A stretch of 64,000 nucleotides of DNA from Escherichia coli. GTDB taxonomy: Bacteria; Pseudomonadota; Gammaproteobacteria; Enterobacterales; Enterobacteriaceae. The stretch's first letter is position 1, and the number at the start of each line of letters is the position of its first letter. The position numbers were made by a program, and so were the translations under genes. The stretch is from the NCBI RefSeq assembly GCF_003991155.1, contig NZ_CP031293.1. One strand, written 5' to 3'. The notes beneath the pieces were generated by a model. The model ran no database searches and had not been told where the DNA came from. It was given only the letters and a program-made list of their open reading frames with translations. Positions 1 to 64,000 of this stretch are shown piece by piece.

Positions 1-414
1 TCGTCTTTTGGGATCAATGTCGTGATAAACGAGCGTACGATTTTTGAGCTTGACGCAGTGGCTGAGCTGGCGCAACAGTTTGGTGCTAGTGAATTGCTGT
101 TGTTGCCTCAGCAAGCAACTAATGCAGTCGCAAGTATGGACGAATTGGTCGGCCGAGAGCTTCAAAACTGGGTCTCTAGCTATAGAGGAAAGGTTCGACT
201 TGCAGTAAGTGAGGTGGGAGCGTCAGGGCTCCCCATATGTGACCCTCTTCCTAATGAAACAGGCCTTCAAGCCTACGCGCATATAGACGCTTCCGGGATA
301 TTGCGCACGAGTTCTTATTCAACCACAGGTATGGATATTGAAGAAACTGGTGTTATGTCCGCGCTTAAACGGCTTAGAAATACCTTAGAGATTAAACAAG
401 GGACACAATCATGA
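1..414 (+). CDS. hypothetical protein, 5'-partial (reading frame open to window edge)
   Basis: Frame is open from nt 1 (no upstream in-frame stop); stop overlaps the next start as ATGA at 411-414. Confidence 0.35.
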   Translation, partial: SSFGINVVINERTIFELDAVAELAQQFGASELLLLPQQATNAVASMDELVGRELQNWVSSYRGKVRLAVSEVGASGLPICDPLPNETGLQAYAHIDASGILRTSSYSTTGMDIEETGVMSALKRLRNTLEIKQGTQS

Positions 415-818
415 AAATTTGGAACGGATACGGATCTGAGCATTCGATGAACTTAGTTCTCATCGGAAAATTCAAGCAAGAGCAAGATGCAGTGAAGGTC
501 GAGAAGGATATTAAAACGCTCAGTACTCAGGCTGAGAAAGATGAATGTTACTCGATCCCTTTTGATGAGCCAGAGAATCAACGGTTTTCATATGAAATGC
601 TCTCATTACTATGCAGCCTAAAACTCCACACTTTAGGACCAACCGATCTTGGTCAATTGGTGTCAGATCATCATCTAGATCGCGAAGGCGATAGAATAAC
701 AATAACTACTGATGAGGCAGAGGTATCCGCGTTCGTGAAGCTGTTTGTCGAGGCTGGAGCAAAGGTCGAGATTTTCTCAGCGCATGACTATCCGTCCGAT
801 TCCAGCGATGCCAGTTGA
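411..818 (+). CDS. hypothetical small protein (135 aa), translationally coupled between flanking genes
   Basis: ATG overlaps upstream stop (ATGA); its own stop at 816-818 overlaps the TTG 815 of the large downstream ORF. No family recognised. Confidence 0.4.
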   Translation: MKIWNGYGSEHSMNLVLIGKFKQEQDAVKVEKDIKTLSTQAEKDECYSIPFDEPENQRFSYEMLSLLCSLKLHTLGPTDLGQLVSDHHLDREGDRITITTDEAEVSAFVKLFVEAGAKVEIFSAHDYPSDSSDAS

Positions 819-832
819 CAGAGGATGCATTG

Positions 833-3800
833 ATGCCTGAAGTAAATTGGAAAGTATTCAACGAACTGCCCGGTGCAGCAGATGTGAACTTCGAAAACCT
901 TTGCCGCGCTCTGGTACGCCGACACTATGGTCGTTTCGGTCGCTTTAAGCAACTCGCAAATCAGCCTGGGGTGGAGTTTCACCTCGAGCTGACGGAGCCT
1001 TGTGATCTCGGTGCGCCACCAGGTTGGATTGGTTGGCAATGCAAGTGGTATGAACTGGTGAATGGACAAGATTTGGGAGCCTCCCGCCGCAACAAGATCA
1101 TCGAAGGTATCGAAAAGACGCGTAAGCATGTCCCTGGAGTGACCAATTGGAAGCTTTGGACTCATCACACGTTAACAAAAGGTGATCAAGAGTGGTTTTT
1201 CGCGCTAGAGCAAGACCGCTTCCCAGAATTGAAGTTAGAACTGCTCACAGCTACGGATATCGAAGATCTTTTGGTCGGACCGGGAGCGCTTTTACGAGAA
1301 ACCTACTTTGGTGAACTGGTTCTAACTCCAGAGCTAATTGCTGAGCAGTATAAGCTTGCAGTGGCCCCATTTAAGAACCGCTACCAGCCAGATGTTCATG
1401 TAGCGGTGGGGGCTGAGGAGAATATATTCAGGCATCTGTGCAGCCAAAACGCATGGGAATCTCTGGAAGAACTCTCAAACGCTTTAAAAAAGAATCATAC
1501 GAGCATTGCTTCGGTTACTGAGCAACTCAAAACTGAGCTCAGGGCTGAAGTTGAATTACTCCTGGCCCGGGTTATTGGGTTGACTGAGTTTATTGATGGC
1601 TTACACGCGGCGCTCGGCAAAGGTGACTTTAACTCTGTATATCAAGCGTTGGTTTCAAATCCGCGTCAGCCGGTACGTTATGACAGGCTACTTTCGAAAT
1701 TGCGTGGAGCGCGCTTTGACGGGGCTCCGTTAACCGCTAATTTGGTTGCAGATATCCACGCGGTTTCGTCAGTTCTCCGCAGTCTGGAGCAATCGATTAG
1801 TGCTCGGGCGGTTGCTGTTCTTGCGGCGGCGGGGGAAGGTAAGTCTGAACTTGCAGTCAAGGTAACACAGCCAGAAGGGGCGTTCCTAGGGGGAATCCTC
1901 CTATTAGGCAAGAATCTTCATTCAGGCCAGGGGCTTGATGATCTCGTATCTGCCTTCAAGATTTCTGGGAGACCAGCAGAAAGTTTTGACCGCCTGATTG
2001 AGGCCGTAGATGCGGCAGGCCAGCGTGCAGGTAAACGCATACCTATTGTTATTGACGGTCTGAATGAGGCGGAAGATCCGAGAAATTGGAAGGATGAATT
2101 ATCCCGAGTGGATGAGCTTCTAAAGAATTTTCCTTATGTCTTGTTAGTTGTCACTCTTCGCAATGAATTCGCCCAGATGTGTCTGCCTGAGGGGTTTCCC
2201 CAAGTTGAACATAATGGGTTTCAGGAAGATCCGAAGACAGCATTTGACAAGTATTTTGAGTACTACAAGATCGATGCTACTGATGCGGATCTACCAGTCG
2301 AACTCTTGCAGCACCCCTTAACACTGAGAATTTTTTGCGAAGTAGCAAATTCTCCTCGTCAGCATATTGTCGGAGTGGAAGCATTGCCCCGTTCGCTTGC
2401 AAGCCTGTTCGAAGCTCACTTTAACAAGGTTGCAGCACGAGTCGCTGAGCTTTCACCGACGATGCATCGCATTTATCAAGATGACGTTCAGGATGCACTA
2501 CTAACGATCGCGGGTCTTCTTTGGGATAACAATGCGAGAAGTGTGGATTTTCAGGCTACACGGATGGCAGTTCGGGATATGGGGTGGGACGACAGTATTA
2601 TTCGTGCACTGGAGTCTGAAGGCATTCTCGTTCGGACTATTTCTCCAGAAGGTAGGCAAGGAGTTGCGTTTGCATACGACCTAATGGCCGGACATATGAT
2701 GGCGCGCAACCTGCTTATGAAGCCTGAACTGGTGCAATGGCTACAAAGCGATGAAGGGAACGCAAAATTTAAATCTCATGGACCTGATTCGCATACCTTC
2801 GCTTATGACGTATTACGGGCTCTGGTTGATCTGTATCCGCAACACTCTGGTAGGCGGCAGCTTTGGCAAGACTTGTCGGATGATATACTCGTTATGAACG
2901 CTCTGCTATTGACGACGCAATCGGATCCAAGATATATCGGGCGGGCTACTGTTGAACGATTTGCTCAAGCTATGCAGGAGTCGAAGCGGTTTGCACAACT
3001 TGCCTTCGAGAGACTACGGAGCACTAGGGCTGCGCTGGCACATCCGTTTGATATGAGCTTTTTGCATGATGTGCTAATGGCTATGTCCAACACTCAGCGC
3101 GATCTTTTTTGGTCAGAGTGGATTCGTCAGAAATCTGAACAAGTTAAAGACGACTTAAAATTCTTGTCGACGAGATGGAAATCGGGTCATCTGGATGAGC
3201 GTGAACTTCGAAGAGTTCGCTGGGTAATGTGGACACTGACGACGACATCCAGAGCTTTGCGGGATATGGCTACCAAAGCCCTGTATGAATTTGCCATCAG
3301 GCGGCCAGAAGAGTTTTTCCGGTTAGCGACGGAGACAATTGTAGTTTCAGACCCATATGTCCCCGAGCGAGTGTTCGCCGCAGCCTACGGTGCAGTCCTG
3401 ACCACTTGGTCGGATATCGATGCGGTAGAGTTACATGATGCGTTGCCACGGTTCGCTCGTGAGATTTACCAAACCATGTTTGCACCTGGCGCTACAGCCC
3501 CTACCTGGCATGCATTACATCAGCAGTACTGTTTGGGAATCATTGCCATTGCGAGGATGGTCGATCCAAATTGTTTTTCAGAGGACGAAGCTGTTTATCT
3601 TCTTCCGCCATTTAGCCATCTGCCTAACGTATTTGAAAGCATTCAACCGTACGATCCAGAGATGATTGGGCGAGCGGAGAGCGCAGCGATTCAAATGGAC
3701 TTTGGTAACTATACGATTGGTGGACTTATTCCAGACAGAGCGAACTACGATGACAGTAATCCGGAGTACCAACAGGTGTTGCAGGCCATTGTTTCTCGAA

Positions 3801-4891
3801 TGCTGATGCTTGGTTATGACCCTGAGCAGTTTGAAGCTGTTGATCGGCAAATGTACTCCGGTTCTCGTATGGGAGATGACAAGCACAAAATCGATCGATA
3901 TGGCAAAAAGTACGGCTGGATAGCTTACTTCGAGATGTGGGGGATACGATACGCGCAGGGCCTCCTTTCCGAAGAACGCAGTGCTCGCCCATCAGATGCT
4001 GATATCGATCCAACGTTTCCGCAAAAAGTAGAGAGTATTAGTTTGTCACTCCCAGTCTTATTTAACGATCCGTCTGTGGATGATGGTGACTGGATCGTGG
4101 GAGGCCCGCTACCTGACTACCGTAGCATCCTTGAGATTACGGAGGTTGATGGTCTGACGGGGCCATGGATCCTACTTGACGGTTTTGTTGAGCAAAATGC
4201 TACCTCGGATGACCGACAGATTTTCACTTTCCTGCGAGGAGTATTCGTAGATAGCCAAGAAGTTGACAATCTATGTAGGTTGTTCATTGATCTTGAATAT
4301 CCTGGCAATAGCGCCATCCCTGATGCTCCTGGCTACTATTACACCTATGCGGGTGAGATGCCTTTCCCGACTATTCCGGGGCTGCTAGTCGCTAATGAAC
4401 AAGAGGATGATAGCGATGAAAATTTGGTGTTCGCAGAAAGATGGTCAGGCAATGGCGTTGCGGTAGATATCACAGTGCAGGACTACAACTGGGAGAGCTA
4501 CCATAGCGTGGAGAACCAAAGCAGCGGTGCGAGCCTGCCCTCAAAGCAACTTTGTGAGGCTTTGAATCTCAGATACTGTGCAAACAAATGGGATTTGCAT
4601 GATGCTGCAGGTGTAGCGTCACTTTACCGCAAAATTGACGAAAATGGTTCGGACGTCAGTGGCTCTGTCAGCTATCTACGTCGTGATCTACTTGACCGCT
4701 ATTTGATGCAATCCGGTAAGGTATTGGTATGGCTTATGTGGGGAGAGCGTGGTTTTCATTACCGGTCCAACAAGACACGCAATTTGCACAGGTATTACGT
4801 GAATCACCAACATATTCACAAGCGTATTCATATCCATCAGATAGCTTCGAGTACTAGTAACCCAAATATTGCGGATGGAGTCGCTATATGA
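833..4891 (+). CDS. STAND-class P-loop NTPase, Avs/NLR-like, with N-terminal Mrr-like (PD-(D/E)xK, QxK variant) nuclease-type domain
   Basis: Walker A-like AAAGEGKSELA and Walker B-like IPIVIDGLNEAED (the hhhhDGLNE form typical of NACHT/STAND NTPases); N-terminal NFENLCRALV...GWQCKWY resembles the Mrr catalytic core; long C-terminal region. ORF track starts at TTG 815; first ATG is 833. Confidence 0.55.
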   Translation: MPEVNWKVFNELPGAADVNFENLCRALVRRHYGRFGRFKQLANQPGVEFHLELTEPCDLGAPPGWIGWQCKWYELVNGQDLGASRRNKIIEGIEKTRKHVPGVTNWKLWTHHTLTKGDQEWFFALEQDRFPELKLELLTATDIEDLLVGPGALLRETYFGELVLTPELIAEQYKLAVAPFKNRYQPDVHVAVGAEENIFRHLCSQNAWESLEELSNALKKNHTSIASVTEQLKTELRAEVELLLARVIGLTEFIDGLHAALGKGDFNSVYQALVSNPRQPVRYDRLLSKLRGARFDGAPLTANLVADIHAVSSVLRSLEQSISARAVAVLAAAGEGKSELAVKVTQPEGAFLGGILLLGKNLHSGQGLDDLVSAFKISGRPAESFDRLIEAVDAAGQRAGKRIPIVIDGLNEAEDPRNWKDELSRVDELLKNFPYVLLVVTLRNEFAQMCLPEGFPQVEHNGFQEDPKTAFDKYFEYYKIDATDADLPVELLQHPLTLRIFCEVANSPRQHIVGVEALPRSLASLFEAHFNKVAARVAELSPTMHRIYQDDVQDALLTIAGLLWDNNARSVDFQATRMAVRDMGWDDSIIRALESEGILVRTISPEGRQGVAFAYDLMAGHMMARNLLMKPELVQWLQSDEGNAKFKSHGPDSHTFAYDVLRALVDLYPQHSGRRQLWQDLSDDILVMNALLLTTQSDPRYIGRATVERFAQAMQESKRFAQLAFERLRSTRAALAHPFDMSFLHDVLMAMSNTQRDLFWSEWIRQKSEQVKDDLKFLSTRWKSGHLDERELRRVRWVMWTLTTTSRALRDMATKALYEFAIRRPEEFFRLATETIVVSDPYVPERVFAAAYGAVLTTWSDIDAVELHDALPRFAREIYQTMFAPGATAPTWHALHQQYCLGIIAIARMVDPNCFSEDEAVYLLPPFSHLPNVFESIQPYDPEMIGRAESAAIQMDFGNYTIGGLIPDRANYDDSNPEYQQVLQAIVSRMLMLGYDPEQFEAVDRQMYSGSRMGDDKHKIDRYGKKYGWIAYFEMWGIRYAQGLLSEERSARPSDADIDPTFPQKVESISLSLPVLFNDPSVDDGDWIVGGPLPDYRSILEITEVDGLTGPWILLDGFVEQNATSDDRQIFTFLRGVFVDSQEVDNLCRLFIDLEYPGNSAIPDAPGYYYTYAGEMPFPTIPGLLVANEQEDDSDENLVFAERWSGNGVAVDITVQDYNWESYHSVENQSSGASLPSKQLCEALNLRYCANKWDLHDAAGVASLYRKIDENGSDVSGSVSYLRRDLLDRYLMQSGKVLVWLMWGERGFHYRSNKTRNLHRYYVNHQHIHKRIHIHQIASSTSNPNIADGVAI

Positions 4892-5049
4892 GTTACGACT
4901 TCAGAAATCTTTCATCCGCAAACTTTGAGGATCTTGTGCGGGATCTTATCGAAAAAGAAGAAGGGTTCGCTTCGAAGCATTCTCTGTGGGGGCTGATAAT
5001 GATATTGATGGCCGACACGCACATGCTGGAGGGAATGTCAGTTTATAGG
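4888..5049 (+). pseudogene. 53-codon remnant beginning a Mrr-like nuclease domain, ATGA-coupled to the STAND gene stop
   Basis: ATG 4888 overlaps the STAND stop (4889-4891); MSYDFRNLSSANFEDLVRDLIEKEEGF parallels the N-terminal motif of the upstream STAND protein, then terminates early; followed by about 1.2 kb AT-rich ORF-free DNA. Confidence 0.3.
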
Positions 5050-6264
5050 TAAAACCTTATGAAGGGGCGTCGTTTAGTATACTGATGGCTATTATGAAGT
5101 GTGAGTGGTTGTCTAAAGATAAGCTAGCCCTCACACGCTGTATCAAGCGACCTCTTGTTAGCTTACTCCAGCTAGCAAGAGTAAACTTTCCCCACTCATA
5201 GGGCTATGTTTGAAGTCCGAGTCGGAAATTGGGGGGCAGAAGACATAAAAGGTCTCCTTAAGAAGTCTTCTTGTCTGTACAAAAACTCTTATTTTGACAA
5301 AGAGCATTGTAGTTATTAACAGGCTGATTAATAAATTTAAAAATAAGTCGTCAGGAACACCAGATTAGCTACCCAAATTCTCATGCCGTGGAAGCGGAAG
5401 AAAAATACTCCCCTGAATATCTTCATATCGGATATACATAATAAGCTTGAGGTTGTATATTTGAAGAATTGAGTAGCCAGAGCCTTGTTGACATAAAGCG
5501 ACACGAACAACATGTTACTTAAAATATCACGAGTATATATTCAGACTTGTTTATGTTGCGACATGGATTCTACAGGCAGCTGGCTGAAACAGTGAGTCAG
5601 AAAAATTTACAGGAGCGCCATAGTCATTAATGGATATCCGTAATATGCTGATGCAAAAGGGTAAGGAGTTTGCCGGTAATCTGCGGTGTTAGACGACAAT
5701 TACAAAACGACCTTAGGCGTCAATTACCGCTGAAAAAAGTGACAGATCACTTTCTATAAAATGCTGCCGTATGACCGACAGATTTATTCCGCTTTATAGC
5801 CATGACTGTTCGGTGCTCACTTCGCTGCGCTCCGCCTCAGTCCTGCCTAAAAAGCGTTGCAGGTTAGTTTGTATCGGCCTAATGAAAGGCTGTTTTAGCG
5901 AAGCGTAAATGTGACATCTTATCTGGTCTAATCTCTTTGCGATAATTGACGCAAAAGCATGGGCTGTAATTGTCACGCAATACTGCGGCAAGTCTCATGA
6001 TGATGCCTCTGACAGGGATCTCCGTAGCCATTAACTGGTCGATTGGTAAGCTAAAACAAAAAAATTGAATTTGTCAAGACAGCCATAATGACTACCATTT
6101 TCGTCTCTGCTTTTCCATCCTGAAATTAATGGCTATCATATTCGCAATAGACAACATCATCTTACTTGCACTCAACTATAACTAATGCTGAGTGCAAGAA
6201 ACGGGGATTATATCCCCTATCAAGGACCTGTTGAAATATTAGTCTGGAATTTCGAGGCTGTAAT

Positions 6265-6789
6265 TTAAATTGCTCCATTTGCCTTAGCATCAAGAATGAA
6301 TTTTTCATACTCGCGTTCTGCAACAACAACAGGGACTGTTTTGCGATTATATAATTGCATTAATAACAATGTACGATGCCTTCCATCAGAAACACCAAAT
6401 TCACTGTTAGATGCCTCTGGATATTCAACATACCCTTTTGATATATATTTTTTGATTTTATGCCATCTACGCGGATCAATGCAGAATGCTCCATCTCCTA
6501 ATTTTTTAAGAAAGGCTAGCCCATCGACATATACAATCCTGGTAGGACAATGCCGATAGCGTACAGGAAGGGTAAAGATAATATTTTCAAAAACAGGGAA
6601 AGTAAGACCTGAATCATCTTTAGGTATTGACTCAAAGGAATCAAAAGGATATTTTGTCATGTAATCATTTAGTTTTTCAATATCCATATTGGAAAACCAC
6701 GATACTTCCGGGAGAAATTTTTTATCTCTTTCTCTAATTTCTTTGATCGAATCTCCAAATATATCATCTAACCTCCACCCCTCTTTCAT
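6265..6789 (-). CDS. hypothetical protein with C-terminal ParB/Srx-like DGRHR motif
   Basis: 174 aa; GVSDGRHRTLLLMQL near the C-terminus resembles the DGxHR signature of ParB/sulfiredoxin-fold nuclease domains; AT-rich gene downstream of an Rhs immunity gene. Confidence 0.45.
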   Translation of the reverse strand: MKEGWRLDDIFGDSIKEIRERDKKFLPEVSWFSNMDIEKLNDYMTKYPFDSFESIPKDDSGLTFPVFENIIFTLPVRYRHCPTRIVYVDGLAFLKKLGDGAFCIDPRRWHKIKKYISKGYVEYPEASNSEFGVSDGRHRTLLLMQLYNRKTVPVVVAEREYEKFILDAKANGAI

Positions 6790-6833
6790 TTATGCTCCTA
6801 AAATAATGTGATATTAAAAATTCTGTTAATAAG

Positions 6834-7349
6834 TCAAATTTTATGAATACTAATAAGGGGTTTGCACCACTCAACCGAGAGAATATCTTCCATTTTATAA
6901 AAAACGCCATAATCACTTTGATTATAATGCTCAATTTTATCAGCCATTTGTAATCTAATTTTGTCTTTGTAAATTCTACTTCGGATCAAACTGGCGAAAT
7001 TATATATATCAACCCTCAGATTGATAATATTATTTCTATCTGGGCGTCTTTCATGTAACATATCACGAAAAGAAACAAGTAACGTAATTAATTTTTTAGC
7101 CTCATTATTTTTAATATATCCTTTTTTAAAGATGCATAATATTAATTTTGAAATTAAGCTGATTTTTATTTGTAAATTATAGATAGCATTATCGTTTGTC
7201 AGGCAGGTTATGACTTCAATTACTTCACGTGAGCGAATATAATTGTCCAGTGCTTCCCATTCATCCATTCCTCGATGCATTGAAAGTTCCAATTGCCTTA
7301 AAAAAGCATATAACCCCAATAAGAAGTCGCTATTGCAGTATATTTTCAT
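6834..7349 (-). CDS. putative Rhs immunity protein (cognate to orphan Rhs-CT at 7346-8737)
   Basis: 171 aa, AT-rich, immediately downstream of the Rhs-CT gene with a 4-bp ATGA overlap; family not recognised. Confidence 0.5.
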   Translation of the reverse strand: MKIYCNSDFLLGLYAFLRQLELSMHRGMDEWEALDNYIRSREVIEVITCLTNDNAIYNLQIKISLISKLILCIFKKGYIKNNEAKKLITLLVSFRDMLHERRPDRNNIINLRVDIYNFASLIRSRIYKDKIRLQMADKIEHYNQSDYGVFYKMEDILSVEWCKPLISIHKI

Positions 7350-8737
7350 GAATCACATCCTTTAATAAAACTCATTATTCGTGACCAAAAAGAGTCTTTT
7401 TTGTATATAGGGTTTTTATCGTTTAATGGTAAAGGATCGTCTGTTGGTATAACGGCTGTATTTCTTGGCCCAACATTTGTTTTAGTAAGTGAATCTTTGG
7501 AAGCATCAAACTCTACATAAGAACCATTCTTCCATGCCCCTGTTTCTGCACCTGCCGTTTTAGGATCTCCAAATGGCTCCACCTCAACGTGTACACCAAC
7601 AGGATTGCCTCTGGCAGGGTTGATAGACCCATCCTTGCTAATTCCATCAATACCCTCTGTTGAAGTATGATGTCTAACTCTAACAGTATCGTCACCAGTT
7701 AACCCTAACGGATCAATAATTTTTAGCGGATTAAATACATATCCATACAGGCAATCCCCACCTCTCAGCCCCATCGGATCAGCACACAGATACTGCCCCG
7801 TATCGCAATCATAATACCTGAATCGGTTATAGTACAGGCCTGACTCAACATCCTCGTACTGCCCCGGAAAACGTAACCGGCATGTGGGCGCATCTTCTTT
7901 ACTGATGCCTTCCTCACGCCCCCAGAGCTGCTGCTTGCCTTTCCAGACTATCAGACCCTCTTCGGTCAGCAGTTCTTGTACGCGGCCAGTTGTGTCTGTT
8001 ACCGCATAATGCAGTTGCCCCTTTTCATAACGCGCAAACGGCGTGAAATCTCCCGGCTCGTATATCCAGCGGATGGCGTTTTCATCTTCCGGTTTGCCGT
8101 CAGCGCCAACCGGAATTTCCGCCGTCAACTGGTCGCCGTTCCAGTGAAAATCCATGCCGCGTTTGTCGCGGCTGGTACAGCGCTTGCTGATGCGCCTGCC
8201 GAACGGGTCATACTTATATTCCCAGCGTTCGCCCTCCGGTGTTTCCAGTCCGGTCAACTGGCTGCGTGCATCCCATTTATAACGCCATTCCAGTGGGCGA
8301 TAACCCCCTTTATCCACCAGTTTCTGTACCAGCCTGCCGTTAACATCATATTTCCAGGTGATGTTGTGCGCATTCACCACCCGGACAAATCTCCCGTCTT
8401 CCCCTTTTCCGGTGTCCGGGTTGATGCGATGCGTCGAGTGCCGCCAGCCTTCATGTTCCCGCGATACCACACGACCATGCTGCTGTTGCTGGTGCGTCTC
8501 GCTTTCCAGTACGTTATTCACCCTGATCTGGCGACGGGTAATGTTCAGGTTTTTATCGTAAGTGAACAGCTCCTCGCACAGCGGAAACTGGCTGGAATCA
8601 CCCGTCCAGGTGGCGTGGCTTATCTGGTCGTTTGCCGTGATGGTGTTGAACATGGAGCCGCGCAGCGAGTCGGCGATTGCGGTGAGGTTATACGCTTTGT
8701 CGTAGCTTCGCTGCGTCGGGAGGTTTCCATGCCGCAC
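7346..8737 (-). CDS. orphan Rhs C-terminal fragment: end of YD-repeat core plus variable C-terminal toxin domain
   Basis: YD-repeat-like segments (YKYDPFGRR, WIYEPGDFTP) and the core-terminating motif YYNRFRYYDCDTGQYLCADPMGL...DPLGL, followed by a ~115-aa unrelated C-terminal domain; GC-rich core against AT-rich tip. No full-length Rhs N-terminus upstream. Confidence 0.75.
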   Translation of the reverse strand: MRHGNLPTQRSYDKAYNLTAIADSLRGSMFNTITANDQISHATWTGDSSQFPLCEELFTYDKNLNITRRQIRVNNVLESETHQQQQHGRVVSREHEGWRHSTHRINPDTGKGEDGRFVRVVNAHNITWKYDVNGRLVQKLVDKGGYRPLEWRYKWDARSQLTGLETPEGERWEYKYDPFGRRISKRCTSRDKRGMDFHWNGDQLTAEIPVGADGKPEDENAIRWIYEPGDFTPFARYEKGQLHYAVTDTTGRVQELLTEEGLIVWKGKQQLWGREEGISKEDAPTCRLRFPGQYEDVESGLYYNRFRYYDCDTGQYLCADPMGLRGGDCLYGYVFNPLKIIDPLGLTGDDTVRVRHHTSTEGIDGISKDGSINPARGNPVGVHVEVEPFGDPKTAGAETGAWKNGSYVEFDASKDSLTKTNVGPRNTAVIPTDDPLPLNDKNPIYKKDSFWSRIMSFIKGCDS

Positions 8738-8850
8738 AGGTCGTGCTCAAATGTCAGCGGGGCATGGTCCGCTATTCGCCATGACGTAAGATGCCCCATC
8801 AGGTCGCGGGTGAAGCGTTCTGTGATACCCTCAGCCTGTAATTTTACAGG

Positions 8851-9285
8851 TTAAATGGGGAATTTTTCTTCAATGAGCTTCAAGCCAAGTAATGCCATAT
8901 CATGAATATCTTCATCATGCGATTGAGCCGAAATTTTCAACCCGTTTACCATTCTTTTATCTGGGAAAGACATTGTTAATATAGTACACCAAAGCCTAAC
9001 GCTTTTTATTGTGTTAGGATTTTCGAGTATGTTAACGATATTTATAACAACATCATTAAAATCACACTTATAGAGAAAATCCTCAACAATTTGATATACT
9101 CCAAGACCATCACCCTCACCAAAAGATCGCAAAAATAAAGGTATTGCATCTTTATCGGGATGGGAAAGAAAGTAAATTCGTACCTCATCGTATTTATCTA
9201 TAAGATCCTGAGTAATATCACAATCCGCGGGCATTGGTTGATGTAGTGACAGGAACTCTAATGCTTCTTTTTTATTCATATTCAT
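8851..9285 (-). CDS. putative Rhs immunity protein (cognate to the IS-truncated Rhs-CT at 9282-9763)
   Basis: Small ORF starting immediately after the upstream toxin stop; likely start at the internal Met (MNMNKKEALEF). Confidence 0.45.
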   Translation of the reverse strand: MNMNKKEALEFLSLHQPMPADCDITQDLIDKYDEVRIYFLSHPDKDAIPLFLRSFGEGDGLGVYQIVEDFLYKCDFNDVVINIVNILENPNTIKSVRLWCTILTMSFPDKRMVNGLKISAQSHDEDIHDMALLGLKLIEEKFPI

Positions 9286-9763
9286 ATATTTAATGATTCC
9301 CAAAGTTTTTTATTCTGTCTGGCTAACTCATATAGTTGTTCAGTGATGACCTTTTTATCATAGCCTGCATTTGTTAAGATTTTTCTTAGGTCATCTATAT
9401 CCCTTTTCAAATATTGTTCTTTTGTCAAACCTCGAACAAATGCTCGTCTGAATGTCCAGGTAAGAGCATGTAAATCTTTACGCAGATTTATCGTAATTCC
9501 CTTACATTTTGTTGTGGGGCTTACCGCATCCTGAATGGCATGATGAGGTGTATGAGTTGCATTAAGCCCTGTTTTACCATTCGCATAAATTGAAGAACCA
9601 TATGTACCAACGTATAAATCTTCTCCTGGACCAGCTAACAATCCCAAGGGATCAATCCATACCAGTGGATTTGGAGCGTAATTGTAAAGGTTTACTCCCC
9701 CCGACAGTCCAATCGGATCAGCACACAGATACTGTCCTGTCTCGCAATCATAGTACCGGAACC
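9282..9763 (-). pseudogene. Rhs core tip plus C-terminal toxin domain, 5'-truncated by the IS3-family element
   Basis: Rhs-derived coding begins at RFRYYDCETGQYLCADPIGL...DPLGL exactly at the IS left terminus (9764); the annotated Met and first ~16 codons are read from IS terminal sequence. C-terminal domain of unknown family. Confidence 0.65.
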
Positions 9764-11013
<1,250 letters not shown>

Positions 11014-11016
11014 CCA

Positions 11017-11385
11017 CTACAATGAGAGCATAAGTACACCTGCCGTCATTTCTGGTACGGCAACGCCCCCCGGTGTATAAGCTGTCCCGTTAATGATGAT
11101 GTCACAGGCGGGTTTCAGGGGGGCGAGGTCGCTTTCGCGCAGTACCGGAGATGTGTTCATCTCCCCGGCATACTCATCTTCCACACACAGCGGTAGCGGC
11201 GGGTTTTCGATAAGTTGGGTTTGCCACTGACCATTTTCGTCCCGTTGCAGCCGGAAGCCCGTTTTCATGGCGATAACGCGGTGACGTTCGCTATGTTTAT
11301 CATCCATCGCATATTCTATCGCTGAAAACGGCGTCAGGTTACGAAATTCCATATTGCACCCCGATCCCGTCTGTACCTGTCGCAA
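11017..11385 (-). pseudogene. N-terminal fragment of a gene truncated at the IS right end
   Basis: ORF runs into the IS right terminus and hits a stop inside the inverted repeat. N-terminus MEFRNLTPF... is tentatively reminiscent of T6SS-associated DUF2169-type proteins, from memory only. Confidence 0.35.
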
Positions 11386-11790
11386 AACATAATTCTACAG
11401 ATGGCACAGTATCCCCCTGATACAGGTAAAAACTTATTTCACGGAAACCGGCATAGCAAACTGGATGACACAATACCGGGCAAAACGATAAGTATGGTTA
11501 CTATATGAAACGGAATACTCCCGTTTCGTATTATTTTTTTTGACTGATATCAACGGGACGAATTAACTGACAGGATATTTACTGGAAAGTGTCTGCATAT
11601 TGCTCAATATATTTTTAATGGAAATGTATTCTCCATTAATATTTATGGTGTGATTGTGTTTCCCTGTGTGTCAGCTTCCGCTAAACCCCTTGCTGCAAAT
11701 TACCGATCATTGTATTGTTGCGCCGCGCCTGCAAAATCAGGCGTCGGGATTGGAACCCTGATAAGTGTTACAGGCGACATATAGCGCATT

Positions 11791-12426
11791 TTGCGTCTTT
11801 TTTATGTCGTGCGTCTGGCTGCATCTCAATGGTGGGCTGGACGGGGGCGTCGCAAGACGCGCCGGTTTCCTGTAACACCGGTAGTTCCAACCCCGTTCAG
11901 TTCACCACCAATGAGATTGGAACCTCTGGTGGTGGAATTACCACCCGTTACAGGAGGCTATCCTATGGTTATCATCCTTTCCCCTGACTGCGACTTACTT
12001 TCCATCCCCTTCAGTGCCACCACGGATTTCACCGATCTGGCCGACTACTGCGATCGCTTCGCTGAAACCCTGATCGAATGCCACGATCCGGCGCTGAAAA
12101 TGGCGCTTTATGGCAGGATCAACGCCAGCCTTGCGCTGCTGCGTCCCTCGTTGGGCGAGCCGATCCCGCTGCACCTGATCGACCGTTTCATTGTGGACAC
12201 GCTTCCCGACGTTTCACCGCGCTTTGAACCCGGCGCAGGGCTGCTCTGTGACTACTGTCTGGCGCTGACGCAGGTATTAAGCGGGCGGTCGCTGCTGCCG
12301 GAAACCGAAACCACACTGACCGGGTTGCTGTGCGAACTGGTCTGGTATTTTGCCGCCGACCTTAAAGCGCCGCAGTGGCTGCGCACCGCTGATGGCTTAC
12401 AGGTTATTGACGGGGGGACGGTATGA
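11791..12426 (+). CDS. hypothetical protein, translationally coupled to the downstream Ner-like gene
   Basis: GC-rich ORF whose stop overlaps the Ner-like start (ATGA at 12423-12426); true start uncertain. Confidence 0.35.
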   Translation: MRLFYVVRLAASQWWAGRGRRKTRRFPVTPVVPTPFSSPPMRLEPLVVELPPVTGGYPMVIILSPDCDLLSIPFSATTDFTDLADYCDRFAETLIECHDPALKMALYGRINASLALLRPSLGEPIPLHLIDRFIVDTLPDVSPRFEPGAGLLCDYCLALTQVLSGRSLLPETETTLTGLLCELVWYFAADLKAPQWLRTADGLQVIDGGTV

Positions 12427-12677
12427 TGCAACCGGACTGGCATCCCGCCGATATCATGGCAGCACTGCGAAAACGTGGTACGTCGCTGGCAGCGGTTTCC
12501 CGCAAAGCGGGACTGGCGTCCGCCACACTGGCAAACGCGCTGAGCCGCTCCTGGCCGCGTGGCGAAAAACTCATTGCGGATGCGCTGGAAACATCACCGG
12601 AAATTATCTGGCCGTCCAGATATTTCGATGATCAGGGCAACCGTATTGTAAGGCTCATGCGAAAGCAGTGCTCCTGA
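12423..12677 (+). CDS. Ner/Nlp-family DNA-binding protein
   Basis: DWHPADIMAALRKRGTSLAAVSRKAGLASATLANALSRSWPRGEKLIADAL...IWPSRY matches E. coli Nlp / Mu Ner closely from memory. Confidence 0.8.
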   Translation: MMQPDWHPADIMAALRKRGTSLAAVSRKAGLASATLANALSRSWPRGEKLIADALETSPEIIWPSRYFDDQGNRIVRLMRKQCS

Positions 12678-12796
12678 TGACAGAAGTGTCAGAAACACGA
12701 TTACAGTAAAATCAGGCTCTCCCGGCTCTCTGCCTGCTTCTGCTGGCGGAGAGCCGGGAGAAGACAAGCGAAGCGCGGCAGGATGCCATCCCGCTG

Positions 12797-13099
12797 TTGA
12801 TAACAGTCACAACCGGAGTCGTTTTTATGCACATGTTTAATCCACCCCATCCGGGTGACGTCCTTCGCGATTATCTGGACGGCGTGAGCATCACGCAGGC
12901 CGCTTCCCGGCTTCAGGTATCGCGCTCGCGGTTATCCCGTATCCTCAATGGACATGCACCAGTGACGGCTGATATGGCGCTACGTCTGGCGGCGCTGCTG
13001 AATACCCGCGCTGAACTGTGGACGGGGATGCAGTCTGAGTATGGCCTCTGGCAGGCGTCACAAAAACCACGACCCGTTATCCGGTCATTGCGGGGTTAA
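12797..13099 (+). CDS. HigA-family HTH (XRE-type) antitoxin-like protein, no adjacent HigB-like toxin ORF
   Basis: NPPHPGDVLRDYLDGVSITQAASRLQVSRSRLSRILNGHAPVTADMALRLAALLNT...ELW is the HigA/VapI pattern; likely start at internal Met (12827 or 12833). Confidence 0.7.
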   Translation: MITVTTGVVFMHMFNPPHPGDVLRDYLDGVSITQAASRLQVSRSRLSRILNGHAPVTADMALRLAALLNTRAELWTGMQSEYGLWQASQKPRPVIRSLRG

Positions 13100-13186
13100 C
13101 TCAGCATTTTACATTCACAAATACACGATAAAATCAGGGGGAAAACCAATATCCAGAAAAATGAGTTTCCCCTTTCTGCGCCAGAA

Positions 13187-15521
13187 ATAACGGTGTAATC
13201 TCCCTCCTGCATTGTCGCCTTCGGGCACCCTTTGGCTTCATGGTCTGCAAGAAGCCCCTGATTTATCAGGATGACCAGCCCTTACTACCGGTACGACCTC
13301 CGCAATACCGGAACGCGAAAGCGTTTGAGGCTAAGAGTACATACACCCGAACGGCTTCATCGTCATTGCTTAACGGCAACAGTCTTCACCGGCTGAACGG
13401 CTTTTCTTTGCCGGAATTTCCCGACTGCCCCATACCCAGCTGAAAACAGCGCCCTTTACATGACGGGCTGCGGCCTGCATTGCCGTCAGGCTTTGCTGCC
13501 GCGTGACCGTCATTCTGCACCAGAAACGCAACGTTTACCCCCTGCACCAGATGAGGCGTCACTTTGGTCGCGCCAGCGAAAAAGCAAAGTGACGCCGTAC
13601 AACATACCGCCGCAAGCCGCGCCAGTTCTGGCCTGCGTCCTGTTTCCGCCGTCTGACATGCCCTTTGGGGCGCTGTCAGTCCAGAGTAAAGGAGAAAAAG
13701 ATCGATACCGAGGGGGGCACGACGCCCCGGAGATACCCCTGCTTCGTCAGGCAGTCTGTACCGCGTACAGCCTGAAACTCCCTAAACCTCAACAATCAGC
13801 CACTCCGGCGTGAAGGTATCGTTCTGGCGCAGCCAAAAAGCACACGCCGGAGACTGTTTGTTTTTTGTTGCAGGGGGTAGTTATGAGCAAATTAAGCAGT
13901 GAAATGAAGGCGCTGGCGAAAAAAGCAGGCGGTAGTTTCAGAACGGTGGACTACCGTATCCATGCCACGAAGCGGTTCAGTCAGCATTTACGCGAACTGA
14001 ATATTCAGATCCAGCGGGTGGAGCAGATCAAAGTTCGCCATATCGAATGCTATATTCAGGAGCGGCTGGAGCAGGATATTGGCCTGCGCACGCTGCAAAA
14101 CGAAATGGCGGCGCTGCGGGCCGTGCTGAGGCTGGCGGGACGCCGGCAGGTGGTGGAGCATCCGCGCCTGACCAATAAGGCGCTGGGGCTGTCAGGTGCT
14201 TCGCGCAACGGCACGCGTCGCGCCATCACGCCGGAACATTATGAAAAAGTGATGGAGAACGCCCGCGCACAGGATGCGGGGCTGGCGGCAGCGGTGGAGA
14301 TCGCGCGACTGATGGGATTACGCTCGCAGGAGGCGGTACAGAGTTCACAGTCGCTGAAAACGTGGCTGAAAGCCATTTCCCGCGGCGAAACCCGGCTGAA
14401 AGTGGTGTTTGGCACCAAAGGCGGGCGTCCGCGTTACACGACGCTCCTGGACGCTGGCGCAGTCAGGAAGGCGGTGGAAAACGCATTACCGATCGCCAGA
14501 CAGCGCAATGGCAGGCTGATCGACAAGCCAGACCTTAAAACGGCGCTGGAGAGCTGGCACAAACAGGCCATTAAGGCGGGGCTGAAAGGGGAATTTTCCC
14601 CGCACTCGCTGCGTTATGCGTGGGCGCAGGACGCGATCCGCCATTATCTGGCGCAGGGATTCAGCGAAAAGGAATCGCTGGCGCTGACGGCGACGGATCT
14701 GGGTCATGGCGACGGTCGCGGCCGCTGGGTGAAACAGGTGTACGGCTACCGCTGGAAGGAGGAATAACGGCTTTCATGAATGGCGCAAAATAGTACGTTA
14801 CTGCGTAACGACAGCGATTTATCGTACCCTCTGTACCGGATCTGGCGCAGGGGGCGAGCGGGTTTGTATTGTGAAAATATCGTTACAGCATGACGAATAA
14901 ATATCAATAGCTCAGATTTTCCTGCTGAACCAATGTAGCTCGCCGGAATATTATAGTGATTACCCGGTAATCACTCGAAACGATCCCGATTAATAGCTGG
15001 TGTTTCAATCGTTTTACCGATATTACAGGTACAGGGTCGGGAAATTTTAAAATGTAAACTCACCGAGGCATCACATTAATTCTGGCGCAGGATTATATCT
15101 GAATAATTCTCTCTGTGTTTTCCTGCATCCTGTGACATATATTGCATGGTCACAGAATGTCTCATGATTTTATAAAAAATGCTGCGACGGTTTTTGACAT
15201 CATAACCTGCTGCATATAGATTAATAATTTTCGGTGCTTCATGTTATTTTTTTGCGCTCTGTGATCGTTATCTGGTGGTGAAAATACAATCTGGTGCAGA
15301 CTGTCATGGTGCATTTCTGAATAAACTGGTTGCGCCAGAAAGGGAAAGGGCCATAAAGGTTAAGGGGCGATAAGGGTAACAGCGCCTGACCGGAAAGGGC
15401 CGAAAACCAAAGAGCCAGAAACTGGCGCAGTCCTGAATGTGTGAAGTGGCGAGACGCTGGCGCAGATAACCGATCTTCCGGGGCTGGTGCAGATTATTTC
15501 GTCTCTGTATATCTGGTGCAG
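13187..15521. repeat. dispersed array of at least 10 copies of the decamer TCTGG(C/T)GCAG
   Basis: Copies at 13187-13195 (inverted), 13823-13832, 14841-14850, 15081-15090, 15289-15298, 15330-15338 (inverted, degenerate), 15421-15430, 15456-15465, 15483-15492, 15512-15521; mostly in non-coding DNA flanking the integrase-family gene. Confidence 0.7.
13883..14767 (+). CDS. tyrosine-recombinase (phage integrase) family protein, short form
   Basis: C-terminal FSPHSLRYAWAQDAIRHYL...GRWVKQVYGY has the HxxR...H...Y pattern of tyrosine recombinase catalytic domains; AGGGGG Shine-Dalgarno precedes ATG 13883. Confidence 0.5.
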   Translation: MSKLSSEMKALAKKAGGSFRTVDYRIHATKRFSQHLRELNIQIQRVEQIKVRHIECYIQERLEQDIGLRTLQNEMAALRAVLRLAGRRQVVEHPRLTNKALGLSGASRNGTRRAITPEHYEKVMENARAQDAGLAAAVEIARLMGLRSQEAVQSSQSLKTWLKAISRGETRLKVVFGTKGGRPRYTTLLDAGAVRKAVENALPIARQRNGRLIDKPDLKTALESWHKQAIKAGLKGEFSPHSLRYAWAQDAIRHYLAQGFSEKESLALTATDLGHGDGRGRWVKQVYGYRWKEE

Positions 15522-15579
15522 TTATAATATGTATCAGGGAAGGCTGTCCGGTATTTTATGACGCCTCTTTTAGAGTATA

Positions 15580-15654
15580 TTAATTGGTATTTCCGTGAAA
15601 ATATCGCTTATTGATAGTTTTTCATCTTCCGTGATTAACGCGTTAATCACGGAA
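15580..15654. promoter_or_regulatory. two adjacent palindromes (candidate operator or hairpin sites)
   Basis: Perfect 30-bp palindrome CTTCCGTGATTAACG/CGTTAATCACGGAAG, then an inverted repeat TACCTATCAA(N11)TTGATAGGTA. Confidence 0.4.
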
Positions 15655-15776
15655 GACTGTTACCTATCAAAAAAAGATATATTGATAGGTAACGGTCAAA
15701 TTTTATTTGGGGCCAAATAATTGTAGATACTTTCCGATTGGTAATAAAAAAGAACAACGGCAATACCTCTCAATAC

Positions 15777-15814
15777 AAAAAAGCAGATCCCGGCCAATCA
15801 GGATCTGCTTTTCC
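15777..15814 (-). terminator. intrinsic terminator downstream of the P4-type integrase reading frame
   Basis: Inverted repeat AAAAGCAGATCC...GGATCTGCTTTT followed on the minus strand by a T-run. Confidence 0.55.
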
Positions 15815-15841
15815 ATTTTAATGATTTCAGCTATTTATGAC

Positions 15842-17104
15842 TCAGGCTGCCTTATGCTGCCGCGCATAAATATACGGCGCGACATACCCCTCGCGGCACA
15901 CATCCAGATAATCCGACCACCACTGCATCATGGCCTTTCTGGCCTCCAGATGCTCCGCTTTATGCACATAGGCCGCCCGCACGCTGTTACGCTCCTAGTG
16001 GCTCATTTGCCGTTCCACCGTATCGCGTGACCAGAGATCCGACTCTACCAGGGCGCTACAGGCCATTGCGCGAAGTCCATGTCCGCACACATCGGTTTTC
16101 GTATCATACCCCATCAGGCGCAGCGCCCGGTTGGTTGTGTTTTCGCTCATTGGCTTGTACGGGTTATGGTCGCCGGGGAATACCAGATCCAGATGGCCGG
16201 AAAGCTCCTGTATCTGTTTCAGAATGGCAATCGCCTGGCGGGAGAGTGGCACGATATGCGGACTACGCATTTTTGCGCCACGCCCCGAAAACCGTACTTT
16301 GTCGATGGCCTCGCGGGTGGCGGGGATGGTCCAGATTTTGTGCCTGAAATCAATCTCGCTCCAGCGGGCGAAACGCAGTTCGCTGGAACGGATGAACAGG
16401 TGCAGTGTCAGCACCACCGCCAGCCGGGTTAACTCCCGGCCCTGCCGGTAATCGCCAATACGATCGAGCAATTCAGGCAACCGCTCCAGCGGTAAAGCGG
16501 GATAGTGATTCTTGACGGGAGAGGCGACTACACCATCCAGATGCTGCGCCGGGTTGCTTTCGGTCAGTCCCTGCTGAACGGCATAGCGCATGATGTTGCT
16601 GAGTTGCTGCCGGGTTCGGGACGCGACTTCCAGAAAGCCCTTATCCTCAATAACCCGCAGCAAAGCCGTGAAATCCTGCGTTTTAAGCGCAGCAACGGGC
16701 AGATGACCAATCGCCGGGAAGATATGGTTTTCCATACTGGCGAGAATACGGGCGGCATAATCAGCCGACCATTTTTTGTTGGTTTTGTGCCAGGCCAGCG
16801 CCACCGCCTTAAAGCACTTTTCAGGGGAGCAGGCGGATTTCTCTGCCATACGCTGTTGCGCCGGGTTGATATTCTGCGCCAGTAGCTTGCGGATACCGTC
16901 GCGCTGTTGCCTGGCTTCTGCCAATGAGACAAGCGGATATGCGCCAAGACTGACTCTGGATTCTTTTCCGTTGAAACGATATTTGAGATACCAGATGCGT
17001 GAACCACCCGGATTGACGAGCAGATACAGACCCTGAGAGTCGGAGAGTTTTACCGGACGGGAAGAAGACTTTAACTTGCGGATTTTAGAATCGTTTAAAG
17101 ACAT
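15842..17104 (-). pseudogene. P4-type tyrosine integrase interrupted by an in-frame amber codon (TAG at 15995-15997)
   Basis: N-terminus MSLNDSKIRKLK...GLYLLVNPGGSRIWYLKYRFNGKESRVSLGAYP is P4-integrase-like. Translation stops after ...VERQMSH, but the same frame continues ERNSVRAAYVHKAEHLEARKAMMQWWSDYLD... to a stop at 15842-15844; the catalytic-Tyr region lies after the amber. Confidence 0.75.
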
Positions 17105-17265
17105 TTGGGGGTCACTCCAGAATCGAACCAAACTGACCCCAGATCTGACCACCAAATTATCCCGATGCGGAGAGAAAATTAGATACGCACCGGGAAGGAT
17201 TTTCACGCTAACTTACTGAATCGTAAACAAATAGAGACGCATAGATAAGCATGAAAACTTGAATT

Positions 17266-17341
17266 TGGCTCCTCTGACTGGACTCGAACCAGTGACATAC
17301 GGATTAACAGTCCGCCGTTCTACCGACTGAACTACAGAGGA
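17266..17341 (-). tRNA. tRNA-Asn (GUU)
   Basis: 76-nt reverse complement of TCCTCTGTAGTTCAGTCGGTAGAACGGCGGACTGTTAATCCG...GGAGCCA; anticodon loop CUGUUAA. Confidence 0.95.
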
Positions 17342-17441
17342 ATCGTGAGAACGAGGCGAATATTAGCGACGCTCATCCACAATGTCAAAGCCTGTTTTTT
17401 AAATTTGAAATCGTTTGCTGAAATAATCTGCACTTTGTCGT

Positions 17442-19088
17442 TTATTCCGACACAACTGGCTTTTTTTCACACTTTTGCGGCTCAGGTCGAGGATATTTCC
17501 ACAGCCAACGTCCAGTAACCATTCGCCAGTAAAACAGCACGGCCCGCACAGCCCAGTCGGCAAACATTCCCATCCAGACACCAACTACACCCCAGCCAAG
17601 CATGATTCCCAGCACATAACCGACTACAACCCGGCAACCCCACATGCTCAACATAGAAACCCACATGGCGTAACGTGCATCGCGAGCACCCTTAAATCCA
17701 GCGGGTAGCACCCATGAGGCAGACCAAATAGGCATAAATAAAGCATTTAGCCAAATCAGAATCACAACGACATGTTTAACCTGTGGATCCTGGGTGTAAA
17801 ACGATGCCATAACCCCGGCAAAGGGAGCCGTTAGCCAGGCGATGGCCGTTAATCCAAGAGTGGACAGCCAGAACACATGCCGCAACTGAATCTCTGCTTG
17901 CGCTATCTGCCCTACCCCCAACCTTCGGCCTGTAATGATCGTAGAAGCAGAGCCGAGCGCACTTCCGGGTAAGTTGATAAGAGCCGCAATTGAAAACGCG
18001 ATAAAATTTCCGGCAATAACACTGGTCCCCATCCCGGCAACGAACATTTGGGTTAATAACCGACCACTGGTAAATAACACTGATTCGACACTCGCTGGAA
18101 TACCAATCCCCATGACTTCCCAGATAATGCTAAAATTCAGCGGGTTAAAATAGCTCTTTAACGAAATTCTTAGCGCAGGATTAAAACCAATCGCCAGCAC
18201 CCACAAAATTGCAACTGCGCCAATATAACGAGAAATGGTTAAACCCAACCCAGCCCCGACAAATCCCAGTCCCGGCCAGGAGAAAAGGCCGTAAATCAAT
18301 ATGCCGCTAATAATAATATTAAGAATATTCAGGCTACCGTTAATCAGTAGCGGTATTTTCGTATTCCCTGCACCACGAAGTGCCCCGCTACCAATCAAAG
18401 TGATGGCAGCTGCTGGATAACTGAGTACCGTCAGCTCCAGATAAGTCAACGCCAGTGCTTTAACTTCTGTCGTGGCATCACCCGCGACGAAATCAATAAT
18501 TTGTTCGCCAAAATGATGAATAAGCGTTGCCAACAGTACGGCAAACAACGTCATGATCACCAATGACTGCCGCGTCGCCACCCTCGCTCGTCGTCGATCC
18601 CGCTTACCGAGACAAAATGCCACAACGACAGTAGTACCAAGATCGATAGCAGCAAAAAAAGCCATAATGACCATATTGAAGCTGTCCGCCAATCCCACGC
18701 CGGCCATCGCATCTTTTCCCAGCCAGCTGACCAGAAAAGTGCTCAGGACCCCCATCAACAGGACACAGGCATTCTCCATGAAGATAGGAACAGCAAGCGG
18801 GGTTATCTCGCGCCAGAACAACACTTTGTAGCTCTTGCGTTTAGCGTGCCAGCGAGTGCCGTGAACAACCTGGCGTAAAGCAGAGGAGATATTCAAAGCC
18901 GACCTTAATTGCAGAAAGTGAAACCACATTTCAAATAATGAGGGAGAATCAGCAAAGCTGCAAAGATTTTCGCCAACAAATTGTCTGCAAATGCAACAAA
19001 CTGTTGATAGAAACGGCAAACGGTTGGGAAATTTAAAAATCGGGTTTGACAAAAGATTTTTCGCCGTTAAGATGTGCCTCAACAGCAA
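17442..19088 (-). CDS. yeeO: MATE-family efflux transporter YeeO
   Basis: 548-aa polytopic membrane protein in the yeeO position between two tRNA-Asn genes; N-terminal ~60 codons are not membrane-like, so the true start may be internal. Confidence 0.75.
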   Translation of the reverse strand: MLLRHILTAKNLLSNPIFKFPNRLPFLSTVCCICRQFVGENLCSFADSPSLFEMWFHFLQLRSALNISSALRQVVHGTRWHAKRKSYKVLFWREITPLAVPIFMENACVLLMGVLSTFLVSWLGKDAMAGVGLADSFNMVIMAFFAAIDLGTTVVVAFCLGKRDRRRARVATRQSLVIMTLFAVLLATLIHHFGEQIIDFVAGDATTEVKALALTYLELTVLSYPAAAITLIGSGALRGAGNTKIPLLINGSLNILNIIISGILIYGLFSWPGLGFVGAGLGLTISRYIGAVAILWVLAIGFNPALRISLKSYFNPLNFSIIWEVMGIGIPASVESVLFTSGRLLTQMFVAGMGTSVIAGNFIAFSIAALINLPGSALGSASTIITGRRLGVGQIAQAEIQLRHVFWLSTLGLTAIAWLTAPFAGVMASFYTQDPQVKHVVVILIWLNALFMPIWSASWVLPAGFKGARDARYAMWVSMLSMWGCRVVVGYVLGIMLGWGVVGVWMGMFADWAVRAVLFYWRMVTGRWLWKYPRPEPQKCEKKPVVSE

Positions 19089-19089
19089 T

Positions 19090-19165
19090 TCCTCTGTAGT
19101 TCAGTCGGTAGAACGGCGGACTGTTAATCCGTATGTCACTGGTTCGAGTCCAGTCAGAGGAGCCA
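19090..19165 (+). tRNA. tRNA-Asn (GUU)
   Basis: Sequence identical to the minus-strand copy at 17266-17341, ends in CCA. Confidence 0.95.
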
Positions 19166-19169
19166 AATT

Positions 19170-19203
19170 CAAAAAAGCCTGCTTTCAAGCAGGCTTTTTG
19201 CTT
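19170..19203 (+). terminator. intrinsic terminator after tRNA-Asn
   Basis: AAAAGCCTGCTTTCAAGCAGGCTTTTTGCTTTC stem-loop plus T-run. Confidence 0.6.
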
Positions 19204-19220
19204 TCTAATTACCAACGCTC

Positions 19221-20156
19221 TTAAAACATCTGTCTTGAACCAGAACTAATTTGCACAGGCATTCCCGATCGACGTTGCAACGCAGCATTTGCGCGATTTA
19301 CATCAACTTCTTGCCCGTTGATAAACGCCCGCAAAGATGGGGTTACCGGCAATGGTACTTTTCGGTCAGACTCATATTCTGCACGATTGCGCGACAGCGG
19401 CTCATGAACTTCCAGCCACTTTGAACCATCCGGTTCCGTTGTGTATTTCACTGGCTGATCAATAATTTGTACACGAGTGCCTACAGGAACATTATCAAAC
19501 AGATATTTGATATCGTCATTGCGCAGACGAATACAGCCCTGACTTACCCGGAGCCCAATACCAAAATTGGCATTGGTACCGTGGATGGCATATAGCCTGC
19601 CAATATAAATCGCATACAGCCCCATGGGATTATCAGGCCCCGCAGGAACAAATGCGGGCAAACTCTCCCCTCGTTTCGCATATTCGCGCCGAGTGTTCGG
19701 CGTTGGCGTCCAGGTTGGAGCTTCTTGTTTACGTTCAACGGTAGTCACCCAGTTACGCGGGGTTTCTCGCCCAGCCTGGCCGATACCAATAGGAAAGACT
19801 TCCACAGTATTACTGTCTGGTGGGTAGTAATAAAGACGCATCTCAGCGACGTTAACCACAATCCCTTTACGAACAGTGGCGGGCAAAATCAGTTGCTGCG
19901 GAATGGTGAGTTGCGAACCTGACTTCGGCAAGAAAACATCAGCGCCCGGATTCGCTTCCAGCATGTTACTTAACCCTTGCCCGTATTGTGCGGCAAAAGT
20001 CTCCAGCGGCTGGGTATTGTGATCAGGAACAGTTACAGTAAACGACTGCCCCACTAAACGGCTACCCTCTGGAGGTAATGGATAAGTTACCGCCAGGCTA
20101 GTATGGCTGGCAAAAAGCAGAGCAAATGAGCAAAGAATATTTACACGACGCATCAT
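19221..20156 (-). CDS. ldtA: L,D-transpeptidase LdtA (ErfK)
   Basis: 311 aa with signal peptide; YkuD-type domain motifs ([19 protein letters not shown]); position upstream of cobT as in E. coli. Confidence 0.8.
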
Positions 20157-20217
20157 GTCCCTTTCCTATGTCGCGAAAGCTATCCATTAAGTATAGCTTT
20201 TATCAGACTTTTCGTTT

Positions 20218-21297
20218 TTAACTGTTCAAATCAGAAGTCGTATTCCCCGGTAGAACAATATTACTGGCAGCAAGTTCGCCCATGTTGTTGTATATCGCAC
20301 AAGCAGCTTCGATGATGGGCATCGCCAGAGCTGCGCCACTCCCCTCACCTAAACGCATCTCCATATTGAGATAAGGCTCCAGCCCCAAATGCGACAGCGC
20401 TATACGCGCCCCTTTTTCTGCCGACAGGTGAGAAGGAATGAGATACGGTTTGATTGCAGGAGACATCTGGCAGGCTGCGAGCGCAGCAGCATAAGAAAGA
20501 AATCCATCCAGCAACACGGGTAAACCGCAGGAAGCAGCGCCTAACATCACGCCAGCCATTCCGACCAAATCAAATCCACCCACTTTTGCCAGAACATTAA
20601 CGCCATCCTGCGGATTTGGCTGATTCAACGTAATCGCCCGGCGCACAACATCAATTTTATTAGCCAGTTTATCTGTCGGCAGGTTTGCGCCAATCCCAAC
20701 CACTTCTTCAGGATCCCGGCCAGTGATTGTGCTGACTATTGCTGCTGCCGGTGTCGTGTTTGCCATCCCCAGTTCACCTACACCAAACAGCGTGACACCG
20801 TTTTTTGCCAGCTCCCGCGTATAACATATGACGTCCAAAAGCAACTTTTCAGCCTGACGGCGACTCATTGCCGGAGCTGAAGCAATATTGCCGCTACCTC
20901 GTGCGACACGCATGTTGATAAGCCCGGGGATAGGCTCAGCAGTATCAATACCAACATCAATTACGTGGACGTTAGCGCCCGCTTGTGCTGCCAGCACACA
21001 CACGCCGGTTGTTCCGCGGGTCATATTTTCAGCCTGAATGGCTGTGACTTCTTTTGGGGAAATAGCGACCCCTTCCTCCCAGACGCCGTGATCGGCACAC
21101 ATAACCAGTACCGCTTTTTTGCCCACATGCGGTATGCCATTCAACCCCGGCATTCCCGCCAGTTGTACGCCAAGCGCCTCCAGCCTTCCCAGGCTACCAA
21201 CAGGTTTGAGTAACCCGTCAATATGCCGTTGTGCACGCGACATAGCGGCAGGATCGATGGCAGGGATCGTATTCAGTAAATTGGCAAGTGTTTGCAT
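20218..21297 (-). CDS. cobT: nicotinate-nucleotide--dimethylbenzimidazole phosphoribosyltransferase CobT
   Basis: 359 aa; N-terminus [19 protein letters not shown]... and gene order cobU-cobS-cobT. Confidence 0.85.
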
Positions 21298-21308
21298 GTC
21301 ACGTCTCT

Positions 21309-22052
21309 TTATAGCAGTGCCAGCAGGAAGACCAGTTCACCAAGCTCTATGGCTGCTCCCAGCGTATCGCCGGTTTGCCCGCCCAGCGTACGTTTGAGAA
21401 GCTGACCGAGGATGAAAATCGCCACCATCGTCACCACCATAGCAGCCACACCATGCATACCCGGCAATAATACGGCAGCAAAAATAGCGGCTAAGCCGAG
21501 TGTGACGCAGGTTTGTCGCCCATCAATTTTGCCAATGAACACATTGCCAAGCCCTTCTTCCCGCGCATAACGATGACGATACATCAATAATGCGGCAGTC
21601 CCGCGGCTGACCGCACATGCTGCCGCCAGCGATGCAAGGATCGGTTCGCCACGCAGAGCCAACTCGCTTAACACCAGAATCTTTGCCAGTACCACAAAAA
21701 TCAATGCCAGACCGCCGTGGGTGCCTAAACGGCTATCACGCATGATTTCCAACATGCGATCGCGGCTACGTGCAGAAAATACGCCATCACAGGTATCAGC
21801 GAGGCCGTCCAGGTGGAATCCCCCGGTCATCAGCGCCAGCATAAGTACGCTAAACAGTGCCGCCAGTGGTACGTCACACCATGCCTGCAGCACCATGAAG
21901 ACCAGCCCGCTAATCGCGCCAAGCAATAATCCAATCAAAGGAAAAGTAATAATACCGCGAGAATAATGCTCGAAATCCAGTCCCTGGGACCAGCGACGCG
22001 GTACAGGCAGACGCGTAATAAATGAGAGCATCGCCCAAAATAATTTACTCAT
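21309..22052 (-). CDS. cobS: adenosylcobinamide-GDP ribazoletransferase (cobalamin synthase) CobS
   Basis: Polytopic membrane protein; likely start [18 protein letters not shown]; between cobU and cobT. Confidence 0.85.
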
Positions 22053-22594
22053 TTGATTTTTACTCCAATACACGAAACCACCAGCCATACTTCATTTGCC
22101 GCAGCGGCCAACTGCTGGTTTACCCGCCCGGCAATATCACGAAAATGTCGTGCCAGACGACTCTCCGGCACAATCCCCATTCCCACTTCGTTAGTCACTA
22201 ATACAACCTTTGCGGGGCAACGTTGGCAGGCAGCAATCAACGACTGAATCTCAGCATTAATCGCCTGTTCCATCGCCTGATAATCCCATTCATCAGGGTC
22301 TTTATCGCCGCCATAATCAAACAACAGATTAGTCACCATTGTGGTAACGCATTCCAGCAACACAGCCTCATTCGGGTTAATGTCTGCATGAATTAATTCA
22401 TCAAGATGTTGCCAGCGCTCCACTGTGCGCCAGTGCGCCGGGCGGCCTTTCCGATGATGTTCTATCCGTGCAGCCATCTCATCATCAAGGATTTGCGAGG
22501 TGGCGATATACAGAACCTGTGAAGAGTCCCCAATAAGCGCTTCTGCGTGGCGACTCTTCCCGCTCCGTGCTCCACCTGTCACCAAAATCATCAT
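22049..22594 (-). CDS. cobU: adenosylcobinamide kinase / adenosylcobinamide-phosphate guanylyltransferase CobU
   Basis: 181 aa; P-loop [18 protein letters not shown]. Confidence 0.85.
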
Positions 22595-22727
22595 ACCGAC
22601 TCCTGATTCAATTGTATGATGGTATTCATTGAACAGAACAATGGATCCCCCACCGTTGCTGACCGCAAAACATTTACGCGATTAATACTGCGCGTAATAT
22701 AATTAAAAATCCAGCATTCTCAATCCA

Positions 22728-23234
22728 TTACGAAAGAAGATGGCATTGCGGAATAGCCAGACTTCCTCGTGTTAACGTCCGACAAAATGCGTCATTGACA
22801 GCGGTTTCTCTGGCATGACAGATTTCATTCAGATAATGGATTAATGCTACAGCCCCACCAGCCGGACCAGTCAGCAAACGGGCATTGTGTTCTGTAATCA
22901 AAATTACCGTCGTTCCCTCAGAATGAGCGAGCCATTCTGGTACGGATATCTCGCTTTCAGCTGCTATCAATAGCAGCACTGAATAATCGCTATACGCATC
23001 TGATAACGATTGCACAGGCCCACCGTCAAAAGGCTGGAAATCTTGCTGCCAGTCCTCACCAACCAAACAGGTTATTGGCAATATTTCCGCCAGATGTTTC
23101 GCCAGATCCACATCTCCAGATAAGAGGCAAAAAAGAGCTATCGATTCGGGTTTTATCGTTTTCATGCCCCTCGCCCTCCACTTAATTTCCTGTAATGGCG
23201 GTCTGGTTGATAAGCCATGAAACAAGATTGCCAC
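22728..23234 (-). CDS. hypothetical protein upstream of cobU (possible cbi-region remnant)
   Basis: 168-aa ORF between pocR and cobU, where Salmonella carries the cbi operon; no motif recognised. Confidence 0.3.
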   Translation of the reverse strand: MAILFHGLSTRPPLQEIKWRARGMKTIKPESIALFCLLSGDVDLAKHLAEILPITCLVGEDWQQDFQPFDGGPVQSLSDAYSDYSVLLLIAAESEISVPEWLAHSEGTTVILITEHNARLLTGPAGGAVALIHYLNEICHARETAVNDAFCRTLTRGSLAIPQCHLLS

Positions 23235-23649
23235 ACCTTAAGTGCAGCCCTGGTGCCTGTCGGCACTGCGATGAAAGAACTAAATGATGCCGCCATACCC
23301 TGATCCTTTCAGGGTGGTAGGGGTATAAAGACGCGCCTGTACTCTACCGGACGCTTCCGGGCAACCCACTTCCCACCGAAGTTGTTGGTATTGACTGACT
23401 GGCTGGTCTTCTGGCTTAGCGTCATCCTCTCCCGACCTTCCCAATCTCGCGATCAGTGGCATTTTCGGGTTTGTCAGCATTACAGCAGCGGGGGCTGCGA
23501 GGGATTTTCACCCTCTTCCCAGGCACAAATGTGCCACACCTGTCAGCGTATGTTATGAGCTGATTTCACTTTTCCCATAACAGGGAAATAACGTTAATTA
23601 TTCATTCCAGAGTTTATTTAAACCGTCCTCTTTTTTTGGGGCATTTACT

Positions 23650-24564
23650 CTATACCGTTTCCATCGCCGCATTATCACTCACTTGCTGTCGATACACCTG
23701 CGGCGTAACCTGATAAGTCTGACGGAAAACTTTGCAAAAATAACTTGTTTGCGAAAAACCTAAATTACGCGCAATGCTGGCGATGCTCCAGTCACTATGG
23801 CACAGTAACTCACGAGCGCTGGCCATCCGTTGTTGGTTTACCCACGCATTAAACCCGATTCCATGGTATTTCTTAAATAACTTACTGAAATAATAAGGGC
23901 TTAGATAAACGTGCGAGGCGACATCTTCCAGACGCAAATCGTCTGATAAATGCGCATCAATATAACGTAAAGCTTTTTTCATTTTATTGTCGTGGGGACC
24001 AGGCGCACGAGTCTGGCGCAACGAATCTGACTGAGATTTGTTCTCTTTAATAACCACAAAATTGAGTTGTTTTTTTAGGCAATTTTCTACAATCAACTTC
24101 AACAAATCCGCAGAGGCCATAACTCTTGAGTAATCCATCTCAGGGACTTTGCGAAATTCATTAAGTAATTCGGGATCTGCCTGCCAGCAATCATCGACAT
24201 TCAGAATATCGACCAAATCGACATCATCATTACGCAGACGAACTTGCCCGCACAATACAAAACCAACTAAATGTCCGGCGATTACCAGTGGAATAGAGAA
24301 ATCGGTTAATCCGGCATGACAGCGATAAATACAAGGCTGATCGGATTTAGAGGCTTCCAGCCCCCCACAACGATCGCTCATGCGACATCGAGTGCTCATC
24401 TGAGGGTGTTGCCGCATCATCTGACAAAATGGAGTGAAGTTAAACAGCTCGGAAATTTCATCGCCGTGAATATTGACCACGACAACCGCAAGGCTGGTCG
24501 CCTGCGCAAAATCCTGCGCGATTTTATTAATGAGTTCTGAATTAAGTGTCGCCGCAGAAATCAT
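23650..24564 (-). CDS. pocR: AraC-family regulator PocR (propanediol / cobalamin regulon activator)
   Basis: N-terminal sensory region plus C-terminal AraC HTH (YFSKLFKK...SIASIARNLGFSQTSYFCKVFRQ); divergent from the pdu operon, adjacent to pduF. Confidence 0.85.
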   Translation of the reverse strand: MISAATLNSELINKIAQDFAQATSLAVVVVNIHGDEISELFNFTPFCQMMRQHPQMSTRCRMSDRCGGLEASKSDQPCIYRCHAGLTDFSIPLVIAGHLVGFVLCGQVRLRNDDVDLVDILNVDDCWQADPELLNEFRKVPEMDYSRVMASADLLKLIVENCLKKQLNFVVIKENKSQSDSLRQTRAPGPHDNKMKKALRYIDAHLSDDLRLEDVASHVYLSPYYFSKLFKKYHGIGFNAWVNQQRMASARELLCHSDWSIASIARNLGFSQTSYFCKVFRQTYQVTPQVYRQQVSDNAAMETV

Positions 24565-24766
24565 GATAAAACCTCCCAGTTAATTTATTGTTATAGCAAA
24601 ACAATTGTTTTACATTTAATCTTCACATCATCCTTGATGATTTACTGACGAGAAGCACAAAGGACAATAACAAAAGCCTCCGTGAAGCGGGAGACTTTTT
24701 AATAAGTTCGGAAAGCAGATCACAAACAGTAAAAAAATAAACGTTTATAACTGCCAGATTATTTCA

Positions 24767-25576
24767 TTATTCGCTGATTTCTTTAGGCGTTACACTATTG
24801 ACAGGTAAATTCTTTGCAATGAGATAGCGATAAATCGCCGCACCAACACATGCCCCAATGATCGGTGCAATAATGGGTACAATGAAATAAGGAATATTGC
24901 GTCCACCAGTCATCGCAATTTCCCCCCAACCCGCAAACCAGGTGAAAATTTTAGGTCCAAAATCACGCGCTGGATTCATGGCAAAACCGGTTAATGGTCC
25001 GGTAGAAGCACCAATAACAGCAACCAGAATACCAATAAGTAAAGGCGCAAGCGGTCCTTTGGGTACGCCATTACCGTCATCGGTCAACGCCATAATCAAC
25101 CCCATTAACATGGACGTTATGACCACTTCGACCAACGCAGCTTGCCATACATTAATCGCCGCTGCTGGATAAGTACTGAAGATACTGGCGAGTTGTAAAC
25201 TTTCTGCGCTACCACGCACTATATTGTGAGCAGATTCAAAATCGATAAACAAACTGCTGTAGAGAGAATATGCCAGAACCGCACCACCAAAGGCACCCGC
25301 TAATTGCGCCACACAAAATGGCAGCACTTTACGGGCTGGGAAAGAGGCAAACAGCCACAGAGCAATGGTAACTGCCGGGTTGAGATGAGCGCCGGAAATA
25401 CCTGCCGTAAGGTAAACAGCAAGCGAAATCCCTAACCCCCATATGATACAAATTTCCCACAGTCCCAGACTTGCCCCGGCAACTTTCAGGGCGCACAAAC
25501 AACCAATGCCAAAAAAGAGGAACAGTCCGGTGCCCAAAAACTCGGCAACGCATTGCGCCTTGAGTGAATCATTCAT
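24767..25576 (-). CDS. pduF: propanediol diffusion facilitator PduF (MIP/aquaporin family)
   Basis: NPA motif (HLNPAVT), multi-pass membrane; likely start MNDSLKAQC... at 25576. Confidence 0.85.
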   Translation of the reverse strand: MNDSLKAQCVAEFLGTGLFLFFGIGCLCALKVAGASLGLWEICIIWGLGISLAVYLTAGISGAHLNPAVTIALWLFASFPARKVLPFCVAQLAGAFGGAVLAYSLYSSLFIDFESAHNIVRGSAESLQLASIFSTYPAAAINVWQAALVEVVITSMLMGLIMALTDDGNGVPKGPLAPLLIGILVAVIGASTGPLTGFAMNPARDFGPKIFTWFAGWGEIAMTGGRNIPYFIVPIIAPIIGACVGAAIYRYLIAKNLPVNSVTPKEISE

Positions 25577-26009
25577 AGTGACACCTTCTTTACGGAGTTT
25601 TTCTTTATCAGCCAACTATGCGCTGATTGTTGTGTATACCGAGCGCAACTATAAAAAATTGCTCTGCAGAAAATATTGCCAACATGCATGACAGACTCGT
25701 GTAAAAATCGTGCTAACATAACAAATTATTGTCATTGCCGAATCATGCAACACAGCTTTAATCAGTGTTGAAGTAATAATTTCCACCAAACTTTTACAAT
25801 AAAAAATTGCCATCATGACATAATAAAATTGAAACAAATATCACAGTTCCTTCCTCGAACCAAACTCAACGAAATATTATTCGCGATTAAACTCACTAGC
25901 CAACGCAATTAATTCACATTGAAACATCCACAAAACAACCAATAAATTAACAACATATAGTTCATAAAAGCAATTTTATTATATTTGTTCTCTAGGTAAT
26001 GACTCCAAC

Positions 26010-26513
26010 TTATTGATAGTGTTTTATGTTCAGATAATGCCCGATGACTTTGTCATGCAGCTCCACCGATTTTGAAAACGACAGCGACTTCCGTCCCAGC
26101 CGTGCCAGGTGCTGCCTCAGATTCAGGTTATGCCGCTCAATTCGCTGCGTATATCGCTTGCTGATTACGTGCAGCTTTCCCTTCAGGCGGGATTCATACA
26201 GCGGCCAGCCATCCGTCATCCATATCACCACGTCAAAGGGTGACAGCAGGCTCATAAGACGCCCCAGCGTCGCCATAGTGCGTTCACCGAATACGTGCGC
26301 AACAACCGTCTTCCGGAGCCTGTCATACGCGTAAAACAGCCAGCGCTGGCGCGATTTAGCCCCGACGTATCCCCACTGTTCGTCCATTTCCGCGCAGACG
26401 ATGACGTCACTGCCCGGCTGTATGCGCGAGGTTACCGACTGCGGCCTGAGTTTTTTAAATGGCGGAAAATCGTGTTGAGGCCAACGCCCATAATGCGGGC
26501 GGTTGCCCGGCAT
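26010..26513 (-). CDS. insB: IS1 InsB (transposase catalytic part; InsAB' by -1 frameshift at the A6C motif)
   Basis: 167 aa InsB sequence; TTTAAAAAAC motif present on the coding strand. Confidence 0.9.
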
Positions 26514-26707
26514 CCAACGCCATTCATGGCCATATCAATGATTTTCTGGTGCGTACCGGGTTGAGAAGCGGTGTAAGTGAACTGCAGTTGCCATGTTTTA
26601 CGGCAATGAGAGCAGAGATAGCGCTGATGTCCGGCGGTGCTTTTGCCGTTACGCACCACTCCGTCAGTAGCTGAACAGGAGGGACAGCTGATAGAAACAG
26701 AAGCCAC
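26432..26707 (-). CDS. insA: IS1 InsA
   Basis: [43 protein letters not shown]...; 91 aa. Confidence 0.9.
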
Positions 26708-26863
26708 TGGAGCACCTCAAAAACACCATCATACACTAAATCAGTAAGTTGGCAGCATCACCTGTTCTCTATTAATTTTTCTCATTAGCCGAGTAAGTCA
26801 GCCATTCTTTTTCCTCGCTTTTTTTTATAGTCATATCGTCAAAAAAATCCAGGCGAGGTCTTT

Positions 26864-27148
26864 ATGCAACAAGAAGCGTTAGGAATGGTAGAAACCAAAG
26901 GCTTAACTGCCGCCATAGAGGCCGCAGATGCCATGGTGAAGTCGGCAAATGTTTTGCTGGTCGGCTACGAAAAAATAGGTTCCGGGCTGGTGACCGTCAT
27001 CGTTCGTGGTGATGTCGGGGCGGTAAAAGCGGCAACAGACGCGGGTGCCGCAGCTGCGCGTAACGTCGGCGAAGTAAAAGCCGTACACGTTATTCCCCGC
27101 CCACATACCGATGTCGAAAAAATCTTACCAAAGGGAATTAACCCATGA
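26864..27148 (+). CDS. pduA: BMC shell protein PduA
   Basis: 94-aa BMC-domain protein ([24 protein letters not shown]), first gene of the operon. Confidence 0.9.
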
Positions 27149-27957
27149 GCAGCAATGAACTGGTCGAACAGATCATGGCGCAGGTCATCGCTCGCGTAGC
27201 GACGCCAGAGCATGAGGTTCTCCCGAAAACCACTCATCAAATACGAGAGACGGCTATGGCAGAAAAAAGCTGCACGTTAACAGAATTTGTTGGCACCGCT
27301 ATTGGCGACACTGTAGGTCTGGTCATTGCGAACGTTGATAGCGCCCTGTTGGACGCGATGAAACTTGAAAAACGCTATCGTTCCATTGGCATTCTGGGGG
27401 CGCGTATTGGCGCAGGGCCACACATTATGGCCGCTGATGAAGCGGTAAAAGCCACCAACACTGAAGTTATTAGCATTGAACTTCCTCGCGATACTAAAGG
27501 CGGTGCCGGACACGGCTCATTGATCCTCTTAGGTGGCAACGATGTTTCCGACGTGAAACGCGGTATTGAAGTTGCCCTGAAAGAACTCGATCGGACCTTT
27601 GGTGATGTCTATGCCAACGAAGCCGGGCATCTTGAACTGCAATACACCGCCCGCGCCAGCTATGCACTGGAAAAAGCGTTTGGCGCTCCACTGGGACGGG
27701 CTTGCGGCGTTATTGTCGGCGCTCCGGCTGCGGTGGGTGTTCTGATGGCCGACACCGCGCTGAAGTCCGCCAATGTGGATGTCGTGGCATACAGCTCCCC
27801 CGCTCAAGGCACCAGCTACAGCAACGAAGTCATTCTGATTATCTCGGGTGACTCCGGCGCAGTCCGCCAGGCGGTCATCTCCGCACGCGCAATCGGTAAA
27901 ACCGTGCTTTCGACTCTCGGCGATACACCGAAAAACGATCGCCCTTCCTACATCTGA
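27145..27957 (+). CDS. pduB: BMC shell protein PduB (tandem BMC domain)
   Basis: 270 aa, position and length as PduB. Confidence 0.85.
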
Positions 27958-27975
27958 ATTCTCTGAGGCAGATTT

Positions 27976-29640
27976 ATGAGATCGAAAAGATTTGAAGCAC
28001 TGGCAAAACGCCCGGTCAACCAGGACGGTTTCGTTAAAGAGTGGATTGAAGAAGGCTTCATTGCGATGGAAAGCCCGAACGATCCTAAACCGTCAATCAA
28101 AATTGTTAACGGCGTCGTTACCGAACTGGATGGAAAACCCGCCAGTCAGTTTGACCTGATCGACCACTTTATCGCCCGCTACGGCATCAATCTCGCGCGC
28201 GCAGAAGAAGTCATCGCGATGGATTCGGTAAAACTTGCCAATATGTTGTGCGATCCAAATGTCAAACGTAGCGATATCGTTCCCCTTACCACAGCAATGA
28301 CGCCTGCAAAAATCGTCGAAGTGGTTTCGCAGATGAACGTGGTAGAGATGATGATGGCGATGCAGAAAATGCGCGCCCGTCGAACACCATCACAACAGGC
28401 TCACGTCACCAACATCAAAGATAACCCGGTACAAATTGCCGCCGACGCAGCTGAAGGCGCATGGCGCGGGTTTGATGAACAGGAAACCACTGTTGCCGTT
28501 GCTCGCTATGCACCGTTCAACGCCATCGCCCTGCTGGTCGGCTCACAGGTGGGACGTCCGGGCGTCTTGACCCAGTGTTCACTGGAAGAAGCCACCGAAC
28601 TGAAACTCGGTATGTTAGGCCACACCTGTTACGCCGAAACAATTTCTGTCTATGGTACAGAACCTGTTTTCACCGATGGCGATGATACCCCGTGGTCAAA
28701 AGGATTTCTCGCGTCATCCTATGCTTCTCGCGGCTTAAAAATGCGCTTTACTTCCGGCTCCGGCTCTGAAGTACAGATGGGTTACGCGGAAGGCAAATCA
28801 ATGCTTTATCTCGAGGCTCGATGCATTTACATCACCAAAGCCGCAGGCGTTCAGGGTCTGCAGAATGGTTCGGTAAGCTGCATCGGTGTTCCATCAGCTG
28901 TGCCATCAGGCATCCGCGCAGTATTAGCGGAAAACTTAATTTGCTCATCGCTGGATCTGGAATGCGCCTCCAGTAATGACCAGACCTTTACCCACTCGGA
29001 TATGCGCCGTACCGCACGTTTCCTGATGCAATTTCTGCCGGGTACCGACTTTATCTCGTCCGGTTTTTCCGCTGTGCCGAACTACGACAACATGTTTGCT
29101 GGTTCAAACGAAGATGCTGAAGACTTCGATGATTACAACGTCATTCAGCGTGACCTGAAGGTTGATGGCGGGCTGCGACCAGTACGCGAAGAAGATGTTA
29201 TCGCAATCCGCAATAAAGCCGCTCGCGCTTTACAGGCTGTCTTTGCCGGTATGGGACTACCGCCAATTACCGATGAAGAAGTCGAAGCGGCAACCTATGC
29301 CCACGGTTCGAAAGATATGCCTGAGCGCAATATTGTGGAAGACATCAAGTTCGCCCAGGAGATTATCAATAAAAACCGTAACAGCCTGGAAGTGGTGAAA
29401 GCCCTGGCGCAAGGCGGTTTTACCGATGTCGCCCAGGACATGCTCAACATGCAAAAAGCAAAACTGACCGGCGATTATCTCCATACCTCAGCCATCATCG
29501 TCGATGACGGACAAGTGCTCTCAGCGGTCAATGACATCAATGATTACGCCGGACCAGCTACAGGTTACCGCCTGCAAGGGGAACGCTGGGAAGAGATCAA
29601 AAATATTCCCGGTGCACTTGATCCCAACGAAATTGACTAA
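27976..29640 (+). CDS. pduC: B12-dependent diol dehydratase large subunit PduC
   Basis: 554 aa; start MRSKRFEALAKRPVNQDGFVKEWIEEG. Confidence 0.9.
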   Translation: MRSKRFEALAKRPVNQDGFVKEWIEEGFIAMESPNDPKPSIKIVNGVVTELDGKPASQFDLIDHFIARYGINLARAEEVIAMDSVKLANMLCDPNVKRSDIVPLTTAMTPAKIVEVVSQMNVVEMMMAMQKMRARRTPSQQAHVTNIKDNPVQIAADAAEGAWRGFDEQETTVAVARYAPFNAIALLVGSQVGRPGVLTQCSLEEATELKLGMLGHTCYAETISVYGTEPVFTDGDDTPWSKGFLASSYASRGLKMRFTSGSGSEVQMGYAEGKSMLYLEARCIYITKAAGVQGLQNGSVSCIGVPSAVPSGIRAVLAENLICSSLDLECASSNDQTFTHSDMRRTARFLMQFLPGTDFISSGFSAVPNYDNMFAGSNEDAEDFDDYNVIQRDLKVDGGLRPVREEDVIAIRNKAARALQAVFAGMGLPPITDEEVEAATYAHGSKDMPERNIVEDIKFAQEIINKNRNSLEVVKALAQGGFTDVAQDMLNMQKAKLTGDYLHTSAIIVDDGQVLSAVNDINDYAGPATGYRLQGERWEEIKNIPGALDPNEID

Positions 29641-29649
29641 GGGTGAGAA

Positions 29650-30318
29650 ATGGAAATTAACGAAAAATTACTGCGTCAGATTATCGAAGGCGTGCTGGCA
29701 GAAATGCAAACCAGCGACAAGTCCGTTTCATTTCGTGCACCTGTCTCTGCAACTGTCTCTTCAGTGCCAGATACCGGAAATTTTCTGACCGAAATTGGCG
29801 AAGCCCAACAAGGCACTCAGCAAGATGAAGTCATTATTGCTGTAGGCCCGGCGTTCGGCCTGGCGCAAACCGTCAATATCATCGGTATTCCGCATAAAAA
29901 CATTTTGCGCGAAGTGATTGCCGGTATCGAAGAAGAAGGCATTAAAGCCCGTGTGATTCGCTGCTTTAAATCGTCCGATGTCGCATTCGTAGCAGTCGAA
30001 GGCGATCGTCTTAGTGGTTCAGGTATTGCTATCGGTATTCAGTCGAAAGGCACAACGGTTATCCACCAGCAGGGACTTCCCCCCTTGTCTAACCTGGAAC
30101 TTTTCCCACAAGCGCCTTTGTTGACGCTGGATACTTATCGTCAGATTGGCAAAAACGCCGCGCGTTATGCGAAGCGCGAGTCTCCACAACCGGTGCCGAC
30201 CCTCAACGATCAAATGGCGCGACCGAAATACCAGGCCAAATCTGCCATTTTGCATATTAAAGAGACGAAGTACGTGGTCACTGGCAAAAAACCGCAAGAA
30301 CTGCGCGTGACGTTTTAA
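29650..30318 (+). CDS. pduD: diol dehydratase medium subunit PduD
   Basis: 222 aa following pduC. Confidence 0.85.
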
Positions 30319-30332
30319 CAAAGGAAACCTTC

Positions 30333-30851
30333 ATGAATACCGATGCAATTGAGTCGATGGTCAGGGACGTGTTGAACCGCATGAACAGTTTACAGGGTGC
30401 AGCTCCTGTTTCTGCGGTCCCCAGCGCGTCAATACAGAGCGCCAAAGTGACGGATTACCCGCTGGCAAATAAACATCCGGAATGGGTTAAAACAGCAACC
30501 AATAAAACGCTCGACGATTTCACTCTGGAAAATGTGCTCAGCGATAACGTCACCGCCCAGGATATGCGCATTACCCCTGAAACATTGCGTATTCAGGCCG
30601 CGATTGCCAGAGATGCTGGTCGCGATCGCCTGGCGATGAATTTCGAACGCGCCGCTGAGCTTACCTCAGTACCGGATGATCGCATCCTCGAAATCTACAA
30701 TGCGTTACGCCCTTATCGTTCGACTAAGCAAGAACTTATTGCCATTGCTGACGATCTTGAACGGCGTTATCAGGCCAAAATTTGTGCTGCATTTGTCCGT
30801 GAAGCTGCGGAACTTTATGTCGAGCGCAAAAAACTGAAAGGCGACGATTAA
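30333..30851 (+). CDS. pduE: diol dehydratase small subunit PduE
   Basis: 172 aa following pduD. Confidence 0.85.
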   Translation: MNTDAIESMVRDVLNRMNSLQGAAPVSAVPSASIQSAKVTDYPLANKHPEWVKTATNKTLDDFTLENVLSDNVTAQDMRITPETLRIQAAIARDAGRDRLAMNFERAAELTSVPDDRILEIYNALRPYRSTKQELIAIADDLERRYQAKICAAFVREAAELYVERKKLKGDD

Positions 30852-30887
30852 GGACGAACTATGCGATATGACGATTAAGGACGAACT

Positions 30888-32720
30888 ATGCGATATATAG
30901 CAGGCATTGATATCGGCAACTCATCAACAGAGGTTGCGCTGGCAACGCTCAGTGCAACTGGAGAGTTGTCGTTCGTGAGTAGCGCCCTGGCGGAAACCAC
31001 CGGAATTAAAGGTACGTTGCGTAACGTCCATGGTATTCAGGAGGCGCTCGCACAGGCAACGAAAAAAGTCGGCATCAATGTTAGCGATATTTCGCTTATT
31101 CGTATCAACGAAGCAACTCCGGTCATTGGTGATGTGGCGATGGAAACCATCACTGAAACTATCATCACCGAATCAACCATGATCGGTCACAACCCGAAAA
31201 CGCCGGGCGGAGTGGGGCTGGGCGTAGGGCTCACCATCACTCCGCAAGAGTTATTAACATGCCCGGCGGACACACCCTACATTCTGGTGGTGTCATCGGC
31301 ATTTGATTTTGCCGATATCGCAACAATGATAAACGCCTCCGTACGCGCCGGATATCAGCTGACTGGCGTTATTCTGCAACGCGACGATGGCGTACTGGTC
31401 AATAACCGCCTGGAAATTCCTCTCCCTATTGTTGATGAAGTCCTCTACATCGATCGTATTCCGCTCGGCATGCTGGCTGCGATTGAAGTTGCCGTTCCCG
31501 GGAAAGTTATCGAAACCCTGTCTAACCCGTATGGGATTGCCACCGTTTTCGCCCTCAATGCTGAAGAGACTAAAAATATTGTTCCTGTCGCGCGGGCGCT
31601 AATCGGCAACCGTTCAGCAGTGGTAGTGAAAACGCCTTCTGGCGACGTTAAAGCCCGTTCGATACCCGCCGGAAATATCGAACTGCTTTCTGCCGGGCGC
31701 ACAACGCGGGTTGATGTAGCTGCTGGTGCCGATGCCATTATGAAAGCGGTCGGTGAGTGCCCAAAACTGGAAAACGTGACGGGAGAACCTGGCTCCAACA
31801 TCGGCGGAATGCTGGAACATGTTCGCCAGACCATGGCTGAACTGACCAACAAACCCAGCCACGAAATTTTTATTCAGGATTTGCTGGCGATAGATACCTC
31901 TGTCCCCGTCAACGTAACCGGTGGTCTGGCAGGTGAATTTTCACTGGAACAGGCTGTGGGTATTGCCTCTATGGTGAAATCCGACCGTCTGCAAATGGCG
32001 ATGATCGCCAGTGAAATTAAGCAAAAACTGCATGTTGATGTTCAGGTCGGAGGCGCAGAAGCAGAAGCCGCCATTCAAGGGGCCTTGACTACCCCTGGAA
32101 CCACACGTCCACTGGCAATTCTGGACTTAGGTGCAGGCTCTACCGATGCCTCCATCATCAATCAGAAAGGGGAAATTGTTGCCACTCACCTTGCGGGTGC
32201 GGGCGACATGGTAACGATGATTATCGTTCGTGAGCTGGGCTTAAATGATCGTTATCTGGCAGAAGAAATCAAAAAGTACCCGTTGGCAAAAGTAGAAAGC
32301 CTGTTCCACTTACGCCATGAAGATGGCAGCGTTCAGTTCTTCCCTACTCCCCTATCCCCCTATGTATTTGCCCGCGTCTGTGTAGTGAAACCCGACGAAC
32401 TGGTGCCTATTCCCGGTGATTTGACGCTGGAAAAAGTACGCGCTGTTCGTCGCAGTGCGAAAGAGCGTGTCTTCGTAACCAATGCCCTGCGCGCGCTACG
32501 TCAGGTAAGCCCTGCCGGAAATATTCGCGACATTCCGTTCGTCGTTCTGGTGGGCGGTTCTTCGCTGGATTTCGAAGTACCACAGTTAGTCACCGATGCA
32601 TTGGCGCATTATCGACTGGTCGCCGGACGGGGGAATATCCGTGGTAGCGAAGGTCCGCGCAACGCGGTAGCTACTGGGCTACTCATCGCCTGGCACAAGG
32701 AGTCGATTCATGGAAAGTAA
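30888..32720 (+). CDS. pduG: diol dehydratase reactivase large subunit PduG
   Basis: 610 aa, MRYIAGIDIGNSSTEVALA (ASKHA-like N-terminus); preceded by a 27-bp tandem duplication of its ribosome-binding site and start. Confidence 0.85.
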   Translation: MRYIAGIDIGNSSTEVALATLSATGELSFVSSALAETTGIKGTLRNVHGIQEALAQATKKVGINVSDISLIRINEATPVIGDVAMETITETIITESTMIGHNPKTPGGVGLGVGLTITPQELLTCPADTPYILVVSSAFDFADIATMINASVRAGYQLTGVILQRDDGVLVNNRLEIPLPIVDEVLYIDRIPLGMLAAIEVAVPGKVIETLSNPYGIATVFALNAEETKNIVPVARALIGNRSAVVVKTPSGDVKARSIPAGNIELLSAGRTTRVDVAAGADAIMKAVGECPKLENVTGEPGSNIGGMLEHVRQTMAELTNKPSHEIFIQDLLAIDTSVPVNVTGGLAGEFSLEQAVGIASMVKSDRLQMAMIASEIKQKLHVDVQVGGAEAEAAIQGALTTPGTTRPLAILDLGAGSTDASIINQKGEIVATHLAGAGDMVTMIIVRELGLNDRYLAEEIKKYPLAKVESLFHLRHEDGSVQFFPTPLSPYVFARVCVVKPDELVPIPGDLTLEKVRAVRRSAKERVFVTNALRALRQVSPAGNIRDIPFVVLVGGSSLDFEVPQLVTDALAHYRLVAGRGNIRGSEGPRNAVATGLLIAWHKESIHGK

Positions 32721-33060
32721 AGAGCGTGCACCAGCCATCGTCGTCATGGAGATCGGTAACTGCATCACTATATGGGATGAGGTGCTTCTTGGCATTGAAG
32801 AGGAAGGTATTCCCTTTCGCATTCAACACATTCCGTCAGGTGAAGTTATCGATAGCGCCTGGCTGGCTGCTCGTCAATCTCCCCTGTTGGTTGGCATTGC
32901 CTGCGATCAGGAAAAACTGATTGTGCATTACAAAAACTTACCACCATCAGCGCCACTGTTTACGCTGATGTATCAACAAGATAACCATGCCCGGCGCAGC
33001 ATCGGCACTAACGCTGCCCGCCTGGTAAAAGGAATTCCCTTCCGGGAATTCCACTCATAA
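32710..33060 (+). CDS. pduH: diol dehydratase reactivase small subunit PduH
   Basis: 116 aa, overlaps pduG end. Confidence 0.8.
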
Positions 33061-33079
33061 TCCACAGGAGAAACGCAGT

Positions 33080-33355
33080 ATGAACAACGCACTAGGACTG
33101 GTTGAAACAAAAGGGTTAGTTGGCGCAATTGAAGCTGCAGATGCCATGGTTAAATCCGCCAACGTGCAGCTGGTTGGCTATGAAAAGATTGGTTCGGGTC
33201 TGATTACGGTGATGGTCCGCGGTGATGTTGGTGCAGTAAAGGCCGCCGTGGATGCGGGGAGCGCTGCGGCAAGCGCAGTTGGCGAAGTGAAATCCTGCCA
33301 TGTCATCCCGCGCCCACACAGTGATGTTGAGGCTATTTTACCTAAATCGGCATAA
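33080..33355 (+). CDS. pduJ: BMC shell protein PduJ
   Basis: 91-aa BMC-domain protein, near-paralog of PduA. Confidence 0.9.
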
Positions 33356-33378
33356 CCCCATTTGCTAAGGAGCACAGC

Positions 33379-33801
33379 GTGAAGCAATCACTGGGATTAC
33401 TTGAAGTCAGTGGTCTGGCACTCGCCATCAGTTGCGCAGATGCTATGGCAAAAGCCGCGTCCATCACGCTGGTTGGCCTTGAGAAGACCAATGGCTCAGG
33501 CTGGACGCTCATCAAAATCACCGGTGACGTCGCCTCGGTTAATGCGGCGATCGCGACGGGAGCCAGTTTCGCCGGACAGCGAAATGGCCTCGTCGCACAC
33601 AAAGTGATTGCCCGTCCGGGAGACGGCATTCTGCCCCACACAACTAAAGCATTGACTGTGACGGTTGAAACAAGCGAAACACCAGCAACAACCGTCATCT
33701 CAGAGATTATCAGTTGTAATTTGTGTCTTGACCCGGCATGTCAGCGGCAAAAAGGTGAGCCCCGCTCACTTTGCCTGCACGCCAATAAGCGAGGGGAGTA
33801 A
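33379..33801 (+). CDS. pduK: BMC shell protein PduK
   Basis: BMC domain plus C-terminal Cys-rich tail (CNLCLDPACQRQ). Confidence 0.8.
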   Translation: MKQSLGLLEVSGLALAISCADAMAKAASITLVGLEKTNGSGWTLIKITGDVASVNAAIATGASFAGQRNGLVAHKVIARPGDGILPHTTKALTVTVETSETPATTVISEIISCNLCLDPACQRQKGEPRSLCLHANKRGE

Positions 33802-33803
33802 CA

Positions 33804-34436
33804 GTGGATAAACAAACCTTGCAGGAAACAGTGAGCCAGATTCTGGATGAGATGCGCGAGCGCCCTATCCCTCTGGGTGTTTCCAGTCGTCATATTCATC
33901 TTTCAACAGCGGATTATTTGCGTCTTTTTCCTGAACAACCGATTAGCGAGAAAAAGCCGTTAATGCAACCTGGCCAATTCGCTGCTGAACAGGTTGTTAC
34001 GCTGGAGGGACCAAAAGGTAAATTGCACAACGTTCGCTTGTTGGGGCCGCTACGCAATGCAAGCCAGGTGGAAATTTCCCGGACGGACGCCAGAACGTTA
34101 GGGATCACCGCCCCGCTACGCATGTCAGGCGATCTCAGCGGCACTCCAGGGATTCGTTTGGTAAGCCCATTTGCGGAACTGGAGATCACATCTGGCGTCA
34201 TTGTCGCGCAACGGCATATTCATATGTCTCCGCTGGATGCCCTGATTTATGGCGTTACGCATGGCGATAAAGTGGCGGTTGCCATTGAAGGTGATGAGCG
34301 ACGACTGATATTCGAAAACGTCGCTGTTCGCGTCTCTCCGGATATGCGTCTTGAAATGCATATTGATACCGATGAAGCCAACGCCGCAGGGGCTGATAGC
34401 CCTGACGTTTTTGCCACACTGGTGTCAGTGCCATGA
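33804..34436 (+). CDS. pduL: phosphate propanoyltransferase PduL
   Basis: 210 aa in PduL position. Confidence 0.8.
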   Translation: MDKQTLQETVSQILDEMRERPIPLGVSSRHIHLSTADYLRLFPEQPISEKKPLMQPGQFAAEQVVTLEGPKGKLHNVRLLGPLRNASQVEISRTDARTLGITAPLRMSGDLSGTPGIRLVSPFAELEITSGVIVAQRHIHMSPLDALIYGVTHGDKVAVAIEGDERRLIFENVAVRVSPDMRLEMHIDTDEANAAGADSPDVFATLVSVP

Positions 34437-34924
34437 ATAACATGCTGATGCAACGTATTGTTGACGAAGTGGTTTTTCGCCTTAAACAACGTGCGGGAAA
34501 AACACTCGTGCTGACTGTTTTTCAACTGCGAGACGCCAGCGTTCAAGAGATAGTTCATCAGTATGCATCATTACAAATCCGATATGTCGATCTGCCGTTG
34601 TTACGACAACTTGCGGAGAACAAAACGTCAGATCGAGCAGCAATTCAGATACACGAAGCGTTAGCCTGGGGATTGCACATTCAATTGTCGTTGCAGCGTC
34701 ATTTCCTGAACGCCATTGAATTGAAGACTCTCGCCCGTCTACCGCTAAGCTGGTGCGACGAGCAAGGGCAACCGATCTACCTTCATCGTGATCGACTTTT
34801 AAGTTATGCCGATATTGCACAGTTAAGCTCGGGAATACTGGTGTTACAGCGAAAATGTTGTGTGACCGCACTGGCTCGTGAAGCGGCAATTACCCGAAAT
34901 ATTCAGTTAATCAGGCAGGAGTAA
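34433..34924 (+). CDS. pduM: microcompartment protein PduM
   Basis: 163 aa in PduM position. Confidence 0.75.
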   Translation: MNNMLMQRIVDEVVFRLKQRAGKTLVLTVFQLRDASVQEIVHQYASLQIRYVDLPLLRQLAENKTSDRAAIQIHEALAWGLHIQLSLQRHFLNAIELKTLARLPLSWCDEQGQPIYLHRDRLLSYADIAQLSSGILVLQRKCCVTALAREAAITRNIQLIRQE

Positions 34925-34927
34925 CCT

Positions 34928-35203
34928 ATGCATCTGGCTCGAGTCACTGGCGCGGTAGTATCCACGCAAAAATCACCTTCTCTGATCGGGAAAAAACTGC
35001 TGCTGGTTCGCCGGGTCAGTGCTGACGGCGAACTGCCTCTCACGCCATTAACCGGCGACGAAGTTGCCGTTGATTCCGTCGGCGCAGGCGTTGGTGAGTT
35101 GGTACTCCTCAGCAGTGGTTCCAGCGCCAGACATGTGTTTTCCGGCCCTAACGAGGCCATCGACCTGGCAGTGGTCGGCATTGTCGATACGCTTTCGCGC
35201 TAA
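34928..35203 (+). CDS. pduN: BMC vertex protein PduN (EutN/CcmL family)
   Basis: 91 aa, [15 protein letters not shown] EutN/CcmL-like N-terminus. Confidence 0.85.
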
Positions 35204-35214
35204 GGAGCTGAAAG

Positions 35215-36222
35215 ATGGCAATTTATACCCGAACAGGTGATTCAGGAAGTACGTCTTTATTTACCGGACAGCGCGTCAGCAAAACTCATCTACGTGTCGA
35301 AACCTATGGCACGCTGGATGAACTGAACGCGACACTCAGTCTGTGTTATTGCGCCACCGCCATCGAAAGCCATCGCATCTTACTGGAAGCCATTCAACAA
35401 CAGATATTTTGGTTTAGCGCCGAACTCGCCAGTGAAAGCGAACAGCCGTCAGCGCAGCAGCGTTACATCGGTACGGAAGAAATTGCCGCGCTGGAAAACG
35501 CGATCGATAGCGCAATGAACGCCGTCCCCCCGGTTCACAGCTTCATTCTGCCTGGTCGATGTGAAGCTGCAAGCCGCATGCATTTCGCCCGCACGGTGGC
35601 TCGACGGGCTGAAAGACGTCTGGTTGAACTGACAACAGAAACCACCGTCCGGAATGTTTTGCTGCACTATATCAACCGACTTTCCGATTGCCTGTATGCC
35701 CTCGCCCGCGTGGAAGACAACGTTGCTCATCAAAACCTGATGATTCAGGAAATCACAAAACGTTATCACGAAGCCAACCACACACCAGCATTGAAGGAAC
35801 GCACAATGCCGCTCACTTTTCAGGATCTTCACCAGCTCATTCGTAGTGCGGCAATGCGCGCAGATGAACTGCATATTCCCGTTGTCATCAGCATTGTTGA
35901 TGCCAACGGAACAGAAAGTGTTACCTGGCGGATGCCTGATGCCCTGTTGGTCAGCAGTGAACTGGCACCGAAAAAAGCCTGGACCGCCGTGGCGATGAAA
36001 ACGGCAACCCACAAACTTGCTGATACCGTGCAACCCGGCGCGCCGCTTTACGGGCTCGAAAGCCATATGCAAGGCAAAGTCGTCACTTTTGGTGGCGGCT
36101 TCCCCCTCTGGCGTGACGGAAAATTGCTTGGCGGGCTTGGCATCAGCGGCGGTAGCGTTGAACAAGACATGGATATTGCCCAAAGCGCAATGGCGGCAAT
36201 TAACGTGGGAGTAAACCAATGA
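35215..36222 (+). CDS. pduO: ATP:cob(I)alamin adenosyltransferase PduO
   Basis: N-terminal MAIYTRTGDSGSTSL PduO-type adenosyltransferase signature plus C-terminal domain. Confidence 0.85.
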   Translation: MAIYTRTGDSGSTSLFTGQRVSKTHLRVETYGTLDELNATLSLCYCATAIESHRILLEAIQQQIFWFSAELASESEQPSAQQRYIGTEEIAALENAIDSAMNAVPPVHSFILPGRCEAASRMHFARTVARRAERRLVELTTETTVRNVLLHYINRLSDCLYALARVEDNVAHQNLMIQEITKRYHEANHTPALKERTMPLTFQDLHQLIRSAAMRADELHIPVVISIVDANGTESVTWRMPDALLVSSELAPKKAWTAVAMKTATHKLADTVQPGAPLYGLESHMQGKVVTFGGGFPLWRDGKLLGGLGISGGSVEQDMDIAQSAMAAINVGVNQ

Positions 36223-37604
36223 ATAACTCTGAATTAGAAACACTGATCCGCAATATTCTGCGTGAGCAGCTTGCCCCCGCTACGCAACGAGCGCAAAGAA
36301 ACGCTATTTTCCAGACTGTTGATGAAGCGGTCTGCGCAGCGCACCAGGCCTTTTTACGCTTTCAACAGTGCCCGCTTAAAACCCGTAGCGCCATTATCAG
36401 CGCCATTCGCGAAGAATTAATGCCCCGCCTTACCGAACTGGCAGAAGAAAGCGCCAGTGAAACAGGGATGGGAAATAAAGAGGATAAGTATCTAAAGAAC
36501 AAAGCAGCACTCAATAATACGCCAGGAATTGAAGATTTAACCACCACTGCACTAACCGGTGATGGTGGCATGGTTTTGTTTGAATACTCCCCGTTTGGGG
36601 TTATTGGCTCGGTCACGCCAAGCACCAACCCCACGGAAACCATCATTAACAACAGCATCAGCATGCTGGCAGCAGGTAATAGCGTCTACTTCAGTCCACA
36701 CCCGGGAGCCAAATACGTTTCGTTAAAACTGATTACCACAATCGAAGACATCGCGTTTCGCTGTAGTGGCATTCACAACCTGATCGTTACCGTATCTGAA
36801 CCGACCTTTGCCGCCACCGAACAGATGATGGCGCACCCTAAAATCAGCGTTCTGGCGATTACCGGCGGTCCGGGGATCGTCGCCATGGGAATGAAAAGTG
36901 GCAAGAAAGTGATTGGTGCCGGTGCGGGTAACCCTCCGTGCATCGTCGATGAAACGGCGGATATTGTGAAAGCCGCCGAAGATATCATCAACGGCGCTTC
37001 ATTTGATTACAACCTGCCGTGTATCGCTGAAAAAAGCCTGATTGTCGTGGCATCAGTGGCAGAGTATTTAATTCAGCAGATGCAAAGTTTTGGCGCGCTT
37101 CTTCTTAACTATGAGCAAACGGAGAAATTGCGTGCAATTTGCCTGCCAGACGGTAGCGCCAACAAAAAACTGGTTGGGAAAAGCCCATCAGCCTTGCTGG
37201 AAGCGGCAGGCCTCCCTTTGCCCGCAAAAGCGCCGCGCCTACTGATTGCTGTTGTCGACGCCAATGATAGTTGGGTTACTTGTGAACAACTGATGCCAAT
37301 GCTGCCCATTGTGAAGGTCAACGATTTTGATAGCGCTCTCGCCCTGGCGTTGAAAGTGGAAGACGGCTTGCACCACACGGCAATTATGCACTCGCAGAAC
37401 GTCTCACGGCTCAACCTTGCCGCGCGCGTTATGCAAACCTCAATCTTTGTCAAAAACGGCCCCTCTTGGGCGGGTATTGGCGTCGGCGGCGAAGGCTTTA
37501 CGACCTTTACTATTGCAACACCGACCGGAGAAGGGACAACGTCAGCACGGACTTTTGCCCGCTCACGACGCTGTGTGTTAACCAGCGGCTTTTCAATTCG
37601 CTAG
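36219..37604 (+). CDS. pduP: CoA-acylating propionaldehyde dehydrogenase PduP
   Basis: 461 aa aldehyde dehydrogenase-family sequence in PduP position. Confidence 0.85.
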   Translation: MNNSELETLIRNILREQLAPATQRAQRNAIFQTVDEAVCAAHQAFLRFQQCPLKTRSAIISAIREELMPRLTELAEESASETGMGNKEDKYLKNKAALNNTPGIEDLTTTALTGDGGMVLFEYSPFGVIGSVTPSTNPTETIINNSISMLAAGNSVYFSPHPGAKYVSLKLITTIEDIAFRCSGIHNLIVTVSEPTFAATEQMMAHPKISVLAITGGPGIVAMGMKSGKKVIGAGAGNPPCIVDETADIVKAAEDIINGASFDYNLPCIAEKSLIVVASVAEYLIQQMQSFGALLLNYEQTEKLRAICLPDGSANKKLVGKSPSALLEAAGLPLPAKAPRLLIAVVDANDSWVTCEQLMPMLPIVKVNDFDSALALALKVEDGLHHTAIMHSQNVSRLNLAARVMQTSIFVKNGPSWAGIGVGGEGFTTFTIATPTGEGTTSARTFARSRRCVLTSGFSIR

Positions 37605-37614
37605 AGAAACGGAA

Positions 37615-38727
37615 ATGAATACTTTTTCACTGCAGACGCGTTTATACAGCGGACCAGGAAGTCTCAAGGTACTTAGCCGTTTCTCTCATAGACACATCTG
37701 GATTATTTGCGATGCCTTTCTGGCACACTCACCACTCATTGACACGTTGCATCAGGCGCTGCCAGACAGTAATCGTCTCAGTATTTTTAGCGAAATAACG
37801 CCCGACCCAACTATCCAGACCGTGGTGAAAGGCATTGCGCAAATGCAGACTTTACGCCCGGATGTGGTTATCGGTTTTGGCGGCGGTTCTGCCCTGGACG
37901 CCGCAAAAGCGATTGTCTGGTTTGGTCGCCAGTGTGGCATTGAAATTGAAACCTGCGTAGCCATTCCTACCACCAGCGGTACCGGTTCCGAAGTGACCAG
38001 TGCTTGTGTCATCAGCGATCCTGAGAAAGGGATTAAATATCCCCTTTTCGATAATGCACTTTATCCGGATATCGCGATCCTTGATCCATCTCTGGTCGTC
38101 AGCGTGCCACCGGCGATAACGGCCAATACCGGGATGGATGTTTTAACCCATGCGCTTGAAGCTTATGTTTCTCCTCGCGCCAGCGACTTCACGGATGCAC
38201 TGGTCGAAAAAGCCGTGCAAATTGTTTTTCAATACCTGCCCACTGCAGTGAAGAAAGGCGATTGTCTCGCCACCCGTGGCAAAATGCATAATGCATCGAC
38301 ACTTGCAGGAATGGCCTTTAGCCAGGCTGGACTGGGATTAAACCATGCAATTGCTCATCAACTCGGCGGACAGTTTCATCTGCCACACGGCCTGGCGAAT
38401 GCGCTCCTGCTCACGGCGGTTATCCGCTTTAATGCTGGCGATCCGCGCGCTGCCAAACGCTACGCCCGGCTGGCGAAAACGTGCCATTTATGCCCGGACA
38501 ACGCCAATGACACCGCCAGCCTGAATGCACTTATTCAACATATTGAACAGCTTAAAACAACCTGTACGCTGCCGACTCTTACCAATGCGCTGAAAGAAAA
38601 AAAAGCAGAATGGTCAATACGCATACCAGATATGGTTCAGGCGGCACTGGCGGATGCAACGTTGCGTACCAACCCGCGTGCGGCTGATGCCTCCGCGATT
38701 GCAGAACTGCTCGAGGAGTTGTTATGA
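37615..38727 (+). CDS. pduQ: propanol dehydrogenase PduQ (iron-containing alcohol dehydrogenase)
   Basis: Fe-ADH motifs (GFGGGSALDAAKA; HAIAHQLGG). Confidence 0.85.
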   Translation: MNTFSLQTRLYSGPGSLKVLSRFSHRHIWIICDAFLAHSPLIDTLHQALPDSNRLSIFSEITPDPTIQTVVKGIAQMQTLRPDVVIGFGGGSALDAAKAIVWFGRQCGIEIETCVAIPTTSGTGSEVTSACVISDPEKGIKYPLFDNALYPDIAILDPSLVVSVPPAITANTGMDVLTHALEAYVSPRASDFTDALVEKAVQIVFQYLPTAVKKGDCLATRGKMHNASTLAGMAFSQAGLGLNHAIAHQLGGQFHLPHGLANALLLTAVIRFNAGDPRAAKRYARLAKTCHLCPDNANDTASLNALIQHIEQLKTTCTLPTLTNALKEKKAEWSIRIPDMVQAALADATLRTNPRAADASAIAELLEELL

Positions 38728-40067
38728 ACGTCGAGTTAACCTCCTGCGACGACCAGACCATCCGCGAGCGAGTACAGGCAGCAGGTGTCGTGGGTGCTGG
38801 CGGGGCAGGTTTTCCAACCCATATTAAGCTACAAGCGCGTGTTGACACGTTCCTGGTGAATGCGGCGGAATGCGAACCCATGTTGAAAGTGGATCAACAG
38901 TTAATGGTGCAGCAAGCCAGCCGCCTGCTTCGCGGTGTTCACTATGCGATGAAAGCCACCGGGGCCAGTAGCGGAATCATCGCGCTGAAAGAGAAATATC
39001 AACGGGCAATAAACGCACTCACACCACTGTTACCACCGGATATCCGCCTGCATATTTTGCCCGATGTTTACCCCGCAGGAGACGAAGTGCTGACCATCTG
39101 GATGGCAACTGGTCGCCGCGTTCCACCCGCTGCATTACCCGTTAGCGTCGGTGTGGTGGTCAATAATGTTCAAACCGTACTTAATATTGCCAGAGCCGTC
39201 GAGCAACAGTATCCAGTGACGCGCCGCACACTCACTATTAATGGTGCAGTGGCGAAACCAATAACGGTAACCGTCCCCATCGGCATGTCTTTCCGTGAAG
39301 TCCTGGCGCTGGCGGGCGGCGCAACAGTAGATGCTCCTGGTTTTATCAATGGCGGGCCGATGATGGGAAGTTTGATCACATCGCTCGACACACCCGTCAG
39401 CAAAACCACTGGCGGCTTGCTGGTTTTACCCAACTCTCATTCACTGATCCAACGTCGAATGCAGAATGACCGCAGCGTACTTACCGTCGCGAAAACTGTT
39501 TGTGAGCAATGCCGCTTGTGTACCGATCTCTGCCCACGTCATTTAGTCGGTCACGAACTGGCCCCCCATTTATTAGTACGTGCGGTTAACTACCAACAGC
39601 TCGCTACGCCACAACTGTTACTGACGGCGCTCACCTGTTCGGAGTGCAACGTCTGCGCCAGCGTCGCCTGTCCGGTAGGAATTTTACCAATGCGCATAAA
39701 CCGCCTGCTTAAGCAGGAATTACGCGCACAAAATCTCCGCTACGAAGGTGCCTTAAATCCTGCAGATCCCTTGGCAAATTATCGACTGGTTCCCGTAAAA
39801 CGGCTGGTAACCAGACTGGGCTTAACCCCGTGGTATCAGGATGCGCCATTGTCTGAACAGGTGCCTCAGCCCGAAAAAGTGACGTTATTGTTACGCCAGC
39901 ACATCGGTGCCAGCGCAATTGCGTGTGTACAAAAAGGCGATCGCGTCGTTCATGGGCAATGTGTAGGTCAAATTCCACACGGCACATTAGGTGCCCCCAT
40001 TCATGCCAGTATTGATGGCATGGTCAGCGATGTGACAGAAAACGCGATTACGCTTGTGAGAGGTTAA
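38724..40067 (+). CDS. pduS: cobalamin reductase PduS (Fe-S flavoprotein)
   Basis: Two Cys clusters [12 protein letters not shown] and [13 protein letters not shown]; 447 aa. Confidence 0.85.
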
Positions 40068-40069
40068 CG

Positions 40070-40624
40070 ATGTCGAAAGCGGTAGGTATTTTAGAACTTA
40101 GCAGTATCGCGAAAGGGATGGAAACCGGCGACGCCATGCTGAAAAGCGCCAACGTTGAGTTACTGGTCAGCAAAACGCTATGCCCCGGAAAATTTCTGCT
40201 GATGCTCGGTGGCGATGTGGGCGCGGTGCAACAGGCCATCAACAGCGGTGCTTCCCTTGCTGGTGAAATGCTGGTCGACAGTCTTGTCCTGCCGAATATT
40301 CATCCCAGTCTCCTTTCTGCAATCAGCGGACTGAACCAAGTTGAACAGCACCGGGCTGTCGGCGTAGTCGAAACCTGGAGTGTCGCCGCCTGCATTGACG
40401 CTGCCGATTGTGCTGTCAAAGCTGCGAATGTCATTCTTGTTCGCGTGCATATGGCTTTTGGCATTGGCGGTAAATGCTACATGGTGGTTGCTGGCGATAT
40501 TTCAGATGTTAATAACGCGGTCTCTGTCGCCAGCGAGCGTGCGGGAGAAAAAGGTTTGTTGGTCTATCGGTCGGTGATTGCCCGTCCACATGAAGCCATG
40601 TGGCGTCAGATGGTGGAGGGATAA
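40070..40624 (+). CDS. pduT: BMC shell protein PduT (tandem BMC domain)
   Basis: 184 aa tandem BMC protein. Confidence 0.85.
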
Positions 40625-40974
40625 TGACAACTCAGCACACAACTGAACGGATGATTCAGGAATATGTCCCTGGTAAGCAGGTCACGCTGGCACATGTCAT
40701 CGCCAATCCAGGGAAGGATCTGTTTAAGAAATTGGGTTTACCAGACACCGTTTCTGCTATTGGCATTCTGACGATTACCCCCAGCGAAGCATCTATCATC
40801 GCATGCGATATCGCCACAAAATCAGGCGCTGTAGAGATCGGTTTTCTTGATCGTTTTACCGGTGCCGTAGTGCTGACTGGTGATGTTTCTGCCATTGAAT
40901 ATGCACTTAGCCAGGTTACCCGTACGCTGGGTGAAATGATGCGCTTTACCACCTGCCCCATTACGCGGACCTGA
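40624..40974 (+). CDS. pduU: BMC shell protein PduU
   Basis: 116 aa from the ATG that overlaps the pduT stop (TAATG). Confidence 0.8.
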
Positions 40975-40978
40975 CGTT

Positions 40979-41422
40979 ATGCAACGTATGATGCTTATCG
41001 GCCCCAGCCAGTGCGGAAAAACGTCACTCACGCAATGTCTGCGTGGCGAAAATATCCATTATCAGAAAACGCAGGCAATCGTCTGGTCCCCGACCACCAT
41101 TGATACACCAGGCGAATACCTCGAAAACCGCAGCCTCTACAGTGCATTGTTGGTCAGTGCCTGCGAAGCAGACATTATCGCGCTGGTACTTAATGCGGAC
41201 GCACCGTGGTCACCTTTTTCGCCAGGCTTTACCTCGTCAATGAATCGCCCGGTCATTGGAGTAGTAACCAAAGCAGATTTAGCCAGTATGGAACAAATAT
41301 CTTTGGTGAAATGTTGGTTACGGGAAGCTGGAGCGCACAACGTGTTAGTAACCAGTGCGGTTAATAACAATGGAGTTACAGAAGTTTTTGCCTTGCTGCA
41401 TACAGAAGAAGGCTGTCGCTAA
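40979..41422 (+). CDS. pduV: GTPase PduV (EutP/PduV family)
   Basis: P-loop [13 protein letters not shown]; last gene of the operon here. Confidence 0.85.
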
Positions 41423-41480
41423 TTTCGATAGGTTCTCAGATGAGAATGATGACGGTGATACACAGATAAGAATCAATGAG

Positions 41481-41509
41481 CAATGAGGGTTGCCGGGCAA
41501 CCCTCATTG
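41481..41509. terminator. bidirectional intrinsic terminator between convergent pduV and yeeX
   Basis: Perfect palindrome AATGAGGGTTGCC/GGGCAACCCTCATT flanked by A/T runs. Confidence 0.6.
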
Positions 41510-41522
41510 AATAAAACAGGAA

Positions 41523-41852
41523 TTACTTCGCTTCGCCGTTTTTCATTTCGCCCATAGCTTTCAGCTTTTTGGAGATATCGCGGCGTTCTTTGGAGAGCTC
41601 GGCATTTTTGATGATGTAATCGTCAACGCGATCTTCATAGTCACCTTTCATGCTGGCGATGATGCCCTGGATTGCTTCAACGCTCATCCCTGGCTTGATG
41701 TAATCGCTCAGGTTGTCCAGCAACAGGACGCGCTTCTGGTTGTCACGGATCTTTTTCTCAACGTCCTGAATTTCACGTTGCAGTTTGTTCTTACGACGGA
41801 ACAGACGAACAAATTCCAGTACGTCCTGGAATGAAGGCTTGGTAGTTTCCAT
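41523..41852 (-). CDS. yeeX: DUF496 protein YeeX
   Basis: [30 protein letters not shown]... matches YeeX from memory; start at internal Met of the longer ORF. Confidence 0.8.
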
Positions 41853-42023
41853 TTTTATACCCCTGATAATGTGAGAGTCGGATTCGTTTAAGCAACCGCT
41901 ATTCGTTAGGGCCAACATTACTCATAGCTGCCGCAGATGACAATGCTTTTATCCCTTTTCACTATCATACCCTTTATCCTTGCTGAATCGAAGCAGCAGC
42001 AAGATGATTCTGAAGTTCAGGAA

Positions 42024-43082
42024 TTATTTGCGCAAGGCCCGGCAAATCAGATTCGATAGCAACTCAAGCTGATGTGCCGTTTCCATGTTCAGCCACACAT
42101 AACCATAGATTGGTGTTTCTACGACTTTCAGGTCATGGTGGTTATCGAGCAACTGACGCAACTCTTCCACAGCATCGTTCAATTTTTCCGTATTGGCAAA
42201 AACCGGCTGCGGATTACCTTCGTACAGCGCATGAACAAGGCTCAGCAGTATTTGCTGCATCATGTGCTGGGTATCACGAAGTTTTTGCGCGTTCAATAAC
42301 ACGAAATGGCTGGGGCGCGTGGCCCAGTATGCATTGATTTGCAACTCCAGCATACAAACCAGATTGCGATTAATGGTCTGGATACCTTCATATATCGATT
42401 TGGGAATACGGGTTTCTTTGCTGGCGGGCGCAATCAGCCCACGCATTTTCACGGCATCGGTCAGCAGTTTTTGTAGATGGCTTTCCAGACGTGGGCGTTC
42501 GAGTAAGTTCGGTGAGAATGCAGATTGATAGACCCGATTATACTCGGTCAGACTTTTCGCCAGTTGAATGCGCCAGTGGATGAACGCCCGTTGTGGCCAG
42601 ATACCGGTAAACAACATTGCCAGTAAAGAGCCGAGGATCACATCGCCGCTTCGCCACAACGCCGTATCAATTTCACCTGTCGGGGAACCCACAACAATTG
42701 CCAGCGTCACCCCAATCAATAATCCTTGATACGGTTTCTTGCCCAGCGCCAGCCAACCGCAAAGAAACATCGCCGCCGCGCACCAGACTAACATCAGCGG
42801 TAACGAAATTAACTCCAGTTGCAGAGCGATAAGACCTAAAATCGAACCCAACACCGTACCGCCAATACGTTCGAAGGCACGAGGGACAACGTTACCCCAG
42901 AACGAGATTGGCCCCATAATCACCACCATGGTGACCAGCGGCCAGGTACTTTCCGGGATAGTAAACAGGCGGATAATGAGAAAAGTGAGCAGGAATGCCA
43001 GCGCGACCCGAGTACCATGCACAATGCGGTAATGGCGGTATACCCGGATTTCAAACGGGCTTAATGACTTATCGGCACGCAC
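42024..43082 (-). CDS. yeeA: inner membrane protein YeeA
   Basis: 352-aa membrane protein between yeeX and sbmC, as in E. coli. Confidence 0.75.
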   Translation of the reverse strand: MRADKSLSPFEIRVYRHYRIVHGTRVALAFLLTFLIIRLFTIPESTWPLVTMVVIMGPISFWGNVVPRAFERIGGTVLGSILGLIALQLELISLPLMLVWCAAAMFLCGWLALGKKPYQGLLIGVTLAIVVGSPTGEIDTALWRSGDVILGSLLAMLFTGIWPQRAFIHWRIQLAKSLTEYNRVYQSAFSPNLLERPRLESHLQKLLTDAVKMRGLIAPASKETRIPKSIYEGIQTINRNLVCMLELQINAYWATRPSHFVLLNAQKLRDTQHMMQQILLSLVHALYEGNPQPVFANTEKLNDAVEELRQLLDNHHDLKVVETPIYGYVWLNMETAHQLELLSNLICRALRK

Positions 43083-43279
43083 GCAGAAACTCCGTAATGA
43101 AGATTAAAAGCGCTCATAACTCATCTGTCGGCCAGAAGGCGCGCCTCTGAATTATCCGACGGACATACCGGGAACAGTGTAATTTCCCGGCAGGAGCGAA
43201 AAAATTGAAAGGCGCATCTTACTCTTTTCGCTTTCAAAAAAAGAGTGGTCATCGCGTTAACACACCGCCCTGAGATGAA

Positions 43280-43753
43280 TTAGTGATGTTTTGGCTGCAC
43301 CGCAACATACATTTCGATATCCCAGTACCCATCTTCCGCGCCATTGTTCAAGTAAACCTCGAAGCAGGGCTTTGGTAACATTTCATAGGCACTGTCCTGC
43401 AAGAGGCTATTAAAGAACTGATACCAGGGTTTAGCAAAATCATCACCGACTACACGAGCCACCGCCACCGCATACTGACCACCTGAAATTTCTGTCAGAA
43501 TGACGCCCTCACTGTTTTCGGGGAGCGTAAAGTTATTCGGTACCGTCACGACGGTGTCGCAGCGTAATTTTTCGGCGGGTGTTTCATCTGGATTGTCGTA
43601 ATAGACAGCAACCCACTCCTTCGGCACAATATTTTTGCTATCTATCCACATCATCAACTGCTCAAAACCTTTCTTTACCGTCTGCTCCCACGGGCCAACA
43701 AGATGGAAACCTGCAACGGTACGTTTATCTTCCTGCTTAATCTCGTAGTTCAT
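43280..43753 (-). CDS. sbmC: DNA gyrase inhibitor SbmC (GyrI)
   Basis: 157 aa, [26 protein letters not shown]... Confidence 0.85.
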
Positions 43754-43871
43754 GACGCCTCCATTAACACTGTTTTTATATACAGTATAGTTGCAATATT
43801 AAAACCACAAGGAATGAGTGTTGATTATGCGAGCAGACTCGCACTCCTGCCAGTCTGCTGCAAAAGAAAGG

Positions 43872-45044
43872 TCAGGCCTTATGGTGGAAATAATCACTCA
43901 GCCGGGAAAACATGCTGCCTTCCCCGACAGATTCCAGGGTAACCAGCGGCCAGTGCGCCACCTGTTTATCACGGTCGTAAAGTTCAATTTCCCCTACCCG
44001 CTGATGGGCGCTAATTGGCGCGGTGAGTTCTTTACCATCAAGGGTATATTTGGCTTTGATATGTGGAATTTCGGCTTTCGGTAGCACCATCCAGAACTCT
44101 TGTTCCGTTCCCAGGGCGATATTTTCTTTATCGCCATACCAGATGCGTTCCGTACCAACCTTTTTCCCACGGTGCAAAATTTGCACCGTAGTAAAGTTTT
44201 GTTGCCCCCAACGCAGTAATTTTCTTGCCTCTTCCTCACGACCTTTTGCGCTGTCAGCCCCCATTACCACTGCAATGAGACGACGCTGCCCATCTACAGC
44301 CGAAGCAATGAGATTAAACCCGGCACCAGAAGTATGACCCGTTTTCAGGCCGTCAACATTCATGGTTTTATCCCACAATAACCCGTTACGGTTTTGCTGG
44401 GTGATACCGTTCCAGGTGAGGCTTTTCTCACTGTACATATGATAAAACTCGGGCTCGCCGTGGATGATAGCGCGAGAAAGCACAGCTAAATCATAAGCCG
44501 AGCTATGCTGGCCAGGTGCATCCAGACCATGCACTGTTTCAAAATGCGTATCCTTGAGATGCAGCTTCTCGGCATAGTTGTTCATCATTTCAACAAACTG
44601 CCGTTGCCCACCGGCAATATAGTCAGCCAGAGCAACACAAGCGTCATTTCCGGAATCCACAATTAAACCACGGCTTAAATCACGTACCGATACGCGATCG
44701 CCCTCTTTCAGAAACATCAGTGAAGAACCGACAAACACCGGATTATCTTTCGCCCACGCATCGCGCCCCACGGTGACAATATCGTCTGGCGTAATGCGAT
44801 GACTATCGATAGCACGATCCACGACATAGCCCGTCATCAGCTTTGTCAGGCTGGCGGGATTGCGCTGTTGATGCTCATTACCCGCGGTGAGAATCTGACC
44901 GGTGGTGTAATCCATCAATACCCAGGACCCGGCATGAATCTCTGGAGGCTGAGGTGAAAAAGGAATGTTTTCCGCCGCAAAACCAGACGATAAATTAAAA
45001 ACGAACAAAGAAGCAGCAATAATAAGACGGCGTTTCAACAGCAA
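43872..45044 (-). CDS. dacD: D-alanyl-D-alanine carboxypeptidase DacD (PBP6b)
   Basis: 390 aa with signal peptide; SxxK (ASLTKLMT), SGN and KTG motifs. Confidence 0.85.
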   Translation of the reverse strand: MLLKRRLIIAASLFVFNLSSGFAAENIPFSPQPPEIHAGSWVLMDYTTGQILTAGNEHQQRNPASLTKLMTGYVVDRAIDSHRITPDDIVTVGRDAWAKDNPVFVGSSLMFLKEGDRVSVRDLSRGLIVDSGNDACVALADYIAGGQRQFVEMMNNYAEKLHLKDTHFETVHGLDAPGQHSSAYDLAVLSRAIIHGEPEFYHMYSEKSLTWNGITQQNRNGLLWDKTMNVDGLKTGHTSGAGFNLIASAVDGQRRLIAVVMGADSAKGREEEARKLLRWGQQNFTTVQILHRGKKVGTERIWYGDKENIALGTEQEFWMVLPKAEIPHIKAKYTLDGKELTAPISAHQRVGEIELYDRDKQVAHWPLVTLESVGEGSMFSRLSDYFHHKA

Positions 45045-45246
45045 ACCCTCAGGTGTTTCAAATAGCTGTTCTTTTTACGGAAATACTTATGAACTGGCTG
45101 GAATAAAGTGCAAGAAAATGTGACTACTATCTCATTTTTATCTGACATGATCTGTTGCCACTCGCTGCCAAATTGTCGCGCTAAAGCTGATTAGCACGGT
45201 GATATTTGATACTCTGGCAGACAGCAGAAACAACGGATTTAACCTA

Positions 45247-45300
45247 ATGATGAATGACGGTAAGCAACAATCTACCTTTTTGTTTCACGATTACGCGCAA
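45247..45300 (+). pseudogene. sbcB: 5' remnant of sbcB (exonuclease I) at the prophage junction
   Basis: ATGATGAATGACGGTAAGCAACAATCTACCTTTTTGTTTCACGATTAC encodes MMNDGKQQSTFLFHDY, matching the SbcB N-terminus from memory, then diverges into ...AQHP-stop. Confidence 0.55.
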
Positions 45301-45775
45301 CACCCCTGAGAACCGCCATAAACAAGGGTTTCATGATTTGTGATTTTAGTTTGGTACGCAATTTGGTACACAACACAATTTTCACTTCAGCGGGTAGTCA
45401 TCAAACTCACCATAACGCACTTCGTTGATGATGTACGTGATCACCAAAAATATCGCATCCGGACTAGTTCCATCTTCATGCGCAGGCATATGTTCATGCC
45501 TACCTGTCTGCAAACCAGTAATAAGCCATTACAGGGTGATAGTGATGCATCAACTACGTTAAGCGCAGAGAAATGATGCAGTGGTGGGCGGATTGGCTTG
45601 ATGAAAAGGTGGAGTGATCCACCTTAACCACTATCGAAGAGCACAAAGCCTTGCAATCCAGTGCAAAGCTTTGTGTGTCTCAGTTTTGTTTCATAGGTAA
45701 TCATGCGTTCACTACGATGCAAGAATCCATACCAAATTTTATTTAAAACTCACAAATACACTAGATAAAAACAAT

Positions 45776-45794
45776 CCCGCAGTTTTCATGCGGG
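45776..45794 (-). terminator. intrinsic terminator downstream of the tailspike gene
   Basis: CCCGC-N9-GCGGG hairpin followed on the minus strand by a T-rich run. Confidence 0.5.
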
Positions 45795-45814
45795 ATATAC
45801 TGCATTTATTGCAA

Positions 45815-48292
45815 CTACATTGCCATTAATATAAACATAGCCAATTCGTCATAACGAATTCCGTAGCGTCCACCTGCTTTTTTTACAAGAATCATATTTC
45901 CTGTTTTATATTGAGAATAAATTTTCTCACCTGTATCAGGATCTGTGCTCTCTTCAGTTATCACCTCTTCATCCCATACGTCTGGCCATTCATCGTAACA
46001 CCAAAAAGCATATTGCTCAGGATTTAAACCATGCTTTCTAAGAATATCTCCTACGGTTTGAGCGCCAACTCCAAAATGATACCTTGATAACTCCAATCCT
46101 TTAAAATTAATCGACTCATTAAACCTGAACTTGCATATAATTCCCTTTATTTCCAGCGCAGCATCACGCTCTGCCTGAGTAATGTCATATATTGTTTTAA
46201 GTGTTTCATCTGATGTGCTTATAGTCCCGGATGCAGAATAAATCTGAGCCCATCTAAATGATGGTGCACCAAGAGATTTGCTGTTATCAATAATTGGTGA
46301 AAAATTACCTTTAATGGCAATATTTCCAGAGTCGCCGAATATATTAATAACTGTAGAGTCATCACCATGGTTTTTTACGCTTAAGTTTCTTGATAAAATA
46401 TTTATATCTTTGTTATACCCACTAACATTAATCCATCTTTTACCATCAATGTGATACCCGTAAATATTTCCGTTTGATTGTTCGTCAGGTGACTCTCTAA
46501 GAACAATAGCATCTACTCCAGACGACCATTGTATTTTTGTATCTGTAGGCCTCCAGTTCTTTATAATGAACGAACCATCAGTAAACTCCGTTTTTATTTG
46601 TCTATTGTCTACAAATGCGTCTCTTGGTTTAAACTCACTTGTGTTAACGCTGCTCTGAAGATCAGAAGCAAAAAATCTAAGATTTCCTGTATAACCCTGA
46701 GTCTCGGTCAGGTTATACGCAATCATAATTCCATTTTCAAACTCAGATGATGTTATTTTAACATCACGGCAATCACCAAAAATGCAATTTCCTTTATCAA
46801 ATGTTGTTTGAGCTTTGAATTTATCAAACCTTAAATTACGAACAGGGAAACCATCAACCTCTAATGCAAAGGATGCATGAAGGCCAAAGTATTCTGATGG
46901 CTTACCTGATGTATGATCAAGAGTAGTGGCTACTGTATTCTCAAAAACAGTCCCGCTAAAATTATTACCAATTGACGGAAACCTGATTACACTTATTGTA
47001 CCTTGTATTTCAGGAGAAATACCAGATAGTGTGATGTTAGTTCCATCAAATGATGCATCTGAATACGTATATACTGATTCACTGCCAGCAATTTTAAACT
47101 GTTTAACTGAAGTTATTCTCATCGACTTTTTATGTTTAAATGTCACTGAGCTTTCAGTATTACTTACAAGATCAATCTGAGGGCTATTCCTTATCGCGAT
47201 TCCTGACTGGACATAAACGTTATTAAAGTGCGTTTTTTCAGGATTTCCCTTCATTGAAAGGCTCCCGTCATTTTCTGTCAGTAGTAGTCCTTTTACCCTC
47301 CAATAGCCGACAATCTGTACGTTATCAATAACTGAATCACAGCTATCGTATACATGCAACCCTATATCCCAGTTATCACCCAATGAATAAGAATCAGGGT
47401 TATTGTATCCTTCAATACCATTTTTACTTACCATTATTCTCAGATTGCGTAACTGTGATGCCCTGTTGATACTAACAGCTACGCTCATGGCTTTTGGTGT
47501 AGCAGGAGTAACACCTACAGAATCTTCATTCGTAAACTCAGTGAACTTACAAGATATCCCTTCAACAATTTTAACCGGTCTTTCATTAGAGATGTTAAAA
47601 AAATATTTGTTTTTTTCTCCATCACCAGTAAATACAAGATGGGTTCCTTTACTCCAACTTTTTAATAATCTTTCAGGCGCTGGTCTATATGTATCCCAAT
47701 AATCAATGCCAGATCCAACCAGTGAACACCCCTCAGGAATGTTAATATTCTTCTTGATGATGCATATTCCTTCCGGAATTGTTATAACCGACCTTCCAGA
47801 GTTTAAAGCTTTAATAAAAGCATCTGAATCATCTGTTTCCCCATCTATTTTTGCTCCCCACCCTCTAACATCTCCACAATCTCTCCATCGTGCCATCTGC
47901 AACTCAGGATATTTTTTAGCGCCATCTGGATCTTCTAATTGCTGCCGTAGCTGATCGGGGTCATACTTCAGCACATTAGGAAAATAGAACTGCTGCGCAC
48001 CATATGCATCATAAACAGCCATAGAATGGCCTTGCACAGTTACAAACTTGGCTATTTGCCCGTTATATACCGGGTAACCAGCAGCGTTAATGATGATTGG
48101 TTGCGAAACAGGAACGTGAGAGCCATCTTCGTTCTCCACATAAACCTGAATCTGGTTTTCAGGATTTACAGGGTCAGTGTCAATTTTACCGATATAAATT
48201 TTGCCATTGGCAACCGCTTTAAAAGAACGTGCCATAGTGAAGAGTTGAGAAGGCATACTCACTACAACATTGGCATTTATCGAATCTGTCAT
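45815..48292 (-). CDS. tailspike protein (P22 gp9-like head-binding N-terminus, divergent receptor-binding body, C-terminal chaperone-like domain)
   Basis: First ~115 aa resemble the P22 tailspike head-binding domain ([37 protein letters not shown]...[13 protein letters not shown]...VLKYDPDQ); remainder unrelated. Confidence 0.8.
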
Positions 48293-48391
48293 TTAATTTG
48301 CTCCAGATACAAGGAATCGCCGCAGCATGGCTACGGTGAATTTTGGGCATAAAAAACCCAGCCGAAGCTGGGTCGTTGCGTTGGTTATCTG

Positions 48392-49321
48392 TCAGTAGTT
48401 ATGTACTGAAGGAGGTAATTCTTTATTCTTAAGTCTCATCCATGCGGAAAGATTCGTTGGTCCGTCTGGCTCATTGATATCAACATCTCGTGTGTGATTG
48501 ATTAAAACGTCTCTCGCCATTCCGATAACATACGAGAACTCATGACCATAGTCGTAGCATCTGCCGGAATAGTTCGATTGAATTTGTTTTAATGCCGGAT
48601 ACAGTTCGCGGAATAACGCCTGTGAGCGGTTGGCATAATCCCATAACCATACAAGGCTGTTTGCTTCTTTTGCAGAAAGCTCGTTGGTTTTCTTCTCTTG
48701 TTTGCCAATGAACTCACCTTCAAGCGGAACGCGAGCAGCAAGTGACAGTGCTTCGGTAAACTGCTCATCACTGATTTCTTTGTACGAACATCCAAAATGG
48801 GATTTCAGTGACGACCACATGGTGATCATCGCCTTCGCCTGTTTTTCTTTTGGCAGAGACTGACCGCGACTCATGACGAGTTGTTTAATGGCTTCCTGCT
48901 GTTCAGTGGTGATTTTACCCGGCAACGCCTTTTTAGCTTTGCGTGGGTTAACTACATGGCCTTTAGTCCAGTACTCGTAGAGCACATCGTCACACTCTTC
49001 CTGATACTGGATTACCTTGTCGCGGATTTCAGGGCGGACTTTGTTTGGACTGATGGTTTGCAGCCAGCCAGCAAGTTTGCGAAGTGCCAAACAAATAATC
49101 TCACGGCACTGTTCATCACCAGGAAGCTGCATTGTGATTTTCACAATGGAGGTTTTAAACCGTTGCTTTATTTTCGTAAACTGTGAAGCCCAATCCATAC
49201 CCATACCTTCAACGATAGGTTTCATTGGGGTGTACGGCTCACCGTTGTGATTGACGACATAAAGCTCTGCGCCGTGGAATGGCACGTTGATAGTAGATAC
49301 TGCTGTTGCTATACTTTTCAT
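48392..49321 (-). CDS. ant: phage antirepressor Ant
   Basis: 309 aa downstream of arc in the immI arrangement. Confidence 0.7.
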
Positions 49322-49387
49322 GTCAGTTTTTCCTCAAAATTTACTGGCGATTTAAGCCCGAGCTACTCGCAATAGCTTGGGCTTTAC

Positions 49388-49534
49388 TCATTCTGGACAA
49401 ACAATTCCATCCTTAGCTACTGACTCCTTTAGTCTCCTCAATACCTCATTACTGAACGACCGATCATCCTTTTTCGCGGACTGCTCCAAAGCCTTTTCCA
49501 GCCATTCTGGCATCCTTAATGTCTTAACTTTCAT
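49388..49534 (-). CDS. arc: Arc-like ribbon-helix-helix repressor
   Basis: MKVKTLRMPEWLEKALEQSAKKDDRSFSNEVLRRLKESV... Arc/MetJ-type fold, upstream of ant. Confidence 0.7.
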   Translation of the reverse strand: MKVKTLRMPEWLEKALEQSAKKDDRSFSNEVLRRLKESVAKDGIVCPE

Positions 49535-49646
49535 TTTTGCTCCTTTGCTCCTTTGTATGTGGTACGCATACATAGTATTTAGGTACGCATTGATAGTCAA
49601 TAGATACCTACATATCCTGTGGTAAATAATTATTCAGGATGCGCCG

Positions 49647-49898
49647 ATGTCTGATCGTAAGTACAAAAACCCTCAAGTGAATCTGAGGCTTCCTGTAGAG
49701 ATAAAGGAACGTCTTATTGAGCTGGCTGAGGCTAATTCTCGTTCATTAAATGCTGAGATGGTAGCAGCACTTGAGGCATGGACTGAAAAAAATAAACATA
49801 TTCAAGCACTAGATATTGCAACTATAGCATCGCGGTTGATAGAGCTTGAGCATGAGGTTGAGAAGTTAAAATGTATGCATGGCAACGGTGAAAAATGA
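49647..49898 (+). CDS. mnt: Mnt-like maintenance repressor (ribbon-helix-helix)
   Basis: 83 aa; NPQVNLRLPVEIKERLIELAEANSRSLNAEMVAAL; divergent from arc-ant. Confidence 0.75.
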   Translation: MSDRKYKNPQVNLRLPVEIKERLIELAEANSRSLNAEMVAALEAWTEKNKHIQALDIATIASRLIELEHEVEKLKCMHGNGEK

Positions 49899-50209
49899 AA
49901 CGCATCGCTATTTTGTTAATATTGTTCTTCTCTACAATAGTTTGCGCCAAACAAAAATCAGATAATGGCGATCTTAAAGGCCTGCAAGAACTCATGATAA
50001 CTTCGAAATTTGCTGGCATGTGCGGCACAATCAAACAAATGGCAACATTTCAAGAATCAACAAAAATGCCTGGCGGAGATGAGTTCTTACAGCGTTTTCT
50101 GACCACAGAGCAAGCAAGACTTGGAATGAATCCACAGGAGTTTCTTGAAGCATGCCAGAAGTCAATTTCAGCTTATACCAATTATTACAATCTAACTTCT
50201 GATAAATAA
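49895..50209 (+). CDS. small exported protein (signal peptide), mnt-coupled prophage moron
   Basis: ATG overlaps the mnt stop (ATGA at 49895-49898); MKRIAILLILFFSTIVCA signal peptide; 104 aa. Confidence 0.55.
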   Translation: MKRIAILLILFFSTIVCAKQKSDNGDLKGLQELMITSKFAGMCGTIKQMATFQESTKMPGGDEFLQRFLTTEQARLGMNPQEFLEACQKSISAYTNYYNLTSDK

Positions 50210-50234
50210 TAGAAAGGATTTTATAAATAACTTT

Positions 50235-50720
50235 ATGAAAAAATCACTATTAATTATCCCGCTTCTGCTGGCTGGATGCGCAAAAGTAAGTGACTACCAA
50301 GCAAGTTGCGAACAACGCTATCCAAAGCTTAGTGATATGGCTAATTGCCTTGATGCCAGCGTGAAGAACGACTCACGCATGGCATCAGCACCAACACCTA
50401 AGCTGTATGTCCTTGCTGCGAAGATGCTCGGGCAAGGTGTCGATGAAGGCAAGATAAGTGACGCACAGGCAAGACTTGAGCTTCAGAATCTTTATGTTCA
50501 ATTACAAAGCCAAGAACAAGCCCAACAAATAGCGCAAAGCCAAGCATTCCAGCAGGCTTTATTGAATTATCAGGCTGTAAACACAATGCAAGCGATCGAG
50601 CAAAAAGCGCGCCAGCCTGTTATAACTCAACCTTACCCAACACGCGTTGACACATATACAAACTGCAATTCAGGATTTGGAAACACCGTCACATGCAACA
50701 GTAGCAGCAACATTAGATAA
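50235..50720 (+). CDS. lipoprotein, prophage moron at the P22 sieA position
   Basis: MKKSLLIIPLLLAGC lipobox; Gln-rich central region; 161 aa. Confidence 0.6.
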   Translation: MKKSLLIIPLLLAGCAKVSDYQASCEQRYPKLSDMANCLDASVKNDSRMASAPTPKLYVLAAKMLGQGVDEGKISDAQARLELQNLYVQLQSQEQAQQIAQSQAFQQALLNYQAVNTMQAIEQKARQPVITQPYPTRVDTYTNCNSGFGNTVTCNSSSNIR

Positions 50721-50722
50721 AG

Positions 50723-52885
50723 CTATTCATATTCATTCATACCGCTTAACGAGGCGACAATACCAGCTCTCGACAAGCGATTGAATTCATCGCTACCAAT
50801 AGCATCGCGTATTGCTTTTACGGCGGCTTTATTTGCCATAAATCTGCGTTCCGCCGCCGCTAATGCTTCTTTACTTCCGCCAGCTCTTACTGCTTTCGTG
50901 GCTTCCTGAACTGCTTTCTCTATCGCATATCGGCCGCTACGCGTGGTGGCAATTTTAGATACAGCACCTTTTAACCCGGCGCCAACTAAAGCACCTGCGG
51001 CAGCGCCTGCAATGCCCCCTCCTGCTCCACCAACAATGGCACCTGATGTTGAGTTGGCAATTGCATTTAACACTGTTGATGTGACGTTGGATAAACCGGC
51101 ATCCAGATCGCGTAGTACATTGGCAGTTCTCCCTGTTCTTTCAATATACTGCTGAGGCTTCACTGCTGCTCTTGCAAGAGTGCCATATGCATCAGCAATT
51201 CTTCCGAGTTCTGAGGAATATCTGCTAATGGCTTTTACATTTTGTGGGGTAAGTATCCCTGCGATATGGTTAATTCCTGCTGCATCAGCTTTGCCACCAC
51301 GTACACCATGCGAGATAGCATCTTGCAACATTGATGATATAGCAGGAACACGCTCTGATTCTGGCAGCGCGCGGATCATAGAATGGAACCCAGCAGGACC
51401 ATTAAGACCTTTAGCTGACGATGATTGAAGGGATTTTACTCCATTCGTAATCAGTGCATCTGTTGCCAAATCACGCCCGAAAACAGACTCTGCACTCTCT
51501 TGTGCTGATAACCTCGCTTTAGACAGATCATTAGCTTTCTGCCAGTCATCAAGAAATCCGCCGTTTTCCGCCATTGTGCGCATATCATCAGTAATTGCCC
51601 GGCGTATTTCCCCTGCTCTCCTTGCCGCATTTGCCTCTCCGCTACGCTTATATTTTTGCTCCGCATCAGCAAATTTCGCTCTCCATGCTTTCATGCCATC
51701 AAATGTTACCCCACCTTGATTGTTTGCCTGAACAAACTGTTTCATTTCAGGAGTAAGCGGTATGCCAGCAGATCGCTCTGCCTGAATAACGGCATTACCA
51801 TTTAGCATTCTTGCTTTTTGATTTGGCATTGTTGACCGCACGTCATCCCATGCCGCGCGCTCGGCATCCTTCATCTGATCAAGATTTTGAAGAATCCTTT
51901 GTTTTATAGCCGCACTTTTTTCTGATGCCGTTCCAGATGCGGCCCCAAATTCATCAAGGTTTCGACTTAACTTTGATGATATTTCGTTAAATGCTGCCTG
52001 ATGGGCGTCCTGAACAATTCCTGGTGTTGATGCCAATGCGCCTTCGGCTTGTGCAATTCCACGACTTCCAGATCGCATTCCTGGTGTTAATGCGTTTATA
52101 TCAATTCCAGCAGACTCAGCCGCTTTTGCTACATCTTCGGACACATTAGCGGCCTGACTGGCAATTGACTGACGCCCAGCACCTGACTTTGCCATCCTGG
52201 AAACATCATTAGCAGAATTCAGTGCTGCACCACCAAGAGCCTGTGAAACCCTTGGCGCAATAACGCGCCCGACACCTGAAAGAACGCCTTGAGCACCAAT
52301 ATTGATACCACCGTTAATGGCAGCATTTTGTGCAAAGTCGCCCTCCTGATTTGCAGCATCAGCAAGAGAACCTGCAATCATGTTTCCTGCGGAACCGATA
52401 TCTCCAGCGAGCTTTGCTGGCGCTCCAGCAGCTTTTGCCGCTGTGCCAATTGGCAGGAGATACCCACCAATTGTTTCACCGGCTTGCGCATAAGGGTCTG
52501 TCGGTCGATCGACTGGACGATAGACATCATCCAAAACCTTTGGGCCACCAAGCCCCTGGCTGATTGCATTAATCAGACTTGCGCCACCCTGCAATACGTC
52601 AAATGGTATGTTTACCAGACCACGACCAGCCTGTTCTGCAATTTGCCCTGCACTTTGACCACCTGTGAGCCAATCACCAGCTTGTTGCATCAATGATGGT
52701 TCTTCTTTCTGCTGCTGTGGCGGAGGGTATGCTGCATAAAACTGATCTCTTGCTTCAGCCCATTTGTCACCAGCCTTAGGGGCAACAACCTCATCAAAAT
52801 ATTGCGCTTGAGCCTGTGCTTTCTGTTCTTCAGTTAACGCCTGATACTGTGGAGAAGCGATAACATCTTTCCATGCTTTAGCCAT
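50723..52885 (-). CDS. ejection (injection) protein, P22 gp16-like
   Basis: 720 aa, Gly/Ala-rich; gene order after gp20. Confidence 0.65.
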
Positions 52886-54225
52886 TAATCACCCCATAAA
52901 GACGAGAAACCGGAATTATTGCTGTCGCTTCCTGATTTTCGCTCACTAACATATGTGTCATAACCTGATGAACTATATCCCATTGATTCAGCCTCCCTTG
53001 CTGCAACCTTTTGAAATACAGAATATTGCGATCGGATTTCAGATAACTGTTTTCTGACGACCTCTTCAGGCTGTGTTATATCGAGTTTCGCGATCAGGTT
53101 TTCCAGTTTTTGGCCTTCAGCATTGGAGAGGCTACCCATACCTCGCATAGTCTGCACGTTCTGGACAAACGCACCCGACTTTAATTCTTCTATCGCATTA
53201 CGGTTTGCAAGCCCTTCAGCACTTGTGAAGCCATCTATATTTCTTCCTTCGAAGCGACCGATACCTTCAAGCTCCTTCTTACCAAGCAAAGAATCAATTT
53301 TCTCTATCCCTCGCTCACCAGTAATCAACGCATTGTTGTAATTATTGTTGCCATCAAGCCATCTCTTAGCCTGAGACATTCTGGCTGACGTTGCAGCTTT
53401 ACCGGTTAGAGGATCAATTCCCGTCGCTGCTATCTGTGAGTTAAGAGACAAAACATCCATATCCTGAAGTTGTCCTGCTCTTTCAAGGGCCGCCTGTGAC
53501 TGCTTAAACACATACTTGTCGTGATTCAGTCTTGCCATTTGAGCCTTATAGGAAAGATCCTGCCCCCTAATAGCCCTCGCATTCGTCATGTCATTATTGC
53601 GAATGGTTTCGTTAATTCTTTGCTGTTCCTGCTGGCGACCAACCATCTTGTCCTGAACATTGAAGTAATCAATCGGACCAAGAGCAGCCATTCCGAGGTG
53701 ATCAACAAACTCACCAAATCCTGAAGGATTCTGCTGATACATCTGAGCAACGTTGTTAGGGTCAACGCCGACGCGCGCCAGTTCCTTGGCGTTGTTTTGC
53801 AGCCATGATTGCATTGCTTCTGGAGACGAGGCCGCAAGGCGTGCGCCAGCTGCTAAGGTGCCGATAGAATTACGCTGCTCTTCATCAATGAATCCCATGC
53901 CTTTACGAACGGATTCAATCTGGTCTGGATATTGAGTAGCCAACTGACGCAAAGCACCGCGATCACCAGACGCATAAGCATTAGCGTATGCCTGCTGAAA
54001 TTCTTTCTGCCGCTGAGCCTGCTTTTCCTGCTGAAACACCCCCGCAATACCTGAAAGTCCTTGCAAAGCAGTCAGCCCAACATTGTTAGCGCCTGAACGC
54101 TCAATATCATTGTTCTGCCTGATAAGCTGAAGCGTATTGCCGATGTCATTTACGCTCGGAGCGTTTGAGTTGACGCCGCCGATACCAGCCAACAATCCGC
54201 CATTTGATCCTTGCCAAGTAGCCAT
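52885..54225 (-). CDS. ejection protein, P22 gp20-like
   Basis: 446 aa in gp20 position. Confidence 0.65.
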
Positions 54226-54234
54226 GATTACCCC

Positions 54235-54927
54235 TTAAAACAACGAACCAAGCAATCCGATACCAGCACCAATGCCAGCGCCCCAAGGTGTTGATGTTCC
54301 CAAAAGGCTGGCAAGACCTGCACCGGCAATCGCACCGGACGTTCCGCCGCTAATTGCTGTCTGAAGACTTGATGGTTTATTGGCATTAGCAGCGGCAAGT
54401 GCTGCGCTTTGCTGTGCAATGCTGCTCATGTTGTTGGCGTACGTCTGCCCGGCGTTTGCCTGACCTTGCAGAGCACCAAGCCCAACGTTTGCCAGATTGT
54501 TGTAATTGCTCATCTGGTTTGATAACCAAGACTGACCGAGAGTCGGCGCGATCGTAGCCAGTTGATTGCTTGTGGCTGTCGAACCAAGTCCGCCAGTCGC
54601 CTCCGCAGCAGCAAGACTCTGGTAACGAGCCTGACCTGCAAGGTCTTTATACTGCTGAGAATTGTAATACTGATTAAGTGCCTTCCCCTGACCTTCTAAA
54701 CTGGAAAGATTCTGAAGCTGGTTAACATACTGCTCCGCAAGCGGCGTGAACGGAGCAAGGTTTTTCATGATCGTCTGCCACTGCTGATTTTGCAGGTCTG
54801 CGGCATACTTCTGGGCTTCTGCTGCATACTTTGCGCTTTTATCAGAACTGCCACCTTTCCCGCCTTTTTCAGGGCAATAAGGTTCCTCGCCGCGCAGTTT
54901 TCTGCCCAGCTTAAATGCATATAACAT
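54235..54927 (-). CDS. ejection protein, P22 gp7-like
   Basis: 230 aa in gp7 position. Confidence 0.65.
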   Translation of the reverse strand: MLYAFKLGRKLRGEEPYCPEKGGKGGSSDKSAKYAAEAQKYAADLQNQQWQTIMKNLAPFTPLAEQYVNQLQNLSSLEGQGKALNQYYNSQQYKDLAGQARYQSLAAAEATGGLGSTATSNQLATIAPTLGQSWLSNQMSNYNNLANVGLGALQGQANAGQTYANNMSSIAQQSAALAAANANKPSSLQTAISGGTSGAIAGAGLASLLGTSTPWGAGIGAGIGLLGSLF

Positions 54928-54929
54928 GG

Positions 54930-55385
54930 CTATCTCCCGTGATTCAGGAAGTCGATTAGTTCTTCGCGTGTGGCGCTGTAAAACGTCACGTCATCCACGC
55001 CTTTGAAGTATTTCTTGATGGTTCCTACACGCTTAAGGCCAATCATTGCGCAGTACATCTGACCGTGGCGGAATTTGCGCGCAGCGAACGATGTGACACA
55101 CTGAACAGTGGTGTTAGTCAGAATGTATCGCCAGAACGCCAGCCCGATTTCCTTGCTGAAGCCGCGAACCTCTGGCAGGTACATGGCGTGGCAATCGAAT
55201 GTCAGCGGCTGAATCTCCTGATAGTAAACAATGCCGCCGAACTGCCCGTGCACGTTAACTTCAAAGTAACGGCAATCAGGTTTGTAGCCGTATTCATCAC
55301 CGTTATTGCTCCCGGCGATAATGTCAGGGTGATTTCCGACTGCTTCTATCAGGTCGATGTTTCGCGTTGGTTTGAATGTAATCAT
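54930..55385 (-). CDS. P22 gp14-like protein
   Basis: 151 aa between gp7 and gp26 homologs. Confidence 0.55.
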   Translation of the reverse strand: MITFKPTRNIDLIEAVGNHPDIIAGSNNGDEYGYKPDCRYFEVNVHGQFGGIVYYQEIQPLTFDCHAMYLPEVRGFSKEIGLAFWRYILTNTTVQCVTSFAARKFRHGQMYCAMIGLKRVGTIKKYFKGVDDVTFYSATREELIDFLNHGR

Positions 55386-56086
55386 CAGTCAATCAGCCCA
55401 TGTAATCTAAGTGCTGTTTCAAGCGCCAGAATACGCTGCCGCGCCTGCTGCAAACCTGTAGCGAGAGCCGCGACTTCGGATTGCGTGTACGTAGTGCCGA
55501 CAGTGTATGACTGGTTAGCGTTGAATGAGCCAAGAAGTGGCGTACCTGTGGCTGCAGTCCATCCGGTCTGCCTTGCTCCAACGACCTGAATTCCATCAAC
55601 TGAATATGATGTTTTTACATCCAGCGGTGACGCAAGAGACTGCGATTCGGTTACGGTTTTCGATACGTAATCACTCTTAATGCCAGAGACATCGTTTTCT
55701 ACGTCATTCAGTCTTTGGTCAACAGTGACCAGATGCGCCTGAATATCGATAACCTCATCCAGCAAGTAATCAACATCGCTACGCAGTACGACTATCTTCC
55801 CTTCGGCAGTTGTTAACCTGACCTCAAGGAGATTTATCGCTTTTGTGTTTGCGGTGATTCTTGCGTCGTGATCAGCCAGTTCGACATCCTGTTCATCGTT
55901 TTTCACCTGAGCATCGTAAGCGCCCTGACCAGCCTGATTTGCCTTCCCGGCAATTGCGCCGACATCAGCCCCCTGATTAATGACATACAGCAGGTAAGAC
56001 TGGCTGAAGATATTGCGTGGAAGGATTGATGTATCGAGCCGCGTCGCCTGCACAATAACAGGAGTGTTGAGATTCGAATCCGCCAT
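55385..56086 (-). CDS. tail needle protein, P22 gp26-like
   Basis: 233 aa; [36 protein letters not shown]...[18 protein letters not shown] closely matches P22 gp26 from memory. Confidence 0.85.
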
Positions 56087-57504
56087 TACTCAATCCTTAT
56101 CTGAGCGCCAGAAAGAGTTACAGGTGACTTCGTGATAACGCGCAATTTGAAGCCGACATTTTTCCTGATGCGCCCTACTCTCTTCCACAAAACACGCTTG
56201 TCGTAAACGAACGGTTCATTCTGCTCAATCATCTGCTCACGACCGTAATTGATGCCATCAGTGGTTGCCGAGAGGAACAGGCGGTCGGCGTACTGAGCGA
56301 CACCCGTCGATGATTCCACCTCCAGATCAAAGCATCTGGCGTTATCCGCTTTGAACAACGGAGTAAACAGCAGGTGTTCCTGTTGCTTGTCGTACTGGCT
56401 GCTGATATCGAATTGCAATTTCCCGGTCACGGACTCCAGCTTATCGCCGCACGTTATCTGATTGCCTTCGTAAATGAAGTCGATAGCGCGGTACACATCG
56501 TCATACAGGCCTGTTTTCAGTACACACCATTGCGGACCATTGGCGCTTGAAGATGCGTCGTACACGAGAACATGGCGCGGAAGATGGATAATCAGCAGCT
56601 CATGCGCATCAAATCGCAGAGACTCCATCACACCATCAGCCAGTTCATCAGCAGTGTAGGAGCGGAGGATTTTCTCAATGCTCGCGCTGGCGATTGGTGA
56701 TACCTGACCGGAGCCGATGATATATACAGACGGCGCACCTGTTGCCGGATTGCTGATGAACGCATAAGAATCAGCGAATGGCGTTTTGCAGTAAGTCCCG
56801 GCGATGCCTTTTTGCACCATCAGTGATGGCTGTGCGACATACAAAGCGGCACCAACGGTAGTTGATCCTGTCAGGGAGAAATATTCAATAGTCGATGAAC
56901 CAAAGCATACGATGAAGTCTCGCCATGTTCCGATGCCGATGATGCCGTCAGGCTGCGATTCTGCGCGATATTGTGCGCTGTAGCGGTCAGGGTGCGATTC
57001 GTCTTCAAGGTCAGTGATAAACCATGAATCAGTACCGTCTTTTGACCACGCATAACGCCCACGCAAGCGCGTAATGTCGCGAACAGAACCTAACTCATAC
57101 TGCGTGAATCCGCTGTCCGTAGGCCAGTTTGAGACGGTTTTAACCGTGCCATCATAGCGATACTCGACCAGTTGACCATTAACGCCTACCGCCTGTGATG
57201 TCCGACCATGCGCCATTGATACGCGACCACTTCCGGCAACATCACCGACTTCACTTTCGCCTTTGTACAGCTTGCCACCACACACACGATAAACAGCATT
57301 CTGCGCCATGTTGTACTCGACACCGCGAGATACACCGTTCACATCAGAACGTTTTGCAATGCCCGGGAATGAGCGAAGATATCCGCTGCTGTTCAGGATT
57401 TCTTTGGGTGTAGCCAACATATTCACTGGCAGATAGTCGATATAGTCGGCATTTCGGAAGTCTTTGCCGACACCTTTCATAAGCGGAAGTTGCTGAATCG
57501 GCAT
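56086..57504 (-). CDS. tail accessory protein, P22 gp10-like
   Basis: 472 aa in gp10 position. Confidence 0.7.
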
Positions 57505-58005
57505 TTATTCGCCCCCGTTATCGCAAGGTTCCTTCCGGTGGAAGTAATTCCAACCATTCCACTTCGCCAACTGGTTACCGCTACCAACAGGCATACGGTT
57601 TGGATAACCGGACTTACATTTAGCGGCTTTTGCTCTGTCCATTGCAGACAGTTTGACGAGTCGCTCTTTCCCGTATCTGGCAGTGGTTATAAGTTTTGCA
57701 GGCGCTTCCAGCGCATAATCCGGTGCAATGCGGCAGGCAAGGTTGAAAATAACAGCATTGATAGCGTTATTTGATAAACCGTGCTCATCGCCCGGATCCG
57801 GAGCGACATCTGCATCAGCAAAAATGTAGCCAACGTTGATCCCAGGTGACGCATCACCGCCAAGCCATTCAGCCATCATCATTTCAAGGTCGTTGACGCC
57901 GTCTTCCATAGACTGCGGTTCGACATCAGTTAACGTGGCATTTGATGCCACACCGAGCTTACGTAATGCCGCAAGGACTAAATCACCCTTCGTTGTCAGG
58001 TTCAT
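57505..58005 (-). CDS. tail accessory protein, P22 gp4-like
   Basis: 166 aa from internal Met: [41 protein letters not shown]... resembles P22 gp4. Confidence 0.75.
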
Positions 58006-58219
58006 CTGATGCCGCCTTAGGTTTTCGACCAGGCTTTTTACGCTGCTTTTCTTCTGGCTCTGGCTCTTGCTTTGCAACATCCTTCAAAAGGTCATCAGGA
58101 TGTGAAAACCAGCCAGCATCCAGATATTCCTGAAGCTCTTCGGCTTTCACGATTTCAAAGTCGTAGCCAACGCCTTTCCACTTCTTCATGTCGCCATGAC
58201 GAAAGATCATGTGTGTCAT
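57983..58219 (-). CDS. small hypothetical protein between coat and gp4 genes
   Basis: Highly charged C-terminus; start uncertain; overlaps gp4 start slightly. Confidence 0.3.
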
Positions 58220-58263
58220 GCTTGTCTCCAGATAAAAACGGGAGCCGAAGCTCCCTCTGGTTA

Positions 58264-59559
58264 TCACGCGGTCTGGTTAGGCAGACCAACACCAATTGCC
58301 TCTGGCCGTACAGCACATGCTGAATACCACACAGCAATACGGCACTTACCAGACAGAGTATTGATATCACCCTGCGTTGCGAAGATGCCGTTAACACCAA
58401 TACCAGGAATGCTGAAGGAAGACGTTTTCATGCCAGCAAACAGTTCATGGGTTACCGGAATCGGCTGAGACAGCAGGCGGATTGAGTCATCAGCCCAGAA
58501 CACGTTAGCGGTGGTTGTTGCCACGTTCAGAACGTTTACCGTAGTGGAATCAGCAAGAGAGGTGTTTACGTTAGCGTAAGCCTTCTCTTCTTTTGTCAGT
58601 GACGCGTCATCCAGTGCAATCGGCTTCGGCGTGATTTCGATGTGAGTACTATCGATCACACGGGTGATTGAGAAAGTTGCATCATCAGTCAGCACGTTCT
58701 TCGCCATCTGAGACAGGAATTTCACACCAGTGAAACTGATTTTGTCGCCGCGCTTAAATCCGGTGGTGGAGGATACAGTCACCGTTGCAACACGGTTGTC
58801 GACGTTCTCTTTGTTACCATCGGTATCAAGGGTGTATGCCTGCGGCTTAAACTTCTGCGCGCCAGAAACAGTTACACCAGTAGCGGTTGACTTGGTAACT
58901 GCCGGAAGTTTCGGTGAGCGAAGAATTTCATCAAAGCCAGCAATCTGACGCTGAATAGTACCGTTGTGATACGCATCTTCAGGAACGCGCCCGAAGATGT
59001 CACCATCTACAAGATTGCGGCCTGCTTTGCGGTAATCGTCAGGGTTCAGGAAGTAACTGATACCCATGTCGCGGTTGAGTTCGCGGGAGAACATCAGTCG
59101 CTCTGCATCAGACACAAAATCCCAGCCAGACAGGCCAGTAGATGGACCAATTGCGCGGGTATCGTGAACAACAAGTGAGCCCATTTCGGTTGCCTGTTTG
59201 GCAATTGCTGACTCAATGTTATTCGCCAGTTTTTTGGCGGATGCCTGGATGCGGCGACGGTAAGAACGCTCATCACGCAGGTCATCTGCACGAAGCTCGA
59301 AGAAATCGTTATCCGGATCGCCCATGTTGCACTTCACGGAGAGTTCCAGAATCCCGGTTGCGTTGCCAGTTAAATCCCAGCCAGTCTGGGTTGGCGCTTC
59401 CTGCTCAACAGGCATCCACACGGTGTTGCTTGAACGCTGCATGGATTCTGCCGGAGGGGTGTATTTTGTCACTTTGGACGCCATTGGCGTCAGGTTCTGG
59501 ACGGTTTCGATGATTTCATCCAGAGCATACGTGACCAGTTGACCTTCATTTAATGCCAT
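58264..59559 (-). CDS. major coat protein, P22 gp5-like
   Basis: 431 aa; [23 protein letters not shown]... Confidence 0.85.
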
Positions 59560-60470
59560 TATCGAATTCCTTTATTCAGTTGCGCCTTGAGCTTGCGGTA
59601 TGTCTCCACATCACCTTTGTTTGCTGCCGCTTCCATCTGCTTTTCAATCGCAGAGATATTTGCAGCAACAGCGTGTCCCTGAATGGGTTCATCAGGTAAC
59701 GGGGCTTCTGAAACAGGCTTTGCTCGAGGCTTGAGAGTTAAACGTTCTGACAGTCGAGTGAGTTCAATCAGCGCGGATTGCCCGTCCATCGCCAGCAACT
59801 GGCGTGTTTTCTCAGGATTAGCACCAAGGTGATACATGAGAGCGGCGGATTTCTCCGGGAAGAGGCGCATGATGTCGGCACCGACTGCTGGCGGCACCAG
59901 TTGCATGAATGCATCCTCTTTCTCCTGATAGTCAGGGATATTGAGTTTTTCCGCTGCGTCGTAGTGCTTACGGGCTGCCTCGACGTATTGCGCTGATTGC
60001 TGGGTGAACTCCTGAGTTTTGCGCCCCTGCTCGGCGACAGCCCGGCTTCGTGCGTCCATAGCCTTGATCTGCCATTCACTGTTTGCCTGCTGGAAGGCAG
60101 CCAGTGCGCGGCTCTGGTCATAGTCGTACTTAGCCAGTGCATCTTCGGAAAGATAATCGTTAGGGTCTGGTTGTTTTGGTAACTCAGGGTTCACCCGCAG
60201 GTGCTCCGGCAACTCTCCACGCTTAACCGCTTCCATCTGCTGCTCAAGCTCACGCTGGCGTTTGCGTTCGATGCGGCGACGGGCAAATTCAGCATTAGTT
60301 GCCGGGTCTTGTTTTGGTTTCTCATCGTCTTTCAGGACAATCTCGAAGCCTTCTTCCTGACCTGCGTTGTCGTTGGCATTATCGACAACTAAGCCATCAG
60401 CAGATGCCGCTGCATGATTGCCGGGCAGGGTTAATTCTTCAGAAGCCTGAATGTCGGTGGTTTGGTCCAT
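59559..60470 (-). CDS. scaffolding protein, P22 gp8-like
   Basis: 303 aa, charged helical protein between portal and coat. Confidence 0.8.
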
Positions 60471-60483
60471 GATTAACTCTCTC

Positions 60484-62649
60484 TTATTGAGGTGTCTCGG
60501 CTACTCCGCCGGAGGGGATTTGAACTTGACGCATAAGATTCGCGAAATCCATGCGTTGTGAATGAGTCTGGTCTGCATCTTTAAGAAGCAGCTCAGCGTT
60601 AGCACGAGCATCTTTGCTGCGCTGTTGCTGGAATTGACCTACGAGCTTGAGGTACTCACGCAGTTCTGCCTGCTTGTCTAGGTCCATATTGTTGAAGATT
60701 TCCGCAATCTTCGCGGCGTTGAGTTGGTTTTGGGCTTCAACCTTGGCGGCTTCAACCTGAATCTGCGCCTGTTGGTTCTCTGCCTTGAGCAATTCAGCCT
60801 GACCTTGCAGAAGGATACCCTGCGCCTGAATTTGCTCTGCTGATGGCTGCTGCGGCTGCTGTTGAGCCTGCTGTACCATCTCCATCTCTTCAGGTGTTTC
60901 TGGTTTCTTCAGCCCCATCATCACCAGTTGCTTGTTCGCGTACTCTCGCATCATCTCGACGCCTTTACCGTCAAGCAGCGTGAAGTATTGCAGCATCAGC
61001 ATCTGGAACTCTGGAGTACCTTGTGGAACCTTGGTGAGTAACTCCTGAATCTCTGCGCGGTTCTGTTCCTTCATACTCTGGAAGGATGGTCCAACGTCTG
61101 TATAGCACTCATAGCGACCGCGAATGTCGTTGAGTGTGACCACATTGCCGGACTGGTAATCTACAACTTGCGCGTAGAGTTGAACGTCTTTCTCGCTTCC
61201 GTCTTCAAGAGTCAGCGTTACATGGCGAGGAACGTCATAAATATCGTTGACCATTGAGGCATAAATCTCGCCATCACGTCGCATTGCGGTAGCCAGGTTA
61301 TCCTGAAACACGTATGTCTCAAGGTCTGCCCGCATGTTCAGTTGATTGACGGTATCGAAAGCGACCTGACCATTTGCCGCCTGCGCATCAACGCCAAGAC
61401 TAGCCACCTCTTTCACTGCGTTGGTGGCTGCCTCAAGCATGTAAGCGTTGGCTTGCGGCACTTCAGGGTTTTCCATGTAGGAGATTGGACCAATCGGCAG
61501 GTCGTTACCGTTTTCATCGGTCCTGTTCTGCAGATAGTACGGATAGTCATCATTTCCACCGTACATGTATTCGTAGCCTTCGATTTGCTCAGGGAAGAAG
61601 GTCGGTTTCTTCTTCGGTGAACGAGCAACAATATCGGCGTTGAATGACATGATCATGTTACGAAGGCGCTGACCGTCTTTCGTCAGCCTTACCACTCCTT
61701 CGTAGCACTCCTTGTCACCAGCGAATGACCATTCGCCATACACTGGAACGATTGGAATATGCTCTCCGGCTATCTTCTCGCGGTCTTTCAGTATCTGCGT
61801 GCAGGTGATGATCGACTTATACACACGCCGACGCTTGACCTTACGCTCTGCCACCTTAATGAATCCACGATTAGCCAGGTCGTCGATGACGTCTTTGATA
61901 TCCTGCTGGTAATAGCTGACCGGCTCACCTGTCAGCGGGTCGCGGTAGATGAAGACTTTCTCTTTCTTCTCTTCGACCTCGTAATACTCAGCGACGTAGA
62001 CGACATCATTCGATACCCACGGAAACAGCCATGTATCGTTCGGATTCTGGAAAGATGGCAAGGTGTCAGGATCAATACCGTAATCCTCTGCGAACTCTTT
62101 CCAGCCATTGCGTGACAAAGCGTTAATCACCGTGCAGTGCTTAGCGTCGCTCTTATCCATCTGCTTGCTATTGGCGTCCCATATGACGTGTGAGCAGGCT
62201 TCATGGATTGGAAGGCGTCGGATTACCTGATTGTTGCTTGTTGGATCGTTGTCTTCGTACTGCGTGACCAGACGCCATGCACCAACGCCGGACTCTATCT
62301 GCTCACGAACGCCAACGTTAACGGCAATTTTTGCCGTGTTATGGCGCATATCAGTACGATACATCCCCATCAACACATCGGCTGCATCAGGATTAGCACC
62401 GTCTTTTGGTCGGAAGAGAACGTCGATAGGGTTCCGGCGCATCTCTGCGACCAACTTCCTGACCACCGGGCGGACAACATCGAATTGTCCGCGATATTGC
62501 AGGGTGGTGTAGTTTGATAGCCAGTCATCCCATTGCGACACTCGGCTAAAATACAGGTCATTTGTCGCCTCGGTTCTGGCTTCATCGCTCGCCATCCAGT
62601 CTGCGTCAAACTTACACAGAATGGAATTGAGTCTGTTTTCGTCGGCCAT
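60484..62649 (-). CDS. portal protein, P22 gp1-like
   Basis: 721 aa; position and length as P22 portal. Confidence 0.85.
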
Positions 62650-64000
62650 TTAAGTTCTCCGTGCGATGGGCCTGATTGGGGCTGGTATCTTTTTCTCTTT
62701 TGGCTTTTTGATGTCGCGCATCATTTTTGCGAAGCGGCGCATCATGTATGCATAGCGAACGGCGGATAGCACGTCGTCGTTAAGCTTGACGATTTTCCCG
62801 TTTTCATCACGGTGATAGAGGCGGAACTCCTCAAAGAATGGCTCACAGGTGTTGAATACTTTGAAGCGACCGTCGAGCATCATGTCTCGCAATTCAGTGA
62901 TGCCAGGCTCAACAGCGTTACCGCCATCAGGCCATGTCGCATGCTCCTGCAACATCATAAATCCAGCGTCTGCATACTGCCCTTTGAGCTGCTCACCGCC
63001 GCCCTTCTCATGCTGGTTTCCGTCATGAGGCCATGCGGTTGGCACTTTATGCGCCCATGATTTAACAGCTCCCCATGCCTGAACCGCTGTTTTTTCTTTC
63101 GCCTTCCACACGCGTGAAACGTAGATTGTGTCTGCGTCCTTATCCCACCAAAGCTGAACCTGCGCCTGTGGGTGATCCCATCCGAAATCCATCCCACCAA
63201 TTACGTAGAAGTGATCAGGACACTCGAACGGCTGACACTTAATTGTCTCTTCCGGTATCTGGAAGATTCGACCACTACCCATCGTAGGAATACCGCGAGC
63301 ACGCGCCTCTCTCTCATGCTCTGGATAGGATGCGATGATTTGCTCTTTCTGCTCGTCGGTATAGTGCTCAGCGTCATAGATGGTCATGTTGACCACTTTC
63401 TGCGACTTGCTTGGATTCTTCAGGAACTTGGTAACAACGTCAGACATCCCCATCAGCGGGGTAAACGTCAGAATTGAGAATTGACCGTATTTGTTGGTAC
63501 GGGTAAGACCTTCGCCATAAATGCTGTATGGTGGCTCTTCGTCAAACCACACGCCGTGGATTGTGTCACCCTGCCAGCGAGCACGGCCTTGCGAGTATGG
63601 TTTGAAGTAGCAGATTGAAATGCCATCTTCAACGCCATCAGCCGTGTGATGCTTAACCAGAAGATGATCAACAAGGTTCGGAAAGAAAGGAGACTTCTTC
63701 CAGCTAATGATGTCTTCTTTCGGTATGGAACCGTAGCCAGGCTCATCATTCTCTTCGATACGACCGCACAGGATGCGTTGAGTCGTTTTGGTTACAGTCT
63801 CGTTTGTCTCGCCACCAATCCAGAAGACAACGGGCTCATAGAAACGCTTACCTTTCCACTCACCGCCATATTTACCATCAGCAGGATAGCCTTTTGTGCC
63901 CGGATAACGCCCTGTAAGGTGAAACGCGACTTCAGCAGCACCAGTAAATGACTTACCAAGCTGGTTACCAGCCATAAAACATCGCTCTGGATAGTCATGC
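62650..64000 (-). CDS. terminase large subunit, P22 gp2-like (5' end beyond window)
   Basis: At least 441 aa with Walker A-like GKS near the N-terminus; start abuts portal gene. Confidence 0.75.
   Translation of the reverse strand, partial: HDYPERCFMAGNQLGKSFTGAAEVAFHLTGRYPGTKGYPADGKYGGEWKGKRFYEPVVFWIGGETNETVTKTTQRILCGRIEENDEPGYGSIPKEDIISWKKSPFFPNLVDHLLVKHHTADGVEDGISICYFKPYSQGRARWQGDTIHGVWFDEEPPYSIYGEGLTRTNKYGQFSILTFTPLMGMSDVVTKFLKNPSKSQKVVNMTIYDAEHYTDEQKEQIIASYPEHEREARARGIPTMGSGRIFQIPEETIKCQPFECPDHFYVIGGMDFGWDHPQAQVQLWWDKDADTIYVSRVWKAKEKTAVQAWGAVKSWAHKVPTAWPHDGNQHEKGGGEQLKGQYADAGFMMLQEHATWPDGGNAVEPGITELRDMMLDGRFKVFNTCEPFFEEFRLYHRDENGKIVKLNDDVLSAVRYAYMMRRFAKMMRDIKKPKEKKIPAPIRPIARRT

Follow-up and report, generated by a model that had tools for sequence, protein, structure and literature searches.

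This DNA, a 64,000-nucleotide stretch (the window) from Escherichia coli, very probably carries an ordinary Escherichia/Shigella PDU1B locus, in which pduW and pduX were lost by an old deletion in the Escherichia lineage and not by a truncation specific to this strain. The absence of pduW and pduX is an already published, genus-wide trait of Escherichia and Shigella pdu loci. The locus is set between cobUST and tmaR (yeeX), with pocR and pduF divergent from the pduA-V operon. Its features are collected in Table 1.

Table 1. Features of the cob/pdu locus and its flanks, in the coordinates of the window.
Feature	Position	Strand	Assignment and basis
cobT, cobS, cobU	20218..22594	-	nucleotide-loop assembly and cobinamide salvage; RefSeq of identical sequence
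CbiG N-terminal fragment	22728..23165	-	145-aa ORF; NCBIfam NF004463 (cobalt-precorrin 5A hydrolase), E = 1e-19
Cobalamin riboswitch	23384..23558	-	Rfam RF00174, 109 bits
pocR	23650..24564	-	1,2-propanediol-responsive AraC-family activator; NCBIfam NF047788 PocR equivalog, 553 bits (cut-off 500)
pduF	24767..25576	-	propanediol diffusion facilitator; MIP family TIGR00861, 224 bits; RefSeq name
IS1	25995..26762	-	768 bp, insAB on minus strand; pduF-pduA control region
pduA	26864-27148	+	shell protein
pduB	27145-27957	+	shell protein
pduC, pduD, pduE	27976..30851	+	B12-dependent diol dehydratase; NCBIfam 1072, 389, 358 bits
pduG, pduH	30888..33060	+	dehydratase reactivase; TIGR04491 959 bits; Pfam PF02288 for PduH
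pduJ, pduK, pduL, pduM, pduN	33080..35203	+	PduL phosphotransacylase, PduN vertex protein; family scans
pduO, pduP	within 35215..40067	+	adenosyltransferase, CoA-acylating aldehyde dehydrogenase; family scans, RefSeq names
pduQ, pduS	within 35215..40067	+	propanol dehydrogenase, cobalamin reductase; family scans, RefSeq names
pduT	40070-40624	+	third-last operon gene
pduU	40624-40974	+	second-last operon gene
pduV	40979-41422	+	final operon gene; TIGR02528 EutP/PduV, 186 bits
Putative shared terminator	41481-41509		perfect 13-bp hairpin between convergent pduV and tmaR
tmaR (yeeX)	41523..41852	-	convergent with pduV; NCBIfam TmaR and DUF496 equivalogs; RefSeq
yeeA	42024..43082	-	core gene, borders locus in Escherichia and Citrobacter alike

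The operon comprises 19 intact ORFs (pduA, B, C, D, E, G, H, J, K, L, M, N, O, P, Q, S, T, U and V; 26864-41422, plus strand), in the Salmonella order as judged by the match of length and order. Their lengths equal those of the RefSeq annotation, and the 16,219 bases of 26864-43082 match E. coli 2016C-3878 at 100% identity, with exactly the same genes in its RefSeq annotation. NCBIfam and Pfam scans confirm PduB, PduCDE, PduG, PduH, PduL, PduM, PduN, PduO, PduP, PduQ, PduS, PduT, PduU and PduV, together with the BMC-H shell proteins PduA, PduJ and PduK. By the same scans the components of a functional Pdu metabolosome are encoded intact, i.e. BMC-H, BMC-T and BMC-P shell proteins with PduCDE, PduP, PduQ and PduL. 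The sequence-only reading, that an E. coli backbone holds a complete pduA-V set at its cob locus, is therefore borne out. 'Complete' refers here to coding capacity only, as expression may be blocked or changed by an IS1 element in the control region.

The arrangement corresponds to a subtype that already has a name. In PLoS Comput Biol (PMC4207490), Axen, Erbilgin and Kerfeld defined PDU1B in 2014 as having every pdu gene except PduX and PduW, cobUST without other cob genes, and yee genes as flank; their examples are E. coli E24377A, LF82 and UMN026, and Shigella sonnei. The present locus agrees on all three counts. It has all the pdu genes of the Salmonella locus bar pduW and pduX, plus pocR and pduF; it adjoins cobUST, with the rest of the cob operon gone; and on its flanks stand a ykuD-like L,D-transpeptidase gene (ldtA) and yeeX/yeeA, as in Escherichia. 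The annotations of ldtA, tmaR (yeeX) and yeeA were taken from 100%-identical E. coli chromosomes. There is no difference in gene content, and this strain adds only the IS1 between pduF and pduA.

The PDU1A locus, found in Salmonella enterica LT2 and in Citrobacter, runs from pduA to pduX beside a cbi-cob operon. It shares the pduA-pduV order, the yeeX/yeeA site and the PocR/PduF control module, with protein identities to Citrobacter of 79-91% for PduV and PduU. It differs at both ends. Here the operon is not ended by pduW (propionate kinase) and pduX (L-threonine kinase), and no cbi/cob operon lies beside it to make B12 de novo. The 17-gene cbi block is gone, cobUST are the sole cob genes remaining, and the interval between cobU and pocR holds just a CbiG fragment and a riboswitch. 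The fragment covers profile positions 1-126 of 351 of NF004463, with a score far under the cut-off, and is labelled 'hypothetical' in RefSeq; it is the scar of the lost cbi operon, and the riboswitch is the former leader of that operon.

That pduW and pduX do not follow pduV, as the sequence-only reading had it, holds for the whole window, where a tblastn search with Citrobacter braakii queries (E<=1e-5) gave no match to either PduW or PduX. The PduW query itself hits NCBIfam PRK12397 at 837 bits; the PduX query belongs to the GHMP kinases. Nor do the genes lie just outside the interval, because tmaR is followed by yeeA, sbmC, dacD and then a P22-like prophage. The ORFs past dacD have no NCBIfam match; Pfam assigns them to the P22-like prophage, and they are unrelated to the pdu question. 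Local alignment of the 100-bp pduV-tmaR spacer to five outgroup loci, with 200 shuffles each, revealed no significant remnant of pduW or pduX. The best alignment pairs the E. coli hairpin with the end of C. braakii pduX (stop codon and terminator); at 14/16 matches it is weak and within the shuffle distribution.

The operon had been described as stopping at a palindromic bidirectional terminator shared with convergent yeeX. The palindrome and the convergence are there: pduV stops at 41422 and tmaR ends at 41523, and the hairpin between them (MFE -22.5 and -23 kcal/mol; z = -4.4 and -3.5) is kept in E. coli, E. whittamii and E. albertii. Yet it lacks a following U-tract on both strands and a consensus terminator scan makes no call there, so that it is best described as a putative terminator.

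We surveyed 5,426 complete E. coli genomes. pduC is present in 642 (~12% pdu-positive), and the contiguous pduU-pduV-tmaR junction in 640, from many hosts and countries; the stretch from pduS to sbmC is covered in 643. pduX was found in none of the 5,426, and a pduW-like gene in one genome, on a separate acquired island. The layout is thus the norm in pdu-positive E. coli, besides being published as PDU1B, and the implied significance of a noteworthy truncation does not stand. The synteny comparison that had been suggested also shows the same pduV-tmaR layout lacking pduW and pduX in E. albertii and E. whittamii, whereas about 20 loci of Citrobacter, Pluralibacter and Pseudocitrobacter have pduV-pduW-pduX-yeeX at the same chromosomal yeeX/yeeA site. 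Citrobacter served as the outgroup and the structure of the Salmonella operon was taken from papers; a scan of genome contigs for E. coli PduV brought up loci from Escherichia and the Citrobacter group and no Salmonella or Klebsiella locus, its peptide patterns being too specific. Divergence from Citrobacter is about equal for PduV (79%) and YeeA (79.5%), which fits vertical descent. A 183-bp 3' fragment of pduV persists beside tmaR in most E. coli that lack pdu, K-12 and O157 among them, and the pduV-tmaR junction is therefore older than the loss of pdu.

The age of the junction, common to the three Escherichia species, and a spacer with no statistically detectable trace of pduW or pduX would fit if the Escherichia layout were ancestral, with the two genes added at the operon end in the Salmonella/Citrobacter lineage and nothing lost in E. 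coli. We consider this improbable. Axen et al. report that PduW is missing specifically from PDU1B, and they derive the other subtypes from PDU1A by loss of ancillary genes (PMC4207490). The Escherichia locus is degenerate next door, as the CbiG fragment testifies, and the alignment of the hairpin with the end of Citrobacter pduX, while not significant, is at a position consistent with an internal deletion. Moreover, E. coli strain 48 (deer, NZ_CP166879.1) has a divergent pdu island with pduW directly 3' of pduV. In that island pocR-pduF and pduA-V are ordered as here, with a riboswitch and then a small ORF upstream. It differs in its pduW, which has 75% DNA identity to that of Citrobacter, although pduX is still absent, and in its site beside btuB, edged by IS66, IS21 and IS4 remnants. 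As the spacer holds no significant remnant, the direction (loss and not gain) rests on parsimony and on the degenerate neighboring cbi region.

A strain-specific or recent deletion from a horizontally acquired Salmonella-like operon, or an assembly artefact, has nothing in its favor beyond the first impression given by comparison with Salmonella, and is refuted by the identical junction in the 640 genomes, by the independent genome with 100% identity across the junction, by the same pduV 3' end beside tmaR in pdu-negative strains, and by the sharing of the junction with other Escherichia species.

The operon encodes the full shell (PduA, B, J, K, M, N, T and U), the conversion of 1,2-propanediol to propionyl-phosphate and 1-propanol (PduCDE, PduP, PduL and PduQ), the reactivation and recycling of B12 (PduGH, PduO and PduS), and PduV. 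The two missing proteins both work in the cytosol, outside the compartment, as is described for Salmonella, where PduX supplies B12 synthesis as an L-threonine kinase (PMC7181861). PduW converts propionyl-phosphate to propionate with formation of ATP, and its place is most likely taken by TdcD and AckA, which are housekeeping paralogues. The search for such substitutes that had been proposed found TdcD, 43% identical to PduW, in 5,377 of the 5,426 genomes (99%), and in a pdu-positive Crohn's isolate TdcD is the sole PduW homologue (PMC7360682). PduX serves the aminopropanol linker of de novo B12, and probably has no use here, since all that is left of the cbi operon is the CbiG fragment behind the old riboswitch; for the same reason the cell would have to salvage corrinoids through cobUST. 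The ancestral Escherichia locus would then have decayed stepwise, with loss of cbi (leaving the CbiG scar), loss of pduWX, and finally loss of pduA-V in most lineages (leaving the pduV stub).

The sole strain-specific feature of the locus is the IS1, which sits 101 bp upstream of the pduA ATG within a 9-bp target duplication (TGTTCTCTA, at 25986-25994 and 26763-26771). The exact empty site is present in another locus (L001), and the IS1 junction upstream of pduA was found in none of the 5,426 complete genomes. Alignment with the strain 48 island gives a conserved block with a candidate -10 element, TATAGT, at 26826-26831; a promoter scan of the pduF-pduA region did not call this candidate, and its total matches were not above those in shuffles. 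Since the CsrA and biosensor papers give no coordinates for the start of Ppdu transcription, the placement of IS1 relative to the promoter is one that we infer. Insertion of IS1 or IS5 activates the cryptic bgl operon. By analogy, we suggest tentatively that IS1 may have uncoupled the pdu operon from PocR, CRP and ArcA, leading either to a silenced microcompartment or to constitutive expression. With IS1 apparently splitting the PocR-dependent control region, 1,2-propanediol-responsive expression and B12-dependent growth are in doubt for the strain that bears it.

What is new here are the population numbers, with pdu present in ~12% of the complete E. coli genomes and the PDU1B layout in essentially every one of these, and the evidence for a locus ancestral to Escherichia that has decayed in steps. 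These may be of use where pduC is considered as a marker of AIEC, and in reconstructing the history of the cob/pdu region. The absence of pduW and pduX itself has a simple rationale: both products are cytosolic accessories, of which PduW would be redundant with TdcD and AckA, and PduX would be pointless where B12 is not made de novo.

The flagged interval holds 19 ORFs whose lengths and order agree with pduA, B, C, D, E, G, H, J, K, L, M, N, O, P, Q, S, T, U and V. Window 26864-43082 (16,219 bases) has a 100% identical counterpart in the E. coli 2016C-3878 chromosome, whose RefSeq annotation gives exactly these pdu genes, then convergent tmaR (yeeX), yeeA, sbmC and dacD. Protein identities were checked independently by NCBIfam and Pfam scans. 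These identified PduB (472 bits), PduC, PduD and PduE (1072, 389 and 358 bits), PduG (959 bits), PduH, PduL, PduM, PduN, the N-terminal domain of PduO, PduP (717 bits), PduQ, an RnfC-like PduS, PduT, PduU and PduV (TIGR02528, 186 bits), with PduA, PduJ and PduK as BMC-H proteins. The sequence-only reading of a complete, ordered pduA-V set is confirmed. The features of the region are summarized in the table.

Features of the pdu region and its surroundings (window coordinates)
Feature	Position	Strand	Remarks
Genomic island at duplicated tRNA-Asn	~1-17350		from the annotation of locus L002, shifted by -500
CbiG-fragment ORF, 145 aa	22728-23165	-	directly 3' of riboswitch; E = 1e-19
Cobalamin riboswitch	23384-23558	-	109 bits; between cobU and pocR
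STnc230 enterobacterial sRNA (Rfam)	24625-24708	+	76 bits, gathering score 50; pocR-pduF intergenic
IS1, 768 bp	25995-26762	- (insAB)	9-bp target duplication TGTTCTCTA; full span 25986-26771
pduA-V, 19 uninterrupted ORFs	26864-41422	+	pduV stop at 41422
Final 183 bp of pduV	41240-41422	+	3001-3183 in the K-12 MG1655 locus (L033)
Perfect 13-bp hairpin	41481-41509		between pduV and tmaR ends
tmaR end	41523	-	opposite strand to pduV
P22-like prophage	~45560-64000	- (genes)	downstream of dacD

A search with PduV over species-representative genomes gave 29 loci. In Citrobacter braakii two ORFs lie between pduV and convergent yeeX/yeeA. The first encodes 404 aa and scores 837 bits to PRK12397 (acetate/propionate kinase equivalog), and is thus PduW; the second, a 288-aa GHMP-kinase protein, is PduX. 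Used as tblastn queries, these two proteins found no match in the 64-kb window, in three E. coli representative loci (L003, L004 and the reference L001), or in those of E. whittamii (L005), E. albertii (L006) and Escherichia sp. MOD1 (L031), whereas full-length matches were obtained in all ~20 Citrobacter, Pluralibacter, Pseudocitrobacter and related loci. The gene order in the latter is invariably pduV-pduW-pduX-yeeX-yeeA. Both genes are therefore truly missing from the locus, as had been claimed. A position just beyond the interval is ruled out, as tmaR, yeeA, sbmC, dacD and then the P22-like prophage stand there. The prophage encodes tailspike, Ant-type antirepressor, ejection proteins, a gp10-like stabilisation protein, coat protein, portal and large terminase; it is at least 80% covered in just five complete genomes, mainly at other sites, and in 2016C-3878 dacD is instead followed by sbcB.

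This layout is the norm in pdu-positive E. coli, an outcome that the sequence-only reading had itself named as a refutation. Among 5,426 complete genomes pduC is present in 642, pduU-pduV-tmaR occurs as a single contiguous match in 640, and pduS to sbmC is covered in 643. A Citrobacter pduW-pduX DNA query in sensitive mode found pduX in none of the 5,426 and a pduW-like gene in one, strain 48 from deer, the sole pduW-bearing E. coli in this set. Its pdu island (L032, NZ_CP166879.1 5238959-5280121) is divergent, lies at another chromosomal site beside btuB, and is bordered by IS66, IS21 and IS4 remnants; pduW follows pduV there, and pduX is still missing. It is already published as locus subtype PDU1B, which has every pdu gene but PduW and PduX (PMC4207490). 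Loci of this subtype are listed for E. coli E24377A, LF82 and UMN026 as well as Shigella sonnei; they encode cobSTU with the rest of the cob operon not co-localised, and have yee genes and a ykuD-like transpeptidase in common (PMC4207490, Text S1). All of these features are found in the window, which thus carries a textbook PDU1B locus, already known. The layout is not unusual, and both the genome counts and the published description show as ordinary what had been flagged as noteworthy.

In most E. coli without pdu, among them K-12 MG1655, O157:H7 and B strains, the match to the window runs from ~41240 on, and the final 183 bp of pduV are retained immediately next to tmaR. This remnant carries an EutP/PduV-family CDS annotation in K-12, where it adjoins the end of the CP4-44 prophage. 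The pduV-tmaR junction therefore predates pdu loss in these strains, and their common deletion endpoint suggests one ancient loss of pduA-V. The junction is also found in E. albertii and E. whittamii, with spacer and hairpin recognisably homologous. Divergence from Citrobacter is about equal for PduV (79%) and the flanking core protein YeeA (79.5%), which argues for vertical descent over recent import. The 145-aa ORF, labelled hypothetical protein in RefSeq, covers just the first 126 CbiG positions (the N-terminal third) and is left over from the lost cbi operon. In the 100-bp pduV-tmaR spacer no significant remnant of pduW or pduX was found, alignment scores falling inside the shuffle range; a weak hint, a 14/16 match of the E. 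coli hairpin to the C. braakii pduX stop and terminator, is not significant. Most economically, an ancestral Salmonella-like cob/pdu region would have decayed stepwise in Escherichia, losing most of cbi as well as pduW-pduX and later, in most E. coli, pduA-V. We infer that the pduWX step was a loss.

The spacer hairpin had been read as a bidirectional terminator shared with tmaR. The palindrome itself stands: it is stable (-22.5 and -23 kcal/mol; z = -4.4 and -3.5) and conserved across Escherichia species. Its role is less secure, as no U-tract lies 3' of it on either strand and a terminator scan did not call it; bidirectional terminator is a reasonable but putative label.

The pduF-pduA intergenic region has 777 bases more in the window than in otherwise identical genomes. 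Removal of IS1 and one TGTTCTCTA copy restores the 2016C-3878 sequence exactly, and the IS1 junction was found in none of the 5,426 genomes. The element is inserted 101 bp ahead of the pduA start codon and just before the segment that is best conserved in comparison with the strain 48 island. The Salmonella operon is a single transcript from PpduA (PMC4600919), and Ppdu is nearly inactive without PocR, with two putative PocR boxes ~215 bp apart (PMC11264322). Given this dependence and spacing, IS1 probably parts the core promoter from control elements further upstream, and may silence or deregulate the operon. Further upstream, the tRNA-Asn island carries a pseudogenised integrase, RHS toxin fragments, IS3, HigA antitoxin and a trio of radical SAM, DUF6375 and 1,352-aa hypothetical genes; a 25-kb query containing it (2001-27000) is at least 80% covered in only 20 complete genomes.

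The genes required up to propionyl-phosphate (PduCDE, PduP, PduL), for NADH recycling (PduQ) and for cofactor maintenance (PduGH, PduO, PduS) are all encoded. The Salmonella PduW and PduX proteins reside in the cytosol, outside the compartment, and PduX is an L-threonine kinase of B12 synthesis (PMC7181861). From its established role we infer that PduX is dispensable here, since without cbi genes no corrin ring would be made and no pathway would be left for it to serve. In a pdu-positive Crohn's isolate TdcD is the only PduW homologue (PMC7360682). TdcD, 43% identical to PduW and present in 5,377 of the 5,426 genomes, would plausibly take over the terminal kinase step. AckA, a core gene, would be a further candidate.

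Follow-up and report, generated by a model that had tools for sequence, protein, structure and literature searches.

The junction between pduE and pduG in the Escherichia coli sequence analysed here contains a 27-bp unit repeated in tandem, which raises the questions of whether the repeat is real, where it came from, and whether it alters the translation of pduG. The window, i.e., the whole stretch of DNA that was analysed, is 64,000 nucleotides long. In the E. coli chromosome, the pdu operon runs from pduA to pduV (19 genes), with cobUST, pocR, and pduF on one side and tmaR, yeeA, and sbmC on the other. Farther out, a tRNA-Asn island with Rhs genes occupies positions 1–17600 of the window, and a P22-like prophage starts just past 45295, next to dacD and, by comparison with strain 2016C-3878, within the 5′ end of sbcB.

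The repeat unit, GACGATTAAGGACGAACTATGCGATAT, was read twice head to tail at 30843–30896 with 0 mismatches, and Tandem Repeats Finder reported the same interval with a period of 27, 2.0 copies, 100% matches, 0 indels, and a score of 108. This was the top-ranking tandem repeat of the window, the others scoring 61 or less. Even with three mismatches tolerated, the unit occurred at just these two sites in the 64 kb (0 expected, 100 shuffles). On either side the repeat breaks off at once, with C at 30842 vs. T at 30869 and A at 30897 vs. G at 30870, and the tract is exactly 2 × 27 bp; since the flanking bases do not continue the repeat, the duplication junction has a microhomology of 0 nt.

Copy 1 (30843–30869, plus strand) and copy 2 (30870–30896, plus strand) were each delimited by sequence reading, Tandem Repeats Finder, and the mismatch search. 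The tract reads ...AAA GGC GAC GAT TAA GGACGAACT ATG CGA TAT to the end of copy 1, and GAC GAT TAA GGACGAACT ATG CGA TAT ATA GCA GGC... from copy 2 onward. Copy 1 contains the last two codons of pduE (which ends GGC GAC GAT TAA), its stop TAA at 30849–30851, the Shine-Dalgarno (SD) sequence TAAGGA at 30849–30854, a 6-nt spacer, an ATG at 30861–30863, and CGATAT. Copy 2 begins with GAC GAT TAA, in which the TAA at 30876–30878 closes a mini-ORF, and continues with TAAGGA at 30876–30881, the true pduG ATG at 30888–30890, and again CGATAT. The mini-ORF (30861–30878, plus strand; identified by sequence reading) is ATG CGA TAT GAC GAT TAA, encoding MRYDD; its start context is that of the ancestral pduG start and its stop context that of the pduE stop. 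The original prediction had described an exact 27-bp tandem duplication at these positions, spanning the pduE stop, the SD sequence, and the pduG start, and creating a five-codon MRYDD ORF with a ribosome-binding site identical to that of pduG. All of this was borne out by reading the sequence, and the extent of the repeat also by Tandem Repeats Finder; the two gene assignments likewise proved correct against the ORF list and the PGAP annotation.

Both flanking proteins were left unaltered by the duplication. The gene pduE (30333–30851, plus strand), encoding the small subunit of propanediol dehydratase, was recognised from the ORF list and from NZ_CP029747.1, in which PGAP had annotated an identical sequence. 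The gene pduG (30888–32720, plus strand; ORF list, PGAP, and alignment to 2D0O_A) encodes the alpha subunit of the diol dehydratase reactivase and begins MRYIAGIDIGN, a start that was kept in 35 other genomes. PduG residues 1–608 aligned to residues 1–608 of 2D0O_A (E = 0), the solved structure of the large subunit of the diol dehydratase-reactivating factor, and in the carrier genomes PGAP placed the start at the same position. Because the alignment from residue 1 and the PGAP annotation agree, 30888 can be taken as the true start of pduG. The following gene, pduH (32710–33060, plus strand; ORF list and PGAP), encodes the reactivase beta subunit and overlaps the end of pduG by 11 nt. Every pdu gene was annotated as intact in the carrier genomes. 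What did change was the spacing between the two genes: the pduG start follows the pduE stop after 9 nt in the single-copy allele and after 36 nt in the duplicated one; according to the PGAP coordinates, the latter is the longest among the 18 junctions of the operon, the remainder spanning −11 to +23 nt.

A 1001-bp query across the junction was compared with a collection of 5426 complete E. coli genomes, to which the window's own genome is external, and found matches in 640. Two copies were present in 29 of these, all 100% identical over the entire 1001 bp, and the non-carriers aligned over 974 bp of their record, equivalent to one copy. With a synthetic three-copy query added, the count among the 640 pdu-bearing genomes was 611 single, 29 double, and 0 triple. 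The carriers belong to unrelated projects: their sources were humans, cattle, chickens, pigs, sheep, dogs, cats, mink, wastewater, and surface water, and the places represented were the USA, Korea, Japan, Hong Kong, Thailand, and China. The four carriers with a published type were all ST457, with differing serotypes, countries, and sequencing projects: AR13438 (O25:H25; PMC10100771), CREC-544 (PMC5884925), and MRY15-117 (O11:H25) and MRY15-131 (O1:H25; PMC5430464). ST457 belongs to phylogroup F (PMC11948896). The assemblies of MRY15-117 and MRY15-131 are based on PacBio sequencing at 135–165x coverage, and Illumina data were also obtained in that study (PMC5430464).

The duplication is genuine. 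The original prediction had considered that it might be an assembly artefact, the real genome being single-copy, and an assembly or sequencing error is an explanation for which prior suspicion alone speaks. It was refuted by the identical 54-bp tract, shared by 29 complete assemblies that are independent of one another and span many laboratories, hosts, and countries, at least two of them PacBio assemblies at the coverage given above; moreover, any read far exceeds a 27-bp repeat, so that the repeat creates no ambiguity in assembly. We therefore attach practically no probability to this explanation.

The original prediction had also proposed a comparison with other pdu operons, which gave one copy in the 611 E. 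coli genomes and at all loci from other genomes. For the latter, genome contigs were scanned with a degenerate pduG-start pattern, which returned 35 loci; because only sequences encoding MRYIAGIDIGN can match the pattern, more divergent reactivases lie outside this sample. All 35 loci were single-copy, with neither the same nor an analogous duplication. Other Escherichia (E. albertii, E. whittamii, and others) had one copy and a 9-nt spacer, and Citrobacter, Klebsiella, Phytobacter, and relatives had spacers of 13–18 nt and no duplication, from which we infer that one copy is the ancestral state.

The carriers pointed to a common descent of the duplicated allele. In a comparison of 25 kb around the junction, 27 carriers showed 100.0% identity to the window over about 24 kb, with bit scores corresponding to a few differences at most per 24 kb. 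The carriers 980-2 and UID2309220003 showed 99.2% identity over the same region, with equal bit scores; 980-2 was compared base by base, and UID2309220003 was assessed by identity and bit score. In 980-2, an 8.5-kb block around the duplication (23612 to 32101) contained 0 SNPs, and SNPs were dense beyond it (162 downstream and 24 upstream). Strain 980-2 is accordingly a recombination mosaic that retained the duplication-bearing haplotype, rather than a case of independent duplication. Because 27 carriers are near-identical over about 24 kb and 980-2 shares their haplotype around the duplication, we conclude that the allele had a single origin and now marks one E. coli lineage.

One genome departed from this pattern. 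UID2309220009 carries a single copy, yet it showed 0 SNPs relative to the window over 23.4 kb and has identical pdu protein accessions; it is either ancestral, having branched off before the duplication, or a revertant that lost one copy. Tandem direct repeats of such length can be lost through slippage or recombination, and the single copy of UID2309220009 on the same haplotype would be compatible with an unstable repeat whose copy number alternates between one and two, as a reversible expansion and contraction switch. We regard such a switch as improbable. Of the 30 genomes sharing the haplotype, 29 have kept two copies, and UID2309220009 may simply be basal. Among the 640 genomes only copy numbers of one and two occurred, which does not resemble a contingency repeat, and the repeat lacks the protein-coding or promoter consequence typical of contingency loci.

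Products of replication slippage usually carry a few nucleotides of microhomology, and the zero microhomology found here appears untypical of simple slippage. Slippage between microhomologies was rejected as the origin, as the junction has none and the sequence GCGA, which occurs twice, does so 22 nt apart and does not fit a 27-nt unit. Full-text literature searches for an earlier account of the duplication returned nothing relevant. In other respects the repeat resembled clonal short tandem-duplication (indel) markers, having two exact head-to-tail copies, one origin, clonal inheritance, and single-copy relatives; it differed from them in its lack of microhomology and in that the duplicated unit is a full stop/SD/start module yielding a translatable mini-ORF. 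The duplication is an ordinary clonal tandem-duplication polymorphism.

The two alleles were also compared with regard to initiation at pduG. Counting from the pduG ATG, they do not differ in the initiation region from position −18 onward. Opening energies were calculated with a constrained partition function for four context sizes: opening −20 to +15 around the pduG ATG required 6.9–8.5 kcal/mol in the reconstructed single-copy allele and 5.9–7.8 kcal/mol in the duplicated allele, and the mini-ORF start was similar (6.1–7.7 kcal/mol). The accessibility of the pduG start is therefore predicted to be about equal in both alleles. The duplex between UAAGGA and the anti-SD comprised 6 bp with −5.8 kcal/mol at both sites, each followed by a 6-nt spacer. 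In the minimum-free-energy fold of the duplicated allele, the codons of the mini-ORF formed a weak hairpin with the region of the pduG ATG, which was no better than in shuffled sequence (z = 0.5; fold energies z +0.5 to +1.3). A new RNA structure sequestering the pduG start was rejected on the basis of this z of about 0.5 together with the equal opening energies.

The original prediction further held that translational coupling of the reactivase may be altered, with the mini-ORF acting as a decoy. Adjacent operon genes coupled by termination-reinitiation and ribosome-assisted unfolding (PMC10666635, PMC4538824, PMC6728339) offer one comparison: the ancestral pduE stop overlaps the pduG SD sequence at a 9-nt spacer, which corresponds to the "+10 nt" class noted for E. 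coli, and the mini-ORF, ending 9 nt before pduG, repeats the same geometry. The arrangement departs from such pairs in that 36 nt now separate pduE from pduG, and at this spacing direct reinitiation is largely lost in tested pairs: termination-reinitiation is strongly distance-dependent, and in E. coli reporter pairs it was down 80–100% at a 38-nt spacing (PMC10666635). Any coupling here would need a five-codon intermediate. In a quantitative operon model, reinitiation was a small term and flat across spacers of 0–25 nt, and de novo initiation and ribosome-assisted unfolding dominated (PMC4538824). Salmonella microcompartments contain 376 copies of PduE vs. 76 of PduG (PMC7181861); with this difference of about 5-fold, the junction is a step-down point at which 1:1 coupling is not expected. 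Altered coupling is possible but not favoured, because the geometry has been rebuilt, the sequence from −18 onward is unchanged, and the opening energy is about equal. For the mini-ORF, "relay" would be no less apt a term than "decoy".

These considerations bear on a further explanation, according to which the duplication measurably retunes PduG, and PduH via its overlapping start, relative to PduCDE and was selected in ST457. The retuning might lower PduG, because of decoy initiation or occlusion and because pduE is now farther away, or raise or stabilise it, with the mini-cistron keeping the pduG start unfolded in the manner of an engineered two-cistron coupler. Consistent with retuning are the exceptional 36-nt spacing and its expected effect on reinitiation, the weak new hairpin, the retention of the allele throughout a globally spread lineage, and the 27 nt between the two starts, which is less than one ribosome footprint, so that initiation at the mini-ORF can, by this geometry, transiently block the pduG site. 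PduG would drop if pduG needed reinitiation coupled to pduE and the mini-ORF were a poor relay. Against this stand the unchanged SD strength and predicted accessibility of the pduG site and a hairpin no better than chance, and neither the other species nor the E. coli lineages sampled had converged on such an arrangement. Retention does not imply selection either: carriers almost identical over 24 kb indicate a young lineage, so that little can be learned about the fitness cost of the allele from its persistence, and UID2309220009 has the same haplotype without the duplication. Taken together, retuning seems unlikely, albeit worth keeping in view.

We consider it probable, instead, that the duplication is a single-origin lineage marker that leaves the proteins unchanged and is near-neutral, with the mini-ORF relaying whatever coupling existed. 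The duplicated module is complete, comprising the pduE end, the stop, the SD sequence, and the pduG start. The 36-nt gap is occupied by a five-codon mini-cistron bearing the ancestral ribosome-binding site of pduG and stopping as pduE once did, at a TAA that overlaps TAAGGA and precedes the pduG ATG by 9 nt. Translation of pduG would proceed chiefly from its own ribosome-binding site, which is unaltered. Ribosomes would initiate independently at either of the identical sites, and those finishing the mini-cistron would hand on to pduG the termination-dependent help (reinitiation or unfolding) that pduE ribosomes formerly gave. The new cost would be limited to transient mutual exclusion between start sites 27 nt apart. 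PduG output would change little under this scheme, and the near-neutral allele would have spread through clonal descent.

The arrangement recalls the engineered two-cistron or bicistronic-design expression cassettes reportedly described by Schoner et al. in 1986 and Mutalik et al. in 2013. As in such leaders, a short cistron with its own SD sequence (30849–30854) and ATG (30861) precedes the main gene, whose SD sequence (30876–30881) overlaps the leader stop (30876–30878), so that translation of the leader terminates in the start region of the main gene. Unlike in those designs, the mini-ORF stop lies 9 nt upstream of the pduG ATG (30888) without overlapping it, and the mini-ORF has only five codons and arose by chance duplication, any benefit being hypothetical. 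An adaptive natural "relay cistron", in which a translated spacer of five codons with the native stop/SD/start arrangement at its end uncouples the synthesis of PduG and PduH from PduE translation or stabilises it and so aids the success of the emerging ST457 lineage, is in our judgement highly improbable. If it were true, the reactivase-to-dehydratase ratio would be changed, with a benefit in hosts and diets rich in 1,2-propanediol or glycerol.

Two other classes of small ORF were compared. The lambda bar minigenes are very short ORFs prone to peptidyl-tRNA drop-off, and their toxicity is seen with limiting Pth and high expression. The mini-ORF resembles them in having five sense codons and a good SD sequence, but nothing indicates that such conditions apply to a mini-ORF inside an induced catabolic operon. 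Leader peptides such as hisL, tnaC, and ermCL share with it the position of a small ORF directly upstream of a regulated gene. In contrast to these, the MRYDD ORF is not conserved, being absent from the 611 single-copy E. coli genomes (of 640 loci) and from 35/35 other genome loci examined, and it has no alternative RNA structures, terminator, or regulatory codon pattern. A regulatory leader peptide or attenuator was rejected on account of this non-conservation, of folds not exceeding those of shuffled sequences, and of the equal opening energies.

An insertion sequence was observed upstream of pduA. The element, a 768-bp IS1 on the minus strand (25995–26762), has InsA and InsB recognisable in its translations, and its insertion duplicated a 9-bp target, TGTTCTCTA, which flanks it on both sides. 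It lies between pduF and pduA; 101 bp separate its right end from the downstream pduA ATG (26864), with 92 bp between the adjacent target-site copy and that ATG. A promoter-like site at 25919–25948 is located on the far side of IS1 from pduA. No IS1 was found at that site in the 5426 complete E. coli genomes (0/5426), the 29 other carriers included. From its position, IS1 may cut off pduA and the genes after it from their PocR-dependent control region, and for pdu expression in the window's strain this private insertion probably matters more than the duplication.

The biological importance of the duplication is modest. The carrying lineage, which was ST457 in all documented cases, can be recognised simply from the 27-bp insertion, by PCR product size or by k-mers, and the same marker also tags recombinant segments carrying the pdu haplotype of that lineage. 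For annotation it serves as a warning, since pduG does not start at the first ATG past pduE that has a good ribosome-binding site. The single- and double-copy alleles form a clean natural pair, the duplication being the sole difference in more than 23 kb, and this pair would be suited to measuring whether a translated mini-cistron at a +9 junction relays or blocks coupling.

The 27-bp tandem duplication between pduE and pduG also occurred in strain 980-2 (NZ_CP127324.1), where it was surrounded by a SNP-free block of approximately 8.5 kb (window equivalents 23612–32101). The flanks of this block were divergent from the window, with 24 SNPs upstream and 162 downstream, and were similar to the AR_0077-type haplotype. 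The mosaic pdu region of 980-2 is evidence that homologous recombination has taken place inside the pdu operon. Strain UID2309220003 gave the same identity (99.2%) and bit score over 24 kb as 980-2 in an alignment-level comparison; of these two strains, the SNP-level comparison covered 980-2. In strain UID2309220009 (NZ_CM142667.1), the pduE/pduG junction (12452–12462 in that genome's locus) contained a single copy and lay on a haplotype that showed 0 SNPs relative to the window across 23.4 kb; this genome either retains the state immediately ancestral to the duplication or is a revertant. In UID2309220009, the adjoining tRNA-Asn bears a different island, encoding a type I restriction-modification system.

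The window itself carries a genomic island at tRNA-Asn genes (1–17600), with inverted tRNA-Asn copies at about 17259–17343 and 19088–19172. Its cargo included toxin genes with Rhs repeats, as well as remnants of integrases and toxin-antitoxin pairs. Only 23 genomes contained the left 10 kb at a coverage of at least 80%, and the eight listed among them were all duplication carriers. A P22-like prophage (~45296–64000) adjoins dacD and encodes a tailspike, DNA-transfer proteins, gp10, gp4, capsid, portal, and terminase. The window was collinear with ST457 strain 2016C-3878 until 49 bp into sbcB, and strain LR-60 contained a comparable prophage at the identical site.

At the borders of the pdu operon (~21000–25600 and 41200–42000), cbi cobalamin-synthesis genes were absent from this E. 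coli locus. The locus had only a 145-aa remnant ORF, preceded by a cobalamin riboswitch, and then cobUST. The last operon gene was pduV, and neither pduW nor pduX was present between pduV and tmaR in the window.

Between pduF and pduA, a 768-bp IS1 copy was detected (25995–26762; InsA/InsB on the minus strand), bordered by a 9-bp target-site duplication, TGTTCTCTA (25986–25994 and 26763–26771). A search of 5426 complete E. coli genomes, the 29 duplication carriers among them, found no IS1 at this site. The pduA ATG (26864) lies 101 bp downstream of the right end of IS1, and a promoter-like site (25919–25948) is located beyond the element, on the side away from pduA. The insertion may have severed the PocR-controlled promoter region from the pdu operon.

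Follow-up and report, generated by a model that had tools for sequence, protein, structure and literature searches.

A P22-like prophage junction at the 2851-type attachment site in the 5' end of sbcB in Escherichia coli

Results

The 64,000-nucleotide stretch of Escherichia coli DNA analysed here (the window) carries the chromosomal neighbours of sbcB, dacD, sbmC, yeeA and tmaR/yeeX, in the same gene order as K-12. An untouched host flank is formed by dacD (43872–45044, minus strand, from the open reading frame list), which is annotated at the same place (1167 nt) in K-12 and in the E. coli genomes DP051, Z30 and LR-60. It is followed by the native dacD-sbcB intergenic region (45045–45246), the host arm of the junction, which was recognised as part of the K-12 match over 45045–45295 and includes whatever drives sbcB in the unoccupied chromosome.

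Next to this arm lies an orphaned sbcB start (45247–45309, plus strand). The exonuclease I N-terminus that a preliminary description had read on this strand is present at 45247–45294, where ATGATGAATGACGGTAAGCAACAATCTACCTTTTTGTTTCACGATTAC corresponds to sbcB codons 1–16 (MMNDGKQQSTFLFHDY), and the frame then diverges and stops as that description had claimed: ATGATGAATGACGGTAAGCAACAATCTACCTTTTTGTTTCACGATTAC runs into GCGCAACACCCCTGA (GCG CAA CAC CCC TGA), which adds four phage-derived codons (AQHP) and a TGA stop at 45307–45309. A full-length exonuclease I coding sequence was not found in the window, where these 16 codons, AQHP and the stop are what remains. Sequence comparison showed K-12 sbcB to be identical to the first 49 bases of the orphaned start, and the alignment to an unoccupied sbcB locus that had been proposed as a check matched 246 of 251 bases between window positions 45045–45295 and the K-12 MG1655 dacD-sbcB spacer and sbcB start. 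Directly past base 45295 the identity falls to 20 of 100 bases, the level of unrelated DNA. Because the match is near complete before this base and at background beyond it, the similarity to sbcB is real and the breakpoint lies right after 45295.

Elsewhere in the window, collinearity with E. coli LR-60 and open reading frames at 38724–41422 place a propanediol-utilisation (pdu) microcompartment operon directly beyond tmaR/yeeX, at about 22000–41500; the frames seen in 38724–41422 resemble PduS, PduT, PduU and PduV. In LR-60 the pdu operon is followed by pocR and cobUST, and K-12 carries the CP4-44 cryptic prophage at this position.

We compared the window junction with K-12 attB, the integrase-side junction of DP051, and the attP of the free phages Sf101, mEp234, E212 and APC_JM3.2. 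The sole mismatch-free stretch common to K-12 attB, both junctions and free-phage attP is the 13-base core TTTCACGATTACG (45283–45295), which covers sbcB codons 13–16 and takes in the first nucleotide of codon 17 (F-H-D-Y-E). Left of the core the window equals attB, right of it attP, and the exact core match coincides with the end of K-12 similarity. These comparisons establish the anatomy of the junction as a clean attB-left, core, attP-right hybrid, and they bear out the earlier claim of integration in the 5' end of sbcB, with codons 1–16 and the native spacer to dacD still in place. The earlier placement of the core within codons 1–16 was essentially right, since the core extends one base into codon 17 and is identical to the published Sf101/2851 core. 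The attP of Sf101 was published as CGTAATCGTGAAA, identical to that of the Stx2c phage 2851 (Jakhetia et al. 2014, PMC4159516); CGTAATCGTGAAA is the reverse complement of TTTCACGATTACG, and for both phages integration at the 5' end of sbcB has been reported (PMC4159516). The same 13 bases are annotated as an insertion duplication in the record of phage 1717 and labelled 'attP type 2851' in that of mEp234. Asp15 and Glu17 of exonuclease I belong to a conserved catalytic motif, and the phage target is therefore among the least variable parts of sbcB.

The phage arm of the junction, the tailspike-side arm of attP, occupies 45296–45814 and was assigned by its match to free-phage attP. Over the 60 bases past the core it differs at one position from the attP of APC_JM3.2 and at up to three from those of mEp234 and E212; Sf101 is more diverged. 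Longer stretches are 87–94% identical to the four free phages, and the phage-side flank thus matches the corresponding arm of attP in phages with a 2851/Sf101-type module. Within this arm, two direct repeats, TTGGTACGC and TTGGTACAC, lie 12 bases apart at 45351–45371 (plus strand) and share the motif TTGGTACRC. The motif has three matches in the 64-kb window, of which these are two, against 0.75 expected, a modest excess that was reached in 6 of 100 shuffles; three more copies in the same orientation occur in the integrase-side arm of DP051. As the integrase has an arm-binding domain, these repeats are plausible arm-type sites, to which it would be predicted to bind.

The remainder of the arm holds decayed cargo. 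A humD/umuD-like S24 peptidase gene (45382–45566, minus strand) was identified from pseudogene annotation in relatives: in M160133 and EC11 the NCBI pipeline calls the equivalent stretch a frameshifted, N-terminally truncated pseudogene, 'S24 family peptidase' or 'HumD family', and APC_JM3.2 has an intact 98-residue version at this position (Peptidase_S24, E = 3.8e-6). An open reading frame of 78 aa at 45340–45576 (plus strand), which corresponds in position to orf17 of Sf101, was rejected as a gene; it has no PHROG match and is antisense to the humD remnant. Just past the tailspike gene, an intrinsic-terminator-like hairpin with a T run (45774–45796, minus strand) is formed by an 8-pair stem, ATCCCGCATGAAAACTGCGGGAT then TGTTTTTATC. 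An Rfam scan of 44900–45950 returned a single chance-level match, to an archaeal snoRNA, which scored 16 bits where the threshold is 45.

The tailspike gene itself (45815–48292, minus strand, 825 aa) combines a P22-type head-binding N-terminus (Pfam Head_binding, residues 4–114, E = 1.2e-65) with a different receptor-binding body, and matches phrog_1171, 'tail spike protein', at E = 2e-203. It is the neighbour that had been named in the preliminary description, at 519 rather than 520 bases from the breakpoint. The rest of the visible prophage (48392–64000, minus strand) follows the P22 gene order, as judged from open reading frame sizes, PHROG assignments and collinearity with the Z30 prophage: it contains Ant, two Arc-like regulators, three ejection proteins, the tail needle, a gp10-like head closure protein, coat, scaffold, portal and the start of the large terminase gene. 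Ten proteins have PHROG matches with E values from 1e-97 to 1e-249, and the Arc-like regulators were also identified. The late order of P22 (terminase, portal, scaffold, coat, gp4, gp10, needle, gp14, three ejection proteins, the Ant/Arc immunity region and tailspike) is thereby recovered over the visible part; the terminase gene is cut by the window edge, with the early region and the lysis genes beyond. The description of the prophage as P22-like accordingly stands.

The body of the tailspike is unusual among sequenced phages. The sole near-identical phage record is the partial Phi05_1387 B, at 98.5% over half of the query, and weak, sub-threshold matches of the C-terminus to endosialidase chaperone (Peptidase_S74) and endosialidase tailspike domains hint at a self-cleaving C-terminal chaperone. 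Two open reading frames lie on the opposite strand (49895–50209 and 50235–50720, plus strand), in the gap that separates the Ant/Arc immunity region from the ejection-protein genes. They match the unknown-function families phrog_19844 and phrog_6067, the former frame has a signal-peptide-like start, and both look like cargo genes that may be expressed from the prophage.

Neither a second copy of the core nor later sbcB sequence is present in the 64-kb window, and a direct-repeat search of 45000–64000 returned short chance repeats only. Coverage of the final 25 kb of the window by complete E. coli genomes in the collection reaches 81% at most; for this reason we read the far end from other lysogens. 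DP051 is the closest lysogen found, 99.7% identical over 45045–45814, and has a shorter, deleted P22-like prophage at sbcB. Z30 carries a P22-like prophage of about 41 kb between dacD and sbcB, and SW4848 a different prophage with the same integrase module. At the far end of all three lie an AlpA-like regulator, a 392-residue tyrosine integrase (Pfam Arm-DNA-bind_3 and Phage_integrase domains), a phage spacer of about 180 bases and then sbcB, which is annotated as complete (1425 nt) in each, with no pseudogene call in any of the three. The resumption of sbcB at the far prophage end, which the preliminary description had predicted, thus holds in these three relatives, in all of which the integrase gene points away from the junction. 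The integrase and adjoining arm of DP051 are 98–99% identical to those of 2851, 1717, Sf101, mEp234, HK544, HK140, E212 and APC_JM3.2. Among 5426 complete E. coli genomes, the integrase-side junction occurs in 581 (about 11%, at a coverage of at least 80%) and the tailspike-side junction of the window in 271.

Related prophages at sbcB decay in different ways. In DP051 (35523–37170) the antiterminator gene leads directly to a gp14-like gene, with the lysis, terminase and head genes lost; in Z30 (27644–31108) an IS3-family element sits inside the portal gene. The integrase gene lies about 180 bases from the phage-supplied, or surrogate, sbcB start, and converges on and overlaps the AlpA-like gene (DP051 17796–19146; mEp234 1355–2705).

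The integrase-side junction of the lysogens reads ATG ACA GAC ACA GAT AAG CAA CCT ACC TTC CTC, then the core, then native sbcB. The far-end sbcB of the three other lysogens is a complete frame of 474 codons, in which the phage arm provides the start codon and the first 12 codons (MTDTDKQPTFL...). As the phage supplies an in-frame start, the reading frame is rebuilt and not left truncated. The rebuilt protein begins MTDTDKQPTFLFHDYETFG..., the native one MMNDGKQQSTFLFHDYETFG..., and the DP051 hybrid and solved exonuclease I structures align over their whole length (E = 0). Every free phage examined carries this ATG and the codons in frame with it in its attP, the variation among them being one synonymous change and one D-to-G change (the latter in Sf101). 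This conservation is no proof of selection, since the compared arms are themselves about 98–99% identical.

The surrogate codons are nearer to the native sbcB starts of Buttiauxella and Mixta than to that of E. coli. A degenerate-codon scan of one genome per species found no genome encoding the exact surrogate N-terminus; the shorter peptide KQPTFLFHDYETFG is encoded in the sbcB of five Erwiniaceae or Buttiauxella genomes (Mixta, Winslowiella, Buttiauxella), and by manual count the Buttiauxella DNA agrees with the phage arm at 32 of 34 bases. This resemblance suggests that the phage arm may be an sbcB start captured from another enterobacterial host. In Mixta spp., Winslowiella arboricola and Buttiauxella sp. 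B2, sbcB appears to start with GTG or TTG, followed by xxxxKQPTFLFHDY; the start in these genomes would be one residue shorter than in E. coli, the length class of the phage surrogate start.

Lambda and P22 read int towards att. The 2851-type module differs from this layout in that int is read away from the att site, and therefore the short arm must hold the integrase promoter together with any promoter for sbcB. A simple sigma-70 consensus scan found no promoter in the 181 bases of arm that separate the ATG of the integrase from the surrogate ATG, and none in the native sbcB upstream region. Because the native region also gave none, the scan says little about expression of the rebuilt gene, which is presumably transcribed from the phage arm of about 180 bases.

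Discussion

With a probability of about 90%, the window contains the tailspike-side junction of a P22-like prophage at the known 2851-type sbcB site, with sbcB rebuilt at the far end. In the convention of the Sf101 paper this junction is attR; the prophage is P22-like, of Lederbergvirus type. Site-specific recombination would have placed it in the 2851-type attachment site in the 5' end of sbcB, through a tyrosine integrase with an arm-binding domain that is probably encoded at the other prophage end, beyond the window, and would exchange strands inside TTTCACGATTACG, the sequence common to phage attP and sbcB codons 13–17. Integration on this model parts the native promoter region and first 16 codons of sbcB from the rest of the gene. 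The parted codons stay beside dacD, joined to phage DNA as a dead-end frame of 20 codons, and the integrase-side arm would bring an ATG and 12 sbcB-like codons in frame with the core, such that the far junction rebuilds a 474-codon exonuclease I gene. We infer that the far end of the prophage in the studied strain is like that of the related lysogens: it would consist of early genes, an AlpA-like excisionase, the integrase, about 180 bases, ATGACAGACACAGATAA(A/G)CAACCTACCTTCCTC, the core and the remaining sbcB.

Other readings of the locus differ widely in how well they fare. If the likeness to the exonuclease I N-terminus were coincidental, the prophage would simply be intergenic; we found no support for this, and the alignment of 246 of 251 K-12 bases over the spacer and sbcB start, with dacD, sbmC, yeeA and tmaR in order alongside, refutes it and leaves it a negligible chance. 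The prophage might instead be rearranged or truncated, its far end no longer at sbcB and the 16-codon fragment a deletion scar rather than half of an attL/attR pair. The far end does lie beyond the window, relatives do decay (the lysis-to-head region is gone from DP051, and the portal gene of Z30 contains an IS3 element), and insertion-sequence-mediated disruption at the sbcB locus has been described in Shigella (PMC4159516). Yet the visible 18.7 kb form an uninterrupted P22-type late region of full-length genes, the junction is base-exact at the core, and sbcB is found at the far end in all three examined lysogens with the integrase module, which makes rearrangement improbable.

More weight is due to the idea that integration knocks out or silences sbcB, the frame being rebuilt but the native promoter lost and the arm lacking an effective promoter or ribosome-binding site. 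The native upstream region would be left at the dacD side, some 40 kb off, a consensus promoter was not found in the 181-base arm, and the integrase is divergent from sbcB, which leaves sbcB without read-through from any phage gene in the repressed prophage; the prophages also carry erf and an anti-RecBCD gene. With sbcB silenced, lysogens would have the phenotype of exonuclease I mutants, to the possible benefit of the phage Erf and anti-RecBCD recombination functions. Against this, the phage provides an ATG and 12 in-frame codons with the conserved TFLFHDY stretch kept exactly, none of the three examined lysogens has sbcB annotated as a pseudogene, and the promoter scan was equally blank for the native region, which makes its silence uninformative. 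We consider silencing a possibility on the unlikely side. In a further proposal, compatible with the rebuilt frame, the captured start from another enterobacterial lineage came with its own promoter, and the exonuclease I of a lysogen is made from phage-supplied signals; this we put forward tentatively and with some doubt. If true, it would place a host DNA-repair nuclease under the control of a phage arm, possibly tied to the divergent integrase promoter or, alternatively, to read-through from the early-left operon on induction.

Returning to the integrated P22-like prophage with its far-end sbcB, its closest described counterparts among the phages compared include Sf101 (Lederbergvirus; PMC4159516), which has a P22/Sf6-type genome layout like that of the window prophage. 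Sf101 and the DP051 prophage, whose junction is also that of the window, have an integrase and adjoining arm that agree at 98.7%, and the surrogate sbcB start recurs in the Sf101 attP with a single amino-acid difference. The two phages differ in cargo and tailspike: Sf101 has the O-antigen acetylase gene oacB between its tailspike gene and attP, where the window prophage has the decayed humD-like remnant, and only the N-terminal ~320 bases of the two tailspike genes match, at 87%, the receptor-binding part being different. Cargo between attP and the tail genes likewise varies in other phages: mEp234 has a side tail fibre gene there, and APC_JM3.2 an intact PolV-subunit-like gene.

The same integration module occurs in phages of other kinds. 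The Stx2c phage 2851, the Stx2-converting phage 1717 and other O157 Stx phages have integrases about 99% identical, the same core and the same integrase-side hybrid sbcB start. These Stx phages are lambdoid, with non-P22 virions; their records are 55–65 kb long and carry stx, as against about 38–41 kb for the compared P22-like phages, and they have only the integration module in common with the window prophage. The lambdoid phages mEp234 and HK544 have 'attP type 2851' annotated in their records, and HK140 was also compared. The free attP of mEp234, E212 and APC_JM3.2 equals, almost base for base, the integrase-side arm, the core and the window arm placed end to end. Phage Louie of the Bas collection was rejected as an attP source; it has another integrase arrangement and is without the 13-base core.

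Phage 21 and e14, in icd, and many phages at tRNA 3' ends carry a substitute end of their target gene (Campbell's reviews). The sbcB phages resemble these in that attP holds a diverged part of the target gene and integration leaves a complete gene, and differ from them in that the icd and tRNA phages replace the 3' end and the sbcB phages the 5' end. With the 5' end replaced, the phage must therefore supply the start codon together with the transcription and translation signals.

Both the integration site and the class of phage that uses it have been described before. The sbcB attachment site was reportedly first described by Strauch et al. in 2008, and surveys of Stx prophages in E. coli O157 count sbcB among their four standard sites. 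No description of the surrogate sbcB start was found in the literature surveyed, which did not cover Strauch et al. 2008. The phage-supplied start is a modest refinement and not a new kind of system, and with sbcB a standard prophage site in E. coli and Shigella, the finding has little significance beyond correct annotation. The 20-codon sbcB start next to dacD ought not to be annotated as a gene, and it is no evidence for loss of exonuclease I, since the examined lysogens have a full-length frame at the other prophage end. Surveys of this locus sometimes use the word 'disruption' for an occupied site; the reading frame there is instead rebuilt, with a start that the phage supplies.

Follow-up and report, generated by a model that had tools for sequence, protein, structure and literature searches.

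A mosaic, putatively self-cleaving tailspike of a P22-like Escherichia coli prophage with the K14 capsule as its probable target

We analysed a 64,000-nt stretch of Escherichia coli DNA (assembly GCF_003991155.1, contig NZ_CP031293.1; hereafter, the window) that contains a tailspike gene within a P22-like prophage. The explanation that best accounts for the data overall is that this gene encodes a mosaic, self-cleaving tailspike directed at the K14 capsule, which we consider probable. The most likely receptor is the group-2 K14 capsule and not an O-antigen, judging from genomic co-occurrence. The domain architecture is a standard one in phages, known already from the P22-like prophage CUS-3, and RefSeq carries a generic annotation of the protein; what the analysis adds is the inferred K14 specificity and the recognition of the core as a discrete recombination unit with precise junctions. 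We would give somewhat better than even chances to the further proposal that the protein is the first sequence-defined E. coli K14 capsule phage enzyme, likely a Kdo-polymer glycoside hydrolase with a site outside the curated families, carried as a widely exchanged cassette behind at least four adaptor types in a range of phage groups.

The original prediction placed the tailspike gene at 45815–48292, and an intact, uninterrupted ORF of 825 codons plus stop occupies exactly these coordinates on the minus strand (ATG at 48292, stop codon at 45815–45817), with a GGAG Shine–Dalgarno sequence 8 nt 5′ of the ATG and a predicted precursor mass of 91.9 kDa (Table 1). The whole protein matches phrog_1171 'tail spike protein' (E=2e-203) and is identical to RefSeq WP_205716835.1 ('phage tailspike protein'), and four public contigs carry the exact protein adjoining dacD; the protein cluster to which it belongs has ~650 members. 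Among the late genes of the prophage, whose right end abuts dacD, the tailspike gene comes last, and the position of the terminator-like hairpin that separates it from the antirepressor gene ant parallels the P22 ant–gene 9 layout. Beyond ant, going upstream on the minus strand, are Arc/Mnt-type repressors followed by two plus-strand accessory ORFs, past which lie homologs of the P22 ejection proteins, tail needle, gp10, gp4, coat, scaffold, portal and terminase; the annotation of E. coli M160133 has the same gene order. Like P22-type tailspike genes, this one comes after the genes for the ejection proteins and the immI/ant region, and its product corresponds to gp9 in a P22-like temperate phage that has inserted between sbcB and dacD.

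Table 1. Coordinates of the tailspike gene, its modules and its neighbours in the window
Feature	Position	Strand	Basis
Tailspike gene, complete	45815..48292	(-)	ORF, phrog_1171 and identical WP_205716835.1
P22-type head-binding (tail-docking) domain, residues 1–114	47951..48292	(-)	Pfam, structure matches, HK620 identity
Helical linker and first beta-helix rungs, residues 115–193	47714..47950	(-)	CUS-3, 9vvr_A, PF12708 and ECONIH2 comparisons
Receptor-binding, presumably catalytic, right-handed beta-helix core and C-terminal stalk, residues 194–693	46214..47713	(-)	
Acidic residues D306, D309, E340 and D342, conserved and clustered on adjacent rungs, residues 306–342	47267..47377	(-)	Homolog conservation
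Stalk end, endosialidase-like triple-beta-helix segment up to the predicted scissile bond, residues 654–693, with D669 and R680	46214..46333	(-)	
Predicted autocleavage site T693/S694 and Ser694–Lys699 dyad, residues 694–699 (SDETLK)	46196..46213	(-)	
C-terminal intramolecular chaperone domain (Peptidase_S74 type), residues 694–825, 15.3 kDa	45818..46213	(-)	
Terminator-like hairpin between the ant and tailspike genes	48374..48355	(-)	Sequence
Terminator-like hairpin, 19 nt past the tailspike stop codon	45796..45774	(-)	Sequence
dacD	43872..45044		Adjoins prophage right end
Ant antirepressor gene	48392..49321	(-)	Upstream of tailspike

The first ~115 residues had been likened to P22 gp9, and the resemblance, like the other two predicted segments, stands well above chance. 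Pfam Head_binding (PF09008) covers residues 4–114 (E=1.2e-65; score 219 bits, cutoff 24), which by sequence assigns the N-terminal domain to the P22-type tailspikes. Among solved structures, the dock matches Sf6 gp14 (7sg7, E=2e-63; 85–91 % identity in structure alignments) and the P22 gp9 head-binding structures (E~1e-48; ~64–75 % identity), and it shares 94 % identity with HK620 gp9 across residues 1–125. This identity to solved structures is the basis of the assignment instead of the AlphaFold2 model, in which the pLDDT of the N-terminal domain is 30–55 because few of the aligned sequences contain it. The junction segment that follows (residues 115–193) is common to tailspikes with unrelated bodies: residues 1–164 share 87 % identity with the CUS-3 endosialidase tailspike, and the linker/first-rung segment (residues 115–195) matches residues 214–291 of the phage tail spike 9vvr_A.

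The central ~550 residues were predicted to be unrelated to P22 gp9; indeed, residues 115–693 gave no sequence match to this protein. Structure prediction, the proposed check for a beta-helix, returned one: the AlphaFold2 model (65 homologs; mean pLDDT 83, and above 90 for the greater part of residues 130–660) contains a long run of short beta-strands, and in Foldseek comparisons with the P22, Sf6 and HK620 tailspikes, the body beta-helix has the same right-handed fold (E 3e-15 and 2e-14). The body is therefore modelled as the right-handed parallel beta-helix characteristic of pectin-lyase-fold depolymerases, and the helix expected of a P22-type homotrimer is predicted with high confidence in this model of a single chain.

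No curated hydrolase or lyase family matched the body in Pfam, where PF12708 alone was returned, at its cutoff and on the first rungs only (residues 142–197). As no curated glycoside hydrolase/lyase catalytic motif was detected, the body could in principle be a non-catalytic adhesin that binds glycan and leaves it uncut. We regard this as very improbable, given that acidic residues including D306, D309, E340, D342 and E352 are at least 88 % conserved in homologs down to ~35 % identity, that the structural neighbours nearest to the body are mostly active depolymerases and that short-tailed phages of capsulated hosts usually must degrade the capsule. In an enzymatic body, D306, D309, E340 and D342, each kept in 57–63 of the 65 homologs, would be the candidate catalytic residues; we take their ~33-residue spacing (about one helical turn) to be like that of the catalytic pairs in the P22, Sf6 and HK620 tailspikes. 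Assignment to GH28 was considered and rejected, there being no Glyco_hydro_28 Pfam match and GH28 structures sharing the generic fold only, at 10–15 % identity. Some of the homologs bear 'GH28-related' names.

A C-terminal chaperone-like domain had also been predicted, from strings that we located at residues 695 and 811–822. The last ~160 residues match known chaperone domains, both by phmmer over residues ~664–822 (Kp7 gp51, 7y5s, 2e-15; T5 pb1, 4uw8, 6e-12; AS12 gp42, 6eu4, 1e-10; endoNF chaperone, 3gw6, 8e-10; phi29 gp12, 3gud, 5e-6) and by Foldseek on the domain (4uw8, 2e-9; 3gw6, 4e-9; 3gud, TM 0.75), and the chaperone fold is modelled with a pLDDT of 81–95 over residues 700–825. The suggestion of a Peptidase_S74-like domain was upheld by these fold and phmmer matches and narrowly failed in Pfam, where PF13884 scored 21.4 bits against a curated cutoff of 22 (0.6 bit short); a precomputed PF13884 match is present in most homologs. 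Membership is borderline by Pfam alone and strong on the combined evidence.

In T5 pb1, the Thr1263–Ser1264 bond is cut, with Lys1269 activating Ser1264, and Arg1250 of the neighbouring chain lies between Asp1239 and Thr1263, sensing correct folding (PMC4690869). All five residues of this site are matched in the window tailspike, by D669 (D1239), R680 (R1250), T693/S694 and K699, and S694/K699 align with S911A/K916 of endoNF (3gw6) and S1264A/K1269 of T5 pb1 (4uw8), in which the Ser-to-Ala changes mark uncleavable constructs. Both the Ser and the Lys are kept in all 58 domain-bearing homologs (58/58), the remaining seven of the 65 aligned having a different C-terminus. The S-D-x-x-x-K motif at the N-terminal boundary of the domain is thus a putative Ser–Lys dyad, and we infer autocleavage at T693/S694, which would yield a 76.7 kDa mature spike and a released domain of 15.3 kDa. 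On the stalk side of this site, residues 654–693 match positions 121–160 of PF12219 End_tail_spike (the last 40 of this endosialidase stalk model) and residues 645–683 of the phi92 endosialidase (4hiz). The low pLDDT at residues 677–691 of the monomer model is expected because this segment belongs to an intertwined trimer.

That the protein is a mosaic was part of the original prediction, and the comparisons resolve a minimum of four modules that can be exchanged: dock, linker, core and chaperone. Similarity to the CUS-3 tailspike is gone after residue 164 and is back at the chaperone domain (34 % identical). A tail-fibre pseudogene from a different prophage, in ECONIH2, is ~99 % identical to residues 194–686, with identity of ~40 % over residues 147–193 and ~35 % past residue 687; the core therefore recombines as a discrete unit, and its distal junction lies at the predicted autocleavage site. 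Homologs of residues 115–825 (35–69 % identity) occur behind PF09008, CBA120-type TSP N-terminal (PF18668), tail-collar (PF12571) and T7-fibre (PF03906) adaptors, and the chaperone domain is absent from some of them. Base composition follows the modules: the core (residues 194–693) has a GC content of 35.9 %, with 42–49 % in its flanks, and by module the values are 36–37 % for core and chaperone, 42 % for dock and linker and 45–49 % for the neighbouring genes.

The core was found in 28 of 5426 complete E. coli genomes, 19 of which carry the full-length gene (98–99 % nt identity); nine of the core copies are in the fibre gene of the other prophage type, as in ECONIH2, and four genomes have two copies. 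Among the hosts, the prophage insertion sites are sbcB/dacD, argW, near gal/tol and elsewhere. The O-antigen is the default target among P22-like phages (PMC11990801), and the body could accordingly be an O-antigen-specific endoglycosidase like the P22, Sf6 and HK620 tailspikes, with a specificity merely unlike that of P22. O15 was seen in the first host examined (M160133), another strain is named O15_8X, and O15 and O83 are enriched among the hosts (3/100 and 3/35, respectively, vs a background of 19/5426). However, near-identical tailspikes (98–99 % nt identity) are distributed across at least six unrelated O-antigen clusters (by inspection, O15 in three hosts and O83 in three, together with O2/O50, O6, O25 and one other), the prophage occupies both the dacD and argW sites in O15 as well as O83 hosts, and the tailspike gene has no gtr or oac seroconversion genes beside it. 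The sole surface locus that the hosts share is the K14 kps locus (27/28), and an O-antigen target is highly improbable on this evidence. The O15 O-antigen in particular was rejected as receptor, O15 being found in only 3/19 hosts and the rest being O83, O2/O50, O6, O25 or other. The result illustrates how little the O-type of an encapsulated E. coli host reveals about what the tailspike of its P22-like prophage recognises.

In the host Combat2C1, the serotype-specific region 2 of the group-2 capsule locus consists of three genes, encoding a CatB-like O-acetyltransferase, a 760-aa protein with a GT2 domain and a KpsC/KpsS-type beta-Kdo-transferase domain, and a GalE-like epimerase. The gene for the 760-aa polymerase is present in 107/5426 complete genomes (30 of the 107 being re-sequenced 'Esc' isolates), in allele groups of 25, 51 and 31 genomes. 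The other two groups are 96.9 % and 97.7 % identical to the query, and the K14 link assumes that these alleles make the same or a cross-reactive polymer; E50 and JJ1886, which carry them, have the same conventional locus layout. All 19 genomes with the P22-type tailspike (19/19) have the K14-type locus, as do 27/28 of the core-carrying genomes, GF43 being the only one without it. The hypergeometric probability of this co-occurrence is 7e-47 for genomes that are phylogenetically non-independent (host clones: CREC/CRKP-1 and E50/E57/E67/E20), and 12/12 notionally independent lineages would still give 2e-21. The kps locus is ~1 Mb away from the prophage sites, and the co-occurrence of core and kps is therefore not a matter of physical linkage. 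The window itself excludes kps, the K14 link coming from other core-carrying genomes; among these, the tailspike occurs in prophages of K14 hosts.

Published K-typing covers one host, OZ040490, which is isolate 30602_1#64 (ST131 clade B, O25:H4, K14/KL14; supplement of PMC13171598) and whose region-2 gene is 100 % identical to the query. The K14 polymer, first described from an O6:K14:H31 strain, is ->6)-beta-D-GalpNAc-(1->5)-beta-Kdop-(2-> (PMC3787102). By their predicted functions, the locus genes (a hexosaminyl/Kdo transferase fusion, a 4-epimerase and an acetyltransferase) fit this chemistry; of the three loci inspected, two (Combat2C1 and JJ1886) have the GalE-like gene as a pseudogene. 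Two other capsule types were rejected: K52 as the shared capsule, as the region-2 polymerase has a beta-Kdo-transferase domain and K52 is not among the Kdo-containing K types, and KL112 for the 97.7 % allele, as JJ1886 has the conventional, KL14-like layout of kpsFEDUCS, region 2, kpsTM and gsp. KL112 is an atypical ST131 locus with 'kpsS2' and a CatB-like acetyltransferase. According to two 2026 surveys (PMC13171598, PMC13171606), K14 is one of the most frequent K types and is spread over many lineages, CC69 and CC131 among them; one of the surveys places it second for invasive potential. Only three or four other capsule types at most are commoner in E. coli bloodstream isolates. The reported lineage spread matches the host spread found here.

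The association with K14 is a correlation from which lineage effects are not fully removable, and GF43 is core-positive without the locus. The link might accordingly be indirect, with the spike binding another glycan and the prophages happening to circulate, or to be tolerated, in K14 lineages. Such a reading is unlikely, though it deserves some weight. The hosts span several O-types (and presumably lineages), three K14 polymerase allele groups, at least four insertion sites and two prophage types; CUS-3, with K1, is a direct precedent for capsule targeting (PMC11990801); and the body has no similarity to WcaM or a colanic-acid enzyme past the generic fold. Moreover, a capsule usually masks the receptors beneath it, and phages that infect encapsulated hosts therefore depend on an enzyme specific for the capsule.

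With the K14 capsule as the favoured receptor, the chemistry of its polymer bears on the type of cleavage. Kdo has no proton alpha to its carboxylate, making beta-elimination of the uronate type unavailable; hydrolysis is therefore likelier than lyase action, and any cleavage of glycan by the body is more likely to be hydrolytic. The K5 lyase ElmA is a chromosomal, prophage-borne enzyme of ~820 aa. Identity with ElmA is unsupported, since no source gives the window protein this name and the hosts are K14, not K5, and no sequence match to the K5 lyase KflA was obtained. In a literature search of incomplete coverage, with older papers on Kdo-cleaving phage glycanases outside it, no K14-specific E. 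coli phage enzyme was described.

We propose the following sequence of events. The 92-kDa precursor would trimerise, with the C-terminal 132-residue chaperone domain templating the folding of the intertwined stalk, and after folding Ser694 and Lys699 would cut the Thr693–Ser694 bond to leave a 77-kDa mature subunit. Six trimers would be docked onto the tail hub through the head-binding domain, and the beta-helix body would bind and depolymerise the surface polysaccharide, giving the virion access to the outer membrane. The target would be the K14 polymer (->6)-beta-GalpNAc-(1->5)-beta-Kdop-(2->), cleaved hydrolytically via D306, D309, E340 and D342, and the window tailspike would stand to K14 as the CUS-3 system stands to K1. 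If so, it would offer a ready K14 typing or anti-capsule reagent: the 500-residue core could be used for K14 typing, capsule removal and phage retargeting, with the junctions (residue ~194 and T693/S694) marking cut-and-paste points for module engineering.

CUS-3, the P22-like K1 prophage of E. coli RS218 (siaK1), is capsule-associated in ExPEC, as is the window prophage, and its spike has the same module plan and genome position, just downstream of ant, with the same S-D-x-x-x-K motif in a chaperone domain that is 34 % identical. The CUS-3 body, however, is a K1-specific endosialidase that is unrelated in sequence to the single-chain right-handed beta-helix modelled here, and CUS-3 carries the capsule O-acetyltransferase gene neuO beside its spike, whereas the window prophage lacks such a gene. 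P22 gp9, Sf6 gp14 and HK620 gp9 share a homologous dock, the body fold and the gene position with the window tailspike; in contrast, their bodies have no sequence similarity to the window body, they have no cleavable chaperone domain and they target O-antigens. The chaperone domains of endoNF, T5 pb1, phi29 gp12 and Kp7 gp51 are homologous in sequence and fold to the window domain, which is preceded by an endosialidase-like stalk end; those proteins carry it on a mature domain of another kind, and cleavage in the window tailspike is a prediction. Finally, although the N-terminal adaptor and beta-helix body of 9vvr_A (an 843-aa phage tail spike from a virion cryo-EM entry) are unlike those of the window tailspike, the two proteins share the linker/first rungs and the chaperone domain (E=1e-29 overall).

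Two copies of the tailspike core, the portion of the protein that behaves as a discrete recombination unit, were found in each of four genomes (Combat2C1, OZ040490, E57 and ECE170; core search hits H207, H212, H219 and H226), one presumably lying in a P22-like prophage and the other in a second prophage type. With two core copies per genome, these K14 hosts have therefore been lysogenised twice by phages with the same receptor-binding module. In strain ECONIH2, the second core carrier is a prophage inserted near yfgI and encoding a GH19 endolysin. Its fibre gene differs from that of the tailspike over an N-terminus of ~210 residues and is truncated inside the chaperone domain, for which reason it carries a pseudogene label in ECONIH2. 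Proteins P0006 and P0090 are intact versions of this fibre protein, 918 aa in length.

Comparison with PDB 9vvr_A, an 843-aa 'tail spike protein' from a recently deposited virion cryo-EM entry of 18 chains, revealed that the linker ([37 protein letters not shown]...) is common to the two proteins, as is the chaperone domain, whereas the adaptor and body of 9vvr_A differ from those of the window tailspike. Across phage types, this linker appears to serve as a conserved junction for recombination.

GF43 (NZ_CP172127.1) is the sole core-carrying genome that lacks a K14-type region-2 gene. Its capsule may have been lost or switched after lysogeny, in which case this strain would constitute a natural test case. 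Within K14 region 2 itself, the state of the GalE-like epimerase gene varied among three strains (see table). If UDP-GalNAc is required for K14, Combat2C1 and JJ1886 must use another epimerase, or their capsule is altered or absent. Among the O-antigen clusters of lysogens that were read fully or partly, IS elements or pseudogenes were present within or beside the cluster in three.

Coordinates of features in the window and in comparison strains (L numbers denote genome stretches with their own coordinates)
Feature	Source	Coordinates	Strand	Remark
Tailspike–dacD gap	window	45045..45814		770 bp
Accessory ORF	window	49895..50209	+	between gp16-like DNA-transfer gene and immI region
Accessory ORF	window	50235..50720	+	between gp16-like DNA-transfer gene and immI region
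Stretch of the related prophage	M160133	L001:11644-12934		IS1A and NUMOD4/HNH-type gene
O15 cluster	M160133	L003:21385-27130		ISAs1; frameshifted fnlA
O-antigen cluster	DP051	L007:20752-21449		IS1 directly after galF
O2/O50 cluster	VG38-53E1	L008:9431-18349		partial acyltransferase genes; ISAs1
Fibre gene	ECONIH2	L010:3228-5702		
Tailspike core	GF43	5035250-5036754		
GalE-like epimerase gene	Combat2C1	L018:20693-21711		frameshifted
GalE-like epimerase gene	JJ1886	L020:11406-12395		internal stop
GalE-like epimerase gene	E50	L019:11375-12394		intact

The gap between the tailspike gene and dacD, presumably the prophage–chromosome junction, contains no gtr or oac seroconversion genes; the corresponding stretch of M160133 carries an annotated fragment of an S24-family peptidase pseudogene. 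In the related M160133 prophage, the gp10-like and tail-needle genes are separated by an inserted IS1A and a gene of NUMOD4/HNH type, whereas the window prophage has neither and its late operon is uninterrupted.

Finally, of the two plus-strand accessory ORFs located between the gp16-like gene and the immI region, one encodes a 104-aa protein whose N-terminus resembles a signal peptide (phrog_19844) and the other a 161-aa predicted lipoprotein with the lipobox LLAGC (phrog_6067). Their position is that of sieA in P22, and both are candidates for exclusion or conversion functions expressed in the lysogen.

Follow-up and report, generated by a model that had tools for sequence, protein, structure and literature searches.

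In phage P22, the immI unit is flanked by gene 16 and the tailspike gene, with mnt transcribed divergently from arc-ant across a gap of 90 bp and with sar situated at the arc-ant junction. The two promoters of this unit are superimposed in such a way that each -10 hexamer abuts the -35 hexamer of the other and the transcription starts are approximately 37 bp apart, and two ribbon-helix-helix (RHH) repressors of the Arc/Mnt family act there through two symmetric elements, one at the start of Pant and one in the core that the promoters share: the O(mnt) palindrome spans roughly +1 to +17 of Pant, and the 21-bp O(arc) represses both Pant and Pmnt (PMC2724298, PMC11016777). The boxes of RHH operators are read by the β-sheet of a repressor dimer, with binding of a higher order (PMC2724298). 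An Mnt-like RHH gene with palindromes of its own at the equivalent position is also seen in L/ST64T, N7/Emek, 611R6, ES2 and Sf101, of which N7/Emek retain the P22 promoter geometry and L/ST64T are without arc-ant. No experimental work was found in the literature on the immI variant typified by CUS-3 and SEN22, which is the one considered here.

The window (the whole 64-kb stretch of E. coli DNA analyzed) contains a P22-like (Lederbergvirus) prophage, in which an intergenic gap at 49535-49646 separates an arc-like coding sequence on the minus strand (49388-49534; 48 aa, beginning MKVKTLRMPEW, its ATG being the complement of 49532-34) from an mnt-like one on the plus strand (49647-49898; 83 aa, an RHH domain followed by a C-terminal helix). 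The arc-like gene is the first of an arc-ant operon and lies directly upstream of ant on the same strand, 66 bp away; ant (48392-49321, minus strand) encodes an antirepressor of 309 aa, the regulated target of the system (Pfam P22_AR_N, 7e-45; P22_AR_C, 5e-30). The module is flanked by a tailspike gene (45815-48292, minus strand) and by a gp16-family gene (50723-52885, minus strand), so that the order tailspike, ant, arc-like, divergent mnt-like, gp16-like is that of P22, and two small ORFs encoding secreted or lipoprotein-like products follow the mnt-like gene. The sar position also appears to be kept: the plus strand at 49322-49388, antisense to the arc-ant junction and to the ribosome-binding site of ant, gives a full-length match to Rfam RF00262 (29.3 bits, E=0.0035, under the gathering score of 43), with a promoter-like element (TTGATA-17-TATACT, 49287-49315) and a terminator hairpin (49349-49389) in the expected places. 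An earlier sequence-only reading had proposed a gap of about 110 bp between divergent arc and mnt genes and had taken it for their control region; the exact coordinates make it 112 bp, similar in size to that of P22, and both the arrangement and the nature of the flanking genes agree with that proposal. As argued below, the region probably controls an immI ("ant moron") module of the CUS-3/SEN22 type, with both RHH repressors binding in its core, most likely in the arrangement set out further on.

That both flanking genes encode RHH proteins of the Arc/Mnt type is supported by several comparisons. The Arc-like protein scores 25.1 bits against Pfam Arc (PF03869; cutoff 20.4; E 1.6e-5), matches the Arc-like repressor family phrog_228 at 6e-7 and is 31% identical to P22 Arc over 39 aa (BLASTP, E 6e-6); with its 48 aa, compared to 53 aa in P22 Arc, it has almost no N-terminal arm. 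The Mnt-like protein scores 40.2 bits against the same Pfam model (cutoff 20.4; E 3.1e-10) and matches phrog_795, the family holding P22 Mnt, at 9e-24 over residues 1-80, as well as the structure 1mnt at 3.4e-5. It is 43% identical to phage L Mnt over residues 8-78; the BLASTP alignment with P22 Mnt is limited to residues 8-39, whereas in a multiple alignment of Mnt sequences the AERL...LK..Y.K motifs run through to P22 Mnt over the full length, with a deletion of six residues that shortens the C-terminal region relative to P22 (in P22 Mnt, we take residues of about 52-82 to be the helical tetramerization domain). The AF2 model of the Mnt-like protein (mean pLDDT 77) has an extended N-terminus and helices at 17-29, 34-48 and 57-79, and its top Foldseek matches are the Arc-operator complex 1par, Arc F10V, AmrZ and CopG (probability 0.98, the E-values being weak owing to the small size of the domain). 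Among relatives, the Mnt N-terminal arm and strand, YK[NH]PQVNLRLP, are nearly invariant (without exception in the loci retrieved with Mnt; in the set of 75 contigs carrying the first dyad described below, a few loci show a K-to-R change in the arm or an L-to-I change in the strand), the Arc strand comes in three types (KVKTLRMP, SPSSVRFP and EPVSVRMP) that have the DNA core in common, and both genes are intact and under purifying selection.

Two candidate promoters, each matching the sigma-70 consensus at 9/12 positions in a consensus scan, are placed back to back in the gap. Pant (49572-49600, minus strand), which would drive arc-ant, has a -35 TTGACT (49600-49595) and a -10 TACTAT (49577-49572), and Pmnt (49590-49618, plus strand), which would drive mnt and the two ORFs downstream, has a -35 TTGATA (49590-95) and a -10 TATCCT (49613-18), both with a 17-bp spacer; the -35 hexamers overlap by 1 bp within the palindrome TTGATAGTCAA. 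The predicted starts, near 49565 for Pant and near 49625 for Pmnt, are thus about 60 bp apart, unlike those of P22, and a P22-like superimposed layout was rejected for the window, there being no acceptable -10 or -35 hexamer at the positions it requires. Variation of the hexamers among relatives is of the kind typical of promoters and argues for both predictions. The Pant -35 is invariant and the -35 hexamers overall are nearly so; the Pant -10 appears as TACTAT, TAATAT or CACTAT, with A2 and T6 kept, except for two loci (L006, L041) in which TGCTAT has lost A2 and retained T6. The Pmnt -10 appears as TATCCT, TATTCT, TACTAT, TACTCT, TAATCT, TATAGT, TAACAT or TACCAT, always conforming to TAnnnT, and its 17-bp spacing is departed from in just two lineages (16 and 18 bp).

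Both promoters fall within a core of 65 bp (49554-49618), which also holds the candidate operators and whose weighted conservation across 59 distinct sequences (roughly 60 relatives, effective n 17) is 0.90, as opposed to 0.36 and 0.55 in the leaders of arc and mnt, respectively, and 0.47-0.49 at third codon positions. The 42 core positions lying outside the hexamers are conserved at 0.88, which is as high as second codon positions (0.83-0.92), and they include the region around the start of Pant and the 17-bp spacers of both promoters, i.e., positions that promoters do not require; the core stays unchanged even where Mnt identity is down to 51% and other sequence has taken the place of the flanks. 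Since the non-hexamer positions are as conserved as the hexamers, repressor sites are implied, and the constraint on the core probably reflects repressor binding; since comparison of the relatives showed no conserved stretch elsewhere in the gap, any operators in it must sit at the positions pointed out by the sequence-only reading. Conservation, and not symmetry, is in our judgment the decisive support for this control region.

The symmetry itself is less telling. The partial dyads that had been reported from the sequence are both present. Dyad 1, TATGTGGTACGCATACATA, was originally placed at 49556-49574 (5-bp arms TATGT/ACATA, center 49565) and is better described in the register TGTATG-N7-CATACA (spacer tggtacg; 49554-49572, center 49563), overlapping the predicted start of Pant and the end of its -10 hexamer; the right arm of the dyad, GCATACATA, is conserved at 0.95 and its more variable left arm at 0.85, the latter being replaced, with a different spacing, in L062-66 and L069. 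Dyad 2, AGGTACGCATTGATAGTCAATAGATACCT (49581-49609), has 10 of 14 pairs symmetric about a center at 49595, which is the very point of the -35 hexamer overlap, and extends to TAGGTA-N19-TACCTA with an inner ATTGA-N3-TCAAT (N3 being tag) at 49580-49610. Its inner half is nothing other than the two overlapping, opposed -35 hexamers, so that the case for an operator rests solely on the outer arms, (T)AGGTA/TACCT(A); its spacer positions are conserved at 0.87-0.89, and its symmetry is better in L063/67/68 (TACGnnTTGAtagTCAAnnCGTA). In 2000 dinucleotide-preserving shuffles of the 112-bp gap, P was 0.037 for dyad 1, 0.058 for dyad 2 and 0.0125 for both jointly; dyad symmetry alone is thus only modest evidence, each dyad being near chance level. 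The earlier suggestion that these dyads would suit Arc and Mnt operators therefore holds insofar as a conserved core lies where they are, and is weakened by their individual closeness to chance, by the share of dyad 2 owed to the -35 hexamers and by a phased repeat that had been missed. The accompanying remark that their sequences differ from the P22 operators was confirmed by direct comparison: with BK000583 14793-14844 as the P22 reference control region, neither O(mnt) nor O(arc) (AGGTCCACGGTGGACCT, ATGATAGAAGCACTCTACTAT) occurs anywhere in the 64-kb window at ≤3 mismatches, and a direct reading gives only 6-bp resemblances (TGATAG; AGGTAC vs. AGGTCC). The palindromes of L/ST64T, N7/Emek, 611R6, ES2 and Sf101 are likewise unrelated in sequence to those of the window, and distinct palindromes in each immI class show, as judged from the sequences, repressors and operators apparently diversifying together.

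By position, dyad 1 is likely the Mnt site and dyad 2 likely the Arc site, an assignment drawn from analogy with P22, where the start of Pant is covered by O(mnt) and the core shared by the two promoters contains O(arc): relative to the Pant start, dyad 1 extends from about -7 to about +12, and dyad 2, although about 29-31 bp long and hence longer than the O(arc) of P22, sits on the axis common to both promoters. Leftward transcription from Pant would then produce arc-ant and rightward transcription from Pmnt would produce mnt and the two small ORFs. Mnt would most likely occupy dyad 1 (49554-49574), covering the edge of the Pant -10 and the start while leaving Pmnt free, so that in a lysogen arc-ant would be shut off, the antirepressor would be silent and mnt expression would continue; Arc would most likely bind dyad 2 (49580-49610), centered on the fused -35 hexamers with both spacers occupied, and, accumulating after infection or derepression, would turn down both promoters, with the sar-like antisense RNA (49322-49388) possibly adding post-transcriptional control over ant. 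Natural variation was of no help as a guide to which protein binds which site and was set aside for that purpose: the two dyads and the window-type Mnt were never separated among 79 loci retrieved with Mnt or 75 IMG/VR contigs retrieved with dyad 1, loci with extra mnt copies (L028, L050) are wholly without the core, and no DNA change follows the three Arc strand types, so that there is no covariation support for the assignment. Nor could the Arc site be located by way of distant Arc-like homologues (ValSw3-3, 611R6, ES2, S.Kent), which have unrelated dyads upstream.

The most significant internal feature of the gap is in fact neither dyad but a repeat of 21 bp (lag-21 autocorrelation, z=4.0), which P22 does not have: this phased repeat of GGTACGCA (49561-49611, plus strand) has GGTACGCAT at 49561 and 49582 and, at 49603, a third copy that is degenerate (GATACCTAC), the first two 21-nt units being 76% identical and the (G/A)TAC cores lying 21 bp apart at 49562-65, 49583-86 and 49604-07. 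In four lineages, a direct third copy at the exact 21-bp phase takes the place of the outer right arm of dyad 2 (GGTACGCA in L083/84, which are the same contigs as L118/132, in L134/155 and in L149/151; the variant GGTATGCA in L106/138), and the two dyads may accordingly not be the true anatomy of the sites. Instead, three (G/A)TAC sites two helical turns apart on one face of the DNA could each take one symmetric RHH dimer; a tetramer of Mnt might, for instance, span sites 1 and 2 and block Pant alone, and Arc might occupy sites 2 and 3, on either side of the fused -35 hexamers, and block both promoters. This is a possible reading, though on the whole a doubtful one: the palindromic GTAC core fits the direct variants and the inverted variant of the window alike, and RTAC/RTAY cores are retained where the flanking arms change, but the cooperating dimers known for Arc and Mnt are spaced by about one helical turn and not by two (PMC2724298), site 3 of the window is only a 5/8 match as a direct copy, and dyad 1 has perfect 6-bp arms (TGTATG/CATACA) that this anatomy leaves unexplained. 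A heptad periodicity of TnnnTAG/GTACGCA units, as in the omega/ParG operators, had also been suspected and was dismissed as chance (lag 7, z=0.2; lag 14, z=-1.3). An elaboration that we regard as decidedly speculative has a three-site GTAC array around the promoters fused at their -35 hexamers, with Mnt and Arc reading overlapping subsets of one motif; no less speculatively, Mnt would act in it as a tetramer whose C-terminal domain is shortened and whose arm and strand resemble those of Arc, and Arc as a minimal protein of 48 aa. Were it true, competition or cooperation between two different RHH proteins would determine whether the shutdown is confined to Pant or extends to both promoters. Generic RHH operators (e.g., the TAGA boxes of Arc, the 13-bp element of CopG, the met-boxes of MetJ) are likewise short repeated boxes of 4-8 bp over a promoter; to our knowledge, GTAC/RTAC, TGTATG and TAGGTA boxes and a 21-bp phase have not been described for generic RHH proteins, and we know of no such array geometry or shared-site logic for Arc and Mnt.

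The assignment could also be reversed, with Mnt on dyad 2 (repressing Pant and autoregulating Pmnt) and Arc on dyad 1 (negative autoregulation of arc-ant), as the resemblance of the Mnt arm and strand to P22 Arc allows: KNPQVNLRLP is nearly identical to P22 Arc (KMPQFNLRWP) and to the Arc F10V mutant (1baz/1bdv) and is closer to P22 Arc than to P22 Mnt (DPHFNFRMP), the strand residues being Q-N-R where P22 Mnt has H-N-R. P22 Arc recognizes inverted TAGA boxes (PMC2724298), the sole TAGA of the core and most of its TAG boxes lie in or beside dyad 2 (GATAGTC, AATAGAT and TAGGTA on both arms), and N7/Emek pair a Q-N-R Mnt with O(arc)-like sites. The strand Gln, however, is present in the Mnt homologues of both phage L and N7/Emek and is common where such a homologue goes with a palindrome resembling O(mnt) at the start of Pant (e.g., PQFNLRLP and AAGACCACGGTGGTCTT in phage L), relatives sharing the identical Mnt strand do not conserve the TAGA box (ACACGTACC, ATACATACC, ATAGGTACG), and a lysogen can more easily keep up Mnt synthesis with Mnt off its own promoter, which is the logic of P22 (PMC11016777); a specificity swap read from the strand is weakened by these points and is an improbable, minority explanation. 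Far less credible is the notion that the dyads are by-products of mirrored promoters and a TA/TG-rich composition, with conservation due to the promoters only and the repressors binding elsewhere or inactive. The inner arms of dyad 2 are indeed -35 hexamers, its outermost matches are -10 hexamers, single-dyad P values are 0.04-0.06, and the gap has a lag-4 compositional periodicity (z=3.4); such an origin leaves unaccounted for the conservation of the 42 non-hexamer positions in both spacers and around the Pant start, set within an otherwise unconserved gap, and the maintenance of both repressor genes. Least probable of all, and hardly to be entertained, is that dyad 1 is a nucleic-acid hairpin (a terminator or a 5' stem-loop) and not a protein site. 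A terminator scan does flag 49554-49572 on the plus strand with 8 pairs, and arm spacings of 0, 4 and 7 nt among distant relatives would be tolerable for a hairpin, yet no T-run follows (TAGTATTTAG), there is no upstream plus-strand transcript to terminate there given the sar terminator, the predicted Pant start falls inside the stem, which would leave the arc-ant mRNA without the 5' arm, and single-arm substitutions are uncompensated in L009, L039, L041 and L071. Mnt on dyad 1 and Arc on dyad 2 is the reading preferred here.

The module is found in 146 of the 5426 complete E. coli genomes (about 2.7%), including ETEC strains, as well as in coliphage CUS-3 (CP000711, a K1-capsule phage), Salmonella phage SEN22 (NC_028696) and 75-79 IMG/VR contigs. 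In CUS-3 and SEN22, the control core is nearly base-for-base identical to that of the window and Mnt is 87-93% identical, and Arc is 96% identical in SEN22 and 58% in CUS-3. The latter phage, which also carries a second, P22-type mnt, has been said to have no arc (PMC2629481), and its annotation lacks the arc-like ORF, which sits within a "boundary sequence" feature; the small arc gene of CUS-3 is one that the literature has overlooked. The control region described here is an uncharacterized sequence variant of a classic phage circuit, real, conserved and ordinary, and challenges no current understanding. As the immI switch decides antirepressor production, it affects the frequency of lysogeny, prophage cross-induction and superinfection immunity, and operators defined for this variant would extend the Arc/Mnt model of β-sheet DNA recognition by a new specificity class, help explain the stacking of several mnt classes in related prophages and make immunity groups predictable from sequence.

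Two smaller features of the gap lie outside the proposed operators. A third dyad, ATCCTG (49614-19)/CAGGAT (49635-40), would pair the Pmnt -10 with the mnt Shine-Dalgarno sequence and was considered as a conserved anti-SD RNA hairpin, for which no support was obtained: variants fold similarly and own-arm pairing beats cross-pairing (permutation P 1e-4, uncorrected for phylogeny), but RNAalifold gives no consensus structure, the covariation score was equalled or exceeded by 149 of 500 shuffles, and the 5' arm is upstream of the predicted Pmnt start. At the opposite end, an 8-bp tandem duplication (TTTGCTCC twice, 49536-49551) copies the arc Shine-Dalgarno sequence (minus strand) and is private to the window, as none of the fetched relatives carries it and 37 of them, among which is the closest E. 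coli genome, TW10573, have a single copy.

The 112-bp intergenic gap at 49535-49646 probably holds a repressor-controlled divergent promoter core. It lies near 49.5 kb of the window, at the end of the late operon in a P22-like prophage, where the minus strand carries the tailspike gene (45815-48292), the antirepressor gene ant (48392-49321; Pfam P22_AR_N/C domains) and a 48-aa arc-like ORF (49388-49534), and the plus strand an 83-aa mnt-like ORF (49647-49898), beyond which two small ORFs precede a gp16-family ejection-protein gene. Both small proteins exceed the curated cutoff of the Pfam Arc domain (20.4 bits), scoring 25.1 (48 aa) and 40.2 bits (83 aa). The larger is, judging by homology, a full-length Mnt homologue: residues 1-80 match phrog_795, the family with P22 Mnt (E 9e-24), the solved Mnt N-terminal domain 1mnt is matched as well (3.4e-5), residues 8-78 are 43% identical to phage L Mnt, and the alignment with P22 Mnt runs end to end except that 6 residues are missing from the C-terminal helix. 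As expected, its AlphaFold2 model (mean pLDDT 77) begins with an extended stretch, followed by two helices and then a long helix at the C-terminus, with the Arc-operator complex, AmrZ and CopG as top structural matches. The smaller protein would be a minimal Arc (31% identity to P22 Arc across 39 residues; phrog_228). Given these matches, the sequence-only reading was therefore right in its gene calls and coordinates, which had Arc and Mnt homologues flanking the gap.

A consensus scan called two promoters: Pmnt on the plus strand (-35 TTGATA 49590-95, 17 bp, -10 TATCCT 49613-18) and Pant on the minus strand (-35 TTGACT 49600-49595, 17 bp, -10 TACTAT 49577-72), with predicted starts at ~49625 (mnt) and ~49565 (arc-ant). 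Both calls seem to find support in the relatives, whose -35 block TTGATAGTCAA is near-invariant, and whose -10 variants (rightward TATCCT, TATTCT, TACTAT, TACTCT, TAATCT, TATAGT, TAACAT and TACCAT, spaced at 17 bp except in one lineage with 16 and one with 18 bp; leftward TACTAT, TAATAT, CACTAT and, in two loci, TGCTAT) keep the TAnnnT frame, TGCTAT being the exception that keeps the final T only. From the hexamer positions and this pattern, the predicted promoters would thus stand back to back, with 1 bp (49595) shared between their -35 hexamers.

Both dyad strings quoted earlier are indeed present (49556-49574 and 49581-49609), the best registers being TGTATG-N7-CATACA, centred at 49563, for dyad 1 and TAGGTA-N19-TACCTA plus ATTGA-N3-TCAAT, centred at 49595, for dyad 2. 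Against 2000 dinucleotide-preserving shuffles, P was 0.037 for dyad 1, 0.058 for dyad 2 and 0.0125 jointly, which is suggestive of non-randomness rather than compelling. A stronger signal than either dyad, absent from the earlier reading, is the direct repeat GGTACGCAT at 49561 and 49582, opening two 21-nt units with 76% identity to each other (lag-21 autocorrelation z=4.0); a heptad periodicity was unsupported by the autocorrelation of the gap. Since the inner half of dyad 2 (ATTGA/TCAAT) is the mirrored -35 hexamers, only its outer arms, located in the two spacers, count as evidence of a protein site.

Salmonella phage SEN22 (84% DNA identity) and coliphage CUS-3 (90% identity from 49506 onward) share this module, as do 146 of the 5426 complete E. 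coli genomes, TW10573 being the closest to the window (98.5% identical); a protein-guided scan of IMG/VR gave 79 loci, whose Mnt proteins range in identity between 100% and 51%, and a DNA scan with dyad 1 gave 75 contigs. Across 59 distinct aligned sequences (effective n 17), weighted conservation was 0.90 for the core (49554-49618), 0.88 for its 42 positions outside the promoter hexamers, 0.83-0.92 and 0.47-0.49 for second and third codon positions of arc and mnt, 0.36 for the arc leader and 0.55 for the mnt leader, so that the core reads as a sharply bounded phylogenetic footprint. No conserved sequence was found elsewhere in the gap in this alignment, so candidate operators, if any, sit within the region where they had been sought. 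The claim that the dyads are operators stood in part: the conserved core and the presence of the dyads speak for it, whereas the -35 content of dyad 2 and the modest shuffle probabilities speak against it.

According to the curated P22 record, Pant (14793-14821) and Pmnt (14798-14826) are thus superimposed in that phage, with O(arc) (14798-14818) in the common spacer and O(mnt) (14822-14844) over the Pant start. The predicted geometry here is different, a superimposed arrangement being ruled out by the lack of acceptable hexamers, and neither P22 operator has a match in the 64-kb window at up to 3 mismatches, which bears out the earlier remark that these sequences differ from those of P22. Despite this, the P22 regulatory logic would map cleanly onto the window: dyad 1 spans ~-7 to +12 of predicted Pant and leaves Pmnt free, as befits the role of Mnt in P22, and dyad 2 has its centre on the shared axis of the two predicted promoters and fills both spacers, as befits that of Arc, which represses Pant and Pmnt in P22 (PMC2724298; PMC11016777). 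Opposite the ant translation start, at the arc-ant junction where P22 has sar, lies a candidate sar-like antisense RNA (49322-49388, plus strand; Rfam RF00262 full length, E 0.0035, but at 29.3 bits short of the gathering score of 43) with a promoter-like site (TG-extended TTGATA-17-TATACT, 49287-49315) and a terminator-like hairpin (49349-49389).

Within this overall reading, the assignment that pairs dyad 1 with Mnt and dyad 2 with Arc has about an even chance of being correct. Dyad 1, dyad 2 and window-type Mnt were never seen separated among the compared loci, and in prophages stacking extra mnt copies the core is entirely absent. The Mnt arm and strand, YK[NH]PQVNLRLP, are near-invariant in every relative recovered, even where overall identity falls to 51% (in the dyad-1 scan, a few loci show arm K replaced by R or strand L by I); for the protein at the Arc position, the strand comes in three or more types (KVKTLRMP, SPSSVRFP, EPVSVRMP), and no DNA change tracks them among the compared loci. 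A swap of specificities is suggested by the window Mnt arm and strand (YKNPQVNLRLP, residues 1-16, 49647-49694), nearer to P22 Arc (SKMPQFNLRWP) than to P22 Mnt (DDPHFNFRMP) and strikingly like the Arc F10V mutant (1baz), whose strand Val is identical; however, the Gln also occurs in the Mnt homologues of phage L (PQFNLRLP, palindrome AAGACCACGGTGGTCTT) and N7/Emek, and the core's single TAGA box is not conserved in relatives. The assignment of sites to proteins therefore rests on positional analogy with P22.

The main rival, which we hold to be rather unlikely, takes three RTAC-centred sites (49562-65, 49583-86, 49604-07) as the true anatomy. The right arm of dyad 2 is GGTACGCA in relative loci L083/84 (same contigs as L118/132), L134/155 and L149/151 and GGTATGCA in L106/138, giving three direct copies in exact 21-bp phase, and, the GTAC core being palindromic, such sites fit the inverted variant of the window and the direct variants alike. 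The phased sites differ from the preferred two-dyad reading in site anatomy; the circuit function is the same. A terminator or RNA hairpin is an unlikely role for dyad 1, given that it has no T-run, that the predicted start lies within the stem and that arm changes are uncompensated. A third dyad, ATCCTG (49614-19, Pmnt -10) with CAGGAT (49635-40, mnt Shine-Dalgarno), whose complementarity reappears among relatives with other sequences, was rejected: it has neither an alignable consensus structure nor significant covariation, and as an RNA element its 5' arm would lie upstream of the predicted mnt start.

In the most distant loci (L062, L064-L066 and L069, aligned to 49554-49575), other sequence stands in place of the left half of dyad 1 and the right half GCATACATA is kept, with new palindromes of other spacing (abutting TATG/CATA, ATACGTAT-N6-ATACGTAT and TGGTATG-N4-CATACCA); the Pant -10 appears poor in L062 and L069. 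The arc leader of the window has an 8-bp tandem duplication (TTTGCTCC twice, 49536-49551), which doubles the arc Shine-Dalgarno (AAGGAGCA, minus strand) and makes the Pant leader 8 nt longer; it was found in none of the fetched relatives, 37 of which, TW10573 included, have a single copy.

The ant moron is highly variable, and only its P22 version has been studied (PMC2629481; PMC8022706); our literature search found no experimental work on this immI variant, and the window core represents a genuine and conserved specificity class, as yet uncharacterised, within a textbook circuit. A 2008 comparison held that CUS-3 lacks arc and controls ant in some other way (PMC2629481). Contrary to that statement, CUS-3 (CP000711) does in fact carry an Arc-like ORF, unannotated, of 46 aa (MKVKTLRMPEKLEK..., ~1392-1529, minus strand), inside the 'bsq2 boundary sequence' feature and with the same MKVKTLRMP strand as in the window. 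In related prophages, mnt is present in two or three tandem copies that belong to differing specificity classes: L028 (1244-2036; 611R6-like, window-type and P22-type), L050 (1244-1752) and CUS-3 itself (1635-2164; window-type and P22-type). The absence of a cognate operator in cis suggests that the extra copies repress Pant of other, incoming immI types.

Downstream, the mnt stop TGA (49896-98) overlaps the ATG (49895-97) of a 104-aa ORF (49895-50209, plus) with an apparent signal peptide (phrog_19844), followed by a 161-aa lipoprotein-like ORF (50235-50720, plus; phrog_6067), both families being of unknown function. The two fill the slot held by sieA in P22 and are candidate exclusion or conversion genes; in the lysogen, Pmnt probably drives their expression.
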